Below, piece by piece: positions 1-60,133 of a stretch of 60,133 bases of DNA. Under the pieces are notes generated by a model. It had not been told where the DNA came from, ran no database searches, and saw nothing but the letters and a program-made list of their open reading frames with translations. Both the position numbers and the translations under genes were made by a program. Where the stretch lies: NCBI GenBank assembly GCA_024278215.1, contig JAJRTR010000064.1, positions 1 through 60,133 of the forward strand, written 5' to 3'. Position 1 is the first letter of the stretch, and every line of letters starts with the position of its first letter. The stretch is from a bacterium (GTDB lineage Bacteria > UBP15 > UBA6099 > JAJRTR01).

Positions 1-2
1 AA

Positions 3-497
3 GCCGGCTTCAGCTCGGACATTATACTGGGCGACATGGACAGCGTGAGCGACGAGTTGCTCACCACCGGCGCGCTCCTGATCGTCCATGCCTACGAGGG
101 CGGCAACGCCCCGGGCCTCGAGCGGCTCCGGAAACTCGGTGTCGATGCGACTGTGATTCCCTCGATAGGCACGAGCGAAGACCTCGCGCTGCTGCTGGCC
201 CACGAAAAGGGCGCCGAACTCATTGTCATTGTCGGCAGTCATTTCAGCATGGAGGATTTTCTCGCGAAAAACCGCGGCGGCATGGCCAGCACTTTCCTGA
301 CTCGCTTGCGTGTCGGCTCGGTGCTTGTAGACGCCAAGGGCGTGAGCAAACTTTACCAGAATAAACTTAACACGAGCCTGCTGCTGTACCTCGTCGTGGC
401 GGCACTGTTCCCGGTAGCGGCAATCTTCTTTGTGTCGCCCCTGGGCCCGCTCGCACAGCAGTTCCTGAGGCTGATCCGGTTGTTTTTCAACTTCTGA
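3..497 (+). CDS. steA: SteA-like protein (thiamine-pyrophosphokinase-like fold, septation regulator family), 5' end truncated by window
   Basis: Frame open from position 3 (..DIILGDMDSVSD). Motifs VHAY..G.APG..RL, GTSEDLALLLA, VGSH.SM.DFL.K.R.GMASTFLTRLRVG..LVDAKGVSKLY and a C-terminal TM helix are typical of SteA. Confidence 0.8.
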   Translation, partial: AGFSSDIILGDMDSVSDELLTTGALLIVHAYEGGNAPGLERLRKLGVDATVIPSIGTSEDLALLLAHEKGAELIVIVGSHFSMEDFLAKNRGGMASTFLTRLRVGSVLVDAKGVSKLYQNKLNTSLLLYLVVAALFPVAAIFFVSPLGPLAQQFLRLIRLFFNF

Positions 498-540
498 CCG
501 GCTTCAGTTGTTTTGTGAAATGTAACGGTACTGCTAACCG

Positions 541-1929
541 ATGAAACATGATTATATAGAGAAATCCGACTCGTCCGCGGCGCAGAGCCGCGCCCTTGCG
601 CAGGCGCTACGCGGCAGACACTTCGATATTTATAACCCTGGACTAGCCGCCAGAAGCCTCGTGCGTTTGTTTCCACTTGTTCCCGATGCCGCACTCGCCG
701 CGGCGGCCCGCCTGGCGATGGGCAATATCGGTATTTCGCAACAAGCCGCGCACAAGATCAGCACGGGCACCATGGCCGCGTGGGCTGCCGGCCTGTACCC
801 GAAACGCAAATATAATACTATCCTTATCGGCGCGCCCAGCGGCGGTGTCAGCCACATCGGCTCGATCCTCGACGCGCCCTTTCTCACATCTCATTTCCTT
901 TTCTGCTTCAGCGACCTGCGCAATATCGACGACATGAACGCCACGCTCGCGACCGCGAAAAGACTGGCGCGCATCATCGCCCGCCGCAACCCCGGCATAC
1001 ATCTGGTGGCCCACTGCGACCCGATACACGACCGACCGGTTCTCATATTCATAAATCACATTCGCGCAAAACTGCTTTCGGTCCCGCGGGTTTATGAAAA
1101 CTTCATCGCCGAACATCTCGCGCCCGCCGGCACTCTCGCTCTCGTCAATTGCACATACCCGTGGTTGCAATACAGAATAAGTCCGCGCTTCACGTTCCAG
1201 GTGGGCGGTCTCGGTGGCGTACCGGACACCGAGTACATCGAGGGCAGCGAGCGCGTCGACAGGTACTTGAGAAAACATGGCATTACCAAGCAGCGCGGCG
1301 GATGGCGTCTGCGCGTCGGGCGCTACCAGCTCGAGCGGCTGCCCGAGTCCGAGTGGGGCTCGATGCCGCGGTTCAACGACTCGGTTCGTGAGTTCGCGCG
1401 GCGCGGCGGCTACAGAGTCCTGACACTGACAGCCGATCACCCGGACAAATTCGGAGAACTCGCCCTCGAACTGCACATGGAAGCGTCGCGGCGCGACGGC
1501 GTCGAGCCTGCTTACATCTTCGCCGATTGCTTCAACCAGCTCGATCCGGCGGCCAACCTCAAGTCGCGCCTCCTGCCGCTGTGGCTGCCGTATTATTGCG
1601 ACAATTCATTCGCCTATGCCGAAAGGATGCTGAGAAAAGTGACGCCGGACACACTCGCGCTGCTGACTCTGCACCCGTCGTTCGCCGCTCCCTTCGACAT
1701 GCGGCCGCTCGACGACTGGCTCGAACTCTTCACCCGCGCGGGAATACCGCCACGTCTCATCGGGGTGGACAGACACCGCTTCCCGCACGACATCAGCAAC
1801 GTACACGACTTCGGACGCCAGCTCCGCAACTTCGTCCGCACACACAACGACCCTGTCCGCGCCCGTCTCGACTCCGGCACACTCGCCGACGCGGCGCAAC
1901 GCATCGGAATTGTTGTCGACGAACAATGA
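541..1929 (+). CDS. conserved hypothetical protein (462 aa)
   Basis: Long ORF with natural composition directly after steA; no family recognised. Confidence 0.7.
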   Translation: MKHDYIEKSDSSAAQSRALAQALRGRHFDIYNPGLAARSLVRLFPLVPDAALAAAARLAMGNIGISQQAAHKISTGTMAAWAAGLYPKRKYNTILIGAPSGGVSHIGSILDAPFLTSHFLFCFSDLRNIDDMNATLATAKRLARIIARRNPGIHLVAHCDPIHDRPVLIFINHIRAKLLSVPRVYENFIAEHLAPAGTLALVNCTYPWLQYRISPRFTFQVGGLGGVPDTEYIEGSERVDRYLRKHGITKQRGGWRLRVGRYQLERLPESEWGSMPRFNDSVREFARRGGYRVLTLTADHPDKFGELALELHMEASRRDGVEPAYIFADCFNQLDPAANLKSRLLPLWLPYYCDNSFAYAERMLRKVTPDTLALLTLHPSFAAPFDMRPLDDWLELFTRAGIPPRLIGVDRHRFPHDISNVHDFGRQLRNFVRTHNDPVRARLDSGTLADAAQRIGIVVDEQ

Positions 1930-1939
1930 AAGCGGGATT

Positions 1940-1974
1940 AAAAAAAAGGCCCCCTTTGTCGAGGGGGCGAGTTT
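1940..1974. terminator. Rho-independent (possibly bidirectional) terminator hairpin
   Basis: Stem GCCCCCT/AGGGGGC (1949-1968) with an A8 run on the left (U-tract on minus strand), between convergent genes. Confidence 0.6.
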
Positions 1975-2001
1975 ATATATGGAGGCATAAAAAAAACCTG
2001 A

Positions 2002-2063
2002 GAGTCAATTGCAAAATTATGTTTGAAGCCGACCGCGGCAGAACAGAATTTTGCAAGCGACTC
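2002..2063. repeat. internally deleted copy of the ~178-bp ERIC/MITE-like element
   Basis: GAGTCAATTGCAAAATT...AATTTTGCAAGCGACTC. Its two halves match the two ends of the 55502-55679 copy. Confidence 0.75.
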
Positions 2064-2216
2064 ATTTGTAAGGCGCGTCCGGGTTTTGAGTGGCAACCCC
2101 AATATATGGCGGCACACTTTTTTGCAGACCGGTGCGTGGGAAAACGCTTAAGAGCGTGGTTCTATGTGCTGCTTCGAGTGTTTTCCATAATAATTCCACC
2201 GGTCGGCAATCCCTAC

Positions 2217-3368
2217 TTAAAAGCCGACAGCGAGTTGAGTTGTCAGTGCCTGACGCCGCCTGACGCCTGAAGGCGAGAAATCACTGTCGAATGTTCCATA
2301 CAGATATTCGGCGGAAAGCATTGTATCATCACCGATGGTCCATGAACAGCCCAGACCGTACTGCGACTTCGGGAAATCCGCGTATTCGCTTGTTCCTTCA
2401 TACTTTAGAGCGAGTTCGAACGACTCGCCGAACACTCTGGCGACTTCGAGATTCCATGCGGCGGGCCTGTCGCCGGAGCCGTCGGCATCCACATCGAGGT
2501 CCCGCGCGTCGAAACGCCCGAGCGCACCGATATACTCGCTGTTCGCGCTCCAGGAGCCTGCCGACCAGTCCATGTCAAGCCCGAGCCCGCCGACCCTTTT
2601 GTTGAGTATCGCACCGGTCCCGCCGAGCAACTCGCCGTCGGTATCGGCGATGTCGGAATAGTATTGCACACTGAAATCGAGCGCTCTGTTTTCAGATGCT
2701 GTCACGCTGAAATCGAGCCGCAGTCCATAGTCATTTATATTATCGCTCGCCGCGACGCGGTCCACATCGCCGTTGGCAATCGCAAATGTTAACTGGAACG
2801 CTGAGGTCGGATGCGCGGACACCTGCAAGCCGCTCTGCTGCGTCTCTCCAAGCTCATGTGTCAACGGGTCGCTAATGAAATGAGTATCGAATGTGCCGAA
2901 CGGCATATAGAACCGGCCCGCTGTCAGGTCGAACCTGTTTCCTGCCCAGGTGACGCTTCCCTCATCCACATCGATCGGTTCCGTGTCGTCTTCTTCCCAG
3001 AGCAGAACGATGTTGCCTGTCAGCCTGTCGTTTATCGCAGCCTCGAGTCCGAGCCCGAGTGTCGCCAGCACAATATCCGAATTCTTCGCTGTGCCGCCGC
3101 CATAAAGCTTTTCCCCGGCATACGACGCCTCGACTTCCAGCACACCCGACAGTGTAATCCTGTCTCCAATATTCGTCTGCCCCTCTTTCTCAGCAGCTTC
3201 GCCCGGAATCACCACACCGGACTTTTCGAGAAGTTCCTCCAGCCGCTCGATCCGCTTCTCCAGCGTCCTTACGTGATCGTCTGTCGCGTCGCCGTATGCA
3301 ATCACGGGCGAGACACACAATATCACAATCATGCAAAGTGTATAAATCGCGTTATTTCTCTTTTTCAT
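2217..3368 (-). CDS. outer-membrane beta-barrel porin (LbtU-like)
   Basis: Signal peptide, short coiled coil, ITLSGVLEVEA, G..YMPFG.F.THFISDPLT.ELGET, C-terminal Phe (QLAVGF). ATG at 3368 follows a GGAGAGGGGAG RBS. Confidence 0.8.
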   Translation of the reverse strand: MKKRNNAIYTLCMIVILCVSPVIAYGDATDDHVRTLEKRIERLEELLEKSGVVIPGEAAEKEGQTNIGDRITLSGVLEVEASYAGEKLYGGGTAKNSDIVLATLGLGLEAAINDRLTGNIVLLWEEDDTEPIDVDEGSVTWAGNRFDLTAGRFYMPFGTFDTHFISDPLTHELGETQQSGLQVSAHPTSAFQLTFAIANGDVDRVAASDNINDYGLRLDFSVTASENRALDFSVQYYSDIADTDGELLGGTGAILNKRVGGLGLDMDWSAGSWSANSEYIGALGRFDARDLDVDADGSGDRPAAWNLEVARVFGESFELALKYEGTSEYADFPKSQYGLGCSWTIGDDTMLSAEYLYGTFDSDFSPSGVRRRQALTTQLAVGF

Positions 3369-3476
3369 AACTCCCCTCTCCATATACTTGCAACAACCGG
3401 ATTCCCGGAGGCACCGTCTTCCGGAAACGATGTCCTGTGCCGCAATCACATTTTCCTTTTATTTCACCGGTTCGCA

Positions 3477-4244
3477 CTATTTCATGTCCGTGACATGGAC
3501 CCACATCAGCGCGCCGATCTCTATCGGCTTATCCTTGCCGTCCGGGCCCTTCATCGTCTTGTCGGATTCGCTCAGGGCCGCGAAAGCCCACCATCCCGCG
3601 CGCGGCATCGCATAGGCGAACACTCCGTTCCCGTCCGCCTTGATAACCTGTGTCACAAACGGTCCCGAAGGCGCAGTAATTTTTCCGCCCTTGTTGTAGT
3701 ACTCGACCTCGATCTCCGCATAGGGTACAGGCTTTCCGTCGAGCTTGACGATTCCGCGAAAGAGATTCCCCGTCCACAATCCGTAGGGGCGCACCAGCGG
3801 AACTATCTCCGCCTTGAGCCCCACTTCCGCGTCCCAACCCAGTTCAAGCCCCATTGCGTTCACAACAACTTTTGTATAATGGACAATGAAGGTATCTTCG
3901 GACGGTTCCCAGTATGGCGACGGTTCCACATAAAACACATGGTCGCCCGGCCTTTTTATTTTGTAATCAGCCCTGAATGTCGAATAACCGCCTTTTTTTA
4001 CAGGAACAAGCGAATCGAGAAGGTTCGTCTTTTTCCCTCTTGCAAGTACCCCGAACTGAACAGGTTTCTCCATATTCATCAGTGGCCCGGCAAAAGGATG
4101 GAAAAACAGAATATCCAGAGTAATGTTCTTATTGCCTTCCGCCGTCACGATGTCCGTGGATGGAATAATACCCTGGAAGTGCGCCTCAGCTACCCCCACT
4201 GCCAATAAAACCATCATACTTGCCAACACTGCTATCCTCTTCAT
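3477..4244 (-). CDS. DUF4198 periplasmic protein (nickel/cobalt uptake-associated)
   Basis: Signal peptide followed by AHFQ..IP, F.HPF, PYWEP.ED.FI.HYTK, EIVPL.RPYGLW.GN.F, P.AGWW.FAAL. Confidence 0.85.
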
Positions 4245-4316
4245 GCAATACCTCCCTTTTTGGACTGGTGGCCGAGCGAGAACCTGCTCCTGCCGGATGT
4301 GCGCAAAGCGCCCGTT

Positions 4317-4343
4317 GTGTTACGTTTGTGTAAAACATAACAT
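4317..4343. promoter_or_regulatory. candidate NikR-type operator
   Basis: GTGTTAC-N13-ATAACAT palindrome ~75 bp upstream of DUF4198. Resembles the GTGTTAC-N13/14-GTAACAC NikR box proposed for deltaproteobacteria (recalled). Confidence 0.55.
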
Positions 4344-4445
4344 CCACCGGCTATTGTAACCGGCAAAACCCGCAAAATCAATGGTTACGAAAATATTTTT
4401 CGTGTGATCCGCCTGTCATGCCGCAATCGGGGGTTAGTGTGTGTA

Positions 4446-5807
4446 TCAATACAACTGCAGGATGCCGATGCTGAATTCGTCGCGGTCGAAGATATCCTCG
4501 ACGCCCAGCATGAGATAGCCGTTGTCGGTCACAGGATAGCCCGCGCGAAGGTTAAGTTGCAGATTGTTGGGGTCGAACAACTCGCCGTTGTAGAAGTACT
4601 TTTTCATTTTATATTCGAAGCTCATACCAAGTTTGCTGTCTTTCAGGCCGAAGCGATACCACAGGTCGGGTTTGCCGCCGTTGATGCCGAACTGTAAGTT
4701 TGTCGTCTTGTCTTCGCCGAGATTGTCGAATCCCAGGAGATAGAAGACATCGGATTTGGGTGGGAAAATACGCACATTCATGTTTGCTCGGTAGAGGTCT
4801 TTTTTCGTGTTGTAGCGGAACTCGAAGTCGGGTTTGAATTCCGTGTCGTTGATGGATTCGAGCATACCGGTGAAACTGCTGATCGCCCTGTCCGCGTTTT
4901 CCATAGTCGATTTTGTGCTCTTTATTGTACCGCGGATATCGTTGATGACTTCCTCGTCGGAAGTGATTTTATTGATGGAATCCGTGATACTTTGGATATT
5001 GGCCATCGAGACGTCGAGTTTCGCCACGATCTCCTTGAGTTGTTTTTTGACCTCTTCGTCGCCGATGACGTCGTTCGCGTTGCCTATGACTTTATCCACA
5101 TCGAGTATCACTTCGTTCGCGTTGCTCAGAAGCACGTCCACCTGTCCGGCGGAGCCTTTCAATTGCTCGGTGATATCCCTGATGTTCCGTATGGATGCGT
5201 CGATATTGTCCTTGTTGTCGTAGCCGGTCTGGTTGAGGAGTTTCGCCAGTTCGTAGGCTTCCTCCGTGGTTTTCCGGACATTCTCGGTAATATCGAGAAT
5301 ATTCTTTTCCAGCGTGTCGTTCTGGACGATGCCCTTGACCTCCGCGAGTATGTCGTTCAATTGCAGAAGCGCGCGTTGCGCTTCGTTCATGATTTCCGGT
5401 ATCGAAGCCGGCGACTGCGTGTCCTCGATAGTTTCGCCCGGCTGGTAGTATTCGAACGGCTGCTCCGGATTCTCCGGTTTAGTGATATTGAGTATATTAT
5501 CCTGGAGGAAGCCGATGCTGATAGCGAACTGTGAATGTTTCAGTATCTTCTTGCCCTCATCGATTCTCAGGTGGAGGACGGCTTTGCCGTCGGGGCGCAG
5601 GGAGATGTCGCCCACGGAGCCTATCTTGACGCCTGAAAGCCAGACGGCGTCGCCCTTGCCGAGCCCCTGTATGTTATCGTAAACGACATTGAGTTCGTAG
5701 CTGTTTTCGTCGGAGTAGACAAAGGTTTTCAGCCTGCTGTATGCTGTAACGAGAACAGCAACGGCGATAATGATGCCCACCCCGACTTTGAAATATTGAG
5801 AGATCAT
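4446..5807 (-). CDS. mlaD: MlaD/MCE family protein with long coiled coil and C-terminal beta-rich domain
   Basis: N-terminal TM, GL..GD.V.LSGVKIG.V MCE motif; ATGA overlap with the mlaF stop. Confidence 0.85.
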   Translation of the reverse strand: MISQYFKVGVGIIIAVAVLVTAYSRLKTFVYSDENSYELNVVYDNIQGLGKGDAVWLSGVKIGSVGDISLRPDGKAVLHLRIDEGKKILKHSQFAISIGFLQDNILNITKPENPEQPFEYYQPGETIEDTQSPASIPEIMNEAQRALLQLNDILAEVKGIVQNDTLEKNILDITENVRKTTEEAYELAKLLNQTGYDNKDNIDASIRNIRDITEQLKGSAGQVDVLLSNANEVILDVDKVIGNANDVIGDEEVKKQLKEIVAKLDVSMANIQSITDSINKITSDEEVINDIRGTIKSTKSTMENADRAISSFTGMLESINDTEFKPDFEFRYNTKKDLYRANMNVRIFPPKSDVFYLLGFDNLGEDKTTNLQFGINGGKPDLWYRFGLKDSKLGMSFEYKMKKYFYNGELFDPNNLQLNLRAGYPVTDNGYLMLGVEDIFDRDEFSIGILQLY

Positions 5808-6559
5808 GTCCCCGCCCCCTTTTCGCAACTGCCCGTGTGCATCGCGTCCATGAACTCGCGAAGATGCGGATTCGTATCTGATTTCAGTATCTCTTTTGTT
5901 CCTTCGACAATAATCTTTCTGTCGTGGATCATATACAGCCTGTCGCCGGCCATTTCGACAACGCCCATATCGTGTGTGACGACAATGGAAGTCGTTTCAT
6001 AGCGCGCGCGCATTTTCAATATAAGTTTCGTGACAGTGGCGGTGAGTATCGGATCGAGGCCGGTGGTGGGTTCGTCGTAGAGTAGAATTTTCGGATGCAG
6101 CGCGATAGCTCGCGCGATGCCCACTCTGCGCCTCATGCCGCCGCTTAGCTCCGATGGCCATTTTTCCTCGACACCATCGAGCCCGACCGCGTCGAGCCTG
6201 TCGGCCACTATCTCACGTATCTCTTTTTCGCTCTTTTTCGTGTGCCGCCGCAGCGCGAAGGCCACGTTCTCGCGCACATTCATCGAGTCGAAAAGCGCGC
6301 CTTCCTGAAACACCATTCCCATATATTTCCTGACCGAATTCATACTTGTGTCACTCAGCGTGTCGGTCCTTGTGCCGTTTATGTGTATCTCGCCGCCCTG
6401 GACGGGTATCAAGCCCATAATCGCACGTAGCAGAGTGCTCTTGCCCGTGCCGCTGCCGCCGATAATCGTCACTATCTCGCCCTCGTCGATGTGCAGGCTT
6501 ATGCCGTCAAGCACCCGGTTGCGCCCGAAAGCGATTGTCAGATTGTCTATTTCTATCAT
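5804..6559 (-). CDS. mlaF: ABC transporter ATP-binding protein MlaF/Mkl
   Basis: Walker A GGSGTGKST, FQEGALFDSM, LSGGMRRRV, YDEPTTGLDP, VTHD. Confidence 0.92.
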   Translation of the reverse strand: MIEIDNLTIAFGRNRVLDGISLHIDEGEIVTIIGGSGTGKSTLLRAIMGLIPVQGGEIHINGTRTDTLSDTSMNSVRKYMGMVFQEGALFDSMNVRENVAFALRRHTKKSEKEIREIVADRLDAVGLDGVEEKWPSELSGGMRRRVGIARAIALHPKILLYDEPTTGLDPILTATVTKLILKMRARYETTSIVVTHDMGVVEMAGDRLYMIHDRKIIVEGTKEILKSDTNPHLREFMDAMHTGSCEKGAGT

Positions 6560-6644
6560 AATTTCACTTTGTTGCGTTACAAGCTGGAACGGTCGCAACC
6601 TGCACAGGTGAAATAACGCGGGTTAACGATCAGAACCCGCCGTC

Positions 6645-7424
6645 TCAGAACAGCATCAGGTCAAGCACATAATTCAGCGCGAATATCGCGACCATACCGT
6701 ACACCACGGCGTTTGTCGTCGCGCGGCCCACACCGAACGCGCCGCCCGTCGTGAACATGCCCTCGACACAACCCACCAGCGAGATGGCCACGGCGAAAAC
6801 ACCGCTCTTTATCAGCGCGGCGGTCACATCGGATGTTTCCACGAATTCGGGAATAAACTTGTAATAGGACGCCCATTCTATCGAGCCGCCGCTCACGAGG
6901 TTGGCGATCCAGTATCCCGCCATTATCCCCTCAAGACACGCGAGAACCGACAACACGGGAATCATGATGAACAGCGCCGTCATTCGCGGCACAACGAGGT
7001 ATTGAACAGGATTCGTCGCGAGCGAGCGCAAAGCGTCTATCTGGTCCGTGACCTTCATCGTGCCGAGTTCCGACGCGATAGACGACCCCACACGACCCGC
7101 CATAACAACCGCTGTCAGCATCGGCCCCAGCTCGCGCACCATTACATAGGCTATGCCGCCACCCACAAAATGGAGTGTGCCGAAACGCATCGCCTGCGTC
7201 GTGATCTGAAGCGACAGCATCATACCCGTGAATCCCACCACAAGGAAAACTATAGGGATCGAATTTATTCCCATATTCGACATCTGGAAAATGGTCAGCC
7301 GCCAGTCGACTGCAAGCCGCGCAAGGTAGTAAATCGTCGTCGCAAACATGACGCCCACCTTGCCGACATACTCGACAGGGCCGATCAGCCACTCCGGAAT
7401 AAAGTCCTCGAGCCGTTCGTTCAT
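6645..7424 (-). CDS. mlaE: ABC transporter permease MlaE
   Basis: RELGP.LTA...AGRVGS.IASELGTMKVTDQIDAL, YLVVPR, GA.GVGRATT.AVV. Confidence 0.93.
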   Translation of the reverse strand: MNERLEDFIPEWLIGPVEYVGKVGVMFATTIYYLARLAVDWRLTIFQMSNMGINSIPIVFLVVGFTGMMLSLQITTQAMRFGTLHFVGGGIAYVMVRELGPMLTAVVMAGRVGSSIASELGTMKVTDQIDALRSLATNPVQYLVVPRMTALFIMIPVLSVLACLEGIMAGYWIANLVSGGSIEWASYYKFIPEFVETSDVTAALIKSGVFAVAISLVGCVEGMFTTGGAFGVGRATTNAVVYGMVAIFALNYVLDLMLF

Positions 7425-7616
7425 ATCAAAATATTATCCATTTAACAGACTTATTTTTTTCTATTATTGTTGTAGAGGGGATATTTGTAATTTCACTTTG
7501 ACCCGGCAACAGGTATTATGCCCGGGAAAAGAGCAATAGAAAACACTATTTCCCGGGGCCGAGGTCCGCAATTGGCTCATAAAGTATGCAAAAAACATTA
7601 TGGGTGAAATATTAAT

Positions 7617-8633
7617 TCAGAACGTCACGTGGTGTTTGAAGAATTCCTTGAATTCTTTAAATTCGGCGAGTATTTTGCGAAGGCCGTGTATGACGGAGAG
7701 TTCGGGGTTTTCGATCATGTTTATTTTCATTTGCAGTTTTTCTTCGAGATAGGGTTCGAGTCCTTTGAGCCGGGCGGTGCCGCCTGTGAGGAACATGCCT
7801 CTGAAGAAGATGTCTTCGTAGAGTTCGGGCGGTGTCTGTTCGAGCACTTCGACGACGCCGTCGAGAATCGGTTCTATGGCCTGGCGGTTGAACTCGGCGA
7901 GTGAGCTGAAGGGGATGCGGACTTCCTTGAAGCCGGATTCGCCGGATTCGTGTTTGCGTTTTATCAGCATGTTTCCTTCGTTGGTTTTATCTACGCCGGC
8001 CTCGATCTTGGCTTTTACGGCGTCTTCCCGGCCGCACAGGACGCCGAATGTCATTTCCATGACGCGATGGATGGTTGCGGAGAGGTCGTCGCCGCCGATC
8101 TGGAGTGTTTTGCCGACGATGATTTCGTTGGAGGCGAGAACGGAGATGTTTGTTGTGCCTGCGCCGATGTCGACGACGAGGCTGCCGCGCGGGTCGTTCA
8201 GGTTGCCGGCTATGCCGACGTAAGACGCGAGGTTGCAGGGCACGAGATATATCTGGCCCGCGCCGGCTTCGCGGCCCGCGTCGCATAGCGCGCGTTCTTC
8301 CACGGAGTTGAGTTCGATGGGTACGGCGGCGACGATCATGGGACGCAACATGCGGGGAGGACGCATACCGTGCGAGAAGACGCGCCGGAGATAGAATTTC
8401 GTGGCGGCGTAGTCGGCGATGGCACCGCGCATTACGGGGCGCACGATGTCGTAGCCGGTGCCGAGTTTTCCCACGCGCTCCGCGGCTTCTTTGCCTGTGT
8501 AAGTGACACGGTTGTTTTTCGCGTCGGCCACCATGACTGTGGGCTCGTTGTAGCATATACGGCCAACTGTCGCGAGTACGGTTTTCCCCGTCCCGAGGTC
8601 CAGTCCGAGCCTTGGTATTATGTGTGGCAGCAT
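7617..8633 (-). CDS. divergent MreB/Mbl-family actin-like ATPase
   Basis: GLDLGT, RPV.RGAIADY, E.RA...A..AGA, VVDIGAGTT, GGDD, LEQTPPEL..DI..RG..LTGG..L. Confidence 0.85.
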   Translation of the reverse strand: MLPHIIPRLGLDLGTGKTVLATVGRICYNEPTVMVADAKNNRVTYTGKEAAERVGKLGTGYDIVRPVMRGAIADYAATKFYLRRVFSHGMRPPRMLRPMIVAAVPIELNSVEERALCDAGREAGAGQIYLVPCNLASYVGIAGNLNDPRGSLVVDIGAGTTNISVLASNEIIVGKTLQIGGDDLSATIHRVMEMTFGVLCGREDAVKAKIEAGVDKTNEGNMLIKRKHESGESGFKEVRIPFSSLAEFNRQAIEPILDGVVEVLEQTPPELYEDIFFRGMFLTGGTARLKGLEPYLEEKLQMKINMIENPELSVIHGLRKILAEFKEFKEFFKHHVTF

Positions 8634-8656
8634 CTTTGCTCCATGCGGTCGTTAAC

Positions 8657-8688
8657 CCGGATTTCTCACCAGGAAATCCGGAAAATCG
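8657..8688 (-). repeat. CCGGATTTC-N7-GAAATCCGG hairpin (copy 1 of 3)
   Basis: Minus strand reads CGATTTTCCGGATTTCCTGGTGAGAAATCCGG, nearly identical to 13463-13494. Confidence 0.7.
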
Positions 8689-8805
8689 CGATAACGCCTA
8701 TTATACTGCGTTGCAGCGGCGATTCGGGATCGGTCACATACTAACAGTATGCTCCCTCACCACTCACTTGCCACGCCTTGTATTATAAGGCATTCTCCCG
8801 ATTTC

Positions 8806-8834
8806 TGGCCCGCATTGGTGAAATATGCGGGTTA
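8806..8834. repeat. 29-bp hairpin repeat TGGCCCGCATTGGTGAAATATGCGGGTTA (copy 1)
   Basis: Identical 29-mer at 49990-50018; same core at 37392-37421. Confidence 0.8.
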
Positions 8835-8881
8835 AGTGTCCGGAATTGCGGGGGAAAAGCCCCTGTGAACCATCAGCATAA

Positions 8882-10093
8882 TTATAACTCGAATTCGGCG
8901 GGAGGTTTGGAATTTATTCCGAAATGGAATAGAAGCGCGTCCGCGATGCGCCCGGCAGCTTTTCCATCGCCGTAGGGATTAGCCGCGGTTGCCATCTGTT
9001 TGTAGAATTGCGCGTCTTCGAGCAGTCTGACGGATTCCGCAACTATCTTTTCCCTGTCCGGGCCTGTCAGGCGTGCCGTGCCGGCTTCCACCGCCTCGGG
9101 CCGCTCGGTGCATTTTCGCAGCACGAGCACCGGCGTGCCCAGCGAGGGCGCTTCCTCCTGGATTCCACCTGAATCGGTGAGTATGAACTTCGCTCTTTTC
9201 ATAAGGAAGACAAACGGCAGGTAATCCTGCGGCCCTATCAGGTGTACCCGGGCGACAGAGCCGAGTATTTCATGCGCCGGTTCGCTCACATTCGGGTTGA
9301 GATGGACGGGAAACACGATATGCACGCGCGGTTCGCGTTCGACGATGTCTTTGAGGGCCAGGCAGATGTCTCTCATGGGACGGCCCCAGTTTTCGCGTCG
9401 GTGCGCCTCGACGAGAATCATCTCGGCGTCGTCCGGGACATCATCGAACATTCCTTCGGGTGGCGGCATATCCGACACGCGCAGAAGCGCGTCGATAACC
9501 GTGTTTCCGGTGACATATATTTTTTCGGGCGGAAAGTTTTCTTTTATCAACTGCGCGCGGGCGGTGGCGGTCGGCGCGAGGCAGACTTCGCACAGCGTGT
9601 CGATGAGGTGGCGGTTCATTTCCTCGGGATAGGGGTTGTACCTGTCGCCGGTGCGCAGGCCGGCCTCGACATGTCCGACCTCCACACGGGCGTAATAGGC
9701 GGCCAGCGCGCCCGCGAACGATGTGGTTGTGTCGCCATGCACGAGAACGATGTCGGGTTTCGACCCGGCGAATACTTTCTCCATGCCTTCAATGATGCGG
9801 GTGGTGACCTGCGTGAGAGTCTGGCGCGCGCTCATAATGTCCAGATCATAGTCGGGATCGAGGCTGAAGAGGCGGAGCATCTGGTCGAGCATCGACCTGT
9901 GCTGCCCGGTGACGACGAGCGTGTGGTCGATCTCGGGGCGCGCGAGTAGTTCGAGCACGACCGGCCCCATCTTGACCGCTTCGGGCCGGGTGCCGAAAAT
10001 CGAGCATACTTTCAGCTTCCCGCTCGGCGGTCGCCCGGCGGGATTTTTCGCATCGGAATTGTTTTCAGGAGTGGAACAGTTGTTATCAGTCAT
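8882..10093 (-). CDS. wecB: UDP-N-acetylglucosamine 2-epimerase (non-hydrolysing)
   Basis: FGTRPEAVKM, TGQHR, VHGDTTT, HVEAGLRT, PEEMNR, HRREN, TDSGGIQEEAP, TERPE, NPYGDG. Confidence 0.96.
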   Translation of the reverse strand: MTDNNCSTPENNSDAKNPAGRPPSGKLKVCSIFGTRPEAVKMGPVVLELLARPEIDHTLVVTGQHRSMLDQMLRLFSLDPDYDLDIMSARQTLTQVTTRIIEGMEKVFAGSKPDIVLVHGDTTTSFAGALAAYYARVEVGHVEAGLRTGDRYNPYPEEMNRHLIDTLCEVCLAPTATARAQLIKENFPPEKIYVTGNTVIDALLRVSDMPPPEGMFDDVPDDAEMILVEAHRRENWGRPMRDICLALKDIVEREPRVHIVFPVHLNPNVSEPAHEILGSVARVHLIGPQDYLPFVFLMKRAKFILTDSGGIQEEAPSLGTPVLVLRKCTERPEAVEAGTARLTGPDREKIVAESVRLLEDAQFYKQMATAANPYGDGKAAGRIADALLFHFGINSKPPAEFEL

Positions 10094-10098
10094 AGTAA

Positions 10099-11160
10099 TC
10101 AGCGGCCGGACTTGGCGTATCCCCGGCTATCAATGTTTTTTTTTGCGATTCTGCGGGCGACCACCAGCAGGAGGATCATAACGCCGACGGAGAGCAGAAG
10201 GAAGAGCGCGAGTGCCCATGCTTTGATGAGCGCGAGCGACACGATGCTGAGCGCGAGCGTGATAAGGTAGCAGATGACGACGACGCTGCGATGATGCAGC
10301 CCCAGGTCGAGCAGCCTGTGATGAAGGTGTCCCCTGTCCGCCGCCGCCATGATCGGCTGGCCCTGCCTGTACCTGCGGATGATGGCGAACGAAGTGTCGA
10401 AGATCGGAATGCCCAGCGCCAGCACGGGGATCACGAGCGTCACGGCCGTCGTGCTCTTGAACGCGCCCACTACAGCGATGACCGCCGCCATGTAGCCCAG
10501 AAAATACGCGCCGGAGTCGCCCATGAATACCTTCGCGGGATAGAAATTCCAGCGCAGGAAACCGCCCGTGACGCCTACCATGATTATCGCCAGAATCGCG
10601 CTCGTGTGTCGGTCCAGGTGGATCGCCACAAGAAAAAATGTTATCGACACAATACATATTATGCCCGCGGCGAGTCCGTCCAGCCCGTCGATCAGGTTCA
10701 CAGCGTTCGTGATTCCTATAATCCAGAAAACGGTGATGATATATGATAACCACCATAATTCCCTGAAGGATATCTGGCCGCCGCCGAACGGGTTTGTGAT
10801 GTATTCGATGCGCACGCCGAGGCGATACGCGACGGATGCGGCAACGATATGGATGAACAGTTTAAACCAGCTGCGGAGCCCCTTCACATCGTCGAAAACG
10901 CCAAGAAGGAACATAATAGTCGCGCCCGCGACGATTCCCGCCCATGCGTCGATCTTTCCGTAGTAGAACAGCATTGCGACGATGAAACCAAGGAACATCG
11001 CCGGGCCGCCGAGCCGGGCTGTGGCTTTTTTATTGACTCGGCGCGGACTCGGATTGTCCACTACTTTGTGTCTGAACGCCAGGCGCACAAAAGCCGGAGT
11101 GCTCAGCATTGTTACGAGTAACGCTATGAGAAAAACCGTTATGAATGTTCCGATTTGCAC
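10099..11160 (-). CDS. wecA: undecaprenyl-phosphate GlcNAc-1-phosphate transferase (WecA/TagO, MraY family)
   Basis: Multi-TM; G..DD, TNAVNLIDGLDGLA, NFYPAKVFMGDSG, P.FDT, D.GHLHH.L. Confidence 0.92.
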   Translation of the reverse strand: MQIGTFITVFLIALLVTMLSTPAFVRLAFRHKVVDNPSPRRVNKKATARLGGPAMFLGFIVAMLFYYGKIDAWAGIVAGATIMFLLGVFDDVKGLRSWFKLFIHIVAASVAYRLGVRIEYITNPFGGGQISFRELWWLSYIITVFWIIGITNAVNLIDGLDGLAAGIICIVSITFFLVAIHLDRHTSAILAIIMVGVTGGFLRWNFYPAKVFMGDSGAYFLGYMAAVIAVVGAFKSTTAVTLVIPVLALGIPIFDTSFAIIRRYRQGQPIMAAADRGHLHHRLLDLGLHHRSVVVICYLITLALSIVSLALIKAWALALFLLLSVGVMILLLVVARRIAKKNIDSRGYAKSGR

Positions 11161-11241
11161 TTAAAATAGTCCGGTCCACGATCCACTGAAGCATATTTTA
11201 CATAATCACGACGCTAATGTCATGCGCGCCCGTAATTTATT

Positions 11242-11419
11242 GAGCCAATTGCAAAATTCTGATTCGGCTGCAGTCGGCTGCTATTGTCAATAGTTGCGTT
11301 GTCGGCACAAAATCTTCCTCGACGTACTCTGCAAGTACGCCTGTGGGGATTTCGCACCTCCGCCTTGCTCTGAACAATTTCGCTCGACCTCGCTTCGAAT
11401 ATAATTTTGCAACTGACTC
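11242..11419 (+). mobile_element. ~178-bp ERIC/MITE-like non-coding element (full copy)
   Basis: Imperfect TIRs GAGCCAATTGCAAAATT/AATTTTGCAACTGACTC. Homologous to 51156-51331 and to the reverse complement of 55502-55679. Confidence 0.8.
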
Positions 11420-11585
11420 TATTATATGTAACGGTTTTATTCAATACATAATTTCGGCGCAAAGATTGCCGCGGCACAACGAGCAGGTTGATAGATAATC
11501 CGTTATCCATTATGATAATCATACATCGCAGTAGCAGATTCTAAGGAATCCTCACTGAATTTTCATTTGCAAAGGGGGGTGTTTT

Positions 11586-11834
11586 ATGACGGACAGCGTT
11601 AAAACAAGGTTGATCAAAATCGTGTCGGAAACTCTGGAAGTGCCGGTGGAAGAGATAAAACCGGAACACAGATTTGTCGAGGACCTCGATGCCGAATCGA
11701 TACAGAGCATCGAGTTGATGGCGGCGTTCGAAGAGGAATTCGATATCGAAATGGACGAAGACGAGGCAATGGAAGTCAAGACCGTTGGCGAGGCGATCGA
11801 GTTTGTCGAGAAATGTATCAGGGAGCAGAAATAA
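11586..11834 (+). CDS. acyl carrier protein
   Basis: Acidic 82-aa protein, F.EDL.AESIQSIEL..AFEEEFDIE......KTVG; variant phosphopantetheine motif (ESIQ for DSLD). Confidence 0.9.
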   Translation: MTDSVKTRLIKIVSETLEVPVEEIKPEHRFVEDLDAESIQSIELMAAFEEEFDIEMDEDEAMEVKTVGEAIEFVEKCIREQK

Positions 11835-13216
11835 TGAAGAAATATGAACTGAAGAATTTGGCCGAACCGAATCTTATGGAAGATATATTCGACTATGACC
11901 TTGCGCCGAAGATAACATTCGACGGCCCGATAATCGAGGTGATCGACGGCGAGGAAGTGCGGTTCGACCCGGGCGATGTCATGAAGCGCGACATAGTGAT
12001 AACGGACACGACGTTCCGGGACGGACAGCAGGCACGCAGACCCTACTCGGTCGAGCAATGTGTGACGCTCTTCAAGCTGCTCTCGCGTCTGAGCGGCCCG
12101 CGCGGAGTCATTCGCCAGTCCGAGTTTTTTCTCTACAGCGAGAAGGACCGCGAAGTTGTCGAGAAATGCAGGGCGCTCGGTGCGCGGTTCCCGGAGATCA
12201 CAGGCTGGATCAGGGCCAACAAGGGTGATTTCAAGCATGTTAAGCGGATGGAGCTTAAGGAAACCGGACTGTTGACGTCCAGCTCCGACTACCACATTTA
12301 CAATAAAATGAAGACCGACCGGGCGGGTGCATTCAAAAAATATATCGAAGTCGTTGAAGCGGCTGTCGAGGCGGAAGTAAGGCCCAGATGCCACCTCGAA
12401 GATGTAACGCGCGCGGACATCGGCGGTTTTGTCATGCCCTTCGTGCAGAAGCTGGCGGAAATAGCGGATCAGGTTCCTGAAGAACTGAAACCCAAGGTCA
12501 GGCTCTGCGACACCATGGGCTTCGGCATCAGCTATCCCGGTGCCGCGCTGCCGCGAAGCGTCCCGAAACTTATCCACCTGATAACCACCGAGGGCGGTAT
12601 ACCCCCCGAAAGGCTCGAATGGCACGGCCATAATGATTTTCACAAAGCGCACATAAACGCCGCGACAGCATGGCTCTATGGCTGCAACGCCGCGAATACA
12701 ACACTTATCGGGTTCGGCGAACGCACGGGCAATCCGCCGCTCGAGGGCGCTGTTTTCGAATATATCGCCCTCAAGGGCAGCCTCTGCGGCATCGACACCC
12801 TGGCGATTACTGAAATAGCGCAATATCTACGTGATGAATGCCGGATGGATATCCCGGCGAATTATCCGTTTGTGGGGCTCAAGTTCAATGCCACCAGCGC
12901 CGGCATTCACGCCGACGGACTCAGCAGCGACGAGCGCATCTACAATATTTTCAACACCGGCAAACTGCTCGGACGACCGCCGCATGTCACCATCAACGAC
13001 AAGAGCGGCATCGACGGTGTCGCCCTGTGGGTGAACAATTTCCTCGGGCTCACGGGCGACCGGAAGATAAGCAAGATCAAGATGGCGAAAATCGGTCGCT
13101 GGGTTGTCGACCAGTACGACAAAGAAGGTCGCATCACTTCCATCAGCGACGAGGAAATGGCCGAACAGGTGAAGAAATATTTCCCCGAGCAATACGCGAA
13201 AGTCGCCGGAGAATAA
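11834..13216 (+). CDS. Re-citrate synthase family (DRE-TIM/LeuA-like acyl-CoA condensing enzyme)
   Basis: ITDTTFRDGQQ, IRQSEFFLYS, SDYHI, RCH.ED.TRAD, LCDTMG, EWHGHNDF, GERTGN, AGIHADG. TAATG overlap with the ACP stop. Confidence 0.88.
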   Translation: MKKYELKNLAEPNLMEDIFDYDLAPKITFDGPIIEVIDGEEVRFDPGDVMKRDIVITDTTFRDGQQARRPYSVEQCVTLFKLLSRLSGPRGVIRQSEFFLYSEKDREVVEKCRALGARFPEITGWIRANKGDFKHVKRMELKETGLLTSSSDYHIYNKMKTDRAGAFKKYIEVVEAAVEAEVRPRCHLEDVTRADIGGFVMPFVQKLAEIADQVPEELKPKVRLCDTMGFGISYPGAALPRSVPKLIHLITTEGGIPPERLEWHGHNDFHKAHINAATAWLYGCNAANTTLIGFGERTGNPPLEGAVFEYIALKGSLCGIDTLAITEIAQYLRDECRMDIPANYPFVGLKFNATSAGIHADGLSSDERIYNIFNTGKLLGRPPHVTINDKSGIDGVALWVNNFLGLTGDRKISKIKMAKIGRWVVDQYDKEGRITSISDEEMAEQVKKYFPEQYAKVAGE

Positions 13217-13462
13217 GGGAAGATTATTTGTTTCCTTTCACTTGCCGCGCCTTGTATTATAGTATCCTACGACTGAAATGCTACGCAGGATGGTAAAGAA
13301 ATGCTGAAAAGAGATCGGTGAAAGCTGGAGCTACCAGTTACAGGCGTTTCCAGGGTAGACCTTTGGGACGATGAAACTCTGTGTGCCGTGCTCAAACCGC
13401 ATTTGTTTGGGCACGAAAATGCGGCCTGTTTGGTTCCGGCTTTGCCGGGTTAGGCCTTCTCC

Positions 13463-13495
13463 CGATTTTCCGGATTTCTTTGTGAGAAATCCGGG
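13463..13495 (+). repeat. CCGGATTTC-N7-GAAATCCGG hairpin (copy 2)
   Basis: CGATTTTCCGGATTTCTTTGTGAGAAATCCGGG, ~30 bp before the pta start. Confidence 0.7.
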
Positions 13496-13526
13496 CTGAA
13501 GCGTACCAGACTGGAAAGAGCTAATT

Positions 13527-14531
13527 ATGTCCGAAGATATATTCACCAGACTCGAGAACAGGGCGAAAGAGATCGGAGCCCGGATCGTTTTCCCCGAGGG
13601 CGAAGACGACAGGATATTGCGCGCGGCGGCGGCGCTCGATAAAAACGGCATCGCAAAGCCGATCATTCTCGGCGACCCGGCGAAGATCGAGTCCGCCGCT
13701 TCCGCCTGCGGAGCCGACATCAGCGGCATCCCGACAGCCTTCCCGAAGGAATCGGACAGGCTGGAGGAGATGGCGGAGGCATACTGCGCAATGCGAAGCA
13801 GGATGAAGGAAAAGATAGCGCTGCGCCTGATGAAGAAGCCCTTGTTTTTCGGGGCCATGATGGTGCGGATGTGCGAGGCGGACGGCATGGTGGGCGGTGC
13901 GTCATGTGCGACTACTTCAGTGCTCCAGGCCGCCGGACTCGCTATCGGCTACGAGGAGGGTGTCCCATGCCCTTCGAGCGTAATGCTGATGAAGATACCT
14001 CGTTTCCTCGGCGGCGGCGACAAGTTTATTGCCTTCGCCGATCCTGCCGTCACCGTCGATCCTTCACCTGAAGAGCTGGCGGCCATCGCTGTGCAGAGCG
14101 GCTGCACCTTCAGGCGTATACTTGGCGAGGAACCTGTGGTGGCGCTGCTGAGTTTTTCGTCGAAAGGCTCGGCCGCGCACGCGCATGTGGACAAGGTGAA
14201 GAAGGCGACGGAACTCGCGCGTGGAATGGGCGCGGACTTTCCGATAGACGGCGAGTTCCAGGCCGACGCCGCGCTCGTGCCGCGCGTTGCCGCCAGGAAA
14301 ATCAAAGAGGAAAGCGAAGTGGCGGGCCGTGCCAACGTACTTGTCTTTCCCGATCTTAATTCGGCAAATATAGCATATAAACTTACACAATACCTTGCGG
14401 GCGCGCGGGCCATCGGTCCCATTCTGCAAGGCTTCCGCAAACCGGTCAACGACCTCTCCCGCGGCTGCACGGTGGACGATATTGTCCAGGTGGCTATCCT
14501 CACGTCGGTGATCGCCGGTGGCGCACACTGA
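13527..14531 (+). CDS. pta: phosphate acetyltransferase
   Basis: RIVFPEG.D.RIL.AA, ADGMVGGA, VALLSFSSKGSA, DGEFQADAA, FPDLNS.NI.YKL, GPILQG..KPVNDLSRGC. Confidence 0.93.
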   Translation: MSEDIFTRLENRAKEIGARIVFPEGEDDRILRAAAALDKNGIAKPIILGDPAKIESAASACGADISGIPTAFPKESDRLEEMAEAYCAMRSRMKEKIALRLMKKPLFFGAMMVRMCEADGMVGGASCATTSVLQAAGLAIGYEEGVPCPSSVMLMKIPRFLGGGDKFIAFADPAVTVDPSPEELAAIAVQSGCTFRRILGEEPVVALLSFSSKGSAAHAHVDKVKKATELARGMGADFPIDGEFQADAALVPRVAARKIKEESEVAGRANVLVFPDLNSANIAYKLTQYLAGARAIGPILQGFRKPVNDLSRGCTVDDIVQVAILTSVIAGGAH

Positions 14532-14542
14532 CGGCGGATTCC

Positions 14543-14568
14543 CTGGATTTCTTTGTGATAAATCCGGG
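14543..14568 (+). repeat. CCGGATTTC-N7-GAAATCCGG hairpin (copy 3, imperfect)
   Basis: CTGGATTTCTTTGTGATAAATCCGGG immediately after the pta stop. Confidence 0.65.
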
Positions 14569-14709
14569 TCCCCGAACCGAATTTTTCATTGGGCATAGCG
14601 TTTGAAGCCAGTGATTTGTGCTATTATATATGTACGTGGGCGCAAGCCGCGGGTCAGGTGTGTCCGCTTGTGTCAATGGAAATACAATTGGCTCCATAAA
14701 GACAAATTT

Positions 14710-17700
14710 ATGAACAATAACGCTGATTGTAACAATAAATCGTGCATTCCCCGCATTCGATTATTCGGATGTATGTTTTATGTTATTGCGGCGGTGTCGG
14801 CGCTGGTTTTTATTATCGCGGCCACAGCAGCGCCCGCCTTCGCATCGCGCCCGCCGACTCCCGAAGAGATTGAAAAATATACGCAGGACGGTACACTCGC
14901 CGAGCGCGTCGAGTTCATGAAGAACCTCGGCAACTACAGAATGGATAAGCAGCTTGCTGTCCGGAATTATTACAAACTTAAATACAAGTATGACAGGATG
15001 GTGGGGAACCCGGTGCCGCTGCAGGCGCCGCCGCCCGCGTGGAAGGGGATGCCGACGACGGGAACGGTGAAGGTTCTGATCCTTGCGATCGAGTTCGCAG
15101 ATTACGTGCACAACAACGACAAAACCGAGCTCGAGACGGAAATATTCGGCGCGGGCGACCCGGCGGACTATCCCTATGAGAGTCTCACGAATTATTACGA
15201 CAGAGCGTCCTACAGCCAACTGGATATTCAGGGCAATGTGCTGGGCTGGACGGCTTTCCCGGCCAATCGGGATACTTATGGCACGACGACCGCCGACCGG
15301 GAAAGTATGATAATGAGCGCTCTCGACTACTGGGACGGCGTGGGGCACGATTTCACACAGTACGACAACGACGGTGACGGGAAAATCGACTATTTCGCCG
15401 TTATCTGGGCGGGTCCGAATACCGGCTGGAGCAGTTTCTGGTGGTCATATAAAACAAACTGGAATGTAAATCCCACATACACAATCGACGGAAAAACGCT
15501 TGGTACTTATTCGTGGAATTATGAGTCGAAATACGAGGAACCGAACCCGCCGGGCGATTTCAAACCGCGAACGCTGATACACGAGACGGGCCACGCGCTG
15601 GGACTGCCGGATTACTATGATTATGACGTGGACACGGGGCCTGACGGCGGTGTCGGCAACTTCGACATGATGGACGCCAACCACGGCGACCACAACGCTT
15701 TCAGCAAATTCGTGCTCGACTGGATCACGCCCGTCGTTTATGCCGGCGGAACAGGTTCCATATCGTTGCGTGCTTCCGACTCATACCCGGACGCGGCGAT
15801 AATTATGCCGGAACTGCAATCCGGCGAACAGTTCGGCGAGTACTTCATTGTGCAGAACCGCGAGCAGAACGGAAACGACGACGGCATCTATGGTCAGGGC
15901 CTTGCAGTCTGGCATGTCGACGCCCGTCTCAATACCGCCGGAACGGATTACGAATACGACAACTCTTATACCGAACACAAGTTGCTGAGGCTTATGGAGG
16001 CCGACGGGCTCGAGGAGATCGAGGCGAGCGACAGCAGTTCTTATGACGCCGGTGATTTCTACGTCGCGGGCAACGAGTTCAGCTCGACCACCGTACCGAC
16101 AAACGCGCGCTACGACGGGACATCGTCGGGTTTTTCGCTTTACAATCTCTCCGCCGCGAGCACGACGATGACGCTCGACTACAGCTTCGACGATACACCG
16201 CCGGCGGACATCGCGACTGTCAGCGACGGCACGGGTGCGGACATCGACACTGTGGAATCACTCGACACGCTGTCGGCGAACTGGAGTGCTTCGTCCGACG
16301 CCGAGAGCGGCATACAGAAATACTGGTATGCTGTCGGGACGACGGCGGGGTCGGCGGACTTCGTCGACTGGACGGACAACGCGACCGCCACTGCCGTCAC
16401 CCGCGGCGGCCTGTCGCTCGCGGACGGCCAGGCGTATTTTTTCACGGTCAAAGCGCAGAACGGCGCGGGGCTATACAGCAACGCGACGGATTCGGACGGC
16501 CAGACGGTCGACGTTTTCACTGTCGTTTCCGTCACGCAGGTTTCGACGACGACGATAGATGTTAAGTACACAAAAGAAGTGGACTCGAGTCCGACGGCGG
16601 TGGATACGAATAATTACAGTGTGGACGGCGGCGTCGGGAATCCGACCGGCGCTGTGGCGCAGAGCACGGACACTATCCGCCTGACGACAGCCGAAATGGA
16701 CCCGTGCACACCTTATGTGCTGACGATCACCGGCGTGCTCAGCGATGCCGGCGCCGGCCTGTACGCCGGTTCGTCGCCCGCCGATGTCGACACGATGAAC
16801 ACGCTTATCAGCAGCAATGTCGCTACAGATACGACATGGACGCCCGCCGGCGGCCCCTACTGCGTCACTACGGATATAAATGTTTCCAGCGGCAACACAC
16901 TTACGATACAGGCCGGAACAACCGTATATTTCAAACCGGACGTCGGCGTGGACCTGACTGTGTTCGGAGAAATACAGGTGCAGGGGACAAGCGGTTCGCC
17001 TGTCGTTTTCACCTCGGCGAAGGCAACGCCCGCCGCGGGCGACTACGGGAGTATTCAACTGTCGTCTTCGTCGTCCGCCGGTTCGTCCATCTCCGGCCTG
17101 CACGAGTCTTACGCCGAATATGGGATGTATGTGTTCGGAGTAGCGCCGAATATTACAGAAAGCGAATTCTCGAACTGCCTGCAATCGTGTGTGACGCTGG
17201 ACGGCTCGAACGCGGTCGTATGGAAAAACACGTTTTCAGATTGCGGCGCGGGGACAAGTTCATGTGTGACCACCAGGGAAAGCAGTGAGGGGTATATAGT
17301 CGGCAACAACTTCAGCGGCGGCGACAGAGGCGTGAGCGTACGCTCATCATCATATATCATCGCCAATGATTTCGACGCTATGAACACGATAGGGCTTGGA
17401 ATAAGCGCGGGCGGCGGAGCCGCGATCATAAAAGAGAACAACTTCAGGGGGGCCACCTACGGGATATATACCTGGGCGGACGGCACCGACGCCGACGCGA
17501 CGCATAATTACTTCTCGGGCAACACGGTCGACACATTCGCCGACAGCGGTTGCAGTCCGGCCTGTACTATCGACAACAGCTATCCGCTGACGGATATGAT
17601 CGACGAATTTTTCGGAGTTACAGACCTTGTTTTGAAGTTGAGCGCGAGCTACACGGTGGACCTGCCGGAAAGCATCGCCGCGAGCTCCACTCTATACATC

Positions 17701-20700
17701 CAGGTGGACGGCACCGACGACGATACAACTACAATCAATTCTTTCCTGACCAGCGTCACCAGCGACTCGGACCCGGACGGTATTTATGTCGAACTTACCG
17801 AGACCGGCGTAAACACAGGCATCTACAGGGGCACGGCGGTGCTTGCCGCAGCGTCGGACCAGTCGGCGAACGAAATATTCGCTGTGGACGGCGATACTGT
17901 GACAGTCGGCGTTGTCAGAGACGGCGGCGCGACGAGCGATTCCGCTGTCGTCGCTTCCGATCTGACGCAGCCGACCGACATCGCTTATGTATACGACGGC
18001 CCCGGAGCGGACATCACTTGGGCAAGCAGTACGTCGGTATTATCCGCCAACTGGGCCGCCTCGAGCGATCCTGAAACCGGAGTCAGCGCGTATTTCGTGG
18101 CTATCGGCACGACCGCCGGCGCTACCGATGTATTCAACTGGACGAGTGTCGGCACACAAACATCGACTATCGTCGGCGGACTGTCTCTCGCGCAGGGCCA
18201 GACCGATTATGTGAGTGTTAAGGCGCGCAACGGCGCAGGTATGTATTCCAATGTCGCCACGTCCGACGGCCAGACTGTCGACAACACCGCTCCGGGCGAT
18301 ATAGCATCCATAAATGACGGACTGTCGGCGGATATCGATTACTCGTCGTCGACTGTTTCCCTGTCCGCCAACTGGGCCGACGCGGTCGATGCCCAATCCG
18401 GCGTTTCAACATACTGGATCGCTATCGGCACAGCCTCCGGCGCGGTCAATATTCTCCCATGGACGGACACCGGCGCAACCGCTACTTCCACTACTGTCTC
18501 CGGCATTTCAATCACGCACGGCAACACATATTACTTCCAGGCCGCCGCGCGCAACGGCTCGGAGATGTTCGGCAACGCCATAGTGTCCGACGGTGTTCTC
18601 ATCGACACGACGGCACCGACCGATATTGCAACCGTCAACGACGGCGCGGGCGCGGATATCGCATGGTCTACCTCGAGCACGACCGCTTCCGCCAACTGGT
18701 CCGATTCTTCAGACGGAGAATCCGGAGTGGCTTCGTATTATTACGCGATAGGCTCCGCCGCCGGTGCGACGGATGTTGTCGACTGGACGGATAACGGAAC
18801 CGCAACAGACGTCACCCGCGCCGGGCTTGCCCTCTCGGATGGAACTACATATTACTTCTCGGTCAAAGCGCGTAACAATGTAAGTATCGACACGTCCGTC
18901 ACTTCGTCCGACGGCTGGACGGTGGACACGACGCCACCGACGGCTGTCGCAACCGTCAATGATGGCCCGGGCGCTGATGTCGACTGGGGGAACTCGACTT
19001 CAACGATTTCAGCCAACTGGAGCGCGGCGTCCGATCCGCATTCGGGAATCGCAAGGTATTATTACGCTGTCGGCACAATCGCCGGCGCGACGGATGTCGT
19101 CGGCTGGACCGACAACGCGACGGCCACTTCCGTCACACACAGCGGGCTGTCACTCACGGAAGGAAACACATATTACTTCGCGGTTAAGGCCGAAAACGCG
19201 GCCGGCCTCGTTTCATCCGCCGTCGACTCGGACGGACAGACGATAGATGTCTCCGCGCCGACCGCTGTCGCGACTGTCAACGACGGCACAGGTGCGGACA
19301 TCGCGTGGTCGACGGCGACGGCATCGCTTTCCGCGAACTGGTCGGAGGCGGCTGACCCGCAGTCGGGGATACTCGCCTACTGGTACGCTGTCGGCACGAC
19401 CGCCGGCGCGACGGATGTCGTCGACTGGACGGATAACGGCGCGGCCACTTCCGTCACGAAATCCGGACTCGCGCTCACCGAGGGCCAGGCGTATTACTTC
19501 GCTGTGAAAGCACAGAGCGGCTCGCTCGCGTTCAGCAGTGAGACATACTCGAACGGCCAGAAAGTGGACTCGCAGCCGCCCGCCGATGTCGCAAATGTGA
19601 ACGACGGCACTGCCGCAGATATCGATTACGCGACTTCCCCGACACAGCTTTCGGCCAACTGGAGCGGCACGACCGACGATGGAACGGGCGTGGCCGCCTA
19701 CTGGTATGCAATCGGCACGACCGCGGGCGCGACGGACGTTGTCGGCTGGACGGACATCGCTTCGGATACGTCCGTGACCCGCACCGGCCTTACACTGACA
19801 GAGGCGCAGGCGTATTACTTCACAGTGAAAGCCGAAGACGGTGTGGGGTTCGAGTCGACACCTGTGTTTTCCGACGGCCAGACGGTGGACACGACGTTTG
19901 CCACGCAGTCGGACTGGAGCCCCGCGAAGGGTGCGACGATAACGGTGACGACCCCGACTATTACATTCACTACGAGCGAAAACGCATACTGCCGGTGGTC
20001 CGACACAGACCAGGCATACGCGGACATGTCCGGCGACTGCACAGGCGACGGGACAACCAGCCAGTCGTGCGCGGCGTCGGCTCTCCCGCAGGGAAGCGCG
20101 TCCGTTTATATCTCGTGCAGCGACATGGCGGGCAATGAAGACACCGCGGGAACAAACGAAGAAATAAGCTATTTCGTCGACTCGATCCTGCCCGCGCAGA
20201 GCGGCTGGAGCCCGGCGGATGGCGAAACGATTGCCACGACGACTCCGTTAATATCTTTCACAACAGACGAAACCGCCGGCTGCCTGTGGTCCCTCTCCGA
20301 CCAGGCCTACGGTGATATGAACCCGGCGAACACCTGTTCCGCTTCGGCAACTGTTTCGCATTCATGCGCGGTCACGGGCCTTGTCGAAGGTGCGCAGAAT
20401 GTGCACATAGCCTGCGCCGACACGAGCGGCAACGAAGACTCGGCATCAACAAATACCGACCTCGGTTACACCGTCGACATTACACCGCCCGACCAGTTGT
20501 CGTGGGTTCCCGCGAAGAGTTCCACGCTGACGGCGACTTCACAGGACATCGTCGCGACAACCGACGAGCAATCGAATTGCCGCTGGGCGCTCACCGACCT
20601 GGCTTACGGCGATATGGCCGTCGGAAACGCCTGCACAGGCGATGGAACGGCTTCGCATACATGCCCGGCGACCGGCTTCGATCAAGGATTCGAGATTGTG

Positions 20701-23700
20701 TACATCGCGTGCGCCGACGAACACGGCAACGAGGACACAATCGCGACGAACGAGCAGGTCAACTACTTTGTCGATTCCCTGACTCCCGTTCAGAGCAACT
20801 GGAACCCGGCGAAAGGTGCGACGATAACAACGACAATACCGATCATCACATTCGACACCGACGAAAACGCCACCTGCCGCTGGTATATACTGGACGCGGC
20901 CTATGGCTCGATACCGCCCGGCAACACCTGCGACGGCGGCGGGACGTCCGCGCAAAGTTGCGGCACGGGCGGCCTTAGCGAAGGTGCCGCCACGGTTTAT
21001 ATCGCTTGCATCGACGAAGCCGGAAACGCCGACACCGATTCGACAAATCAGGATATTAACTATTTCATCGACATGACCCCCCCGGCGCAGAGCGGCTGGA
21101 ACCCGGCGGACTCCGCGACTATCGCATCCACAACGCAGGCGATATCTTTCACCACCGACGAAAACGGCGCGTGCCGCTGGTCGCTTACCGACCAGGCCTT
21201 CGCCGACATCGACACGGGCAACGCCTGCGCAGGCGCGACATCCACCGCCCACGTATGCACCGCCGCCGGCCTTGTCGAAGGTTCGGAATATATCTTCATT
21301 TCCTGCACCGACGAATACGGCAACGCCGACACTGCGGGCACGAACGACGCTCTGAATTACACAATCGATCTGTCGCCCCCCGTGCAGAGCGGCTGGAGCC
21401 CGGCGACCGGAACATACATTACAACTTCGTCGCAAACGATAACCTTCACAACGGACGAGAACGCCGATTGCCACTGGTCGCTCACCGACCAGGCTTACGC
21501 CGATATGGGCGGCGACTGCGCGGGCGACGGCACCACCGGCCAGTCGTGCGCCGCGACCGGCCTGTCGTCCGGCCCCGAAGTCGTTTATATCGCCTGCGCC
21601 GACACATACGGAAACGAAGACACGGCAGACACAAACAAAGAACTCGCCTACACGGTGGACACAACCGCGCCGTCCGATATTGCGACTGTTTATGACGGCG
21701 ATACTATCGGGGTGGACATCGACACGACAGAATCGGGCGTCGAGCTTTCCGCCAACTGGACGGCATCCGCCGACGCCGAATCAGGTATTGCGAAATACTG
21801 GTATGCTGTCGGAACCACCGCCGGGGCAACCGATCTCGTCGGCTGGACCGACAACGGCGCGAGTACTTCTGTCACAAAAACCGGTCTCGCTCTCGCCGAC
21901 GGGCAGACATACTACTTCACAGTGAAAGCGGAAAACGGCGTCGGCCTGCAATCGACGCCCGCAAACTCGGACGGCCAGACTGTCGATATCCTCGACCTTA
22001 CACCGCCCGCCGATATCGCTTCTGTTTATGACGGACCCGGACCCGGCGCTGACATCGACTTCGCGTCGTCCACAACGCAGCTTTCGGCGACCTGGTCGGA
22101 CTCGACCGACGCCGAATCGGGCATCGCGGGCTACTGGTACTCCATCGGCACGACATCCGGCGCAAGCGACACCGTAGGCTGGACATACGCCGCAACGAGT
22201 GCGACCTCAACCGTTGTAACAGGTCTCACACTCGCGGACGGCGCGACTTATTATGTTTCCGTCAAGGCGCTCAACGGTGTCGGCCTGTTGTCGAATGTCG
22301 CGACATCTGACGGGCTCACAATCGACGCGACACCGCCCGCGGACGTTATTGTCGACGACGGCCCCGGCACCGACATCGACTTCGCGTCGTCCACCACGCA
22401 GCTATCGGCAAACTGGTCGGCCTCGACCGACGCGCAGACCGGTATCTCCGCGTACCTGTTCGCTGTCGGCACTTCCGCGGGCGCAACGGACACCATCGAC
22501 TGGACCGGCAACGGCACCGACACTTCGGCGGTTGTCACGGGCCTGACACTCACGGAAGGAACAACATATTATTTCACTGTGAAGGCGGAAAACGGTGTCG
22601 GTGTGTTCTCGACCGCCGCGAATTCAGACGGCGTCACGATTGACGTTTCGCCGCCCGTGCAGAGTGCGTGGTCGCCCGCGGACGGTTCGACTGTTACAAC
22701 CACTTCGCCATCGATCACTTTCACAACCGACGAAAACGCCACCTGCCGCTGGTCGCTCACAGACCTCGCGTACAGCGATATGAACGCGGGCAACGCCTGC
22801 TCCGCCTCGGAAACAACAAGTCATACTTGCGCCGTGTCCGGGCTGCCGGAAGGCGCGAATACTATATATATTTCCTGCGCCGATTCAATCGGCAACGAGG
22901 ATACTACATCAACGAATGATCAACTGGCATACACTGTCGATACCACTCCGCCCGTGCAGAGCGCATGGTCGCCTGCGGACGGTTCGACAATAATTACCGA
23001 CGCGCCCTCGATAACATTATCGACCGACGAAAACGCGACATGCCGCTGGTCGCTCACAGACCTCGCATACAGCGATATGTCCGCGGGCGACGACTGCGGC
23101 GGCTCCGGCATCACCGCGCACACGTGCGCCGCATCCGGACTCGCCGAAGGCGAGAACTCCATCTATATCGCCTGCGCAGACACGCCGGGCAATGAAGATT
23201 CGATCTCGACCAGTACGCAACTCGACTACACTGTCGACACCACGCCGCCCGCGCGGAGCGGCTGGAGCCCGGCGACGGGAACTTACATCACAACCACATC
23301 GCCGACGATAACATTCACTACTGACGAGGCCGCCACCTGCCGCTGGTCGCTCTCCGACCTGGCTTACGGCGGCATGTCCGGCGACTGCACGGGCGACGGC
23401 ACAACAAGCCAGTCGTGCGCCGCGACCGGCCTGTCGTCCGGCCCCGAAGTCGTTTATATCGCCTGCGCAGACACGCCCGGAAACGAGGACACGGCGGCCA
23501 CAAACGACGGCCTCGCCTACACGGTGGACACAACCGCGCCGTCCGACATTGCGACCGTATACGATGGCGATACTATCGGGGTGGACATCGACACGACGGA
23601 ATCGGGCGTCGAGCTTTCCGCCAACTGGACGGCCTCGACCGACACCGAATCGGGAATCGCGAAGTACTGGTACGCTGTCGGAACCACCGCGGGCGGAACG

Positions 23701-25350
23701 GACCTCGTAGACTGGACGGACAACGGCGCGAACACTTCTGTCACAAAAACCGGCCTCGCACTCGCCAACGAACAGACGTATTATTTCACGGTAAAGGCGG
23801 AAAACGCCGCCGGTCTGCAATCGACGCCCGTAAACTCGGACGGCCAGCAGGTCGATATACAGGACACGACCGCGCCGACGGATGTCGCATGGGTTTATGA
23901 CGGAACCGGTGCGGACATAGATTATTCGAGTTCGACCGCCATGCTTTCCGCCAACTGGGCGCCCGCCGCCGACTCCGAATCCGGCATCGCGGGCTACTGG
24001 TACTCCATCGGCACGACGTCCGGCGCGAGCGACACCGTAGGCTGGACTTACACCGGGACGAGCGCGACATCATCGTCAATAACCGGTCTCGCACTCGCCG
24101 ATGCGCAGACTTATTACATTTCTATCAAAGCACAGAACGGCGTAGGGCTTGTGTCCGCGGGCACAGGAATGTCGGACGGCGTGACGATCGACACCACGCC
24201 GCCGTCGCAGATCACGAATGTGAACGACGGAGCCGGCGCCGACGTGGAATATTCATCCGAAGAATCAACGCTGTCCGGCAACTGGGACGCGGCGTCCGAT
24301 GCGCAATCGGGCATATCGAGATACATATACGCCATCGGCACAGCAGCAGGCGCGACAGATACTGTCGGATGGACGGACAACGGCACAAATACTTCATTCA
24401 CCAAAACCGGCCTCACCCTCGAGGACGGACAGGTTTATTACATTTCCGTAAAAGCGGAAAACGGACTCGGGCTCGAATCCACTCCCGCAAACTCCGACGG
24501 AGCGATGAAAGATTCGTCGCCCCCGAACGATGTGACGCAGGTAAACGACGGCACCGGCACAGACATCGACACAATAGAATCGACATCCGAACTTTCCGCC
24601 AACTGGTCGGCGGCAACAGACCCCCACAGCGGCATAGCGACTTATTACTATGCGATCGGAACAGGCACGACGATGAATAATATTGTCGATTGGACAGATG
24701 CGGGCGCGACAACTTCCGTCACGGTTTACGGTCTTGGCCTTATGGATGGAGAGACTTATTATTTTTATATCAGGGCGGTAAACAGCGCCGGTCTCGAATC
24801 CGAACCATTCTCCTCCGATGGAGTGACTGTCGACGTGCCGGATACCGGATTCCAACTCGGCACGGGCTGGAACCTGATGGGTATTTCTTTGCAGAATGTT
24901 ACAATAGACCTCGATGAAATGGCGTCCGGCGCGAGCGGAACGGTCGAATTCGAAGTCGCGGCAATCAGCGGCAGCGCTGTGAGCTACATTACGGACCAGT
25001 CGAGTTTCAGCGCTTCCTTCACCGGCGGCTACTGGATATTCAGCGACACGGCGCTCGAATACAGCAGCATCAGCGGCGACACGTACACAGGAGCGAGCTA
25101 CGACATCAGTCTTACCGGCGGCTGGAACACCTTCTCGAACCCCTACGATCAAGCACTCGAGTGGTCGGACACTGGCGCGGCACTCGACTGCGGTGCCCCG
25201 GCATCGTTGCCGCCCATTTACGCCTACGACAACGGTACCGGTTCTTATATTAAGGTCGAACCCGGCTCCGGCACGCGCATCTCACCCTGGAAGGCCTACT
25301 GGATCGAAGTCGATTCTTCCTGCACCCTGACAATAAGCAATCCACAATAA
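14710..25350 (+). CDS. giant secreted M6-family (immune inhibitor A-like) metalloprotease with beta-helix, 14 FN3/Ig-like repeats and 9 four-cysteine repeats
   Basis: Signal peptide ending ..APAFA; HETGHALGLPDYYD (HExxH...D); EYFIVQNR, G.AVWHVD, LMEADG; beta-helix-like segment; repeats; C-terminal GWNL/GWNT repeats. Start uncertain (14710 or 14773). Confidence 0.88.
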   Translation: MNNNADCNNKSCIPRIRLFGCMFYVIAAVSALVFIIAATAAPAFASRPPTPEEIEKYTQDGTLAERVEFMKNLGNYRMDKQLAVRNYYKLKYKYDRMVGNPVPLQAPPPAWKGMPTTGTVKVLILAIEFADYVHNNDKTELETEIFGAGDPADYPYESLTNYYDRASYSQLDIQGNVLGWTAFPANRDTYGTTTADRESMIMSALDYWDGVGHDFTQYDNDGDGKIDYFAVIWAGPNTGWSSFWWSYKTNWNVNPTYTIDGKTLGTYSWNYESKYEEPNPPGDFKPRTLIHETGHALGLPDYYDYDVDTGPDGGVGNFDMMDANHGDHNAFSKFVLDWITPVVYAGGTGSISLRASDSYPDAAIIMPELQSGEQFGEYFIVQNREQNGNDDGIYGQGLAVWHVDARLNTAGTDYEYDNSYTEHKLLRLMEADGLEEIEASDSSSYDAGDFYVAGNEFSSTTVPTNARYDGTSSGFSLYNLSAASTTMTLDYSFDDTPPADIATVSDGTGADIDTVESLDTLSANWSASSDAESGIQKYWYAVGTTAGSADFVDWTDNATATAVTRGGLSLADGQAYFFTVKAQNGAGLYSNATDSDGQTVDVFTVVSVTQVSTTTIDVKYTKEVDSSPTAVDTNNYSVDGGVGNPTGAVAQSTDTIRLTTAEMDPCTPYVLTITGVLSDAGAGLYAGSSPADVDTMNTLISSNVATDTTWTPAGGPYCVTTDINVSSGNTLTIQAGTTVYFKPDVGVDLTVFGEIQVQGTSGSPVVFTSAKATPAAGDYGSIQLSSSSSAGSSISGLHESYAEYGMYVFGVAPNITESEFSNCLQSCVTLDGSNAVVWKNTFSDCGAGTSSCVTTRESSEGYIVGNNFSGGDRGVSVRSSSYIIANDFDAMNTIGLGISAGGGAAIIKENNFRGATYGIYTWADGTDADATHNYFSGNTVDTFADSGCSPACTIDNSYPLTDMIDEFFGVTDLVLKLSASYTVDLPESIAASSTLYIQVDGTDDDTTTINSFLTSVTSDSDPDGIYVELTETGVNTGIYRGTAVLAAASDQSANEIFAVDGDTVTVGVVRDGGATSDSAVVASDLTQPTDIAYVYDGPGADITWASSTSVLSANWAASSDPETGVSAYFVAIGTTAGATDVFNWTSVGTQTSTIVGGLSLAQGQTDYVSVKARNGAGMYSNVATSDGQTVDNTAPGDIASINDGLSADIDYSSSTVSLSANWADAVDAQSGVSTYWIAIGTASGAVNILPWTDTGATATSTTVSGISITHGNTYYFQAAARNGSEMFGNAIVSDGVLIDTTAPTDIATVNDGAGADIAWSTSSTTASANWSDSSDGESGVASYYYAIGSAAGATDVVDWTDNGTATDVTRAGLALSDGTTYYFSVKARNNVSIDTSVTSSDGWTVDTTPPTAVATVNDGPGADVDWGNSTSTISANWSAASDPHSGIARYYYAVGTIAGATDVVGWTDNATATSVTHSGLSLTEGNTYYFAVKAENAAGLVSSAVDSDGQTIDVSAPTAVATVNDGTGADIAWSTATASLSANWSEAADPQSGILAYWYAVGTTAGATDVVDWTDNGAATSVTKSGLALTEGQAYYFAVKAQSGSLAFSSETYSNGQKVDSQPPADVANVNDGTAADIDYATSPTQLSANWSGTTDDGTGVAAYWYAIGTTAGATDVVGWTDIASDTSVTRTGLTLTEAQAYYFTVKAEDGVGFESTPVFSDGQTVDTTFATQSDWSPAKGATITVTTPTITFTTSENAYCRWSDTDQAYADMSGDCTGDGTTSQSCAASALPQGSASVYISCSDMAGNEDTAGTNEEISYFVDSILPAQSGWSPADGETIATTTPLISFTTDETAGCLWSLSDQAYGDMNPANTCSASATVSHSCAVTGLVEGAQNVHIACADTSGNEDSASTNTDLGYTVDITPPDQLSWVPAKSSTLTATSQDIVATTDEQSNCRWALTDLAYGDMAVGNACTGDGTASHTCPATGFDQGFEIVYIACADEHGNEDTIATNEQVNYFVDSLTPVQSNWNPAKGATITTTIPIITFDTDENATCRWYILDAAYGSIPPGNTCDGGGTSAQSCGTGGLSEGAATVYIACIDEAGNADTDSTNQDINYFIDMTPPAQSGWNPADSATIASTTQAISFTTDENGACRWSLTDQAFADIDTGNACAGATSTAHVCTAAGLVEGSEYIFISCTDEYGNADTAGTNDALNYTIDLSPPVQSGWSPATGTYITTSSQTITFTTDENADCHWSLTDQAYADMGGDCAGDGTTGQSCAATGLSSGPEVVYIACADTYGNEDTADTNKELAYTVDTTAPSDIATVYDGDTIGVDIDTTESGVELSANWTASADAESGIAKYWYAVGTTAGATDLVGWTDNGASTSVTKTGLALADGQTYYFTVKAENGVGLQSTPANSDGQTVDILDLTPPADIASVYDGPGPGADIDFASSTTQLSATWSDSTDAESGIAGYWYSIGTTSGASDTVGWTYAATSATSTVVTGLTLADGATYYVSVKALNGVGLLSNVATSDGLTIDATPPADVIVDDGPGTDIDFASSTTQLSANWSASTDAQTGISAYLFAVGTSAGATDTIDWTGNGTDTSAVVTGLTLTEGTTYYFTVKAENGVGVFSTAANSDGVTIDVSPPVQSAWSPADGSTVTTTSPSITFTTDENATCRWSLTDLAYSDMNAGNACSASETTSHTCAVSGLPEGANTIYISCADSIGNEDTTSTNDQLAYTVDTTPPVQSAWSPADGSTIITDAPSITLSTDENATCRWSLTDLAYSDMSAGDDCGGSGITAHTCAASGLAEGENSIYIACADTPGNEDSISTSTQLDYTVDTTPPARSGWSPATGTYITTTSPTITFTTDEAATCRWSLSDLAYGGMSGDCTGDGTTSQSCAATGLSSGPEVVYIACADTPGNEDTAATNDGLAYTVDTTAPSDIATVYDGDTIGVDIDTTESGVELSANWTASTDTESGIAKYWYAVGTTAGGTDLVDWTDNGANTSVTKTGLALANEQTYYFTVKAENAAGLQSTPVNSDGQQVDIQDTTAPTDVAWVYDGTGADIDYSSSTAMLSANWAPAADSESGIAGYWYSIGTTSGASDTVGWTYTGTSATSSSITGLALADAQTYYISIKAQNGVGLVSAGTGMSDGVTIDTTPPSQITNVNDGAGADVEYSSEESTLSGNWDAASDAQSGISRYIYAIGTAAGATDTVGWTDNGTNTSFTKTGLTLEDGQVYYISVKAENGLGLESTPANSDGAMKDSSPPNDVTQVNDGTGTDIDTIESTSELSANWSAATDPHSGIATYYYAIGTGTTMNNIVDWTDAGATTSVTVYGLGLMDGETYYFYIRAVNSAGLESEPFSSDGVTVDVPDTGFQLGTGWNLMGISLQNVTIDLDEMASGASGTVEFEVAAISGSAVSYITDQSSFSASFTGGYWIFSDTALEYSSISGDTYTGASYDISLTGGWNTFSNPYDQALEWSDTGAALDCGAPASLPPIYAYDNGTGSYIKVEPGSGTRISPWKAYWIEVDSSCTLTISNPQ

Positions 25351-25364
25351 ACACAATTTCATTG

Positions 25365-25456
25365 CCGCGCCCTGCACTTTTTCTGTTCCTTCCAGTGAAT
25401 TATTTTCTATTGATCAAAATTATAAGGTGCGGCGGGGTATGGTGACCCCGCCCTTC
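25365..25456. repeat. partial/degenerate REPIN-family copy
   Basis: TTCTGTTCCTTCCAGTGAATTATTTTCT matches the flank at 47078-47105; GGCGGGGTATGGTGACCCCGCCC is a REP-like unit. Confidence 0.6.
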
Positions 25457-25543
25457 TTCCGCCGAATTTATTGCGTATGCGTCCCTCTTCTCTCTTTTAA
25501 CTATCTGAAGATTAGTGTCAATCAGGAAAATATTTACAGAATC

Positions 25544-25572
25544 TTGACCAATCGGTCAAACAGGGCTATAGT
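25544..25572 (+). promoter_or_regulatory. sigma70-type promoter with overlapping palindromic operator
   Basis: TTGACC-17bp-TATAGT. Near-perfect palindrome TTGACCAATCGGTCAA (25544-25559) covers the -35. Confidence 0.65.
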
Positions 25573-25646
25573 AGGATCGGGAGCAAGGCAAAAAAACAAA
25601 TTATCAGCAATTGAAAGTTTGTCAAACAACGAAGGAGTGATGGCGG

Positions 25647-26987
25647 ATGAAGATAATGGACAAAGAGCTCAGGCAGGATTTCGAGGAAAGAGCAAAGTGG
25701 ATCGTGAACCTGGTCCGGAATAGAAAACAGAAGCTGGAAAATATCGAGTTTAGTTTTTACAGGCGGAAACCGGGGCACCCCGACTGGAATGTTGTCGAGA
25801 AAAAGGCGCGCTCTCTGGCCGACCGCGCGCTCGAAGTTAGCGAGGTGGATTCCGGTTCTCCCGCAGAAACGATTTCGGAAGCGAGGCGCGTTTCGGACGC
25901 ACTTTCACTTACCGCGAAAAAAATGGTGACGAACTACAGGCGCCTCAAGAATGGCAGCAGCCTTCTAATCCCTCCGTATTTTATCTGGACTATGCACAAT
26001 ACTTGCAACTTCAGGTGTTCCTACTGCGACAATCACAGGGCGCAGCAATATTTCAACCTTCCGAACGAGGGCCGGCTGGATACGGAAAAGGGCAGGGAAC
26101 TGCTGCGCATCGCCCGCAAGGATGTAACCGGCATATACTTCTGCGGCGGCGAACCGACTATCAGGAACGACCTTCCCGAGCTGGTCGATTACGCGCATTC
26201 CATAAACTACTTTCCGCTTATGATCAACACGAACGGAAGCAGGCTACATAAACTTATAACGCAGGAGAAAAGCAGGAAGTGGCTCAAGCAGATGGACATC
26301 ATCATCGTCAGCCTCGACGCGCTGGCCCTGGATCTTCTCGCGGGCACGTGGGGTGTGAAAAAAGATGTTTGCGAGCAGGTGATGGTGAACATACTCGCGC
26401 TGCGAATGTTGCAGGAGAAGGTGCGGTTCAAGCTGATCGTGAATACGGTTATCACGCCGGATACGGTCGGCGAGGCTGCCTCGATACTCGACTGGGCAAA
26501 CGACCTTGGGATATGGTATTCGCCTGTACCTGTTAACTGTGGTCCGGACGTAAATTCGAGCCTGAAGGATGATCCGGAATACAATAAGCTTTGCTCTAAA
26601 ATCGTTGAAAGAAAAGAGCGGGGATACAAGATACTTGGATCGAAAAAATTGATTAAGATGCTTATCTACGGCGATGACATCGAGTGTTTTCCGACACTCA
26701 AGCCGCATATCGACATCGACGGCAGCCTGATATGGCCCTGCAAAGGTGTCGTAAGTTTCGATCTGGTGAAAATAAATGTGCTCGACTACAAATCGCTGGA
26801 CGAAGCGTATCATGCGGCGAACAAGATGATAAGCGTCGACAATATTCACGGCCACGGACCGGGTCAGTGCGGTGCGGATTGCAACTGGATGCAGAACTAT
26901 GTCAGCAATGTAATCGCGAAGGGCCTGAAGGAGCCGCTGGACGGACAAATCCTGAGGGAGATCGCCGAGTTCGTCGGTGTGGTATGA
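25647..26987 (+). CDS. radical SAM protein
   Basis: CNFRCSYC (CxxxCxxC), GGEP, NTNGS, VSLD; additional C-terminal Cys (C..PC...CGADC) suggest an auxiliary cluster. Confidence 0.9.
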   Translation: MKIMDKELRQDFEERAKWIVNLVRNRKQKLENIEFSFYRRKPGHPDWNVVEKKARSLADRALEVSEVDSGSPAETISEARRVSDALSLTAKKMVTNYRRLKNGSSLLIPPYFIWTMHNTCNFRCSYCDNHRAQQYFNLPNEGRLDTEKGRELLRIARKDVTGIYFCGGEPTIRNDLPELVDYAHSINYFPLMINTNGSRLHKLITQEKSRKWLKQMDIIIVSLDALALDLLAGTWGVKKDVCEQVMVNILALRMLQEKVRFKLIVNTVITPDTVGEAASILDWANDLGIWYSPVPVNCGPDVNSSLKDDPEYNKLCSKIVERKERGYKILGSKKLIKMLIYGDDIECFPTLKPHIDIDGSLIWPCKGVVSFDLVKINVLDYKSLDEAYHAANKMISVDNIHGHGPGQCGADCNWMQNYVSNVIAKGLKEPLDGQILREIAEFVGVV

Positions 26988-27047
26988 GACGGATAAAAGG
27001 CGCAGTTTCTTGTCGCGCCGGCAGCGACAACTTTCCGGTCGAGCCCC

Positions 27048-29150
27048 TCAGTCGCCCTTGATGACGACTTCGTGGAAGGCGGCGACACCGGTGTAGAGGT
27101 CTTTTATCTGCTTGAGCAGGGCCAGCCGGTTTGCGCGCACTTCGGCGTCCTCGGACATAACCAGCACATTGTCGAAGAAGTAATGCGCCGGTTTTGTCAG
27201 GTCGTAAAGCGCCTCGATCTTCTGCCCGAAAGCTTCGGTACCGGCCCGTGCAATTTTATCAGCCACCGATTTATATGCCTCGTACAGTTCTTTCTCCGGC
27301 ACCTCGCCAAGTTTGTCCGGATCGACTTCTTTTGTTTTGAAGTCGCCGCTTTTCGCCGACTTTTTCTGTATGTTTGAAACACGGGTATAAACCTCGTGCA
27401 TATCTTTGAATTCCTGAGTGTCCCTTGCAACCGCGAGAGCGGACGCCATGAGCCGCGCGTGATGCAGCGAGGGCGCGCCGGGAAGGTTCACCGCGTTGAC
27501 AACATCGTAGTCGAACCCGAGTGATTCCATGAAACCGTCGAAGCGGCCTTTGAAGAAGTCGAGGAGTTCGCCGCCGACTTTTGCACACTGATCCCGTGGG
27601 ATTATGTCTGTGTTGTACTGCTGAATCGCGAGATTTATGAGCGCGGGCAGTGGAATACTGAACTTACGGTCTTCGAGAATCCTGATGACGCCGAGGGCCT
27701 GCCGCCTTAGCTGGAAAGGATCGGCGGATCCCGTGGGCTGGAAGCCGATTGCGAAGAAGCCGGAAAGCGTGTCCATCTTATCCGCGACGGCAACGAGCGC
27801 GCCGGGCAGAGTCAGCGGCAGGTCGCCGCCCGCGAAACGCGGCATATAATGATCTTCTATTGCCTGCGCGACCGCCTCCGGCTCGCCTGCTTTCAGCGCA
27901 TAGTACTTGCCTACCGTGCCCTGTATATCCGTATATTCAAAAACCATTTGAGTTGTCAGATCGGCCTTCATGAGCCTTGCCGCCCGACGCGCCGTTTCGA
28001 TGTCCGCCTCTCTTGCGCCGAGCATCCCACCCAGTTCTTCCACAAGCGAGATCACGCGCCCGGTCTTTTCGAGAAGGTTGCCGAGTTTCTGCTGGAAAGT
28101 TATGCGGCTGAGCTTTTCAACACGTTCGGGGAGCGGTACGCGAAGGTCGGTTTCATAGAAGAATTGCGCGTCCTTGAGGCGCGAGATAAGCACCTTTTCG
28201 TATCCTCTTTGTACGATTTCATTATCTGTCAGCGGAGCGTTCATCACATTGATAAAACGTGGCAATACCTTCCCGGTGTTCCTGTCGAATATGGGGAAGT
28301 AGTGCTGATTTTTTTCTATACATATTGTCAGGACCTCTTTGGGCAACTGTGTAAATTCTTCCGGGAAAACGCCTGAGCCGACATAAGGATATTCCACAAG
28401 GTAGTTGACTTCTTCGAGCAGTTTGTCGGTTATATGCGGTTCTCCGTCGGCAAGGCGCAGGACCTCGTCGCGAATCATTTTTCTGCGTTTTTCGTGGTCG
28501 GGCATGACGCCGGCGGCTTCGAGTTTGTCGAAGTATTCGACAGTCGAATTGATTTCAATCGGGTCGTCGCCGAAGCAGCGGTTGCCGTAGGTCAGATTGC
28601 CGCAGGGGATGCCTTCGATATCGACGATTATCGGCTTGCCTCCGAAGAGGAAAAGCAGCCGGCGGATCGGTCGCGCGAACCGCAGTGTGCGCACGTCCCA
28701 GCGCATACTTTTAGGAAAGTGAAGTGACACTATCAGCTTATGCATCAGGCCGGAGATCACATCGCAAGTCGGTTTTCCCGTGTCTTTTATCAAGGCGAAA
28801 ACGTATTCGCCTTTCGGAGTATTTTTCACAGTGAGATCGGAAGTGGACACTTTTCTGGAAGCGGCGAATTTTTCTGCGACGGCAGTCCAGTTGCCGTCAG
28901 CGTCGCGTGCTATCTTCGCGGGAGGCCCCTTTATCTCGGTTTCGACATCTTTTTGCCTGGCGGCGACATCGTTTGCAATCAGGGTGAGGCGGCGCGGTGT
29001 CGAATAAGTTTTCACAGCGCCGGTCTCGATACGGTTTTCTTCGCAGAATTCGTTGAACAGAGCCACCATATTATTCATTGCCGGTGCAATGTATGATGAA
29101 GGTATCTCTTCACAACCGATTTCAATAAGCAGGTCTTTTTCCGTACTCAA
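27048..29150 (-). CDS. glyS: glycine--tRNA ligase beta subunit
   Basis: LLIEIGCEEIP, TPRRL, KGPP, FPKSMRW, F.RPI, LVEYP, RL.DA.FF, KADL.T.MV.E, PTGSADPF.LRR, FFDNV.VM, NRLALL. Confidence 0.96.
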   Translation of the reverse strand: MSTEKDLLIEIGCEEIPSSYIAPAMNNMVALFNEFCEENRIETGAVKTYSTPRRLTLIANDVAARQKDVETEIKGPPAKIARDADGNWTAVAEKFAASRKVSTSDLTVKNTPKGEYVFALIKDTGKPTCDVISGLMHKLIVSLHFPKSMRWDVRTLRFARPIRRLLFLFGGKPIIVDIEGIPCGNLTYGNRCFGDDPIEINSTVEYFDKLEAAGVMPDHEKRRKMIRDEVLRLADGEPHITDKLLEEVNYLVEYPYVGSGVFPEEFTQLPKEVLTICIEKNQHYFPIFDRNTGKVLPRFINVMNAPLTDNEIVQRGYEKVLISRLKDAQFFYETDLRVPLPERVEKLSRITFQQKLGNLLEKTGRVISLVEELGGMLGAREADIETARRAARLMKADLTTQMVFEYTDIQGTVGKYYALKAGEPEAVAQAIEDHYMPRFAGGDLPLTLPGALVAVADKMDTLSGFFAIGFQPTGSADPFQLRRQALGVIRILEDRKFSIPLPALINLAIQQYNTDIIPRDQCAKVGGELLDFFKGRFDGFMESLGFDYDVVNAVNLPGAPSLHHARLMASALAVARDTQEFKDMHEVYTRVSNIQKKSAKSGDFKTKEVDPDKLGEVPEKELYEAYKSVADKIARAGTEAFGQKIEALYDLTKPAHYFFDNVLVMSEDAEVRANRLALLKQIKDLYTGVAAFHEVVIKGD

Positions 29151-29171
29151 GGGGAAAACTCCAATCAGAAA

Positions 29172-31877
29172 TTATTCGTTTTTCGAGGGTGAAGTTTCGG
29201 CGGCGGCCAGCCTGTCGCGGATCGAAGCCTGAGCGGCGGCGAGACGCGCGATGGGCACGCGGTAGGGCGAGCAACTTATGTAATTCATGCCGAGCGAATG
29301 GCAGAAAGCGATAGTGCGTGGTTCGCCGCCATGTTCGCCGCACAGCCCAATAGTAAGGCTGCTGTTCGCCTTGCGGCCGTCGTGAGTTGCGATGCGAACA
29401 AGTCTGCCCACACCGTCCATATCTATAGTTTCGAAAGGATTCTCGTCGAGAATGTGCTGGTCGTGGTAGTAGTGAAGGAATTTGTGTTCGGCATCGTCGC
29501 GGCTGAAGCCGAAAGTTGTCTGTGTCAGATCGTTAGTGCCGAAAGAGAAGAAGTCGGCTTTTTGCGCGAGCGCACCCGCGGTAAGCGCCGCGCGGGGAAT
29601 CTCGATCAGAACGCCGATCCGGTAATGAAGCGTCACGTTCTTTTCTTCCATAAGTTTGCCGATCAGGTTGTCGAGGCGTTCCCTGATCCATTCGAATTCC
29701 CTGACGTGGCCGACCAGTGGGATCATTATTTCCGGGCGTGTTTCTATGCCTTCGGTAATCAGTTCGCAGGCGGCTTCGACAACCGCCCTGACCTGCATCT
29801 CGATAATTCCCGGGTTGATAATGCCGAGACGGCATCCCCTGAGCCCGAGCATAGGATTTATTTCCTGGTGTGAGAGAACCCGTTTTAGCAGCCGTTCTTT
29901 GCGGCGGAGTTCCTCGCCGGCTTCGCCCTGGCTGCGCATGACGGCAACTTCTTTGGTAAGTTGTTCGGCGTTTGGAAGAAATTCGTGCAGAGGGGGGTCC
30001 AGCAGACGGATAGTGACGGGTTTACCGTTAAGCGCCCTGAAAATTTCGAGAAAATCATTGCGCTGGAATTCTTCGAGTTGCACCAGCATGCGGTCGCGTT
30101 CTTCCGAGCTTTCCTCGAGTATGAGGGTGCGCATGGCGGGCAGCCGGTCTGCAGCCATAAACATCGCCTCGGTGCGGCACAGGCCGATGCCTTCGGCTCC
30201 GAACTCGATGGCACGCTGTGCATCTTCGGGTGTGTCGGCGTTCGCCCTGACTTTCATCGTCCTCATTTCGTCGGCCCATGAGAGCAGCACCCTGAATTCC
30301 GTACTGATGCTGGTCTTGCGCATGGGGACGGTACCGAGGAACACACGACCGGACGAGCCGTCGATAGTGATGATATCGCCGCGTTTTATTGTGAGGTCGC
30401 CAACCCTGATCTCGCCACGGTCGATGTCGATATTCATGCTTTCACAACCGGTGATGCACGGTTTGCCCATACGCCTTGCGACAACGGCGGCGTGGCTCGT
30501 GACACCGCCGTGCCCGGTGAGAATCCCGGTGGCGAGTTCCATAGCTTCCACGTCGTCAGTAATCGTTTCGGCTCGCACGAGAATGGCCTCGCGGGATTGC
30601 TTGATGTATCGCGCGGCTTCTTTTATATCGAAGACGACAGCGCCCGAAGCGCCGCCCGGCGACGCGGGCAGACCCTTCATAATGCTGCGCATCTGCACTT
30701 TGGGATCGATGAAGTTGTGAAGTATCTGGTCGAGTGATTCCGGCTCGATGGAGAGCACTGCTTTTTCTTTTGAAAGCAGGCCCTCATTCACCATATCGAC
30801 AGAGATTTTTATCTTTGCCTGCGCGGTGCATTGTGCGGTGTGCGTCTGGAGAATATACAGCTTTCCGCTTTCTATAGTGAACTCGATCTCCTGGGCTTCC
30901 TGAAAGTGATGTTCAAGTTTTTCGGCGACCTTTTCCAGTTCGCTGTATACAGGGAACAAGTCGCCCTGGAGTTCGCTGATTTTTTTCGGAGTGCGTGTGC
31001 CCGCCAGCACGTCTTCGCCCTGAGAACGCAAGAGGTATTCACCGAAAAGCTGTTTCGCGCCCACGATAGGATCGCGAGTGGTGACAACGCCCGATGCCGA
31101 CCTGTCGTCGAGGTTGCCGAAAACCATGCCCTGGACGATGACTGCCGAGCCCAGGTCATGCGAGATGCGCCGCAGGTTCCTGTACACTACCGCGCGTGGA
31201 TTTTCCCACGAACGTATTACAGCGACAATCGCCTCTTTCACCTGGTCGTATGGATTATCAGGGATGCTGCTCCCTGTTTCTTTGCGTATGATTTCACGAT
31301 AGTTGTCGGCGAGTTTGCGGTGGTGGTTCGAGTCGAATTCTTCTTCCGAGAACATGCCGGCATGGTTGAGCATGTCCTGTGTAGCTGCATCGAATTTGTA
31401 GGGTTTTATGCCGAGCACAGTCTCGCCGTACATGCGGGTGAAGCGCCTGTAGCAGTCGAAAACGAAATACTCGCTCATGCCTTCGTCCAGCAGGCTCGCT
31501 ATCACTTCGCGGTTCATTCCCACGTTGAGGATTGTGTCCATCATGCCGGGCATCATGACCGACGCGCCGGACCTTATGGACAGCAGGAGCGGGTTCCTGC
31601 TGGCGAACCAGCGGTCCATCGTGTTTTCAATTCTGGAAACTTCGGAACGCACCTCATAGAGCAGTTCCCTGATATCGATGTTTCCTTTGAGAATATCGAA
31701 GCCGGCATCGGTGGGAATGATAAAACCGGGTGGCACGTTGAGGCCCAGGGCCGTCATTTCAGCAAGGCTCAGCCCCTTCATCCCAATGCGGTGCAGGTCG
31801 TCGCGCCCGCAATCTTCGAATCGAACGATTACTCCGATGACTTGCCTCGTTTCTCCTGCTGTTTTATCTTTTCCCAC
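29172..31877 (-). CDS. ppdK: pyruvate, phosphate dikinase (divergent)
   Basis: NVPPGF, RSGA..MPGMMDTILN, QGEDV, IEFTIE, TSHAAVVAR (phospho-His), VRANADTP, RLLDPPLHEF, NPMLGLRGCR, SFGTNDLTQ, GLCGEHGG. Confidence 0.93.
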   Translation of the reverse strand: MGKDKTAGETRQVIGVIVRFEDCGRDDLHRIGMKGLSLAEMTALGLNVPPGFIIPTDAGFDILKGNIDIRELLYEVRSEVSRIENTMDRWFASRNPLLLSIRSGASVMMPGMMDTILNVGMNREVIASLLDEGMSEYFVFDCYRRFTRMYGETVLGIKPYKFDAATQDMLNHAGMFSEEEFDSNHHRKLADNYREIIRKETGSSIPDNPYDQVKEAIVAVIRSWENPRAVVYRNLRRISHDLGSAVIVQGMVFGNLDDRSASGVVTTRDPIVGAKQLFGEYLLRSQGEDVLAGTRTPKKISELQGDLFPVYSELEKVAEKLEHHFQEAQEIEFTIESGKLYILQTHTAQCTAQAKIKISVDMVNEGLLSKEKAVLSIEPESLDQILHNFIDPKVQMRSIMKGLPASPGGASGAVVFDIKEAARYIKQSREAILVRAETITDDVEAMELATGILTGHGGVTSHAAVVARRMGKPCITGCESMNIDIDRGEIRVGDLTIKRGDIITIDGSSGRVFLGTVPMRKTSISTEFRVLLSWADEMRTMKVRANADTPEDAQRAIEFGAEGIGLCRTEAMFMAADRLPAMRTLILEESSEERDRMLVQLEEFQRNDFLEIFRALNGKPVTIRLLDPPLHEFLPNAEQLTKEVAVMRSQGEAGEELRRKERLLKRVLSHQEINPMLGLRGCRLGIINPGIIEMQVRAVVEAACELITEGIETRPEIMIPLVGHVREFEWIRERLDNLIGKLMEEKNVTLHYRIGVLIEIPRAALTAGALAQKADFFSFGTNDLTQTTFGFSRDDAEHKFLHYYHDQHILDENPFETIDMDGVGRLVRIATHDGRKANSSLTIGLCGEHGGEPRTIAFCHSLGMNYISCSPYRVPIARLAAAQASIRDRLAAAETSPSKNE

Positions 31878-32215
31878 ATTTCGATTATTTCTTTTTCATC
31901 CTTGACTTTCACATCGCCGAATACGTGCGGGTGGCGTCGCACTATCTTCTCGCCCACTTCTTTCATCACTTCGTCGAACGTGAACCGACCGTCCTCTTCG
32001 CCCACTTGGATCAGCATCAGCAGTATAAGCATCACATCGCCGAGTTCCTCGCGCATGCCCGTGTCCGACCCGCGCTCGATCTCCACGATCGCTTCCTCGA
32101 CTTCTTCACGCAGGAACGGCGCGAGCGTCTCCATTGTCTGGCGCCTGTCCCACGGACAACCGTTTTCTCCGCGTAGCGTTCGTATCAGACCCCTGAACTT
32201 TTCAAATTCGCTCAT
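31829..32215 (-). CDS. mazG: MazG nucleotide pyrophosphohydrolase (single domain)
   Basis: LR...GCPWD..QT..TL...L.EE..E, EELGD, K.VRRHPHVF, WEKIK..EK. Confidence 0.9.
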   Translation of the reverse strand: MSEFEKFRGLIRTLRGENGCPWDRRQTMETLAPFLREEVEEAIVEIERGSDTGMREELGDVMLILLMLIQVGEEDGRFTFDEVMKEVGEKIVRRHPHVFGDVKVKDEKEIIEMWEKIKQQEKRGKSSE

Positions 32216-32361
32216 TCCCTCGCCACATTCCCCGGAGATGTCAAATAAGTAATATAGTTTATATACCTCAAACAAACAATTCAATATTGGAGATCATGAG
32301 ATTGCCATGTTGTTGTGAAAACAGTGGTAAGCTATCCTGCCCGAATTTATTGCACCTGGCT

Positions 32362-32910
32362 CTACCTGATTCTTTTATCACCGTATTCGTCATTCATTCG
32401 TTTCTTTACGGCTTTATAAAAATCTTTCATGTTCGGTTCCGCCAGCTTTCCGATGAACGGAACAACTATTTTGACTGCTTTCTGCACAAGCCTGTCGGGC
32501 AGGCCTGGAAGCCTCTTAAGTGTAATATCGAATGTGCCGTCGATTACAACTTTTGTCCCTTTCTCCTCTTCATAGTAATAGGTAAAACCCGAACTATGGA
32601 CATATTCCGTGAAGTAATCGGTAATAACCTTCCATTCGATGATTTTTTTCTCGTGGTCGCAGATCATTTCCTCATGCCAGCGCAGCATTTTGGGTTTTAT
32701 CACCGGCCTCGCTATTGCAGGAATCGCGCCGTCTCCATGGAAACGAAGCAGGAAAAATTCACGACCGTCCTCGAGCATCTCCTGCTTTTTGGTTTTTATC
32801 TTCGTCACGTTAGGGACATATTTCTGAAGCGGGTCGAAGTCTTTCGAGGTTGCTTCAAAAGTGACATCGAGAGGATAAGGAAAATGTTCGATAAGCTTGA
32901 ATTTATACAT
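32362..32910 (-). CDS. hypothetical protein, possibly SRPBCC/START-like (DUF2505-like)
   Basis: ATG at 32910 follows GGAGG; pattern IP......P..L.W.E.....EW...T.....G resembles DUF2505. Confidence 0.55.
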   Translation of the reverse strand: MYKFKLIEHFPYPLDVTFEATSKDFDPLQKYVPNVTKIKTKKQEMLEDGREFFLLRFHGDGAIPAIARPVIKPKMLRWHEEMICDHEKKIIEWKVITDYFTEYVHSSGFTYYYEEEKGTKVVIDGTFDITLKRLPGLPDRLVQKAVKIVVPFIGKLAEPNMKDFYKAVKKRMNDEYGDKRIR

Positions 32911-33029
32911 GCGGCCTCCAGATTCCAAAAGGCAACCCAATGTGCCTGAAAGTTGAAATCGCTATGGTAAATCTTACCATCCGCTGGGTGTCCCGGACAA
33001 TTTATCTCCCGGCTACGGTGTTGCGTCTA

Positions 33030-34754
33030 TTATTCTTCGCCGATGAGATTGTCAGCTATCTTCAGCCGGCGCTCCATCCGCCTGACAAACATTTTATAAT
33101 TCGCGTTTTCGTAACCCGCAAGCTGCGCCATTTCGTCCGCATTATGCTTGCCGCCTTCCAGCCACAGCCTGGTCTTGAGCAGTTCGCCGGCACCCTTGTC
33201 GGTAAACCATTCCGGCCCGAATTTATCACGCATCATTTCGTTCAACTGGGCAGCGAGCATGAATGCCCTGGCATAGTCGGCCGAATAGAAAAACGAGTCT
33301 ACATCCGTGCGATACCTCAGCGCTTCCGTGTCAGTGAGCGGGAACCCGTAGGCGTCGCTGAAAAGGTCCTGGTACACCTTGTGCGGATCATCTGTCTGAC
33401 CGCTGTAGACGCCCCTGTAAATTTCCGGCGAACCACCGTGCAGTATTGTTTCATAAATAAGTTTTGCGCGGTTGTAGCGTCTGACCATGTAAACATCCCA
33501 GAACACGCGGTTGCGGATCAGCAAGCCCATGTCTTTGTCGGTCATCAGCGGCACACGGTCTTCAGGTTTCTGGAACCGGTTGTATTCCTTCACCAGTTCC
33601 CTGTATCTGACCAGCCAATCATACTCGCCCCAGACCGTCTCGAAAAAAATGGCGAATCCTTCTGTGACGGCGTTATCGCCCAGTTGCTGGAACTCCCATG
33701 TTTTAGTGGTAGTATTGGCGAAGTGGAGCGCGTGGCCGCCTTCGTGGAAGAAAGTCTCGAAGTCCGATATGCCGCCGGAGGGCTTGACGGTTATGCGGAC
33801 ATCGCTGGGGACGGTGATGGAATAGCACGCCGCGCGCGGCACCTTTTTGGGCCTGATCTCGTCGTCGATTTTTATTGTGTCGCCGGACGCCGTCGTCAGG
33901 TCCAGTCCCATGCCTTCGATAAAATACATGAACGTGGGTATCACGAGTTGCGCCGGGAAAAATTTCTTGAGATGCGGCACCGAAGCAAGGAACTGTATGT
34001 CCGCCCTGCTGAATTCCGACACCGGGATGCCCATCGCTACATCCACTTCCTCCGCGAGCAGTTTCCTGTACAGATCATCATATTTTTCATAGAACTTTTC
34101 CGACATCGCCAGCAGATTCTTCAGGTCTACATGCCTGTATTCCTCTGATAGCGACACATAATCCGAGTAGCCGATTTCCTTTGCAAGTTCCTGCAATCGC
34201 TCCTCCTGCCTGGAATATATCGGGTTGATAGATTCTTTCCAGACCCGGGCCTGCGCGGCCTGGAGTTTCTGGCGTCGTTCCGGGTTTGTTTCCTGCGCCA
34301 TCAATACATGAATCTGTCTGTAGGGCACAGGTTTCTTTTCCCAGTCGAGTGTAACGGTCGCGTTCGCTTCCTCGTTATTTATCTCGTCGTCGAAATGCGC
34401 GGTGTCCAAAGCCATATATTCCAGCATCATAGCGTTTTTCATGAACTGCAGTGCGCGCCGATCGTCGTCACCCAGAGACTTGTCTTCCATCAGCGAAGCA
34501 ATTTTCGCGATTGTTTTCTTTGAGAAAAGGTCTTCGTGTCCCGCATAGCTTTCGGCGAAAACACTTCGCTCACCCTGCGTGCGGACGAACCAGCTCAGCA
34601 ACGACTGTACCGTATACAGCGAACTAACCGTGTGCCTTATCTTCAAATAGTCTTTGTCCTTTATCTCCGCCGCCGCCGGTGCACATATCGACATTCCGGC
34701 AATCGCCAGAAACGCAAACAAAAGTATCCCGCTCAGTGTTTTCCTTGTTGTCAT
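33030..34754 (-). CDS. secreted gluzincin metallopeptidase (M3/M2/M32-like)
   Basis: Signal peptide; RPKKVPRA.C, HEGGHALH (HExxH), downstream TEGFA glutamate, Y.ADY. Start at 34754 follows GGAGG. Confidence 0.75.
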   Translation of the reverse strand: MTTRKTLSGILLFAFLAIAGMSICAPAAAEIKDKDYLKIRHTVSSLYTVQSLLSWFVRTQGERSVFAESYAGHEDLFSKKTIAKIASLMEDKSLGDDDRRALQFMKNAMMLEYMALDTAHFDDEINNEEANATVTLDWEKKPVPYRQIHVLMAQETNPERRQKLQAAQARVWKESINPIYSRQEERLQELAKEIGYSDYVSLSEEYRHVDLKNLLAMSEKFYEKYDDLYRKLLAEEVDVAMGIPVSEFSRADIQFLASVPHLKKFFPAQLVIPTFMYFIEGMGLDLTTASGDTIKIDDEIRPKKVPRAACYSITVPSDVRITVKPSGGISDFETFFHEGGHALHFANTTTKTWEFQQLGDNAVTEGFAIFFETVWGEYDWLVRYRELVKEYNRFQKPEDRVPLMTDKDMGLLIRNRVFWDVYMVRRYNRAKLIYETILHGGSPEIYRGVYSGQTDDPHKVYQDLFSDAYGFPLTDTEALRYRTDVDSFFYSADYARAFMLAAQLNEMMRDKFGPEWFTDKGAGELLKTRLWLEGGKHNADEMAQLAGYENANYKMFVRRMERRLKIADNLIGEE

Positions 34755-34828
34755 ACAGCCCTCCCCGGAGTTCGTTTTTCTTTTTGCATATATATATAAT
34801 ATCTTTATTCTTTTATATCCAACCTGTT

Positions 34829-35425
34829 TCAGTCGTCGCGCTTTCTTGATTTTCTGCCCAGCGCGCCGCCTGGATGACAGAAAGCAAAATCCGCCGGGCC
34901 GAACCCTTTCGCGCGTGACACAGCCACCGCGAGCGCGTCGCCCAGCGCAAGTGTCACCGTCGAACTGGATGTCGGCGCAAGCCCCAGGTGATCCGCTTCG
35001 CGCTCTACTCCTATATCCAGCACAACATCCGCGCACAGTCCAAGTTCCGAATGCCTGTTGCCGGTCATTGCGATAACTATGTTGCCCATCTGTTTCGCAA
35101 TGCCCGCCGCGGCAACGACTTCGGTCGTTGCTCCGCTGTTCGAGATCGCTATGACGACATCGCCCTTCGACATCATGCCCGAGTCGCCGTGCAGCGCTTC
35201 TGTCGAGTGCATAAAGATAGATAGTGTGCCGAGGCTGGCCATTGTCGCGGCGATCTTTTTCCCCACATGCCCCGACTTGCCTATGCCGGTGACAATCACT
35301 CTGCCTTCGCATTTTTCAATGATTCCGGCGGCGGTTCCGAAGTCCGCGCTCAGCCTGTTTTTAAGTTCTTTCAGGGCATCTATTTCATATTGCAGTACTT
35401 CCAGACCCCATTCGAGATAATCCAT
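34829..35425 (-). CDS. KpsF/GutQ (KdsD-like) SIS sugar-phosphate isomerase without CBS domains
   Basis: GRVIVTGIGKSGHVG.KIAAT.AS.GT, EA.HGD.G, ISNSG.T.E, LAPTSS, GDALA, FA..HPGG.LG. Confidence 0.9.
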   Translation of the reverse strand: MDYLEWGLEVLQYEIDALKELKNRLSADFGTAAGIIEKCEGRVIVTGIGKSGHVGKKIAATMASLGTLSIFMHSTEALHGDSGMMSKGDVVIAISNSGATTEVVAAAGIAKQMGNIVIAMTGNRHSELGLCADVVLDIGVEREADHLGLAPTSSSTVTLALGDALAVAVSRAKGFGPADFAFCHPGGALGRKSRKRDD

Positions 35426-36261
35426 CACTCGACCTCCGCCGCCGCCGCTGCAGGTTCGACGACTCGGCCCGCGAGATACCACCTGACTGCGAAAAGAACC
35501 ACAAGCGCGGCAAGCGGCCCGAGCACCGAAACCACTCCCGCCGCAATCGTCGTGTTCCATGCGGCAAGATACAGCGTGCCCGCTGCCGCGATTATCACCG
35601 CGAGCCCCATTACCTTCAGTCGCAGCAGCGCGACAATCAGCAGCGCGACAAGCGCCACACTCGCACGTCCCATTATCACTATCATGTTCGACATAGTGAA
35701 ATCTTTCCACAGAACGGCCGTAAGAAATATTCCCAGTGAAAACGAGAATGTCAGAATATAAAGATATATTATTATCCTGATCGGTTCTGAGACACCAGCG
35801 AAAAATGTTGCCGGCGCCTTTTTACCGCCGCCGCTGCCGCCGTAACAGTAGGACGACCATATTGTGAGCGCACTTGTCGCAAGCAGAATGTTGATGCCGA
35901 GAAACTCGACCGCGCGTTCCATCGGCCAGAGCGGCCAGTAGTAGCCGAAGACCGGGAGAGCGTCGGCGCTGCCGAGTTGCGCAAACTCCAGCGAACTCTC
36001 CGGTGCTACATAAAGAATCACAAACCGAATGAGGAAAAACGCGGAAGCAAGGGCGAGAAAATGTGCGAGCATGGCGTTGCCGGACAAGCGGTCGAGATTC
36101 TGTTTGAACCTGAAGCCGCCGGAATAAAAAGCCGCAACAGCCAGCGGCGACGCTGCCAGTGCGAAAACGATGACGATCTCAAGCCGCTGGGTTCTGACAA
36201 AAAGCCAGCCGATAGCGAATATGTAGACCGACAGCAAAATTGCAAAATTAAAGTTTTTCAA
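35425..36261 (-). CDS. multi-pass membrane protein of unknown function
   Basis: Many hydrophobic segments; overlaps the coaE stop and the start of the SIS gene. Confidence 0.7.
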   Translation of the reverse strand: MKNFNFAILLSVYIFAIGWLFVRTQRLEIVIVFALAASPLAVAAFYSGGFRFKQNLDRLSGNAMLAHFLALASAFFLIRFVILYVAPESSLEFAQLGSADALPVFGYYWPLWPMERAVEFLGINILLATSALTIWSSYCYGGSGGGKKAPATFFAGVSEPIRIIIYLYILTFSFSLGIFLTAVLWKDFTMSNMIVIMGRASVALVALLIVALLRLKVMGLAVIIAAAGTLYLAAWNTTIAAGVVSVLGPLAALVVLFAVRWYLAGRVVEPAAAAAEVE

Positions 36262-36865
36262 TATTCCGCCATGCCTCCTCGACCTGGCTGCGGGTCTGCG
36301 ATTCCGTACCGCTGTTGTCGATGACAACATCCGCGAGTTTTTTCTTTTCTTCCTGGCTCATCTGCGACCTGATGCGTGCTTCGGCGCGCGCGCGCGTACA
36401 GTTGTCGCGCCGCATAATCCGCTCGACAAGCTGTTGCTCCCGCGCAATAACAAGCCAATTCTCATGGGTCGATTTATCCATGCCGCTCTCGAAAAGAAGC
36501 GGCGCCTCCAGCACGACAATATGCGCCGCGGACCCGGCAATACGCCGCGCCGTCTCGCGTCCGATAATCGGGTGCAGAAGGCCGTTAAGCCATATTCTTT
36601 CCGATTCGTCGTTGAAAACAATATCAGACACAGCCTCGCGGTTAAGTGTTCCGTCGCTGCTCAGCACCCTGCCGCCCCAGCGCCCGACAATACGCTCGAG
36701 ACCTTCCGTGCCGGGCTCGACTACTTCGCGGGCTATCACATCAGCATCTATAACGTCCGCACCCAATTCCGTCAGCGTCCGCGAGACAAGGCTCTTTCCG
36801 CTTCCTATCGTGCCGGTCAATCCTATCAGGAATTTATCTCTCTTCGGTATATTCACTTCGTACAA
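36248..36865 (-). CDS. coaE: dephospho-CoA kinase
   Basis: IGLTG.IGSGKS, IDAD.IAR.VV, L.R......F, HP.I, EAPLLFE, RI.SQM, AD.VIDN.G. Confidence 0.95.
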   Translation of the reverse strand: MYEVNIPKRDKFLIGLTGTIGSGKSLVSRTLTELGADVIDADVIAREVVEPGTEGLERIVGRWGGRVLSSDGTLNREAVSDIVFNDESERIWLNGLLHPIIGRETARRIAGSAAHIVVLEAPLLFESGMDKSTHENWLVIAREQQLVERIMRRDNCTRARAEARIRSQMSQEEKKKLADVVIDNSGTESQTRSQVEEAWRNIEKL

Positions 36866-37089
36866 TTATCATTTATTCACCTTTTATAAGTCAAGTACAG
36901 GTGTATGATAATGAAGATGGTTTCTGTTGTTTTGAACCATCGCAATGTGAAACAACGCTTCCGGCATTGCCCAATCATGAATCCATGATGTAGAATATAG
37001 GATATTCACCTGGGCGCATGGTTGCAGACGACTTCTGATGAATAATGCGGATCGGGTGTGTGAATTCAGGATAAGCAGGTCGATAAACC

Positions 37090-37395
37090 ATGATGGAAAA
37101 GATCAAGCTGGTGCTCCTGAGCTATGATAAGGAGAACATGGAAATCGAAGTGGAAGAGATTCAGCCTGGAAAGAAACCCATCCGCGGCATAAAAAAAGGC
37201 ATGACCGTCAACGAGTTTAAAAAATTCGTTCGAAGCAAGTTCGGCAATAAAGTCGAAATCGTAAACAAGATAAAAAAGAATCGTGAACTCATCGGTGGCG
37301 GAGCACAGCCGGGATATGAAGAAAAAGTCCAGGACGACCGCTACAACATGAAGGACATCCGCGAAGCGATGAAAAATCGTGACATGTGCGATTAG
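37090..37395 (+). CDS. small basic hypothetical protein
   Basis: 101-aa ORF in the gap between coaE and pheT, with an upstream TTGCCC...TAGAAT promoter-like sequence. Confidence 0.6.
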   Translation: MMEKIKLVLLSYDKENMEIEVEEIQPGKKPIRGIKKGMTVNEFKKFVRSKFGNKVEIVNKIKKNRELIGGGAQPGYEEKVQDDRYNMKDIREAMKNRDMCD

Positions 37396-37421
37396 CAGCA
37401 TTGGTGAAATATTGCCGCTAA
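37392..37421. repeat. GCATTGGTGAAATAT-core hairpin (variant copy)
   Basis: TTAGCAGCA-TTGGTGAAATAT-TGCCGCTAA: same core as 8806/49990, different but still pairing outer stem. Confidence 0.6.
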
Positions 37422-37438
37422 GCCGCGAGATAGTGTGG

Positions 37439-39844
37439 TCACGAGGTCCTGAGAGTACCGCCCGCTTCGTCGCGAACAAAAAATATTATCTTCTCCATAA
37501 TCGGATTAACTTCTTCGTCTGTCAGGGTGCGGTCCACCGCCCGGAACTCCAGCGCGAATGTTACACTCTTTTTGCCTTCGCCGATCTTTTCTCCCCTGAA
37601 CACATCGTAAACATAAGCTCTTTCGAGAAGGTCCGAGCCGTACCGGCAGATAATTTCTTCGATCGACCGGGCAGCAACATTTTCCGGCACAATAACGGAT
37701 ATGTCACGGGCCAGAGCCGGATGCCGCGAGATCGCCTCGTAGCGCGGTTCACGGTCCAGAATCGCTTTCAACGGTGCTATGTCGACAGTCGCAACGGCAG
37801 TGACGTGGCGGATATCGAAATTGGCGCATATTTCCGGATGCACCTCGCCCAGTTCGCCTATCTTCTCTTTACCCAGATATATCTCCGCGCTCCTGTTAGG
37901 ATGATAAAGCACATTGTCCGCCGGTCGGAATGAGGGCGTCTCAGGTGTCACACTATCAATAAACTGCTCGATTATTCCTTTTATAACATAATACACCGGA
38001 AGCTGGAAATTATAGTCGGTCTTTGTGGGAGTGCGCAGGCTCCGCCCGCAAACACCGATGCAGAGCGCATCCTCCTCGGCGGGATTCTCCGGGTCCATAA
38101 ACACTTTGCCGAGTTCGAACAGTTGCAGAGGCACATCGGGTGAGTTTGCCCTGTTGCGCGCAATCGTTTTGAGCATATTGGGCACGAGAGTGGGCCGCAG
38201 ATGCGTGTGATCCTCGGTCAGTGGATTTAATATCGGCACAGCAACCGGTGTCTTATCGGGCCAGATACGGGTTAGTTCTTTAAGGTTGGTGAAGCTGAAA
38301 GTGATGGTTTCGCTCAGTCCGCATCCTGCCAGAATCTCGCGAAGTTTTCGGTTGCCTGCCTGGTTCGGTGTCATTACAGCGCGGTGAATCAGTGTTTTGG
38401 GCATGACCGAGGGAACACGATTATATCCATAAATACGCGCAATTTCTTCAGCCAGGTCTTCCCATATAGCGATGTCGAATCTGTGGCCGGGCGCTGTTAC
38501 TTTAAGAATTTTTCCTTTTTCAGGCTTTTCAACAACAAAGTCGAGTCTTCTCAGGATACCTTCCATCTCGGACGGTTCAATATCGGGTGAGATGAACTTC
38601 TGTACCTTTGCTGGATTCAGTGAAATCTTTTTCGGTTTCACGGGTTTGGGATATTTGTCGATAAGTCCGTCGAGGGGTGTTCCCCATCCCATTTTTGCAA
38701 TGAGGTATGAGGCGTAATCGGAACACTTGACTGTAGTATCAGGGTTAACGCCTTTTTCAAATCTGACAGAAGCTTCAGTACGCATATCAAGCCCGGTAGC
38801 TGTTTTTCGCAGGTTTCGAGGCTGAAAATGAGCCGATTCCAGCAGCATGTTTACAGTATCGCCTTCGATCTCCGTCTCAGCACCGCCCATTACGCCCGCA
38901 ACGGCCACAGGACGTGTCTTATCCGCTATCACCAGCATATATGGGTCGAGGAGTCTGTCCGTATCGTCGATTGTCTTGATTTTTTCGCCTGCGATGGCTC
39001 TGCGAACCACTATGGCCCGTTTCTGAAGCGTATCCAGGTCGAATGCGTGAAGCGGCTGGCCTGTCTCGATCATCACATAATTTGTAACATCAACTATACT
39101 GTTTATGCCCCTCATGCCGCTGCATACAAGTCTACGGCGCATCCACAACGGCGATTCCTCGATCCGCACATTTCGTATCACACGCCCCGAATAGCGCGGA
39201 CACAGCATCGGGGCCTTTATCGTTACCGAAAAATCAATATCCAGCGGTTTCGTTTCAAGTTCAAAATCGAACACATCCTTTTTTATCGGGCGATCCAGCA
39301 CCGCCGCCAGGTCTCTCGCTATACCCAGCACGCACAGGCAGTCGCCTCGATTCGCTGTCAGGTCGAACTTAAAGACTTCCTGTGTTATCCCGATTGCATC
39401 GGGTACACAGTCACCAACCTTTGCGCTTTCGGGCAATGGCAGGATAACTTCCGCATTGTCCGAATACTCGACATCCGCCTCGGACAGGATTTTCGCGTCG
39501 GATGTCTCGCCCCCGAATTTCATCGACTCCAGTTTCATGCCGTCCGGCAATATGAAGCCTTCGTAACCTATCGGAATAATTTCACCCACACGAAATTCTC
39601 TCAAGTTGGTCAGCACGGTATTGCCGCGCGTATCGTCCTCGACGGTCAGAATCCAGAAACCCGGCTTCGCAGGGTGCTCCGACACGTTTGTAACCCGTCC
39701 TACATACGAATTCTCATACCCGAATCGTTCAGGGTATATTTCACCGACTTCAAGACCGGCCATAGTCAGCTTGTCGGCCACTTCCTCGATGGGGATATCC
39801 TCGAAGTCCACATATTCTCTCAGCCATTCAACTGGAACCTGCAT
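37439..39844 (-). CDS. pheT: phenylalanine--tRNA ligase beta subunit
   Basis: WLREYV, LT.AGLEV, T.NRGDC, SP.W...RL, VDVTNYVM.E.GQPLHAFD, AGVMGG, LESA.F, RFEKG, DL.EEIARIYGY, RTLTDEEV. Confidence 0.96.
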   Translation of the reverse strand: MQVPVEWLREYVDFEDIPIEEVADKLTMAGLEVGEIYPERFGYENSYVGRVTNVSEHPAKPGFWILTVEDDTRGNTVLTNLREFRVGEIIPIGYEGFILPDGMKLESMKFGGETSDAKILSEADVEYSDNAEVILPLPESAKVGDCVPDAIGITQEVFKFDLTANRGDCLCVLGIARDLAAVLDRPIKKDVFDFELETKPLDIDFSVTIKAPMLCPRYSGRVIRNVRIEESPLWMRRRLVCSGMRGINSIVDVTNYVMIETGQPLHAFDLDTLQKRAIVVRRAIAGEKIKTIDDTDRLLDPYMLVIADKTRPVAVAGVMGGAETEIEGDTVNMLLESAHFQPRNLRKTATGLDMRTEASVRFEKGVNPDTTVKCSDYASYLIAKMGWGTPLDGLIDKYPKPVKPKKISLNPAKVQKFISPDIEPSEMEGILRRLDFVVEKPEKGKILKVTAPGHRFDIAIWEDLAEEIARIYGYNRVPSVMPKTLIHRAVMTPNQAGNRKLREILAGCGLSETITFSFTNLKELTRIWPDKTPVAVPILNPLTEDHTHLRPTLVPNMLKTIARNRANSPDVPLQLFELGKVFMDPENPAEEDALCIGVCGRSLRTPTKTDYNFQLPVYYVIKGIIEQFIDSVTPETPSFRPADNVLYHPNRSAEIYLGKEKIGELGEVHPEICANFDIRHVTAVATVDIAPLKAILDREPRYEAISRHPALARDISVIVPENVAARSIEEIICRYGSDLLERAYVYDVFRGEKIGEGKKSVTFALEFRAVDRTLTDEEVNPIMEKIIFFVRDEAGGTLRTS

Positions 39845-39932
39845 TTCTTATCTCCAATGTATCTTTTTCCGACGCTGTTTGTTTCCTGCATTATTCGAAG
39901 CTCCGACCCGTTACTTGTACGTCATAATCAGG

Positions 39933-40955
39933 TCAGAATTGCTTCAGGAAGCGCATATCGTTTTCATAAAGAAGCCTGATGTCGTCGATGGAATATTTAA
40001 GCATGGCTACCCTGTCGATGCCGATGCCGAAAGCGAAGCCGCTGTATTTTTTCGGGTCGAATCCCGCATTTTTCAACACCTGTGGATGCACCATGCCCGC
40101 GCCGAGTATCTCGATCCAGCCGGTTCTTTTGCAGAGCCCGCAACCTTCGCCACCACAAATAATACATGATATCGCCACTTCGCAACTTGGCTCGGTGAAG
40201 GGGAAATAGTCGGGTCTGAAACGGGATAGAATGTCTTTACCGAATATTTCTTTGTTAAAAGCCTCGAGAGTGGCTTTGAGATGCCCCATAGTGATGTCTT
40301 TGTCGACAACAAGGCCCTCGATCTGGTGAAAAACGGGTGAGTGGCTTGCGTCTGTAGCATCGCGCCTGAACACGCGCCCCGGAGCGACAATCTGCACGGG
40401 AGGCGCGCCCATTTTTTCCATTACCCGAATCTGTACGGGTGATGTCTGGGTTCGCAGCAGGCGGTTTTCCCCCAGATAGAAGGAATCCTGCTCATCGCGT
40501 GCCGGGTGTTCGGAGTGGAGGTTGAGGGCCTCGAAGTTGTACCATTCCGTTTCGATCTCAGGACCCTCGACAACGTCGAAACCCATGGCGATGAAAACAT
40601 CGGTTATTTCGTGCCAGACACGGGTCAGAGGATGCAGGCGGCCAGTTGGAAACCGGAAGCCGGGGAGTGTAATATCCAGGCTTTCAGCACTGATTTTTTT
40701 CTTCAGGGCTTTCTCTTCAAGTTCTTTCTTTTTTTCTTCTGTCGCGTTTATGAGCCGTCCCTTGAGCTCATTCAGTGCTTTCCCGAACGCCTTGCGTTGC
40801 GAATGCGGCATCTCCTTGAGAGTTGCCATCTGTTTGCCGATCTCACCTTTTTTTCCGAGGAAGCGGACCTTCACATCCTGAAGTTCACTATTCGAGTCGG
40901 CGGCCTGAATGGCTGCTACGGCATTTGCTTCGAGTTTTTCGAGTTCTTCGTTCAT
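39933..40955 (-). CDS. pheS: phenylalanine--tRNA ligase alpha subunit
   Basis: GRLHPL, NFEALN...HPARD.QD.F, LLRTQTSPVQIR, FHQIEGL, FPFTEPS, GWIEILGAGMVHP, FAFG.G.DR. Confidence 0.97.
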   Translation of the reverse strand: MNEELEKLEANAVAAIQAADSNSELQDVKVRFLGKKGEIGKQMATLKEMPHSQRKAFGKALNELKGRLINATEEKKKELEEKALKKKISAESLDITLPGFRFPTGRLHPLTRVWHEITDVFIAMGFDVVEGPEIETEWYNFEALNLHSEHPARDEQDSFYLGENRLLRTQTSPVQIRVMEKMGAPPVQIVAPGRVFRRDATDASHSPVFHQIEGLVVDKDITMGHLKATLEAFNKEIFGKDILSRFRPDYFPFTEPSCEVAISCIICGGEGCGLCKRTGWIEILGAGMVHPQVLKNAGFDPKKYSGFAFGIGIDRVAMLKYSIDDIRLLYENDMRFLKQF

Positions 40956-41141
40956 AACAATTACTCCGAAATTGTATGTGCATCAGGTTGTATGCACGAA
41001 ACGTAAAATGTTTTCAGTAGCAACAACCTCACGATGTTATTTGTCTGAAAACTGCGCCCTTCCGTAAAATCGCACCTGAATTCGCGCAGGCCGAAGCTGC
41101 GCTTTAAACATAAACCACGATTGTATATTCCCTTGATTACA

Positions 41142-41175
41142 GAGTCAAGGAAGGTGCTGATTTTGCAATTGGCTC
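41142..41175. repeat. short remnant of the ERIC/MITE-like element (termini only)
   Basis: GAGTCAA...ATTTTGCAATTGGCTC. Confidence 0.5.
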
Positions 41176-41599
41176 TTCTCTATAATTCTCAATGGGGTTT
41201 CCCTCAAGCTACAGTGCATCAAAGATGTGTCAAATACGGCATAAGCGGAAATTTATATTTTATTTTTACCTGATACCGCCCTTACACTTCTATAGTTCAA
41301 CACGAAGTTGACACGACTGTAGTGGATTTTAGCCGCATATATTATAATTGGTGAAAGGTGAATTTTTTTTCAGGATTGCTATAGCTATTGCGCATTTTTG
41401 TGCAGATGTTTAAAGTAGGTTATGAAATTCAAGGCACTGTATTGTACGAAGAACCAGTAAAACATGGCAAAAGGGTGTTTTTTTACCAATCATTTGCATC
41501 GAAAAGAGACGATTGTAAATGAATGGGTAACAACCCTGGGAAAACCGGTGAAGCTGGCACACATATTGTAGTAATAATATGCCACAGTAAAAATAAAAA

Positions 41600-44500
41600 A
41601 TGTTAAACAGGATAATCATGAGACGAAAACTGAATATCAGGCAACCTGACATAGAGAATGCCTCCGACAGGAAAGTCATAATTCCCAGAGGTAAATTTTA
41701 TTGCATAGCGATAGCGGTGCTCCTGGCTGTGGCAGTGAGCGGCGCGACGGTGTTTGCGAATATCGTGGAATGGGATTCGGTCAACGGCGGCGGCGCCGAT
41801 CTGACAGCCGGCGGCACAAACTATCTGAGCGGCAGCATCGGCCAGCTTGTTGTCGACGCGAGTTCACCCGCCGCAGACGATCTGAAAGACGGCTACCGTA
41901 TAGCGATTCCCGAGGCTGCGGCTATCGAATGTCGAAACGCGGGCGCGGCCTGCACCGGCACATGCTACGGCCCGGCAAATAAAACATTCACGTTTTACAA
42001 TACGATGGGCGGCGGAACTGTGGGGTCGCCGACTGCGTTCAACTCCGGCTCGACGCAATATTATCTGTACCTCTGGCAGACAAACAACACATACAGTTAC
42101 AGCACAATACTGGGAGGCAACGACTGGAGCGACACGGCGGCGCTGTGCGAAGGCGGCGCGTGCGACAAAAGCGGTACATCAATGACAATCGACGCCACGT
42201 CGACAAGCAGCACCTGGTACTTTATAGCGAAGAGCTTCAATGGCGGACAGTGCGCGACAGGCGCGGGTTCGTGTGAAGGGCTGACGACTTACAACACGGT
42301 TGAGATCGGGCCGATCCAGTATGATGAAGACGCCGCGATCGCCGGTTCTCTCGGCGCGGTTACCGTCTCGAACCAGGCTAATGGAACCCATGTGGACGGT
42401 AATGGTTTCGACATCGACATGAGCGGTATTGTTACGACGGGCTGTTCCGCGACGACCGGCTGTCAGTACTGCGTGGCTAATGATGGAAGTTGCGACACCG
42501 AATGGGCAGCGGCAACTTACGCGGCAGGCGCGTGCGACCAGAACACGGTAACCTGCACAGACGGCGATACGGAAACAATAAATATGAGGGCCGTGGACGG
42601 ACTCAGCAACTACACGGCGGGAACAGAGATAACACGAACATGCGACGCCGCGGCGCCGTCCGTCACACAGGTACTGCCGGACTCGGACACATATACAAAT
42701 TCCACAAACATCACGAGCGGCGACGTGACTTGCAGCGACGGTACAGGCGTCGGACTGCACGCAACACCTTATGACGTGCAGTATTGCAAAAGCAATGTGG
42801 CGAAAACAGACTGCGACGACGCGACCGACACATGGAGCGATTCCGGCACAATCGGCTACACAGCCACAGCCAACCAGACGGTCAACAGTGCCGACGATGG
42901 ATACTATTTCTGTTTCAGGGCGAGATGCAGGGATGCGTTCGCTCACGAATCTTCGTGGATGTACTCGATGGACGCGCCGGCAGGTTGCATTTTCATCGAC
43001 AGGCAGGCACCGCCCAACCCGACAGTCTCCGGATATGACGACTCCAACAAAGGCGTAGCACTTGTTTCAGGCAACGGCTATCCATATGACGCGCCCAGCG
43101 GACCATATTTCGAATGGAACGATCCGACAGACGCTCCGGCGTCACCCGCGAACTCGGGAATAAAAGGTTACTATGTGTATTTCGGGACAAACAGCAGTTT
43201 CGACCCGGTTACCTACCAGGCGGCGGCCTCACCCAACACCTTTACAAACTCGACCTCGCTGACAAATGGAACAACTTATTATCTCAGGATAAAAACAGAA
43301 GACAACGCGGGCAATATCTCGACCGCGGCAACATTGTTCACCTATACGTACACGAGCGGCGCATACCTGCGGGCGACGGCGGTAGATGCGGACGCGACCT
43401 CATACGGTGGCGACCTGGGAACAACCGACGGCTCGGCCTCGGCGGCATCGACGACATTGCTCGACGGAGTGCTGAACCCGGACGGCACCGAATTCGAGAT
43501 AGTGCTGGTACAGCTTTACGACGAAGCCGACTCGATGATAACAAACGGAACACTGGCCACAAGCACAGTCCAGATATCGCTGGGTTCCGATGGAACAAGC
43601 CTTGTCGACAGTAGCGCGTATATCGACTCGACGGGCCTGACGGGAGCAGGAGCCACGGGGCCCGGCGTTACATCCGTCACAGGCAACCTGGTTGCCGGTG
43701 AAGGCTGGATCAAGATAAAAGCAACAGCGGCGGCGTCCGAAGCGATTTATGTCGAGGCCGCGCAAGCCGGCACCTCATCCTTCTCCGGAACAGGAGGCCG
43801 CAACCAGCGTGCCTATGTCCTGATACGTGATAAAACCGGATTCGGTGAAGGCATCGACACAGTTACCGACATGATGTCGCCGATAGCGGGCGGAACGGTC
43901 ATGCACCCGGTGTGGAGCCACGGGGGCACAGAGATCGTCGTTGCGGCCAGGACAGCGGCGGCAACAGGCTGGAACCTGTGGTTGATCGACTGGAACGGCA
44001 GCAGCTGGGATGCCGCCATAAGGCTGACCAATAATGGAATGTGTGTGCAGCCGATGGCCAGATATACATTTAACTCGGACGACAGCAAGGTAATATTTAC
44101 CGGCAGGGACGGATGTACGACCTCCGACGCGCCCGAAATGTACGCCGTTAACGCAGATGGTTCAGACAATGCCGATACGCTGGCAACTCTCGACTCGGAA
44201 AACAAACATATTTCAAATAAAACAGGTGGCACACCCTACTACTGGTGGGATGCCGAATGGAATGTCAACGCGGGTCCGTATGCCGACCAGTTGCTCGTTT
44301 CACTGGTAGACTTTTCCAACGTCGACCTGGAACTCTACTTCATGAACGGAGTAAAAACGGGCGGCCTATACCTCGAAGACAGCGTCGGCACAACATTTAC
44401 AAAGGTAACGGATTTCAATAACGCGAATTCATGGTCTTTTCACGGCTCGATGTCGGCCGACGGTACAAAAGTCACATTCGCCGTATGGGACTGGGGCACA

Positions 44501-45823
44501 ACCAGCTCGGATATGTATGTGACAAGCATCTATTCCGTCGATCTCACAGTAGCGACTTTACCGGTAACAGGTGTAGGGCCGGGAGTGGAACTGGTGCAGT
44601 CATGTTCCGCATCCTCATGTCCCAACGGCGCGGGGCTGTTCCCTTCATACACAAACGACGGCACAATGGTATCATATATGACAGATGATCTTACCGGATC
44701 GACCTTCGACATGCGCAACTTGATCAACGCGGGCTCCACGCTCGGCGGCGACATTACAACCGACTTCTTCACCGGTGCCAATTTCGACAATTATGTCGAG
44801 TACCTCGGCGACGGCATATACAGTCCGCAACTTCTTGGACAGAGCGAAAACAATGAGTTCGGACTCGTCCAGTGCCACGGCGCGGGATGCCCGCAGTCGA
44901 CAAACGGAAACCTGTTCGCCTATATAACACTCGACCCGGGCGGGACAACAGACGGGAAGCTTAAATTCCTGGAACTTTCCGACGTAAGCACAGTATCCAG
45001 CAACGGCGGACTGCTCTTCTTCCAAGGCTCTGTCAGTGCGGTTATTCCTCCCGGAGCAGTCCTGAGCGACGAAGTGAAACTGCAAGTTACAGCGCCCGGC
45101 TCGGCACCGAGTTCGCCCGACGGCAAAGACGTGCTCGTCAGCACAGGCGAGGCCCGCGAGTTCTTCCCGGACGGCGTCAAATTCAACAAAGACATCCTGA
45201 TGGTTTTCCATTATTGCGACCAGGACAACGATGGTATGCTCGACACCAATCAGGACGCAAACTGCACAGGAGGCGGGAACTCCGCGATAGACGAAAACGA
45301 TCTTTATGTCTACTTCTGGTGTGAAGACAGCGCACTGGGATGCACACAGGACGCATGGAACAAGCTCGACGGCTCGATCGATCCGACAAACGACACGATC
45401 ACAGTAGCAATAAACCATTTCTCGAAATATGACGTGTGGGCACTGATGAACGGCAGATACGCGCCGGCGGCATTCGTCGAACTCAACCTTGTGGACCTCC
45501 ACACATATCCCAATCCCTGGAGAACAGGTTACGGAAATGTCGAATTTTCTGTCTCCAATTCCAGTACGTACAATGCAGGAAACATCTCAGTCAGTGTGTC
45601 GATATACGACATCAGGGGCAAACTCGTGAGGACAATAAACGAGTTCTGGTCCGGCACCCTGCCGAACAACACCGCCGGAACGGGCCTGATGGTCGCGCAA
45701 TGGGATGTTAGGAACAACGCGGGCAGGCAGGTGGCGTCCGGCATATATCCTTATGTATTAAGGATAAGCGACGGACAGAATTTCAATAAGACATACACCG
45801 GAAAACTGACGGTTGTCAGATAA
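41600..45823 (+). CDS. large secreted multidomain protein (Cys-rich, FN3-like, TolB/PD40-like propeller, ZU5-like) with C-terminal T9SS/FlgD-Ig-like domain
   Basis: Signal-like segment; HPVWSHGG, SMSADG, FPSYTNDG; VIPPGA...PDGVKF...NHFSKY; C-terminus YPNPW..IYDIRGKLVRTI..WD.RN.AG..VASGIY.Y...GKL.VVR. Confidence 0.8.
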   Translation: MLNRIIMRRKLNIRQPDIENASDRKVIIPRGKFYCIAIAVLLAVAVSGATVFANIVEWDSVNGGGADLTAGGTNYLSGSIGQLVVDASSPAADDLKDGYRIAIPEAAAIECRNAGAACTGTCYGPANKTFTFYNTMGGGTVGSPTAFNSGSTQYYLYLWQTNNTYSYSTILGGNDWSDTAALCEGGACDKSGTSMTIDATSTSSTWYFIAKSFNGGQCATGAGSCEGLTTYNTVEIGPIQYDEDAAIAGSLGAVTVSNQANGTHVDGNGFDIDMSGIVTTGCSATTGCQYCVANDGSCDTEWAAATYAAGACDQNTVTCTDGDTETINMRAVDGLSNYTAGTEITRTCDAAAPSVTQVLPDSDTYTNSTNITSGDVTCSDGTGVGLHATPYDVQYCKSNVAKTDCDDATDTWSDSGTIGYTATANQTVNSADDGYYFCFRARCRDAFAHESSWMYSMDAPAGCIFIDRQAPPNPTVSGYDDSNKGVALVSGNGYPYDAPSGPYFEWNDPTDAPASPANSGIKGYYVYFGTNSSFDPVTYQAAASPNTFTNSTSLTNGTTYYLRIKTEDNAGNISTAATLFTYTYTSGAYLRATAVDADATSYGGDLGTTDGSASAASTTLLDGVLNPDGTEFEIVLVQLYDEADSMITNGTLATSTVQISLGSDGTSLVDSSAYIDSTGLTGAGATGPGVTSVTGNLVAGEGWIKIKATAAASEAIYVEAAQAGTSSFSGTGGRNQRAYVLIRDKTGFGEGIDTVTDMMSPIAGGTVMHPVWSHGGTEIVVAARTAAATGWNLWLIDWNGSSWDAAIRLTNNGMCVQPMARYTFNSDDSKVIFTGRDGCTTSDAPEMYAVNADGSDNADTLATLDSENKHISNKTGGTPYYWWDAEWNVNAGPYADQLLVSLVDFSNVDLELYFMNGVKTGGLYLEDSVGTTFTKVTDFNNANSWSFHGSMSADGTKVTFAVWDWGTTSSDMYVTSIYSVDLTVATLPVTGVGPGVELVQSCSASSCPNGAGLFPSYTNDGTMVSYMTDDLTGSTFDMRNLINAGSTLGGDITTDFFTGANFDNYVEYLGDGIYSPQLLGQSENNEFGLVQCHGAGCPQSTNGNLFAYITLDPGGTTDGKLKFLELSDVSTVSSNGGLLFFQGSVSAVIPPGAVLSDEVKLQVTAPGSAPSSPDGKDVLVSTGEAREFFPDGVKFNKDILMVFHYCDQDNDGMLDTNQDANCTGGGNSAIDENDLYVYFWCEDSALGCTQDAWNKLDGSIDPTNDTITVAINHFSKYDVWALMNGRYAPAAFVELNLVDLHTYPNPWRTGYGNVEFSVSNSSTYNAGNISVSVSIYDIRGKLVRTINEFWSGTLPNNTAGTGLMVAQWDVRNNAGRQVASGIYPYVLRISDGQNFNKTYTGKLTVVR

Positions 45824-45947
45824 TAAATAACCGGCTGTTATGATCTCATGTGGATTTATTTGCAAGTAGTAAAACAGGAGAATTTGTTTGTAAAGAACGT
45901 GATCGGGGTATAAAGAAGTAGGGATTACCTCAAGAGGGGATATAGAT

Positions 45948-46856
45948 ATGAATGTAAAGAAAACGATTAAAACAGTGTTATTCGCAGCCTTTGCGCTGGC
46001 GATTCTGCCGGTGATAAGTTATGCGACAGGAACAACAGGCGCGACATTTCTCAACGTGGGAGTGAGCGCGCGGTCGGAAGCCATGGGCGGCGCATATTCG
46101 GCAATAGCGGACGACGCCAGTGCCGTCACGATAAACCCCGCTGGAATGGTTCAGGTCAAAAAGAGCCAGGTCTCCGTAATGCACAACGAGTCACTCCTGG
46201 ACATCAACCAGGAATACTTCTCTTACGTGACCAACTGGGGAAATAAAGCATTCGGCACGAATCTTATATATGTGGACTATGGCACACAGATGTTCAAGGA
46301 TGAAAACGATGCCGGCACCAGCACATTCAAACCCAAGAGTTACGCGCTGTCATTCGCATATTCAGCTTATGCGAGCAAAGTGCTTTCCTATGGCGTAGCG
46401 ATCAAATATGTAAAAATGGACATCGGCGTTGACAACTATGAAGACTCGACATTTGCCGTAGACCTCGGCCTGCTCTACAAACCACATCCCAAAGGATGGC
46501 GTATGGGCGCTGTTCTCTCACATCTCGGCGGAGGCCTTACCCTCTACAAAGAAGAAGACCCGCTGCCACTCACATTCAAAATCGCCACCGCCTATGAATG
46601 GGACAATATACCCCTCCTCGCTTCATTCGACTGGTACATGATCAAGGAAGAGAACCCGGAATACCACTTCGGCGCGCAATACACAATCTCCGATATCGTG
46701 CCTGTCAGACTGGGCTATTCCTCGCAGAGCGATCTCGACAACGGCTTCTCTTATGGAATCGGCCTTGTGCAGGACCAATTCGCTCTTGACTATGCGTTTA
46801 TCCCAGCCGGCGAAATGGACGATACACACAGGTTCTCACTATTGTTTAATTTCTGA
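45948..46856 (+). CDS. PorV/PorQ (UPF0164)-family outer-membrane beta-barrel
   Basis: Signal peptide; GATFL.VGV.AR..AMG.AY.A.ADD..A...NPAG, D.G..Y, LP, R.GY, DYA......THRFS....F. Confidence 0.85.
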   Translation: MNVKKTIKTVLFAAFALAILPVISYATGTTGATFLNVGVSARSEAMGGAYSAIADDASAVTINPAGMVQVKKSQVSVMHNESLLDINQEYFSYVTNWGNKAFGTNLIYVDYGTQMFKDENDAGTSTFKPKSYALSFAYSAYASKVLSYGVAIKYVKMDIGVDNYEDSTFAVDLGLLYKPHPKGWRMGAVLSHLGGGLTLYKEEDPLPLTFKIATAYEWDNIPLLASFDWYMIKEENPEYHFGAQYTISDIVPVRLGYSSQSDLDNGFSYGIGLVQDQFALDYAFIPAGEMDDTHRFSLLFNF

Positions 46857-46932
46857 TAACAAACTGACTTGACGCTTTTAACATACGAGCCAATTGCAAA
46901 ATTATCGCGGTTATCAACAGGAATTGCGTGTG

Positions 46933-47133
46933 TGAAATCGTGAAACAACATGGTGTCGTGTCAACTTTGTATCGACGTTTTGAGTGGGCGCGGTCACCGT
47001 ACCGCGCCTGAGCATATATTACGCATAACTGTTTGTACGACCAAAAGTTGAGGCGCGGTACGGTGACCGCGCCCTTGTTCTGTTCCTTCCACTAAATTAT
47101 TTTCTTACATCTTTTCATCATTGACACGACAAT
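46933..47133 (+). repeat. REPIN-like element: inverted REP doublet with conserved spacer and flanks
   Basis: GGGCGCGGTCACCGTACCGCGCC (46986-47008) and its inverse (47052-47074). The ~200 bp is the near reverse complement of 53913-54112. An ERIC-like terminus lies just upstream at 46887. Confidence 0.85.
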
Positions 47134-47571
47134 TTGGAATTTCAGTCATACGATACCCAAAAAATGTTTTGAGCACAGTACCTGTAGTAATGAGTACACC
47201 TAAGTATAGGTGCCGTCATCTGCATGTACTATTATCATACCAAAATATATGGACTTTTCCACAATCACATGTTGATGTTTTCTACTTATTCACATAGTTT
47301 TCCACATTGCTGCGACCGAAAAGTATGCTTTTCGGTATAAAGTCATGTAAAACAGCACTTTAGAGCATACCCTGAAATCACTCCGTAAACTATGGGTAAG
47401 TATAGGTAAGCAATATGAATATCCGGAGCAGACAAACCCGCATTCTTTGATTGTGTCGGTGTCGTGTCAACGATTCCAGCCCACATTGGGGTTTTCTCGG
47501 AAGATCGGATTTATCACCAGGACAAGAAACGGTATTGATAAAGAGAAGAAGAAATGGAGTTGGATGCCGGG

Positions 47572-48555
47572 TCAGATCGACTGGCTGAAGTTGAAGAGTT
47601 TGCCTGCAATTTCGCGAAAATCGTCGCTCGCTTCGACAGTGTCCACCCATCGCCTGGGCAGCGACCATGTGCCGTTCCATGCGCCGGAGATGGCGCCTGC
47701 AACCGCGCCGGTTGTGTCTGTGTCGCCGCCGCCCATGACAGCGGAGATAACAGTTTCCTCGAAATTTTCAGGTGTTTTCAGGAAGCAGTAGACGGCGCTT
47801 GCTACTGTCTCGACGACATAGCCGCTTGTGCCGAGTGTCTGGAGTGCCGTGCCGCAGTGCAGATTCTCTTTTAATAATTGTTTCGCGCGTTTGAGATTGT
47901 CGGCGACCTTGCACGGGCCGATGAATTCGATGCAGCGGTCTATCAGCTCTGGTTTCGCTTCGACGAAATCGGGCTGTACGACACCTGTTGCGATAAAGAA
48001 ATTCACTGCCCTGCTGCCGGCAATCGCTTCAGGGTTATTGTGCGTGATGACGGCGTCGTTTTTTGAATCTTCACGGAGGAGATCGAGTTTTTTATGATCG
48101 AGAAGTCCGATGGGGGCGCAGCGCATGGCCGTGCCGTTGCCTGCTGCGTTCTCGCCGGTTTTGCCGCTTTCGCGCCAGTCGGAGCCTGCTTTAAGGCGCA
48201 GAATGGACTCGGCGGTGGCGCCGCCTATACCACGCAGGTCGCCCGAGTCGAACCAGCGCACATACCATTTCGCCGCTTCCCGCGCTGAAAACCTGCCTTC
48301 ATTTCTCTTTATGCTCATGGCGAGATGCAGTGCCATTTTTGTGTCGTCTGTCCACTGGCCCGCCTTCAGGCCGCGCCTTGTATCGGGCAGAAAATCCCTG
48401 ACCCTTCCGCCCAGTTTGCTCATGATCCATGTCGGCCGCCAGCCCTCGAACGGCATTCCAAGCGCGTCGCCTATCGCAAGACCCAGCAGGCATCCCTCGA
48501 ATTTGGAAGAATCCGCTTCCATTCGTCTGAACTCCTCTGAATATTCTTTCAACAT
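47572..48555 (-). CDS. ADP-ribosylglycohydrolase (DraG/ARH family)
   Basis: G.LLGLAIGDALG.P.E, GQWTDDT, GNG.AMR.APIG, TH, GGDTDT.GA.AGAI.GA. Start may be 48522. Confidence 0.92.
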   Translation of the reverse strand: MLKEYSEEFRRMEADSSKFEGCLLGLAIGDALGMPFEGWRPTWIMSKLGGRVRDFLPDTRRGLKAGQWTDDTKMALHLAMSIKRNEGRFSAREAAKWYVRWFDSGDLRGIGGATAESILRLKAGSDWRESGKTGENAAGNGTAMRCAPIGLLDHKKLDLLREDSKNDAVITHNNPEAIAGSRAVNFFIATGVVQPDFVEAKPELIDRCIEFIGPCKVADNLKRAKQLLKENLHCGTALQTLGTSGYVVETVASAVYCFLKTPENFEETVISAVMGGGDTDTTGAVAGAISGAWNGTWSLPRRWVDTVEASDDFREIAGKLFNFSQSI

Positions 48556-48756
48556 TGTTATAAACTATTGATTATAATTAGTCATTTTTGATATTGCACG
48601 TTTTCATATCAAAAATCAAAAGGAGCTTGTTTTCCCGCTATGGTGCCGGAGAATACATAGCGAAAAAAATGTTATCAGTTATAATGGTAATGCGTATTTG
48701 AAGTTTTTTTTATTATTGATAAGAGCCCGAACATATCCGACGAAGGTAGACATACT

Positions 48757-49830
48757 ATGAAAAATCATCTTAACACATGCACCATTTTACTTGTTTCAGC
48801 CGTGATTTTGGCAATGACATTCCTGCCGGTAATCCGAGCCGCCGCCGTTCAAGGCGCCTATGACAACACCCCCGACCCGAAAACACACCGCCTGTGTACG
48901 GAGGCGGCACATCCGGATAGCGCCGCCGACATAAAGAACATTCACTGCGCGCTCGAACTCGGCTGGTTCTCCGACATACCTCCCGACCCGGCCAAAGATA
49001 CTATTATTGTCGCCGCATACAACCTCGAGCGCGGACTCAAGCTCGACAACCAGATTCGCCTGTTCAAAAAGCATCCCGTGTTGAAACGAGCGGACGTTCT
49101 TCTTATCAGCGAATCAGACCGTGGCTGTCCGCGCACGAATTACCGCAATGTCAGCCGCGAACTTGCCGCCGCCATCGGCATGAATTATGTCTACGGCGTC
49201 GAGTTTATCGAACTGCCGGGAAATGCCGCTTCCGATAAAAACACGCGCAAAGCTCCCTGCGAACACGGCAACTCGATCATGAGCAGGTATCCGCTGTCGA
49301 ATGTACGCGAGATACGACACAGGAAATCGGCAAGCTGGTACATACCGCCGGAAAAAAGAGGTAAAGGAAGCCAGCCCCGGCTGGGCGGAAGGATGGCGAT
49401 TGCGGCAGATATCGTCATTGCCGGCCGGCCCGTGCGATTCTATGCCGTGCATTTTGAAAGCGGGTTTAACGATGACGACATCAGGGCCGACGAGGCGGCG
49501 GAACTCATAGAAGACGCAGCCGGTTTCGACGGTCCGGTCATCATCGGCGGCGATATGAATACCGACATGTATGTGCTCGACCTCCATAACTCGGGCGGCA
49601 AAGACCCCACCGTCAGGGAATTCTTAGCCGCCGGTTATGAAGACACTCATGCGGGCCTGTCCCTGAAGAAGCGCGGCACAACAAGAAATGAATATGGAGT
49701 GCGCGCTGTCATCGACCTCTTTTTCGTGCGCGGCGTGTCGGTCCTCAGCAGCGGAATTTGTCCCGGCAAACACTGCGATTCGCTAAGCGATCACCTGCCC
49801 ATATACACGGAATTGAAGTTGAAGAAATAA
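48757..49830 (+). CDS. secreted endonuclease/exonuclease/phosphatase-family hydrolase
   Basis: Signal peptide; YNLERG, E.D.G..RT, HGN.I.SR, HFES, GGDMNT, ID.FF, SDH.PI. Confidence 0.88.
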   Translation: MKNHLNTCTILLVSAVILAMTFLPVIRAAAVQGAYDNTPDPKTHRLCTEAAHPDSAADIKNIHCALELGWFSDIPPDPAKDTIIVAAYNLERGLKLDNQIRLFKKHPVLKRADVLLISESDRGCPRTNYRNVSRELAAAIGMNYVYGVEFIELPGNAASDKNTRKAPCEHGNSIMSRYPLSNVREIRHRKSASWYIPPEKRGKGSQPRLGGRMAIAADIVIAGRPVRFYAVHFESGFNDDDIRADEAAELIEDAAGFDGPVIIGGDMNTDMYVLDLHNSGGKDPTVREFLAAGYEDTHAGLSLKKRGTTRNEYGVRAVIDLFFVRGVSVLSSGICPGKHCDSLSDHLPIYTELKLKK

Positions 49831-49978
49831 ATAAATACTTAACGACTGAACGGAAACCTGCTCCTGTCGAAATATGCGTAAGGAAGGTATTCCCTGTAAT
49901 CAACAGCATCAAGTAAAGGGTCTGGAAAATAAGCCGCATTTTCGGTTTTAAGTGTCGCGGGTGCAGGCACGTGGGTTT

Positions 49979-51088
49979 CTACTTCTTATTGGCCCGCATT
50001 GGTGAAATATGCGGGTTAGCTCTTTTATAAATGTGGATTATCTTCTGGTAGAGTTTCACGAGAACGACGGTAGTTCTTCCCCATGAAAAATTGTCAAGCA
50101 GATGTTGTTTAAGTCCGGGGTCGGGCTCGGCGTCTTTGCAGTGCAGCACGGCGTCGAATATCGAGGCGATGTCTTCGGGATCGCAGTAGTTGACGCTGTT
50201 GCCGAGATAAGACCATGTCGAGCCGCGGCTGGTGGCGACGATGGGAAGTTCACAGAGTGCGGCGGTTATATAGGCCATGCCGGGCAGTTCGAAGCTGCTC
50301 GGAAGGGCAAAGAATTTTGCCGCTTTATATGCCGATTTCAGCATTGCCTGGTCGAGTTTGTCGATGAATGTTACTTTCTCATGTGCCATGTCTTTGCAGT
50401 GATCGACATATTCCAGGTCGCCGTCCATGGCACCGACGAGCACAAGTGGAATATCGAGGTCACGGGTTATGTCGATCAGCAGGTGCTGGTTCTTGCGGGG
50501 GCTCAACTGCCCGACGCACAGGCAGAATTCGTCGTCGCCGTACTTTTCACGAAACGGCCCGGGTTTGCCTACGCCGAGAAACAGGTCGATGCCGATAGGC
50601 AACTCGACTATGCGGCCCTTCTTTATATCGTAGTCGCGCCTGAGCTGGAGCGATTCGCATTTGCCGGACGATATCACCAGCGCGGCGTTTTCGAGTATGA
50701 ATTTCTGCTGACGCAACCTGTCGGACAGCATTTTTTTCTGATAATAAAATGTGGAAAGTTTTTCTTCTCTTACATCGGGTTTTTCTTTGCCGTTGGCTCT
50801 GTGGAGGCTTGCGAGATCGAAATGGATAGGGAACTCTTCGTTCCAGTACAGAGGAGTTGCAATTACAGGTTTTCCCAGCCTTGCAGCTATCCGGCTGACA
50901 GCGTGTGTGCGGTCTGAGAGTCCGAACAGATGCACGAGATCGTATTTCTTCAAATCCTGTACATCGTCGCCCAGCGTGTCTACCTTGACCCCGCTCTGCT
51001 TGAGATACTTCGCGAAGTACATCATGATATCGTACTCGTCGCGCGTACCGTCACCTTTATAAAATCCGTACTGCAGGCCAACCCTCAT
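49979..51088 (-). CDS. glycosyltransferase family 4 (GT-B)
   Basis: YDLVHLF, LCVG....RKNQ..L, FALPS.FE.PG......A. Confidence 0.85.
   Translation of the reverse strand: MRVGLQYGFYKGDGTRDEYDIMMYFAKYLKQSGVKVDTLGDDVQDLKKYDLVHLFGLSDRTHAVSRIAARLGKPVIATPLYWNEEFPIHFDLASLHRANGKEKPDVREEKLSTFYYQKKMLSDRLRQQKFILENAALVISSGKCESLQLRRDYDIKKGRIVELPIGIDLFLGVGKPGPFREKYGDDEFCLCVGQLSPRKNQHLLIDITRDLDIPLVLVGAMDGDLEYVDHCKDMAHEKVTFIDKLDQAMLKSAYKAAKFFALPSSFELPGMAYITAALCELPIVATSRGSTWSYLGNSVNYCDPEDIASIFDAVLHCKDAEPDPGLKQHLLDNFSWGRTTVVLVKLYQKIIHIYKRANPHISPMRANKK
49990..50018. repeat. 29-bp hairpin repeat (copy 2), within the last codons of the GT4 gene
   Basis: Identical to 8806-8834. Confidence 0.8.
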
Positions 51089-51155
51089 AATACGTTATAC
51101 TCTCCCCCAATAAAACATCATAAGAATAGCAGCATGAATTTCAAACTTCAATAAA

Positions 51156-51331
51156 GAGCCGCCTGTAAAAGTCTGTTCTATTGCGGTCGGTTGCATTTGT
51201 CCGGAGCCTTGTCGTCGCCGCAGAATCTTCCTCAACATACTCACGGGTATGCCTGTGGGGATGTTGCGCCTCCGCCTTGCTCCGATCAATTTCGCTTGCC
51301 CTCACCAAGAATATGCTTTTGCGATCGGCTC
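51156..51331 (+). mobile_element. ~176-bp ERIC/MITE-like element (diverged full copy)
   Basis: GAGCC...GGCTC termini; internal AATCTTCCTC..GCCTGTGGGGAT..CCTCCGCCTTGCT..CAATTTCGCT shared with the 11242 copy. Confidence 0.75.
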
Positions 51332-51414
51332 AAAATAGTGCCTGAACGCCCCCCCGAACCCCGATCACAACTGGTGACATGTCATACTTGTAAATGCGCA
51401 AAATGTGTAGACAA

Positions 51415-51506
51415 GGGCGGGGGCACCGCATAAGCCTGAGCATATTTCTCGCGAAAACGGTTTGTACAGGCACAGGTTGAGGCGGGGTACGGTGCCCCCG
51501 CACTAC
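51415..51506 (+). repeat. diverged REPIN-like doublet
   Basis: GGGCGGGGGCACCG...spacer TGAGCATAT..GTTTGTAC..GTTGA...GGCGGGGTACGGTGCCCCCGCACTAC (reverse complement starts GTAG). Confidence 0.7.
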
Positions 51507-51621
51507 ACTTTCATCGTTTTTACGCTAACCCATCTTGCGCCTTTTCTTTATTGACAGGATGCTGTCGCATGTAATAGTGCGCTATTGTGCTGTATTACAC
51601 TGCGTTGGGGAGGGCAAACGG

Positions 51622-53640
51622 TTATAGAAATTTAAACTTATGGAGCTTGTGTGTGCTCATTTCAAAGATGTCAAAGCTCCTGTTTCCGTGGGGGATTATT
51701 CTCGACATCGAATGAAAACTACTTCTATACAAATTGTTGTTTTCACATGTATCAAATGTATTGAACACCGAAATCAACTCTCCGGTCAGGGCACTGAATA
51801 TCGCAACCATGTTGTGTCTCTGGTTTTGATCTGTCTTCGATTTCCATTCATCGAGTTTTGTACTAAATAATAAAGATATTATATATTCCGGCGACATTAT
51901 TTCATAATATCCTGCCCAGTATCCTGTTCCAAGACAAGCAAGCGGGAAGGTGCGTAAAACCACATGATCTTCGGAAAACACGATTATTGTCTGATCCGCC
52001 TGAAGAGCATAAAAACATTTCTTCTTGTCATCGTACAAGACATTTATAGGGCTGTCAAAAACCAGAGGATATTGACCGCCTAATAAACCATGACGTCCTG
52101 TATCCATGTCAATGATGAAAATCTTTCCGGTTGAAGGGTCCGGAATCAATAGGTTGTTTTTATATATTCCAGGTATAATGAAAATGTTTAAAGGATTTTC
52201 TTTACGGTTAATTCTCGCGAGTTCGCGTTTCGATGTGCCATCCATATCGTGATAATCTATGATTGTATCTGTTTGTGAAGCACTTGATCTTAGTGATATA
52301 ATGCCATCTTTCAGACATCTGATAAAAAACACCTGACTGTCAAATTTTGATGTAAATTCCTGATATGAATCTCCATAGCCTTTTATTATATCGCCATTGT
52401 TATAGAATACGCCGTAAAATCCACCATCCTCCTGTCTGTCTACCGCATATAGATCGTTGTTGTAAGGTATAATTGTTTCTGAATGTGCCAGTATTCGCAT
52501 TTTTCGCGTTGCAATTGTTCTGATAGAACTTTCGAGTTTGTTTTGCATCGTGAAAAACGTCTTGTGCGTGGAAAAAGTCTGTAGGCATTGTTCTATAACA
52601 GGTTCTACAACTTCGGAGTTTATCTCGACTGCCGCCATGGCACGTTTGAAAATGGTATGTCTGAAGGAACCCGGCATTTTGCTTTTGTATTCCGGAGGCC
52701 ATGCGTCGGGATGAACCGGGCAGCCGGTCGCGACACGGGCTATGAACTGAGCCTCCGTAAGTGGTTTTTGAGAATCGAATGTGTCCCTGTGCGTCATGCC
52801 GGGGCTTTTATCTCGAGCTTCTTTTATGTCGAGTTCAGATATCGAAACAACAGAGAATGAACAGGTTGTAAAATCCGTCATAATCATGTTACAGTCCGGT
52901 CCACGGCTCTCCCGGAATTCGGTACGTGCATTGTCCAATGTGAAACTCTTGAGCAGTTGCCCGTCAAGCCGGTAAAGGCAGGCGCCGGCCTTTTCCGTCG
53001 ACACGAGCAAGCAGCCTCCGCATGCGTAATGCACAGCATGGAATGCTCCTGTTTCGGGTGTCGGCTCAATGATGTTCTCAATGAAAAACAGACTGTCGAG
53101 AATTGCGATTTGCCCACTTGCCGTCTGGACAGCGAGGAACTCGCCTGTTGATATAATATACCCTGGATATTGCAGTTGTGTTCCATGCATCCCGAATGGA
53201 TGAACGACATATTCCAATGTATTTCGATCGTTGAAAATCACAAGGCTCTCATTTTCACGATCCGTAACGATCAGTGAATCATGAAAGAACGCGACGCCGT
53301 ACGGTTCGGTTAAGATTTCCTGTCGCGCTTCATCTTCGCCGAAAGTCTCAAGAAGCTTCAGGTCTGAAGCTCGAAATATCTGTATGCGCCTGTTCCACCT
53401 GTCTGTCACAAAAATACGCCCGTCCGGGCTCACGGCAGCGTCTGTGGGATATATAAATTGCCCGGATGCACTGCCGTATCCTCCGGCTGATGTGATGAAT
53501 TCTCCATCGGAGTCGCATTTAAATATCATATGCGCAGTTTCGTCAACGAGGATAAAACCGCCATCACCATTGGGCCGACATACCGCAGGCAATTTTATTT
53601 CGATATTATCCGGAGTGTTTTCTATATCAATTACTTTCAC
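51622..53640 (-). CDS. NHL-repeat / beta-propeller protein
   Basis: G.YGS..GQF.YPTD.AV..DGRIFVTD..N.RIQIF; visibly AT-richer than neighbouring genes. Confidence 0.75.
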   Translation of the reverse strand: MKVIDIENTPDNIEIKLPAVCRPNGDGGFILVDETAHMIFKCDSDGEFITSAGGYGSASGQFIYPTDAAVSPDGRIFVTDRWNRRIQIFRASDLKLLETFGEDEARQEILTEPYGVAFFHDSLIVTDRENESLVIFNDRNTLEYVVHPFGMHGTQLQYPGYIISTGEFLAVQTASGQIAILDSLFFIENIIEPTPETGAFHAVHYACGGCLLVSTEKAGACLYRLDGQLLKSFTLDNARTEFRESRGPDCNMIMTDFTTCSFSVVSISELDIKEARDKSPGMTHRDTFDSQKPLTEAQFIARVATGCPVHPDAWPPEYKSKMPGSFRHTIFKRAMAAVEINSEVVEPVIEQCLQTFSTHKTFFTMQNKLESSIRTIATRKMRILAHSETIIPYNNDLYAVDRQEDGGFYGVFYNNGDIIKGYGDSYQEFTSKFDSQVFFIRCLKDGIISLRSSASQTDTIIDYHDMDGTSKRELARINRKENPLNIFIIPGIYKNNLLIPDPSTGKIFIIDMDTGRHGLLGGQYPLVFDSPINVLYDDKKKCFYALQADQTIIVFSEDHVVLRTFPLACLGTGYWAGYYEIMSPEYIISLLFSTKLDEWKSKTDQNQRHNMVAIFSALTGELISVFNTFDTCENNNLYRSSFHSMSRIIPHGNRSFDIFEMSTHKLHKFKFL

Positions 53641-53786
53641 TTATTTATCCGATCTCTTCAGGTGGGTATGTACTTGACTCAACCAGGCCCAACACATAGT
53701 CCTTACTGTGATGGACTATGATAGAAGACTACTATATCTTATATCAGGGTGTTTATGTACATACCCTCATTTAAGATTATTAACAG

Positions 53787-54149
53787 AACTTTGTGCGTTT
53801 TTGAAACATGTGCAGAATTTCAAGGGGGGACACGAACCGGAATTATAGCATTTATTATTTTGAATTGCATACGTATAGTTACGATTATCATGTACAAGGG
53901 AAAGAACACTTTATTGTCGTATCAACGATGAAAAGACGTAAGAAAATAATTTAGTGGAAGGAACAGAACAAGGGCGCGGTCACCGCAGCGCGCCCCAACT
54001 TTTGGTCGTACAAACAGTTATGCGTAATATATGCACAGGCGCGGTACGGTGACCGCGCCCTCAAAATGTCGATACAAAGTTGACACAACACTATGTTGTT
54101 TCACAATTTCATATAGGAAATTCTGCGCATGTTTCAAAACGCACAAGTT
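53787..54149. mobile_element. ~363-bp MITE-like unit with ~33-35-bp terminal inverted repeats enclosing a REPIN doublet
   Basis: AACTTTGTGCGTTTTTGAAACATGTGCAGAATTTC (53787-53821) vs GAAATTCTGCGCATGTTTCAAAACGCACAAGTT (54117-54149); REPs at 53972-53994 and 54038-54060. Confidence 0.7.
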
Positions 54150-55467
54150 AAATGTGGAAATCGAGTTTGAAGACGCGGATTGTGTCGAAGTGGCTGACAA
54201 TGCGTTCGAGGTAGTTGAAGAGAATGCCCTTTTCCGTGCGGTCGATTGTGGCCTGCTGGAGGGCTTTGTCGATGAGTCCGACTGCGTTGCGGAAGTCTTC
54301 CTCGGTATCGAGACCAAGGTTGCGCAGACCGAGTTTGTCGGTGCTGTAGTCGGGAAAACGGATGGTGACGGAGTCGCCGGGGTCAGGTCCTATGTGTACG
54401 TAGCGATCGTTGGTCGTGTAAATTCTGGCACCTTTTTCGACCATCCTTTTTGTGATGGCGGCGGCGAGTTCTTCGAGAACATCGGGCATGGCGTGTTGCG
54501 CGAAGTTTATGTGCCTGCCGCCTGTGCCCGCGGCAATCTCCTCGTAGACGGGGAACGGCAGTTTTGTGTAGCGGTTGTTGACGCAGAGGGCGAAGAGGGT
54601 GGCGCCGGCATCGTTCAGCGCGGCGATTATTTCGGTGCGCATATTGCCATAGTCGTCGTGTGCTTCGCTGTCTGTGAACATGACGATCATTTTGGCGGCA
54701 TCGGGGCGGAAGGGCTGTTCATCGAGCGCGTTGCGGATGGCGGTCAGAGCGTTTTTTGTCTGGCCGCTGAAGTAGATAGCTTCCAGGTCGTCGGCGAAAT
54801 CGCCGGCGGATTCTCTAAGAGGCCCCGACGGCTGTGAGGTGCGCTCGAACTGCTGGACCCCGAACATCGGGATGATGCCGCGGTCGCGCAGATCGTTATA
54901 CAGCAGATGCGCGTTGTGTGCCAGAATGCGCACGTCTCTTCGCATCCACCTGTTGCGGTCGATGACAAAAATCACATCGGCCCTGTTGTGTTCGTGCGTC
55001 GCGCCGGGGAACGGAGCAATGCGCTTGTAGGAAGTGAGCAGGGGTATCGACCTGTGTTTCGATGTTGCGACAATCTGGTCGATGTTGCTGATGAGCGCTT
55101 CAATTTCTCCCTTTATCGCATTCCTTTCGGCGGGCATGATCTGTAGCAGGTCTATGCCGTAGTGCATCCTGATGAGCAGGTGGATGATGTCGTTGAGCGC
55201 GCCCTCGCGTGTTTTGAACAGGTCGATTTCTTCGTAGACATTCGACAGCACATCTTCCGCCGCGCCGATTTCTTCCCGCAGGCCGTCAAGGTGCGCGCGG
55301 CTTAGCTGCACATGCGTGGGCAGTTTTTCCACCTGATATATAAGCTGCTGTTCGATGTCTTCCGTGCGTTTGCCGCGCGTCTTGCGTTTGACGACTTTGC
55401 GCAGTACATCGGGGTTCAGCATTACCGCCGGGAGCGGGCCGGATGTCTGCCACTGTGATGATTCCAT
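54148..55467 (-). CDS. flagellin-like (D1) protein with inserted vWA domain
   Basis: aa ~62-144 and ~356-427 resemble the flagellin N- and C-terminal D1 helices; centre has DVIFVID...FTD.EAH...IAAGTGG (vWA). Confidence 0.7.
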   Translation of the reverse strand: MESSQWQTSGPLPAVMLNPDVLRKVVKRKTRGKRTEDIEQQLIYQVEKLPTHVQLSRAHLDGLREEIGAAEDVLSNVYEEIDLFKTREGALNDIIHLLIRMHYGIDLLQIMPAERNAIKGEIEALISNIDQIVATSKHRSIPLLTSYKRIAPFPGATHEHNRADVIFVIDRNRWMRRDVRILAHNAHLLYNDLRDRGIIPMFGVQQFERTSQPSGPLRESAGDFADDLEAIYFSGQTKNALTAIRNALDEQPFRPDAAKMIVMFTDSEAHDDYGNMRTEIIAALNDAGATLFALCVNNRYTKLPFPVYEEIAAGTGGRHINFAQHAMPDVLEELAAAITKRMVEKGARIYTTNDRYVHIGPDPGDSVTIRFPDYSTDKLGLRNLGLDTEEDFRNAVGLIDKALQQATIDRTEKGILFNYLERIVSHFDTIRVFKLDFHI

Positions 55468-55501
55468 GAATACATTCTAACTTAAAAATGAGTTTTTAGT
55501 A

Positions 55502-55679
55502 GAGGCAATTGCAAAATAATGTTCGAAGCGAGGTCGAACGAAATTGATCAAAAGCAAGGCGGATGTGCAAAATTCCCGCAGGCGTACTTATATAGTAGGC
55601 TGAGGAAAATTTTGCGCCGACAACGCAGCTATTGACAATTGCAGCCGACCATAGCCGAATCAGAATTTGCAATCGCCTC
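55502..55679 (-). mobile_element. 178-bp ERIC/MITE-like element (full copy, opposite orientation to 11242)
   Basis: GAGGCAATTGCAAAAT...AATTTGCAATCGCCTC; reverse complement aligns along 11242-11419. Confidence 0.8.
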
Positions 55680-55751
55680 ATTAACATACAAATAGAAATT
55701 TTACGCGAAACGGCAAAGGATTAAACACAGATATTTGGAGATACAGAGCAA

Positions 55752-56954
55752 TCACAAAGCACTGATATTGGTGATGCCGATGGGGTTGGGCATAAAAGAG
55801 AGGAAGAAAATAATGAGGCAGCAGATGCCGAGCGCATAAGACAACTTTGTCAGGGGTTCGTATTCGTTCATCGTTTTCGGGTAGCCGCGGCGAGTGATGA
55901 AAAAGCCGATAATCGCCCAGATCAGCCAGCCCGGCCAGGCGATGGAAGAGAGTATGCCGCCCGGGTTGCCGGGGCCGCTGTAGAGCATCGAAAACCCCGC
56001 GGCGCCCGCAACGAAAAGCACGGCGATGAGAACTTTATTGATAATCGAGTGTGCCCTGTCGCCAAGTAGCGCCCGCACGATGTGGCCGCCGTCGAGCTGG
56101 CCCATGGGAATCAGGTTGAGACTGGTCACAAACAGTCCCACCCATCCGGCGAACGTGAGAGGGTGCATGTACATCTCCTTGCCGGCAGGCACGTGCACAA
56201 GTATATCCGACAGCGCTTTGAACAGGATTGATTCGCCGAAGAACATTACCGTTCCGTCGCCGCCTGCGGTGAACATGGTTGTCGGAACAACCGGTGAAAG
56301 GTGGAGGCCGATGATGAGTATCGGTATTGTGACAAGAAAACCGATAATCGGCCCGCTCGCGCCCAGCGCCACAGCGGCGTTCCTGTCGGGTGTTGGAGAT
56401 TTTATGCGGATCACCGCCCCCATAGTTCCTATGATCGACGGGAAAGGTATAAAATATGGCGGTGTGGCATCGATACCGTTTTTCATCGAAGTTACTTTGT
56501 GTCCCATCTCATGCGAACCGAGTATCAGCATTATCGCGATGGAAAAACTTAACGCGCCATACCATGGATTCGACATCAGCCCTTTCTGCACCATCGCAAT
56601 TGAATAGCTGTAGCCGGCGGCTGTAGTCGAAAGGAAAGTGACGGCCAGCAGGAGCCATGCGATGACTGCTTCGCGGCGGCTTTCCCTGTCCTTCCTTGTC
56701 CTGGCTTGCAGGAGCACACAAATTTTCCTGCCGCCTCTCTGCTTCAGGTAGGGGTTGTAACCCAGCGACTGGAACTCGTGCGCGATAGTCTGGAAATCGC
56801 TTTTCATTCTTGTGTATGCGAAGCGGATTGTGTTTCCGGAAATAGTGAAACCCTCGACATCGAAGTACTCGTCGATAAGTCGGCGAACCATGAAGTAGCG
56901 TTCTATGTCCGGGGCCGGCACCCCGGCTGTTGTGTTTGTATACCTGTCGTCCAT
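55752..56954 (-). CDS. site-2 protease (peptidase M50)
   Basis: HEMGH, PYFIP...GTMGA.I, GP..G, HP..FAGWVG...T.LNLIP.GQLDGGH. Confidence 0.92.
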   Translation of the reverse strand: MDDRYTNTTAGVPAPDIERYFMVRRLIDEYFDVEGFTISGNTIRFAYTRMKSDFQTIAHEFQSLGYNPYLKQRGGRKICVLLQARTRKDRESRREAVIAWLLLAVTFLSTTAAGYSYSIAMVQKGLMSNPWYGALSFSIAIMLILGSHEMGHKVTSMKNGIDATPPYFIPFPSIIGTMGAVIRIKSPTPDRNAAVALGASGPIIGFLVTIPILIIGLHLSPVVPTTMFTAGGDGTVMFFGESILFKALSDILVHVPAGKEMYMHPLTFAGWVGLFVTSLNLIPMGQLDGGHIVRALLGDRAHSIINKVLIAVLFVAGAAGFSMLYSGPGNPGGILSSIAWPGWLIWAIIGFFITRRGYPKTMNEYEPLTKLSYALGICCLIIFFLSFMPNPIGITNISAL

Positions 56955-57058
56955 TCCAAATACATTATATTATCGACGCAGTGAAATAACCACATGTTTT
57001 TGCGGGTGCGCGGGGCATAAATACTTTATCTCGAAATCGCACTCAAGGGTCTGAACTG

Positions 57059-58864
57059 TCAGTTGTGCCCATACATTTCTTCGATCAGGTCTTTGTATTT
57101 CTCGAATACGATTTTCTTTTTCACTTTCAGCGTTGGTGTCAGTTCGCCCGAGTCGACTGTGAACTCGTGGTCGATAATCCTGAAATCTTTTATCGTTTCA
57201 TAATGGGGTATCGTCTTGTTCTTTTCCTCGACAGCTTTCCTTATTGTTTCTACGACGAGAGGATGCCGGGCCGTCGGCCGGCTGGCTTCGCTCCGGAGTT
57301 TGTGTTCATCCGCGAATGTCTCAAGTTCCTCACTGTTGACTGTAAACAGGGCCGTGAGGTACTTTTTGCCATCGCCGGTGATGACCGCCTGGCTGACAAG
57401 CGGGATCGAAGTGAAAAGATGTTCCAGTTTCTGCGGCGTAATATTCTTGCCTCCGGCGGTGATAAGAAGGTCCTTCTTGCGGCCCGTGACTTTCAGGTAG
57501 CCTTCCGCGTCGAACTCGCCTGTGTCGCCCGAAAGAAACCAGCCGTCCCGGAAGGCGGCCGCTGTCGCATCGGGATTTTTGAGGTATCCTTTGAAGACGT
57601 TCGGTCCCTTGATCATGATCTCGCCGTCGTCGGCGATCTCGACATCGCAATGCGGCATGAGTTTGCCGACTCTGCCGATACGTATCTCATCGGGCGGAAT
57701 GACGACGGCAGGTGCGCTGGTTTCCGTAAGCCCGTATGCCTGAATCATCGGCATGCCCGCGGCGCAGAAAAACGACTGCACTTGCTCGGACATCGGCGCG
57801 CCGCCTGAGCCGACCCACCGTATCCTGCCGCCGGCGACCGCCCTGATTTTTTCGAACACCAGGATGTCCGCGAGTTTCTTTTTCAGCGCGAGTCCCGCAG
57901 GCACGGGCTTTTTTCGACATTCGAGTTCGAAATGTTCTCGGCCCACATCGAGCGCCCAGGCGAATATTTTCTTTTTCAGCGGCGGCTCGTCCTTGATCTT
58001 CGCCTGCACTTTTTCGTAGATTTTTTCATATACGCGCGGGACGCCGATAAGTGTTGTCGGTCTGACTTCGGGCAGGTTTTCCGCCAGCGAATATACGCTC
58101 TCGGCGAAATTCACCACGCCGCCGACATTCAACGACATGTAGAAAACCATCCGCTCGAGCGCGTGCGCAAGGGGCAGGAAAGAGAGTGATTCGTCGTCGT
58201 CGTTGACTATGTTCATCTCGCCCGCGACATCACTGACATAGAGGGCGTTGCCGTGTGTGAGCATCGCGCCCTTGGGCGGTCCGGTCGTGCCGCTCGTGTA
58301 GATATACGTCAGCAAGTGTTCCGGGGCCAGCGCGTCGAGCCGTTGTCTGCGTTCGGCAACAATATCTTCACTCGCCTCTTCGCCCATTTTCAGAAAATCG
58401 TCGAAGCCCATCACCTTTTCGTGCGGTGCGACGCCTTCCATGTCGTAAACGATAATGTTTCTTATCTTCGGCAGCCTGTCGAGTCGCGCGAGCACCTTAT
58501 CGAGTTGTTTTTTGTTTTCGGCGAAAACCATCGGCACCTCGGCATGATCGAGCACATAGGCGACATCGTCGGGCGGCGAGGTCGGATATGCGGCGGTTGT
58601 CACGCTGCCCGCGGATATGATGCCGAGATCGGTGAATATCCATTCGACGCGGCTCTCGCTCAGGATGCCGACCGCCTCCGAGTCATTCACGCCGAGCTTT
58701 ATCAGAGCGCGGGCCGCCGCCTCTGTTTTTGTTTCCAGTTCTTTCCATGTGACAGGGACCCATTTGCCGCCGGCCTTGTGGCGCAGGAAGGTCCTGTCGC
58801 CGTATTTCTCAACCTTGTCGAGAAACATGTGATAAATACTTTTATACTTATGCCGATATGCCAT
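57059..58864 (-). CDS. long-chain fatty acid--CoA ligase (AMP-dependent)
   Basis: YTSGTTG.PKG.MLTH.N, FLPLAH.LER, GVPRVYEKI, YGLTET, GY.KNP.AT, GD.G, GRKKD, GGKNI.P, ELTPTLK.K. Confidence 0.93.
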   Translation of the reverse strand: MAYRHKYKSIYHMFLDKVEKYGDRTFLRHKAGGKWVPVTWKELETKTEAAARALIKLGVNDSEAVGILSESRVEWIFTDLGIISAGSVTTAAYPTSPPDDVAYVLDHAEVPMVFAENKKQLDKVLARLDRLPKIRNIIVYDMEGVAPHEKVMGFDDFLKMGEEASEDIVAERRQRLDALAPEHLLTYIYTSGTTGPPKGAMLTHGNALYVSDVAGEMNIVNDDDESLSFLPLAHALERMVFYMSLNVGGVVNFAESVYSLAENLPEVRPTTLIGVPRVYEKIYEKVQAKIKDEPPLKKKIFAWALDVGREHFELECRKKPVPAGLALKKKLADILVFEKIRAVAGGRIRWVGSGGAPMSEQVQSFFCAAGMPMIQAYGLTETSAPAVVIPPDEIRIGRVGKLMPHCDVEIADDGEIMIKGPNVFKGYLKNPDATAAAFRDGWFLSGDTGEFDAEGYLKVTGRKKDLLITAGGKNITPQKLEHLFTSIPLVSQAVITGDGKKYLTALFTVNSEELETFADEHKLRSEASRPTARHPLVVETIRKAVEEKNKTIPHYETIKDFRIIDHEFTVDSGELTPTLKVKKKIVFEKYKDLIEEMYGHN

Positions 58865-59232
58865 GCTGTCACCTTTCTGACGGTTATAAAGGTTGCGGCT
58901 GATAAACAAGGCGGAAAACTTTTAATATGCTGCCGATATGCCGTGTGTCGCCGGTTGCCGCCGTATGAAAAATGTATGGCTGAAACTTATATCTGGAAAT
59001 TATACCGCTTAAGGCAATATGTGTATAGATGGGTTTGTAAAAGGTATTGTCGTGTCAACAAAGAAAAAAATGTATCTGTCCGCAGGTAACTGTTCGCAAC
59101 GGTACATCAGAAATTCCTGGAATGCAACGACTGTGTCGTTGCAACGGTGAAGAAGTCGCATTTCGCAAAAACTGGCGTTTTTGTATTCCAAACTTTTCCG
59201 ATAGCGCTGATAAGGCGCAAAAATAGAGATTA

Positions 59233-59257
59233 TCATTCTGGGCGAAGCGAAGAATCT
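59233..59257. repeat. single REP-like unit TCATTCTGGGCGAAGCGAAGAATCT
   Basis: Resembles a widespread GTCATTCTGAGCGAAGCGAAGAATCT-type intergenic repeat (recalled); only one copy in the window. Confidence 0.45.
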
Positions 59258-59313
59258 CCGGTTGCATAAAGGGGTTTTAGCGTAAAGACACCGTGAACGG
59301 TTATGAAGTTTTA

Positions 59314-59940
59314 TTATTTCAACGCCTCGATAAGCTTCGTGACGGCATCCGCGACATCGTCGCTTTCTGTGATCGCGGAGACGACAGCCGCGCGCGTGAG
59401 TCCCGCGGCATTGAGTTCCGCCGCCTGCGCCGGGCCGATGCCGCCGAGCGGGAAGACCGGAATCGACAACTGATCGGCGACTTTTTTGACTTCGTCCACA
59501 CCGACCGGCGTGCGTGGCGCGGACGAGGAAGCTGTCTTGTAAACGGGACTGTATGTAATGAAGTCCGCGCCGTCTTTTTCAGCTTTTAAGGCTTCCGCCG
59601 GGTCATGGGCCGAATAGCCGATGATACCGCCGTCGAAAAGCCGCCGCCGGGCGGCGGGCAGAGCCATCGTGGCTTTCCCGATATGCACACCTTCCGCGCC
59701 CACCTGCACCGCGATGTCCGGTCGACCGTTGAGCAGCAGCATACAATTATATTTCCTGGTGATCCGCCGCAGTCTTATGGCATTAGTGATATAATCATCG
59801 TCGGCTATCATATACGGGCGATACTGCACAAGCCGCACACCGGCCGCCGCCGCTTTCTCGACTATCTCCTCGACCGGCCTGCCGCCGTTTCGTTCGTCGT
59901 CCGTTATAAGATAAAGGTTTACGTTGTCTACTGCGCCCAT
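59314..59940 (-). CDS. thiamine-phosphate synthase fold protein (ThiE/TenI family, TenI-like)
   Basis: LYLITD, VQYR, GVHIG, IGYSAH..EA, GADFI..SPVY.T, PVFPLGGI, AVVSAI. Confidence 0.85.
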   Translation of the reverse strand: MGAVDNVNLYLITDDERNGGRPVEEIVEKAAAAGVRLVQYRPYMIADDDYITNAIRLRRITRKYNCMLLLNGRPDIAVQVGAEGVHIGKATMALPAARRRLFDGGIIGYSAHDPAEALKAEKDGADFITYSPVYKTASSSAPRTPVGVDEVKKVADQLSIPVFPLGGIGPAQAAELNAAGLTRAAVVSAITESDDVADAVTKLIEALK

Positions 59941-60133
59941 TGCAAAATCTCCATACTGCAAATTATTTTTTCTTTTAACTGTGCTTTCCGAAGTGATAAC
60001 GCAGACAATATATTATAACTGGACAGTACCAAGTTTACCATCAAGCTGCAAGGCGAAAGTCAGGTAATCTACCAGGGTCGGCGTTTTCGAGGATGAATAA
60101 CGCAAGGTCGGCCTGATTATCCCCGGCAAAGAG

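Follow-up and report, generated by a model that had tools for sequence, protein, structure and literature searches.

The locus analysed here is a single gene on the minus strand of a 60,133-nucleotide stretch of bacterial DNA, the whole of which we call the window. It encodes a protein of 439 amino acids that combines a vWA domain with parts of flagellin, and its features are as follows.

54148..55467, minus strand: whole ORF, 439 aa plus stop codon (54148-54150), a D0-less flagellin derivative (P0001); 17 family sequences conserve it over its full length, dN/dS ~0.11
55474..55479, minus strand: TAGAAT, a -10-like hexamer and putative leaderless-mRNA promoter; same spacing at six of nine orthologous loci
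55300..55467, minus strand: residues 1-56, remodelled N-terminal segment; alignments, hhalign match beginning at residue 61, pLDDT 51-72
55063..55299, minus strand: residues 57-135, helices ND1a and ND1b of flagellin D1; PDB flagellin profile, hhalign, model, VIA
54433..54990, minus strand: residues 160-345, vWA (integrin I-domain-like) fold where the outer domains of flagellin sit; Pfam VWA at 164-302, Foldseek, VIA
54946..54960, minus strand: residues 170-174, DRNRW, degenerate MIDAS position; motif comparison across clade and full-length rows
54178..54423, minus strand: residues 349-430, D1 beta-hairpin and long CD1 helix; PDB profile, hhalign, model, VIA
54151..54177, minus strand: residues 431-439, short conserved tail R-x-[FY]-x-L-D-F-x-x replacing the C-terminal D0 helix; clade alignments

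A Pfam scan of the ORF returned VWA as the sole match (residues 164-302, 28.2 bits against a cut-off of 23.8). Neither Flagellin_N nor Flagellin_C was matched even at E<=10, and NCBIfam gave weak flagellin matches, all far under cut-off. Similarity to flagellin on both sides of the vWA domain, which the sequence-only reading had proposed for aa ~62-144 and ~356-427, was recovered with family profiles and hhalign. Already in a single-sequence search of the PDB, flagellins made up 11 of the 13 matches at E<=1, aligned over residues 63-144 and 355-430. A profile of four family sequences matched flagellin 5gy2_C at an E value of 5.9e-10, with the stretches 75-144 and 352-425 both aligned. Comparison by hhalign of the 17-sequence family with 37 full-length vWA-flagellins (Flagellin_N, VWA and Flagellin_C, about 470-520 aa) gave a probability of 100% and an E value of 1.6e-50 over 359 columns, covering query residues 61-427. 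The query and the full-length proteins share a collinear D1N-vWA-D1C arrangement, and in both the insert lies between ND1b and the D1 hairpin. These results confirm the 439-aa protein as a flagellin homologue across D1N-vWA-D1C.

The AlphaFold2 (AF2) model of the protein (pLDDT 86.8, pTM 0.81) contains helices at residues 57-108, 112-135 and 389-430 and strands at 349-370. Its top structural match in VIA was the D1 domain of Bacillus subtilis flagellin (5gy2_D; Z 19.8, rmsd 1.9 A, 161 of 169 residues), on which the predicted bundle superposes. As modelled, the protein keeps the D1 bundle of ND1a, ND1b, beta-hairpin and CD1 helix that the sequence-only reading had suggested looking for, with a packing that is partly borrowed, because the input alignment included 40 genuine flagellins. 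An earlier model from four family sequences alone reached a pLDDT of 57.9, with values <50 in the helical parts, at residues 1-91, 350-376 and 406-439. Foldseek searches of the model against the PDB returned vWA-type matches only, and the D1 match surfaced in the wide VIA search.

Pfam and the structural matches agree that the insert has the Rossmann-like alpha/beta fold of vWA domains, and integrin I and beta-I domains matched residues 150-349 of the model with Z scores of 17-19. The insert was described earlier as a vWA insertion into a flagellin scaffold; this holds for its presence, but it was inherited from full-length vWA-flagellins and not gained by this protein. The MIDAS position reads D170-R171-N172-R173-W174, as first noted. 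The motif D-x-[ST]-x-[ST] occurs in none of the 15 rows of the query's clade, compared with 39 of 40 full-length vWA-flagellins, and is also present in the sister sequence P0014. Ligand binding by extracellular vWA adhesins normally requires the MIDAS, while intracellular vWA domains that lack it act as a metal-independent protein-protein interaction module. The fold matches from VIA included several such MIDAS-less domains (TFIIH subunit 4wfq, proteasome subunits 8amz_W and 3jco_W and the Pactolus I-domain 2iue; Z 16.5-18.4), all of them eukaryotic and without a flagellin D1 bundle, so that the likeness is at the level of fold only (10-15% identity).

The two ends of flagellin have fared differently from D1. 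Both D0 ends were undetectable in 15 of 15 clade members by motif and tail length, as the sequence-only reading had it for this protein. At the N-terminus, residues 1-56 approximately match flagellin ND0 plus spoke in length, and confidence in the model is low there (pLDDT 51-72). The LSSGxRIN/DDAAG stretch is absent from all 15 aligned rows, where another sequence takes its place. This segment carries a clade-specific motif, PLPxxxxNPxxIxxVVRKR, and a basic patch from R23 to R34, in keeping with the basic N-terminus remarked on at the outset. No N-terminal D0 could be detected, given the missing Flagellin_N match and the start of the hhalign match at residue 61, and the 15 PF00669 matches of the genome do not include this ORF. 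A Sec-type hydrophobic N-terminus was not seen on reading the sequence by eye. At the other end, 12 residues follow position 427 in the CD1 helix in every clade row, compared with 55-75 (median 56) in 40 full-length rows. The C-terminal D0 helix (SRIxDxDxAxE...LLxLL), which would add roughly 45 residues to the tail, was not found in the protein. Full-length vWA-flagellins thus keep MxINxN...LSSGxRIN...DDAAG, the C-terminal D0 and the MIDAS, whereas the query's clade is without all three.

Relatives of the protein fall into two tiers. Among the second-tier relatives scanned, 19 of 21 carry Flagellin_N, a VWA-family match and Flagellin_C, whereas either flagellin end domain was found in 0 of 7 close clade members. 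A quick tree with SH-aLRT supports, which included 38 full-length vWA-flagellin rows, groups the D0-less rows into a single clade (99), places P0014 as its sister (99) and leaves every full-length row outside. P0014 is itself D0-less and retains the MIDAS; a search for its relatives retrieved only P0014. The D0-less clade is monophyletic within the vWA-flagellins. The protein descends from flagellins in which a vWA domain replaced the outer domains; it has retained the D1 bundle and the vWA fold, while its N-terminal D0 region has been remodelled, its C-terminal D0 helix has gone and its MIDAS has been scrambled. The proposal of a repurposed flagellin scaffold without D0, probably of an undescribed family, is upheld by the D1 homology on both sides of the vWA domain and by the D0 ends missing throughout the clade.

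The gene was found in 11 of the 13 genomes surveyed from the phylum, without internal stops; completeness of the two genomes lacking it is 83% and 89%. Lengths of close relatives all fall within 420-439 aa, with matching start and end motifs, and three congeneric pairs (dS 0.19-0.43) gave dN/dS ratios of 0.111, 0.115 and 0.111. It is a single-copy, stand-alone gene under purifying selection across a small phylum. These data bear on whether the ORF could be a flagellin pseudogene in decay, or an artefact of annotation such as a truncated copy or a frame called on the wrong strand. Such an origin would fit the failure of Pfam to match flagellin and the overlapping antisense ORF, but it is hardly credible in view of the intact orthologues with the same terminal motifs, the low dN/dS and the homology and confident fold, both of which belong to the minus-strand frame. 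The relatives are neither all full-length flagellins nor decayed copies, and a decaying pseudogene is ruled out by the length of the orthologues, their spread through the phylum and the selection acting on them. The antisense ORF is 268 aa long and lies at 54031..54837.

Conservation is not confined to the insert. Within the clade the D1 surfaces are as strongly conserved as the vWA core, which suggests that D1 itself is functional, and clade-specific conserved residues along D1N depart from the flagellin consensus.

None of the 40 window ORFs scanned matched a flagellar Pfam family, as the sequence-only reading had noted for the window. Its description of the gene as an orphan fits the position, for the gene stands alone, but not the genome, which is richly flagellar: it has about 15 Flagellin_N matches, including canonical flagellins and a full-length vWA-flagellin, and encodes FliS, two copies of FliW, CsrA and FlhA, all outside the window. 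FliW is present in 13 of 13 genomes of the phylum, with a second copy in three, and its copy number gave no co-occurrence signal. At the loci examined no flagellar genes adjoin the D0-less gene; the neighbours are variable and non-flagellar (M50 peptidase, NHL-repeat protein, acyl-CoA ligase). With one exception, the neighbourhood survey found no neighbour conserved beyond one genus. The exception, an ADP-ribosylglycohydrolase, is encoded a few kb from the gene both in the window and at two loci of genus g4.

Upstream of the gene, TAGAAT sits exactly 6 nt before the ATG and there is no Shine-Dalgarno sequence. TA[GA]AAT recurs with the same 6-nt spacing at six of nine orthologous loci, from four genera, and is absent at the other three. 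The sigma-28 pattern had no matches in the window. The sigma-54 pattern had 43, compared with 58 expected by chance, none of them in the gap upstream of the gene; motifs resembling either were missing from all nine orthologue upstream regions. By contrast, one canonical flagellin carries TAAAGTCT-N11-GACGATAT, and others have GGA-rich leaders. These sequences suggest that the gene has a putative sigma-70-type promoter of its own and a leaderless transcript.

The variable neighbours, the sigma-70-like -10 element and the departure of D1N from the flagellin consensus would all suit an intracellular vWA scaffold that has nothing to do with flagella and in which the D1 bundle is a stable helical stalk left over from ancestry. 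We consider this unlikely, since every carrier genome is flagellated, as judged by FliW, and since the D1 surfaces are conserved as strongly as the vWA core, which points to a function for D1 itself.

D0 forms the core of the flagellar filament. According to PMC6070490, FliS wraps the C-terminal D0 of flagellin and delivers flagellin to FlhA. Because D0 is the filament core and FliS binds its C-terminal part, a protein without D0 would be unable to polymerise and would probably not be a normal substrate of flagellar export. We therefore favour, with a probability of about 0.55, a non-polymerising, probably intracellular, flagellin-derived binding protein, that is, a flagellin derivative that would have left the filament. 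Most likely it would remain intracellular and bind other proteins as a soluble adaptor, a location suggested by the expected lack of export, the absence of a Sec-type N-terminus and a MIDAS-less vWA domain like those of the intracellular fold matches. Its interaction surfaces would be the D1 bundle and the vWA face.

Export by another route has also to be weighed. The protein might still be extracellular, leaving the cell by flagellar type III export via its flexible N-terminus and acting as a secreted monomer, an accessory at the filament surface or tip, or a vWA adhesin. The N-terminal 56 residues could contain a residual type III export signal, given a length close to that of ND0 plus spoke and the low confidence of the model in this segment. 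The heavily flagellar genome, the retention of D1, which makes the lateral contacts in filaments, and a parent family that displays vWA on the filament surface point the same way. We nevertheless give an extracellular role only a small chance, because the FliS-wrapped C-terminal D0 is missing and the MIDAS lost in every clade row, the conserved LSSGxRIN/DDAAG stretch has been replaced, no sigma-28-like motif precedes the gene at any of the nine loci and the gene was never found beside flagellar genes at the loci examined. Two of the functions listed earlier, adhesin and minor filament component, become less likely on similar grounds: both the MIDAS and the FliS-binding end have been lost, and a sigma-28 motif is missing.

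For an intracellular binding protein, the likeliest partner would be a factor that recognises D1, such as FliW, FlhA-C or flagellin itself, and with such a partner the protein could act as a modulator or decoy in flagellin homeostasis. Partner and regulatory role alike are hypothetical. The site of CsrA action on flagellin mRNAs is the 5' leader, which a leaderless transcript would not offer. FliW is reported, also in PMC6070490, to contact the N-terminal part of D1N and a region of D1C. The idea of a FliW decoy is weakened, because the D1N stretch seen by FliW in B. subtilis is the most diverged region here. A bolder version, which we regard as quite improbable, is a phylum-wide exaptation in which a non-exportable D1-vWA mimic, made from an mRNA free of the CsrA leader, would compete with flagellins for a factor that recognises D1 and thereby determine the level of, or the choice among, the many flagellin genes. 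If true, no flagellin-derived intracellular decoy would have been described before this cytoplasmic flagellin mimic.

Few bacterial proteins have been studied as thoroughly as flagellin, and the D0 ends are regarded as the part that defines it and does not vary. A protein maintained by selection that has kept D1 and an insert and discarded D0 would clearly exemplify the repurposing of a filament subunit, and a natural D0-less flagellin would let the roles of D1 itself, in partner recognition and homeostasis, be studied.

Departures from the propelling filament are known elsewhere in the flagellin family. The family profile matched the flagellin homologues p5 and p6 of Sphingomonas sp. A1 (PDB 2zbi, 3k8v, 3k8w) at E ~1e-4. 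These are flagellin-family proteins that bind alginate at the cell surface and do not serve propulsion; in other respects they are complete flagellins, D0 ends included, and, unlike the query, have no vWA insert. Flagellinolysin, FliA(H) of Clostridium haemolyticum, resembles the query in carrying a functional domain within the hypervariable region of flagellin, but, as PMC5595980 describes it, the insert is an HExxH metallopeptidase, both D0 ends are present and the protein assembles into filaments, whereas the query has a vWA insert and no D0. The 439-aa sequence contains no HExxH, and the flagellinolysin family NF033876 of NCBIfam matched it at E 1.8e-5 (24.4 bits against a cut-off of 205) over profile positions 324-382 only, in the C-terminal D1 part. 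HP1076 of Helicobacter pylori, as described in PMC7248283, is small and helical and binds FliS where the C-terminal region of flagellin does. Compared by description, it too is lineage-restricted and non-polymerising, with a structure its authors call flagellin-like, and acts beside the flagellar system and outside the filament; HP1076 has no vWA domain, however, and the query has no FliS-binding C-terminal D0.

No published name for the Flagellin_N-VWA-Flagellin_C architecture was found in the searchable flagellin-diversity literature, and neither 'VWA' nor 'von Willebrand' occurs in the main texts of PMC5595980, PMC11532411 and PMC7018530 or in one supplement of PMC5595980. The domain may already be listed among flagellin inserts, for example in Supplementary Table 1 of PMC5595980, with its 61 domain families, or in the supplements of PMC11532411. 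Our analysis also brings out this sizeable family of full-length flagellins, whose vWA domain, displayed on the filament surface, carries a MIDAS; examples are ESM Atlas clusters of 125 and 151 members and a paralogue in the same genome (G000:C88, L011:662-2212).

The D0-less gene (54148..55467, minus strand) encodes 439 residues, within which Pfam recognized a vWA domain alone (residues 164-302; 28.2 bits, cut-off 23.8); neither Flagellin_N nor Flagellin_C was matched, even with the threshold relaxed to E<=10. NCBIfam returned a series of weak flagellin matches, all far under their cut-offs, including flagellinolysin (residues 351-411, E 1.8e-5) and Hag (residues 63-231, E 1.9e-4). A single-sequence search of the PDB retrieved 13 matches at E<=1, 11 of which were flagellins, pairing residues 63-144 with D1N and 355-430 with D1C of the flagellin helical bundle. 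Together, the Pfam, NCBIfam and PDB matches bear out the sequence-only reading, which had described two flagellin-like segments bracketing a vWA domain with DRNRW at its metal site (MIDAS); DRNRW occupies residues 170-174. A 268-aa ORF lies antisense to the gene (54031-54837, plus strand), with similar antisense ORFs in two orthologous loci, and most likely reflects sequence composition; it is probably not a gene.

A profile of the protein and its three 90%-cluster relatives matched solved flagellins (5gy2_C, E 5.9e-10), with stretches 75-144 and 352-425 both aligned and integrin I-domains ranking lower. An exhaustive search of representatives retrieved 152 proteins at E<=0.001 (10 at E<=1e-30), which form two tiers. 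Apart from two fragments, the close-tier proteins (P0005-P0013) are 420-439 aa long, and Pfam found flagellin end domains in none of the seven scanned. Second-tier proteins are ~470-520 aa long and align to residues ~60 to ~425 in a single stretch; Flagellin_N, Flagellin_C and a VWA-family match were found in 19 of 21, the last exceeding its cut-off in 17 and lying under it in P0028 and P0029. P0039, also of this tier, had no VWA match, and in P0014 the matches were limited to VWA and the distal part of Flagellin_N. When a 17-sequence family alignment was compared by hhalign with 37 full-length vWA-flagellins, 359 columns were aligned (probability 100%, E 1.6e-50), pairing residues 61-427 with template positions 50-418 and reaching neither terminus. 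The similarity to flagellin was thus confirmed at the profile level and, on these sequence comparisons, the homology is real and spans the entire core. The two nearest ESM Atlas clusters (score 0.93) are families of the Flagellin_N/Flagellin_C/VWA type; they have 125 and 151 members, mostly from Bacillota.

Both ends differ from those of flagellins in a 56-row alignment containing 15 rows of the D0-less clade and 40 full-length rows. After position 427, all 15 clade rows have 12 residues, compared with 55-75 (median 56) in the full-length rows, and a conserved tail, R-x-[FY]-x-L-D-F-x-x, replaces the SRIxDxDxAxE...LLxLL helix. The segment before residue 61 is of similar length in the two groups (median 58 vs 49); in the clade it lacks LSSGxRIN and DDAAG and carries its own motif, PLPxxxxNPxxIxxVVRKR, with a basic patch. 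Of the 40 full-length rows, 39 match the MIDAS motif D-x-[ST]-x-[ST], as does P0014, whereas none of the 15 clade rows does; these have DRNRW, DRDAR, PRTRR, SRSTS and others at this position. Descent from flagellin with loss of both D0 ends is well supported, and with it the core of the earlier interpretation, a repurposed flagellin scaffold without D0.

AlphaFold2 gave an unconvincing model from four sequences (pLDDT 57.9) and reached pLDDT 86.8 and pTM 0.81 with the 56-row alignment. The latter model has helices at 57-108 and 112-135, a vWA alpha/beta core, strands at 349-370 and a helix at 389-430. Foldseek picked up the vWA domain alone. The top match in a Foldseek-independent search was B. 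subtilis flagellin D1 (5gy2_D, Z 19.8, rmsd 1.9 A, 161/169 residues, model residues 65-429), followed by other flagellins (4nx9_A, Z 18.8; 3v47_D, Z 18.5), while integrin beta-I and I-domains matched residues 150-349 at Z ~19. A D1-like bundle is thus predicted; because the alignment includes genuine flagellins, the packing does not independently test the sequences of the clade itself.

The gene was found in 11 of the 13 species genomes sampled from the phylum (all of one order), one copy being truncated at the edge of a contig; completeness is 83% and 89% for the two genomes that lack it. In 48 genomes sampled from elsewhere in the domain, nothing beyond partial flagellin- or vWA-type matches was found. 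In three congeneric pairs (dS 0.19-0.43), dN/dS was 0.111, 0.115 and 0.111. At the sequence level, the D0-less gene is functional and lineage-wide. A tree of the shared D1N-vWA-D1C columns (quick search only, SH-aLRT supports) grouped the 15 D0-less rows in one clade (SH-aLRT 99), with P0014 as its sister (SH-aLRT 99) and every full-length vWA-flagellin outside. P0014, a 499-aa protein encoded on a 1.9-kb contig and without further relatives in the 90%-cluster database, has a short C-terminal tail, no LSSG motif, a longer vWA domain and an intact MIDAS (DKSGS), and may represent an intermediate stage of D0 loss. As D0 is, to our knowledge, common to all flagellins, a single loss of D0, then of the MIDAS, is the simplest history. 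The family is an offshoot of vWA-flagellins that has neither D0 nor a MIDAS; it is conserved, under selection and confined to one small phylum.

The genome itself is strongly flagellar, with 15 Flagellin_N matches, an unsorted mix of possible flagellin, FlgL and FlgK. This number is unusually high (examples are C22:56017-56364 and C142:47137-47550), and part of the matches sit in ~900-aa open frames that could encode giant flagellins or hook-associated proteins. One is a full-length vWA-flagellin on contig C88 (L011:662-2212, plus strand); it begins MKINTN..., reads DDTAS at the MIDAS position and has a classical D0 at its C-terminus. FliS, FlhA and two FliW copies are also encoded, one FliW in a classical FlgL-FliW-CsrA-flagellin locus (L031, C51:8285-11641) and the second isolated (L032, C139:1-2270); a second FliW also occurs in two other genomes of the phylum (G006, G008).

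No flagellar gene was found among the 40 window ORFs scanned, as the sequence-only reading had stated. The neighbours of the D0-less gene and its upstream element are:

51622-53640, minus strand, NHL-repeat protein
55479-55474, minus strand, TAGAAT, the TA[GA]AAT element of the D0-less gene
55752-56954, minus strand, M50 peptidase
57059-58909, minus strand, acyl-CoA-ligase-type enzyme

Around eight orthologs, no neighbours recurred beyond one genus. The 284-nt gap upstream of the gene contains no sigma-28 or sigma-54 match, and the putative promoter is not of flagellar type. TA[GA]AAT stands exactly 6 nt upstream of the ATG, without a Shine-Dalgarno sequence, in six of nine orthologous loci from four genera (here and in L024, L025, L026, L027 and L028). 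A -10-like hexamer at such spacing is the pattern of leaderless mRNA from a sigma-70-type promoter, which suggests a leaderless transcript for the D0-less gene. The canonical flagellins of the same genome differ: one has TAAAGTCT-N11-GACGATAT upstream, and the leaders of several are long and contain GGA-rich ribosome sites, by eye candidate CsrA-type sites. A present function unrelated to flagella is improbable in our estimation.

FliS wraps the C-terminal D0 of flagellin and also touches D1C, and FliW binds the N-terminal part of D1N and a region of D1C, as described in parts of PMC6070490. Since D1 is kept and the C-terminal D0 gone, the protein should neither polymerise nor be delivered by FliS, and its D1 surfaces could still be presented. 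We consider an export-competent flagellar accessory unlikely. By eye, the sequence has no Sec-type hydrophobic N-terminus, and the vWA domain has lost its MIDAS, like the intracellular vWA proteins that the fold search matched (TFIIH and proteasome subunits). Given D1 without the C-terminal D0, these two features and the non-flagellar promoter, we favour a soluble intracellular adaptor or decoy that would act on a D1-recognising partner, both location and partner being what we infer.

In the flagellin literature searched, with the supplementary domain tables of PMC5595980 and PMC11532411 partly covered, we found no description of vWA-insert flagellins or of a D0-less flagellin family, nor, in that on flagellin diversity, a name for the Flagellin_N+VWA+Flagellin_C type. 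The protein lacks two defining flagellin features, both D0 ends, and one canonical vWA feature, the MIDAS, and is therefore classed not as a flagellin but as a derivative of vWA-insert flagellins. Flagellinolysin is a described precedent for a functional insert but, according to the portions of PMC5595980 consulted, retains D0 and assembles into filaments, whereas the present protein has no D0. For a non-polymerising protein with a flagellin-like structure that works beside the flagellar system, HP1076 of H. pylori is a precedent; according to the sections of PMC7248283 covered, though, HP1076 binds FliS and lacks a vWA domain.

Elsewhere in the window, an ADP-ribosylglycohydrolase gene (47572-48555, minus strand) lies a few kb from the D0-less gene and also near it in two loci of genus g4 (L026:5185-6126 and L028:5145-6086, 65% identity); it is the sole loosely recurring neighbour, which may be coincidence. 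A single 3582-aa ORF (14602-25350, plus strand), with fibronectin type III and Ig-like matches near its C-terminus only, probably encodes a giant surface protein. A 1407-aa ORF without a Pfam match (41600-45823, plus strand) precedes one for a PorV/UPF0164-like outer-membrane beta-barrel protein (45948-46856, plus strand), and the two could form a cargo-and-shuttle pair.
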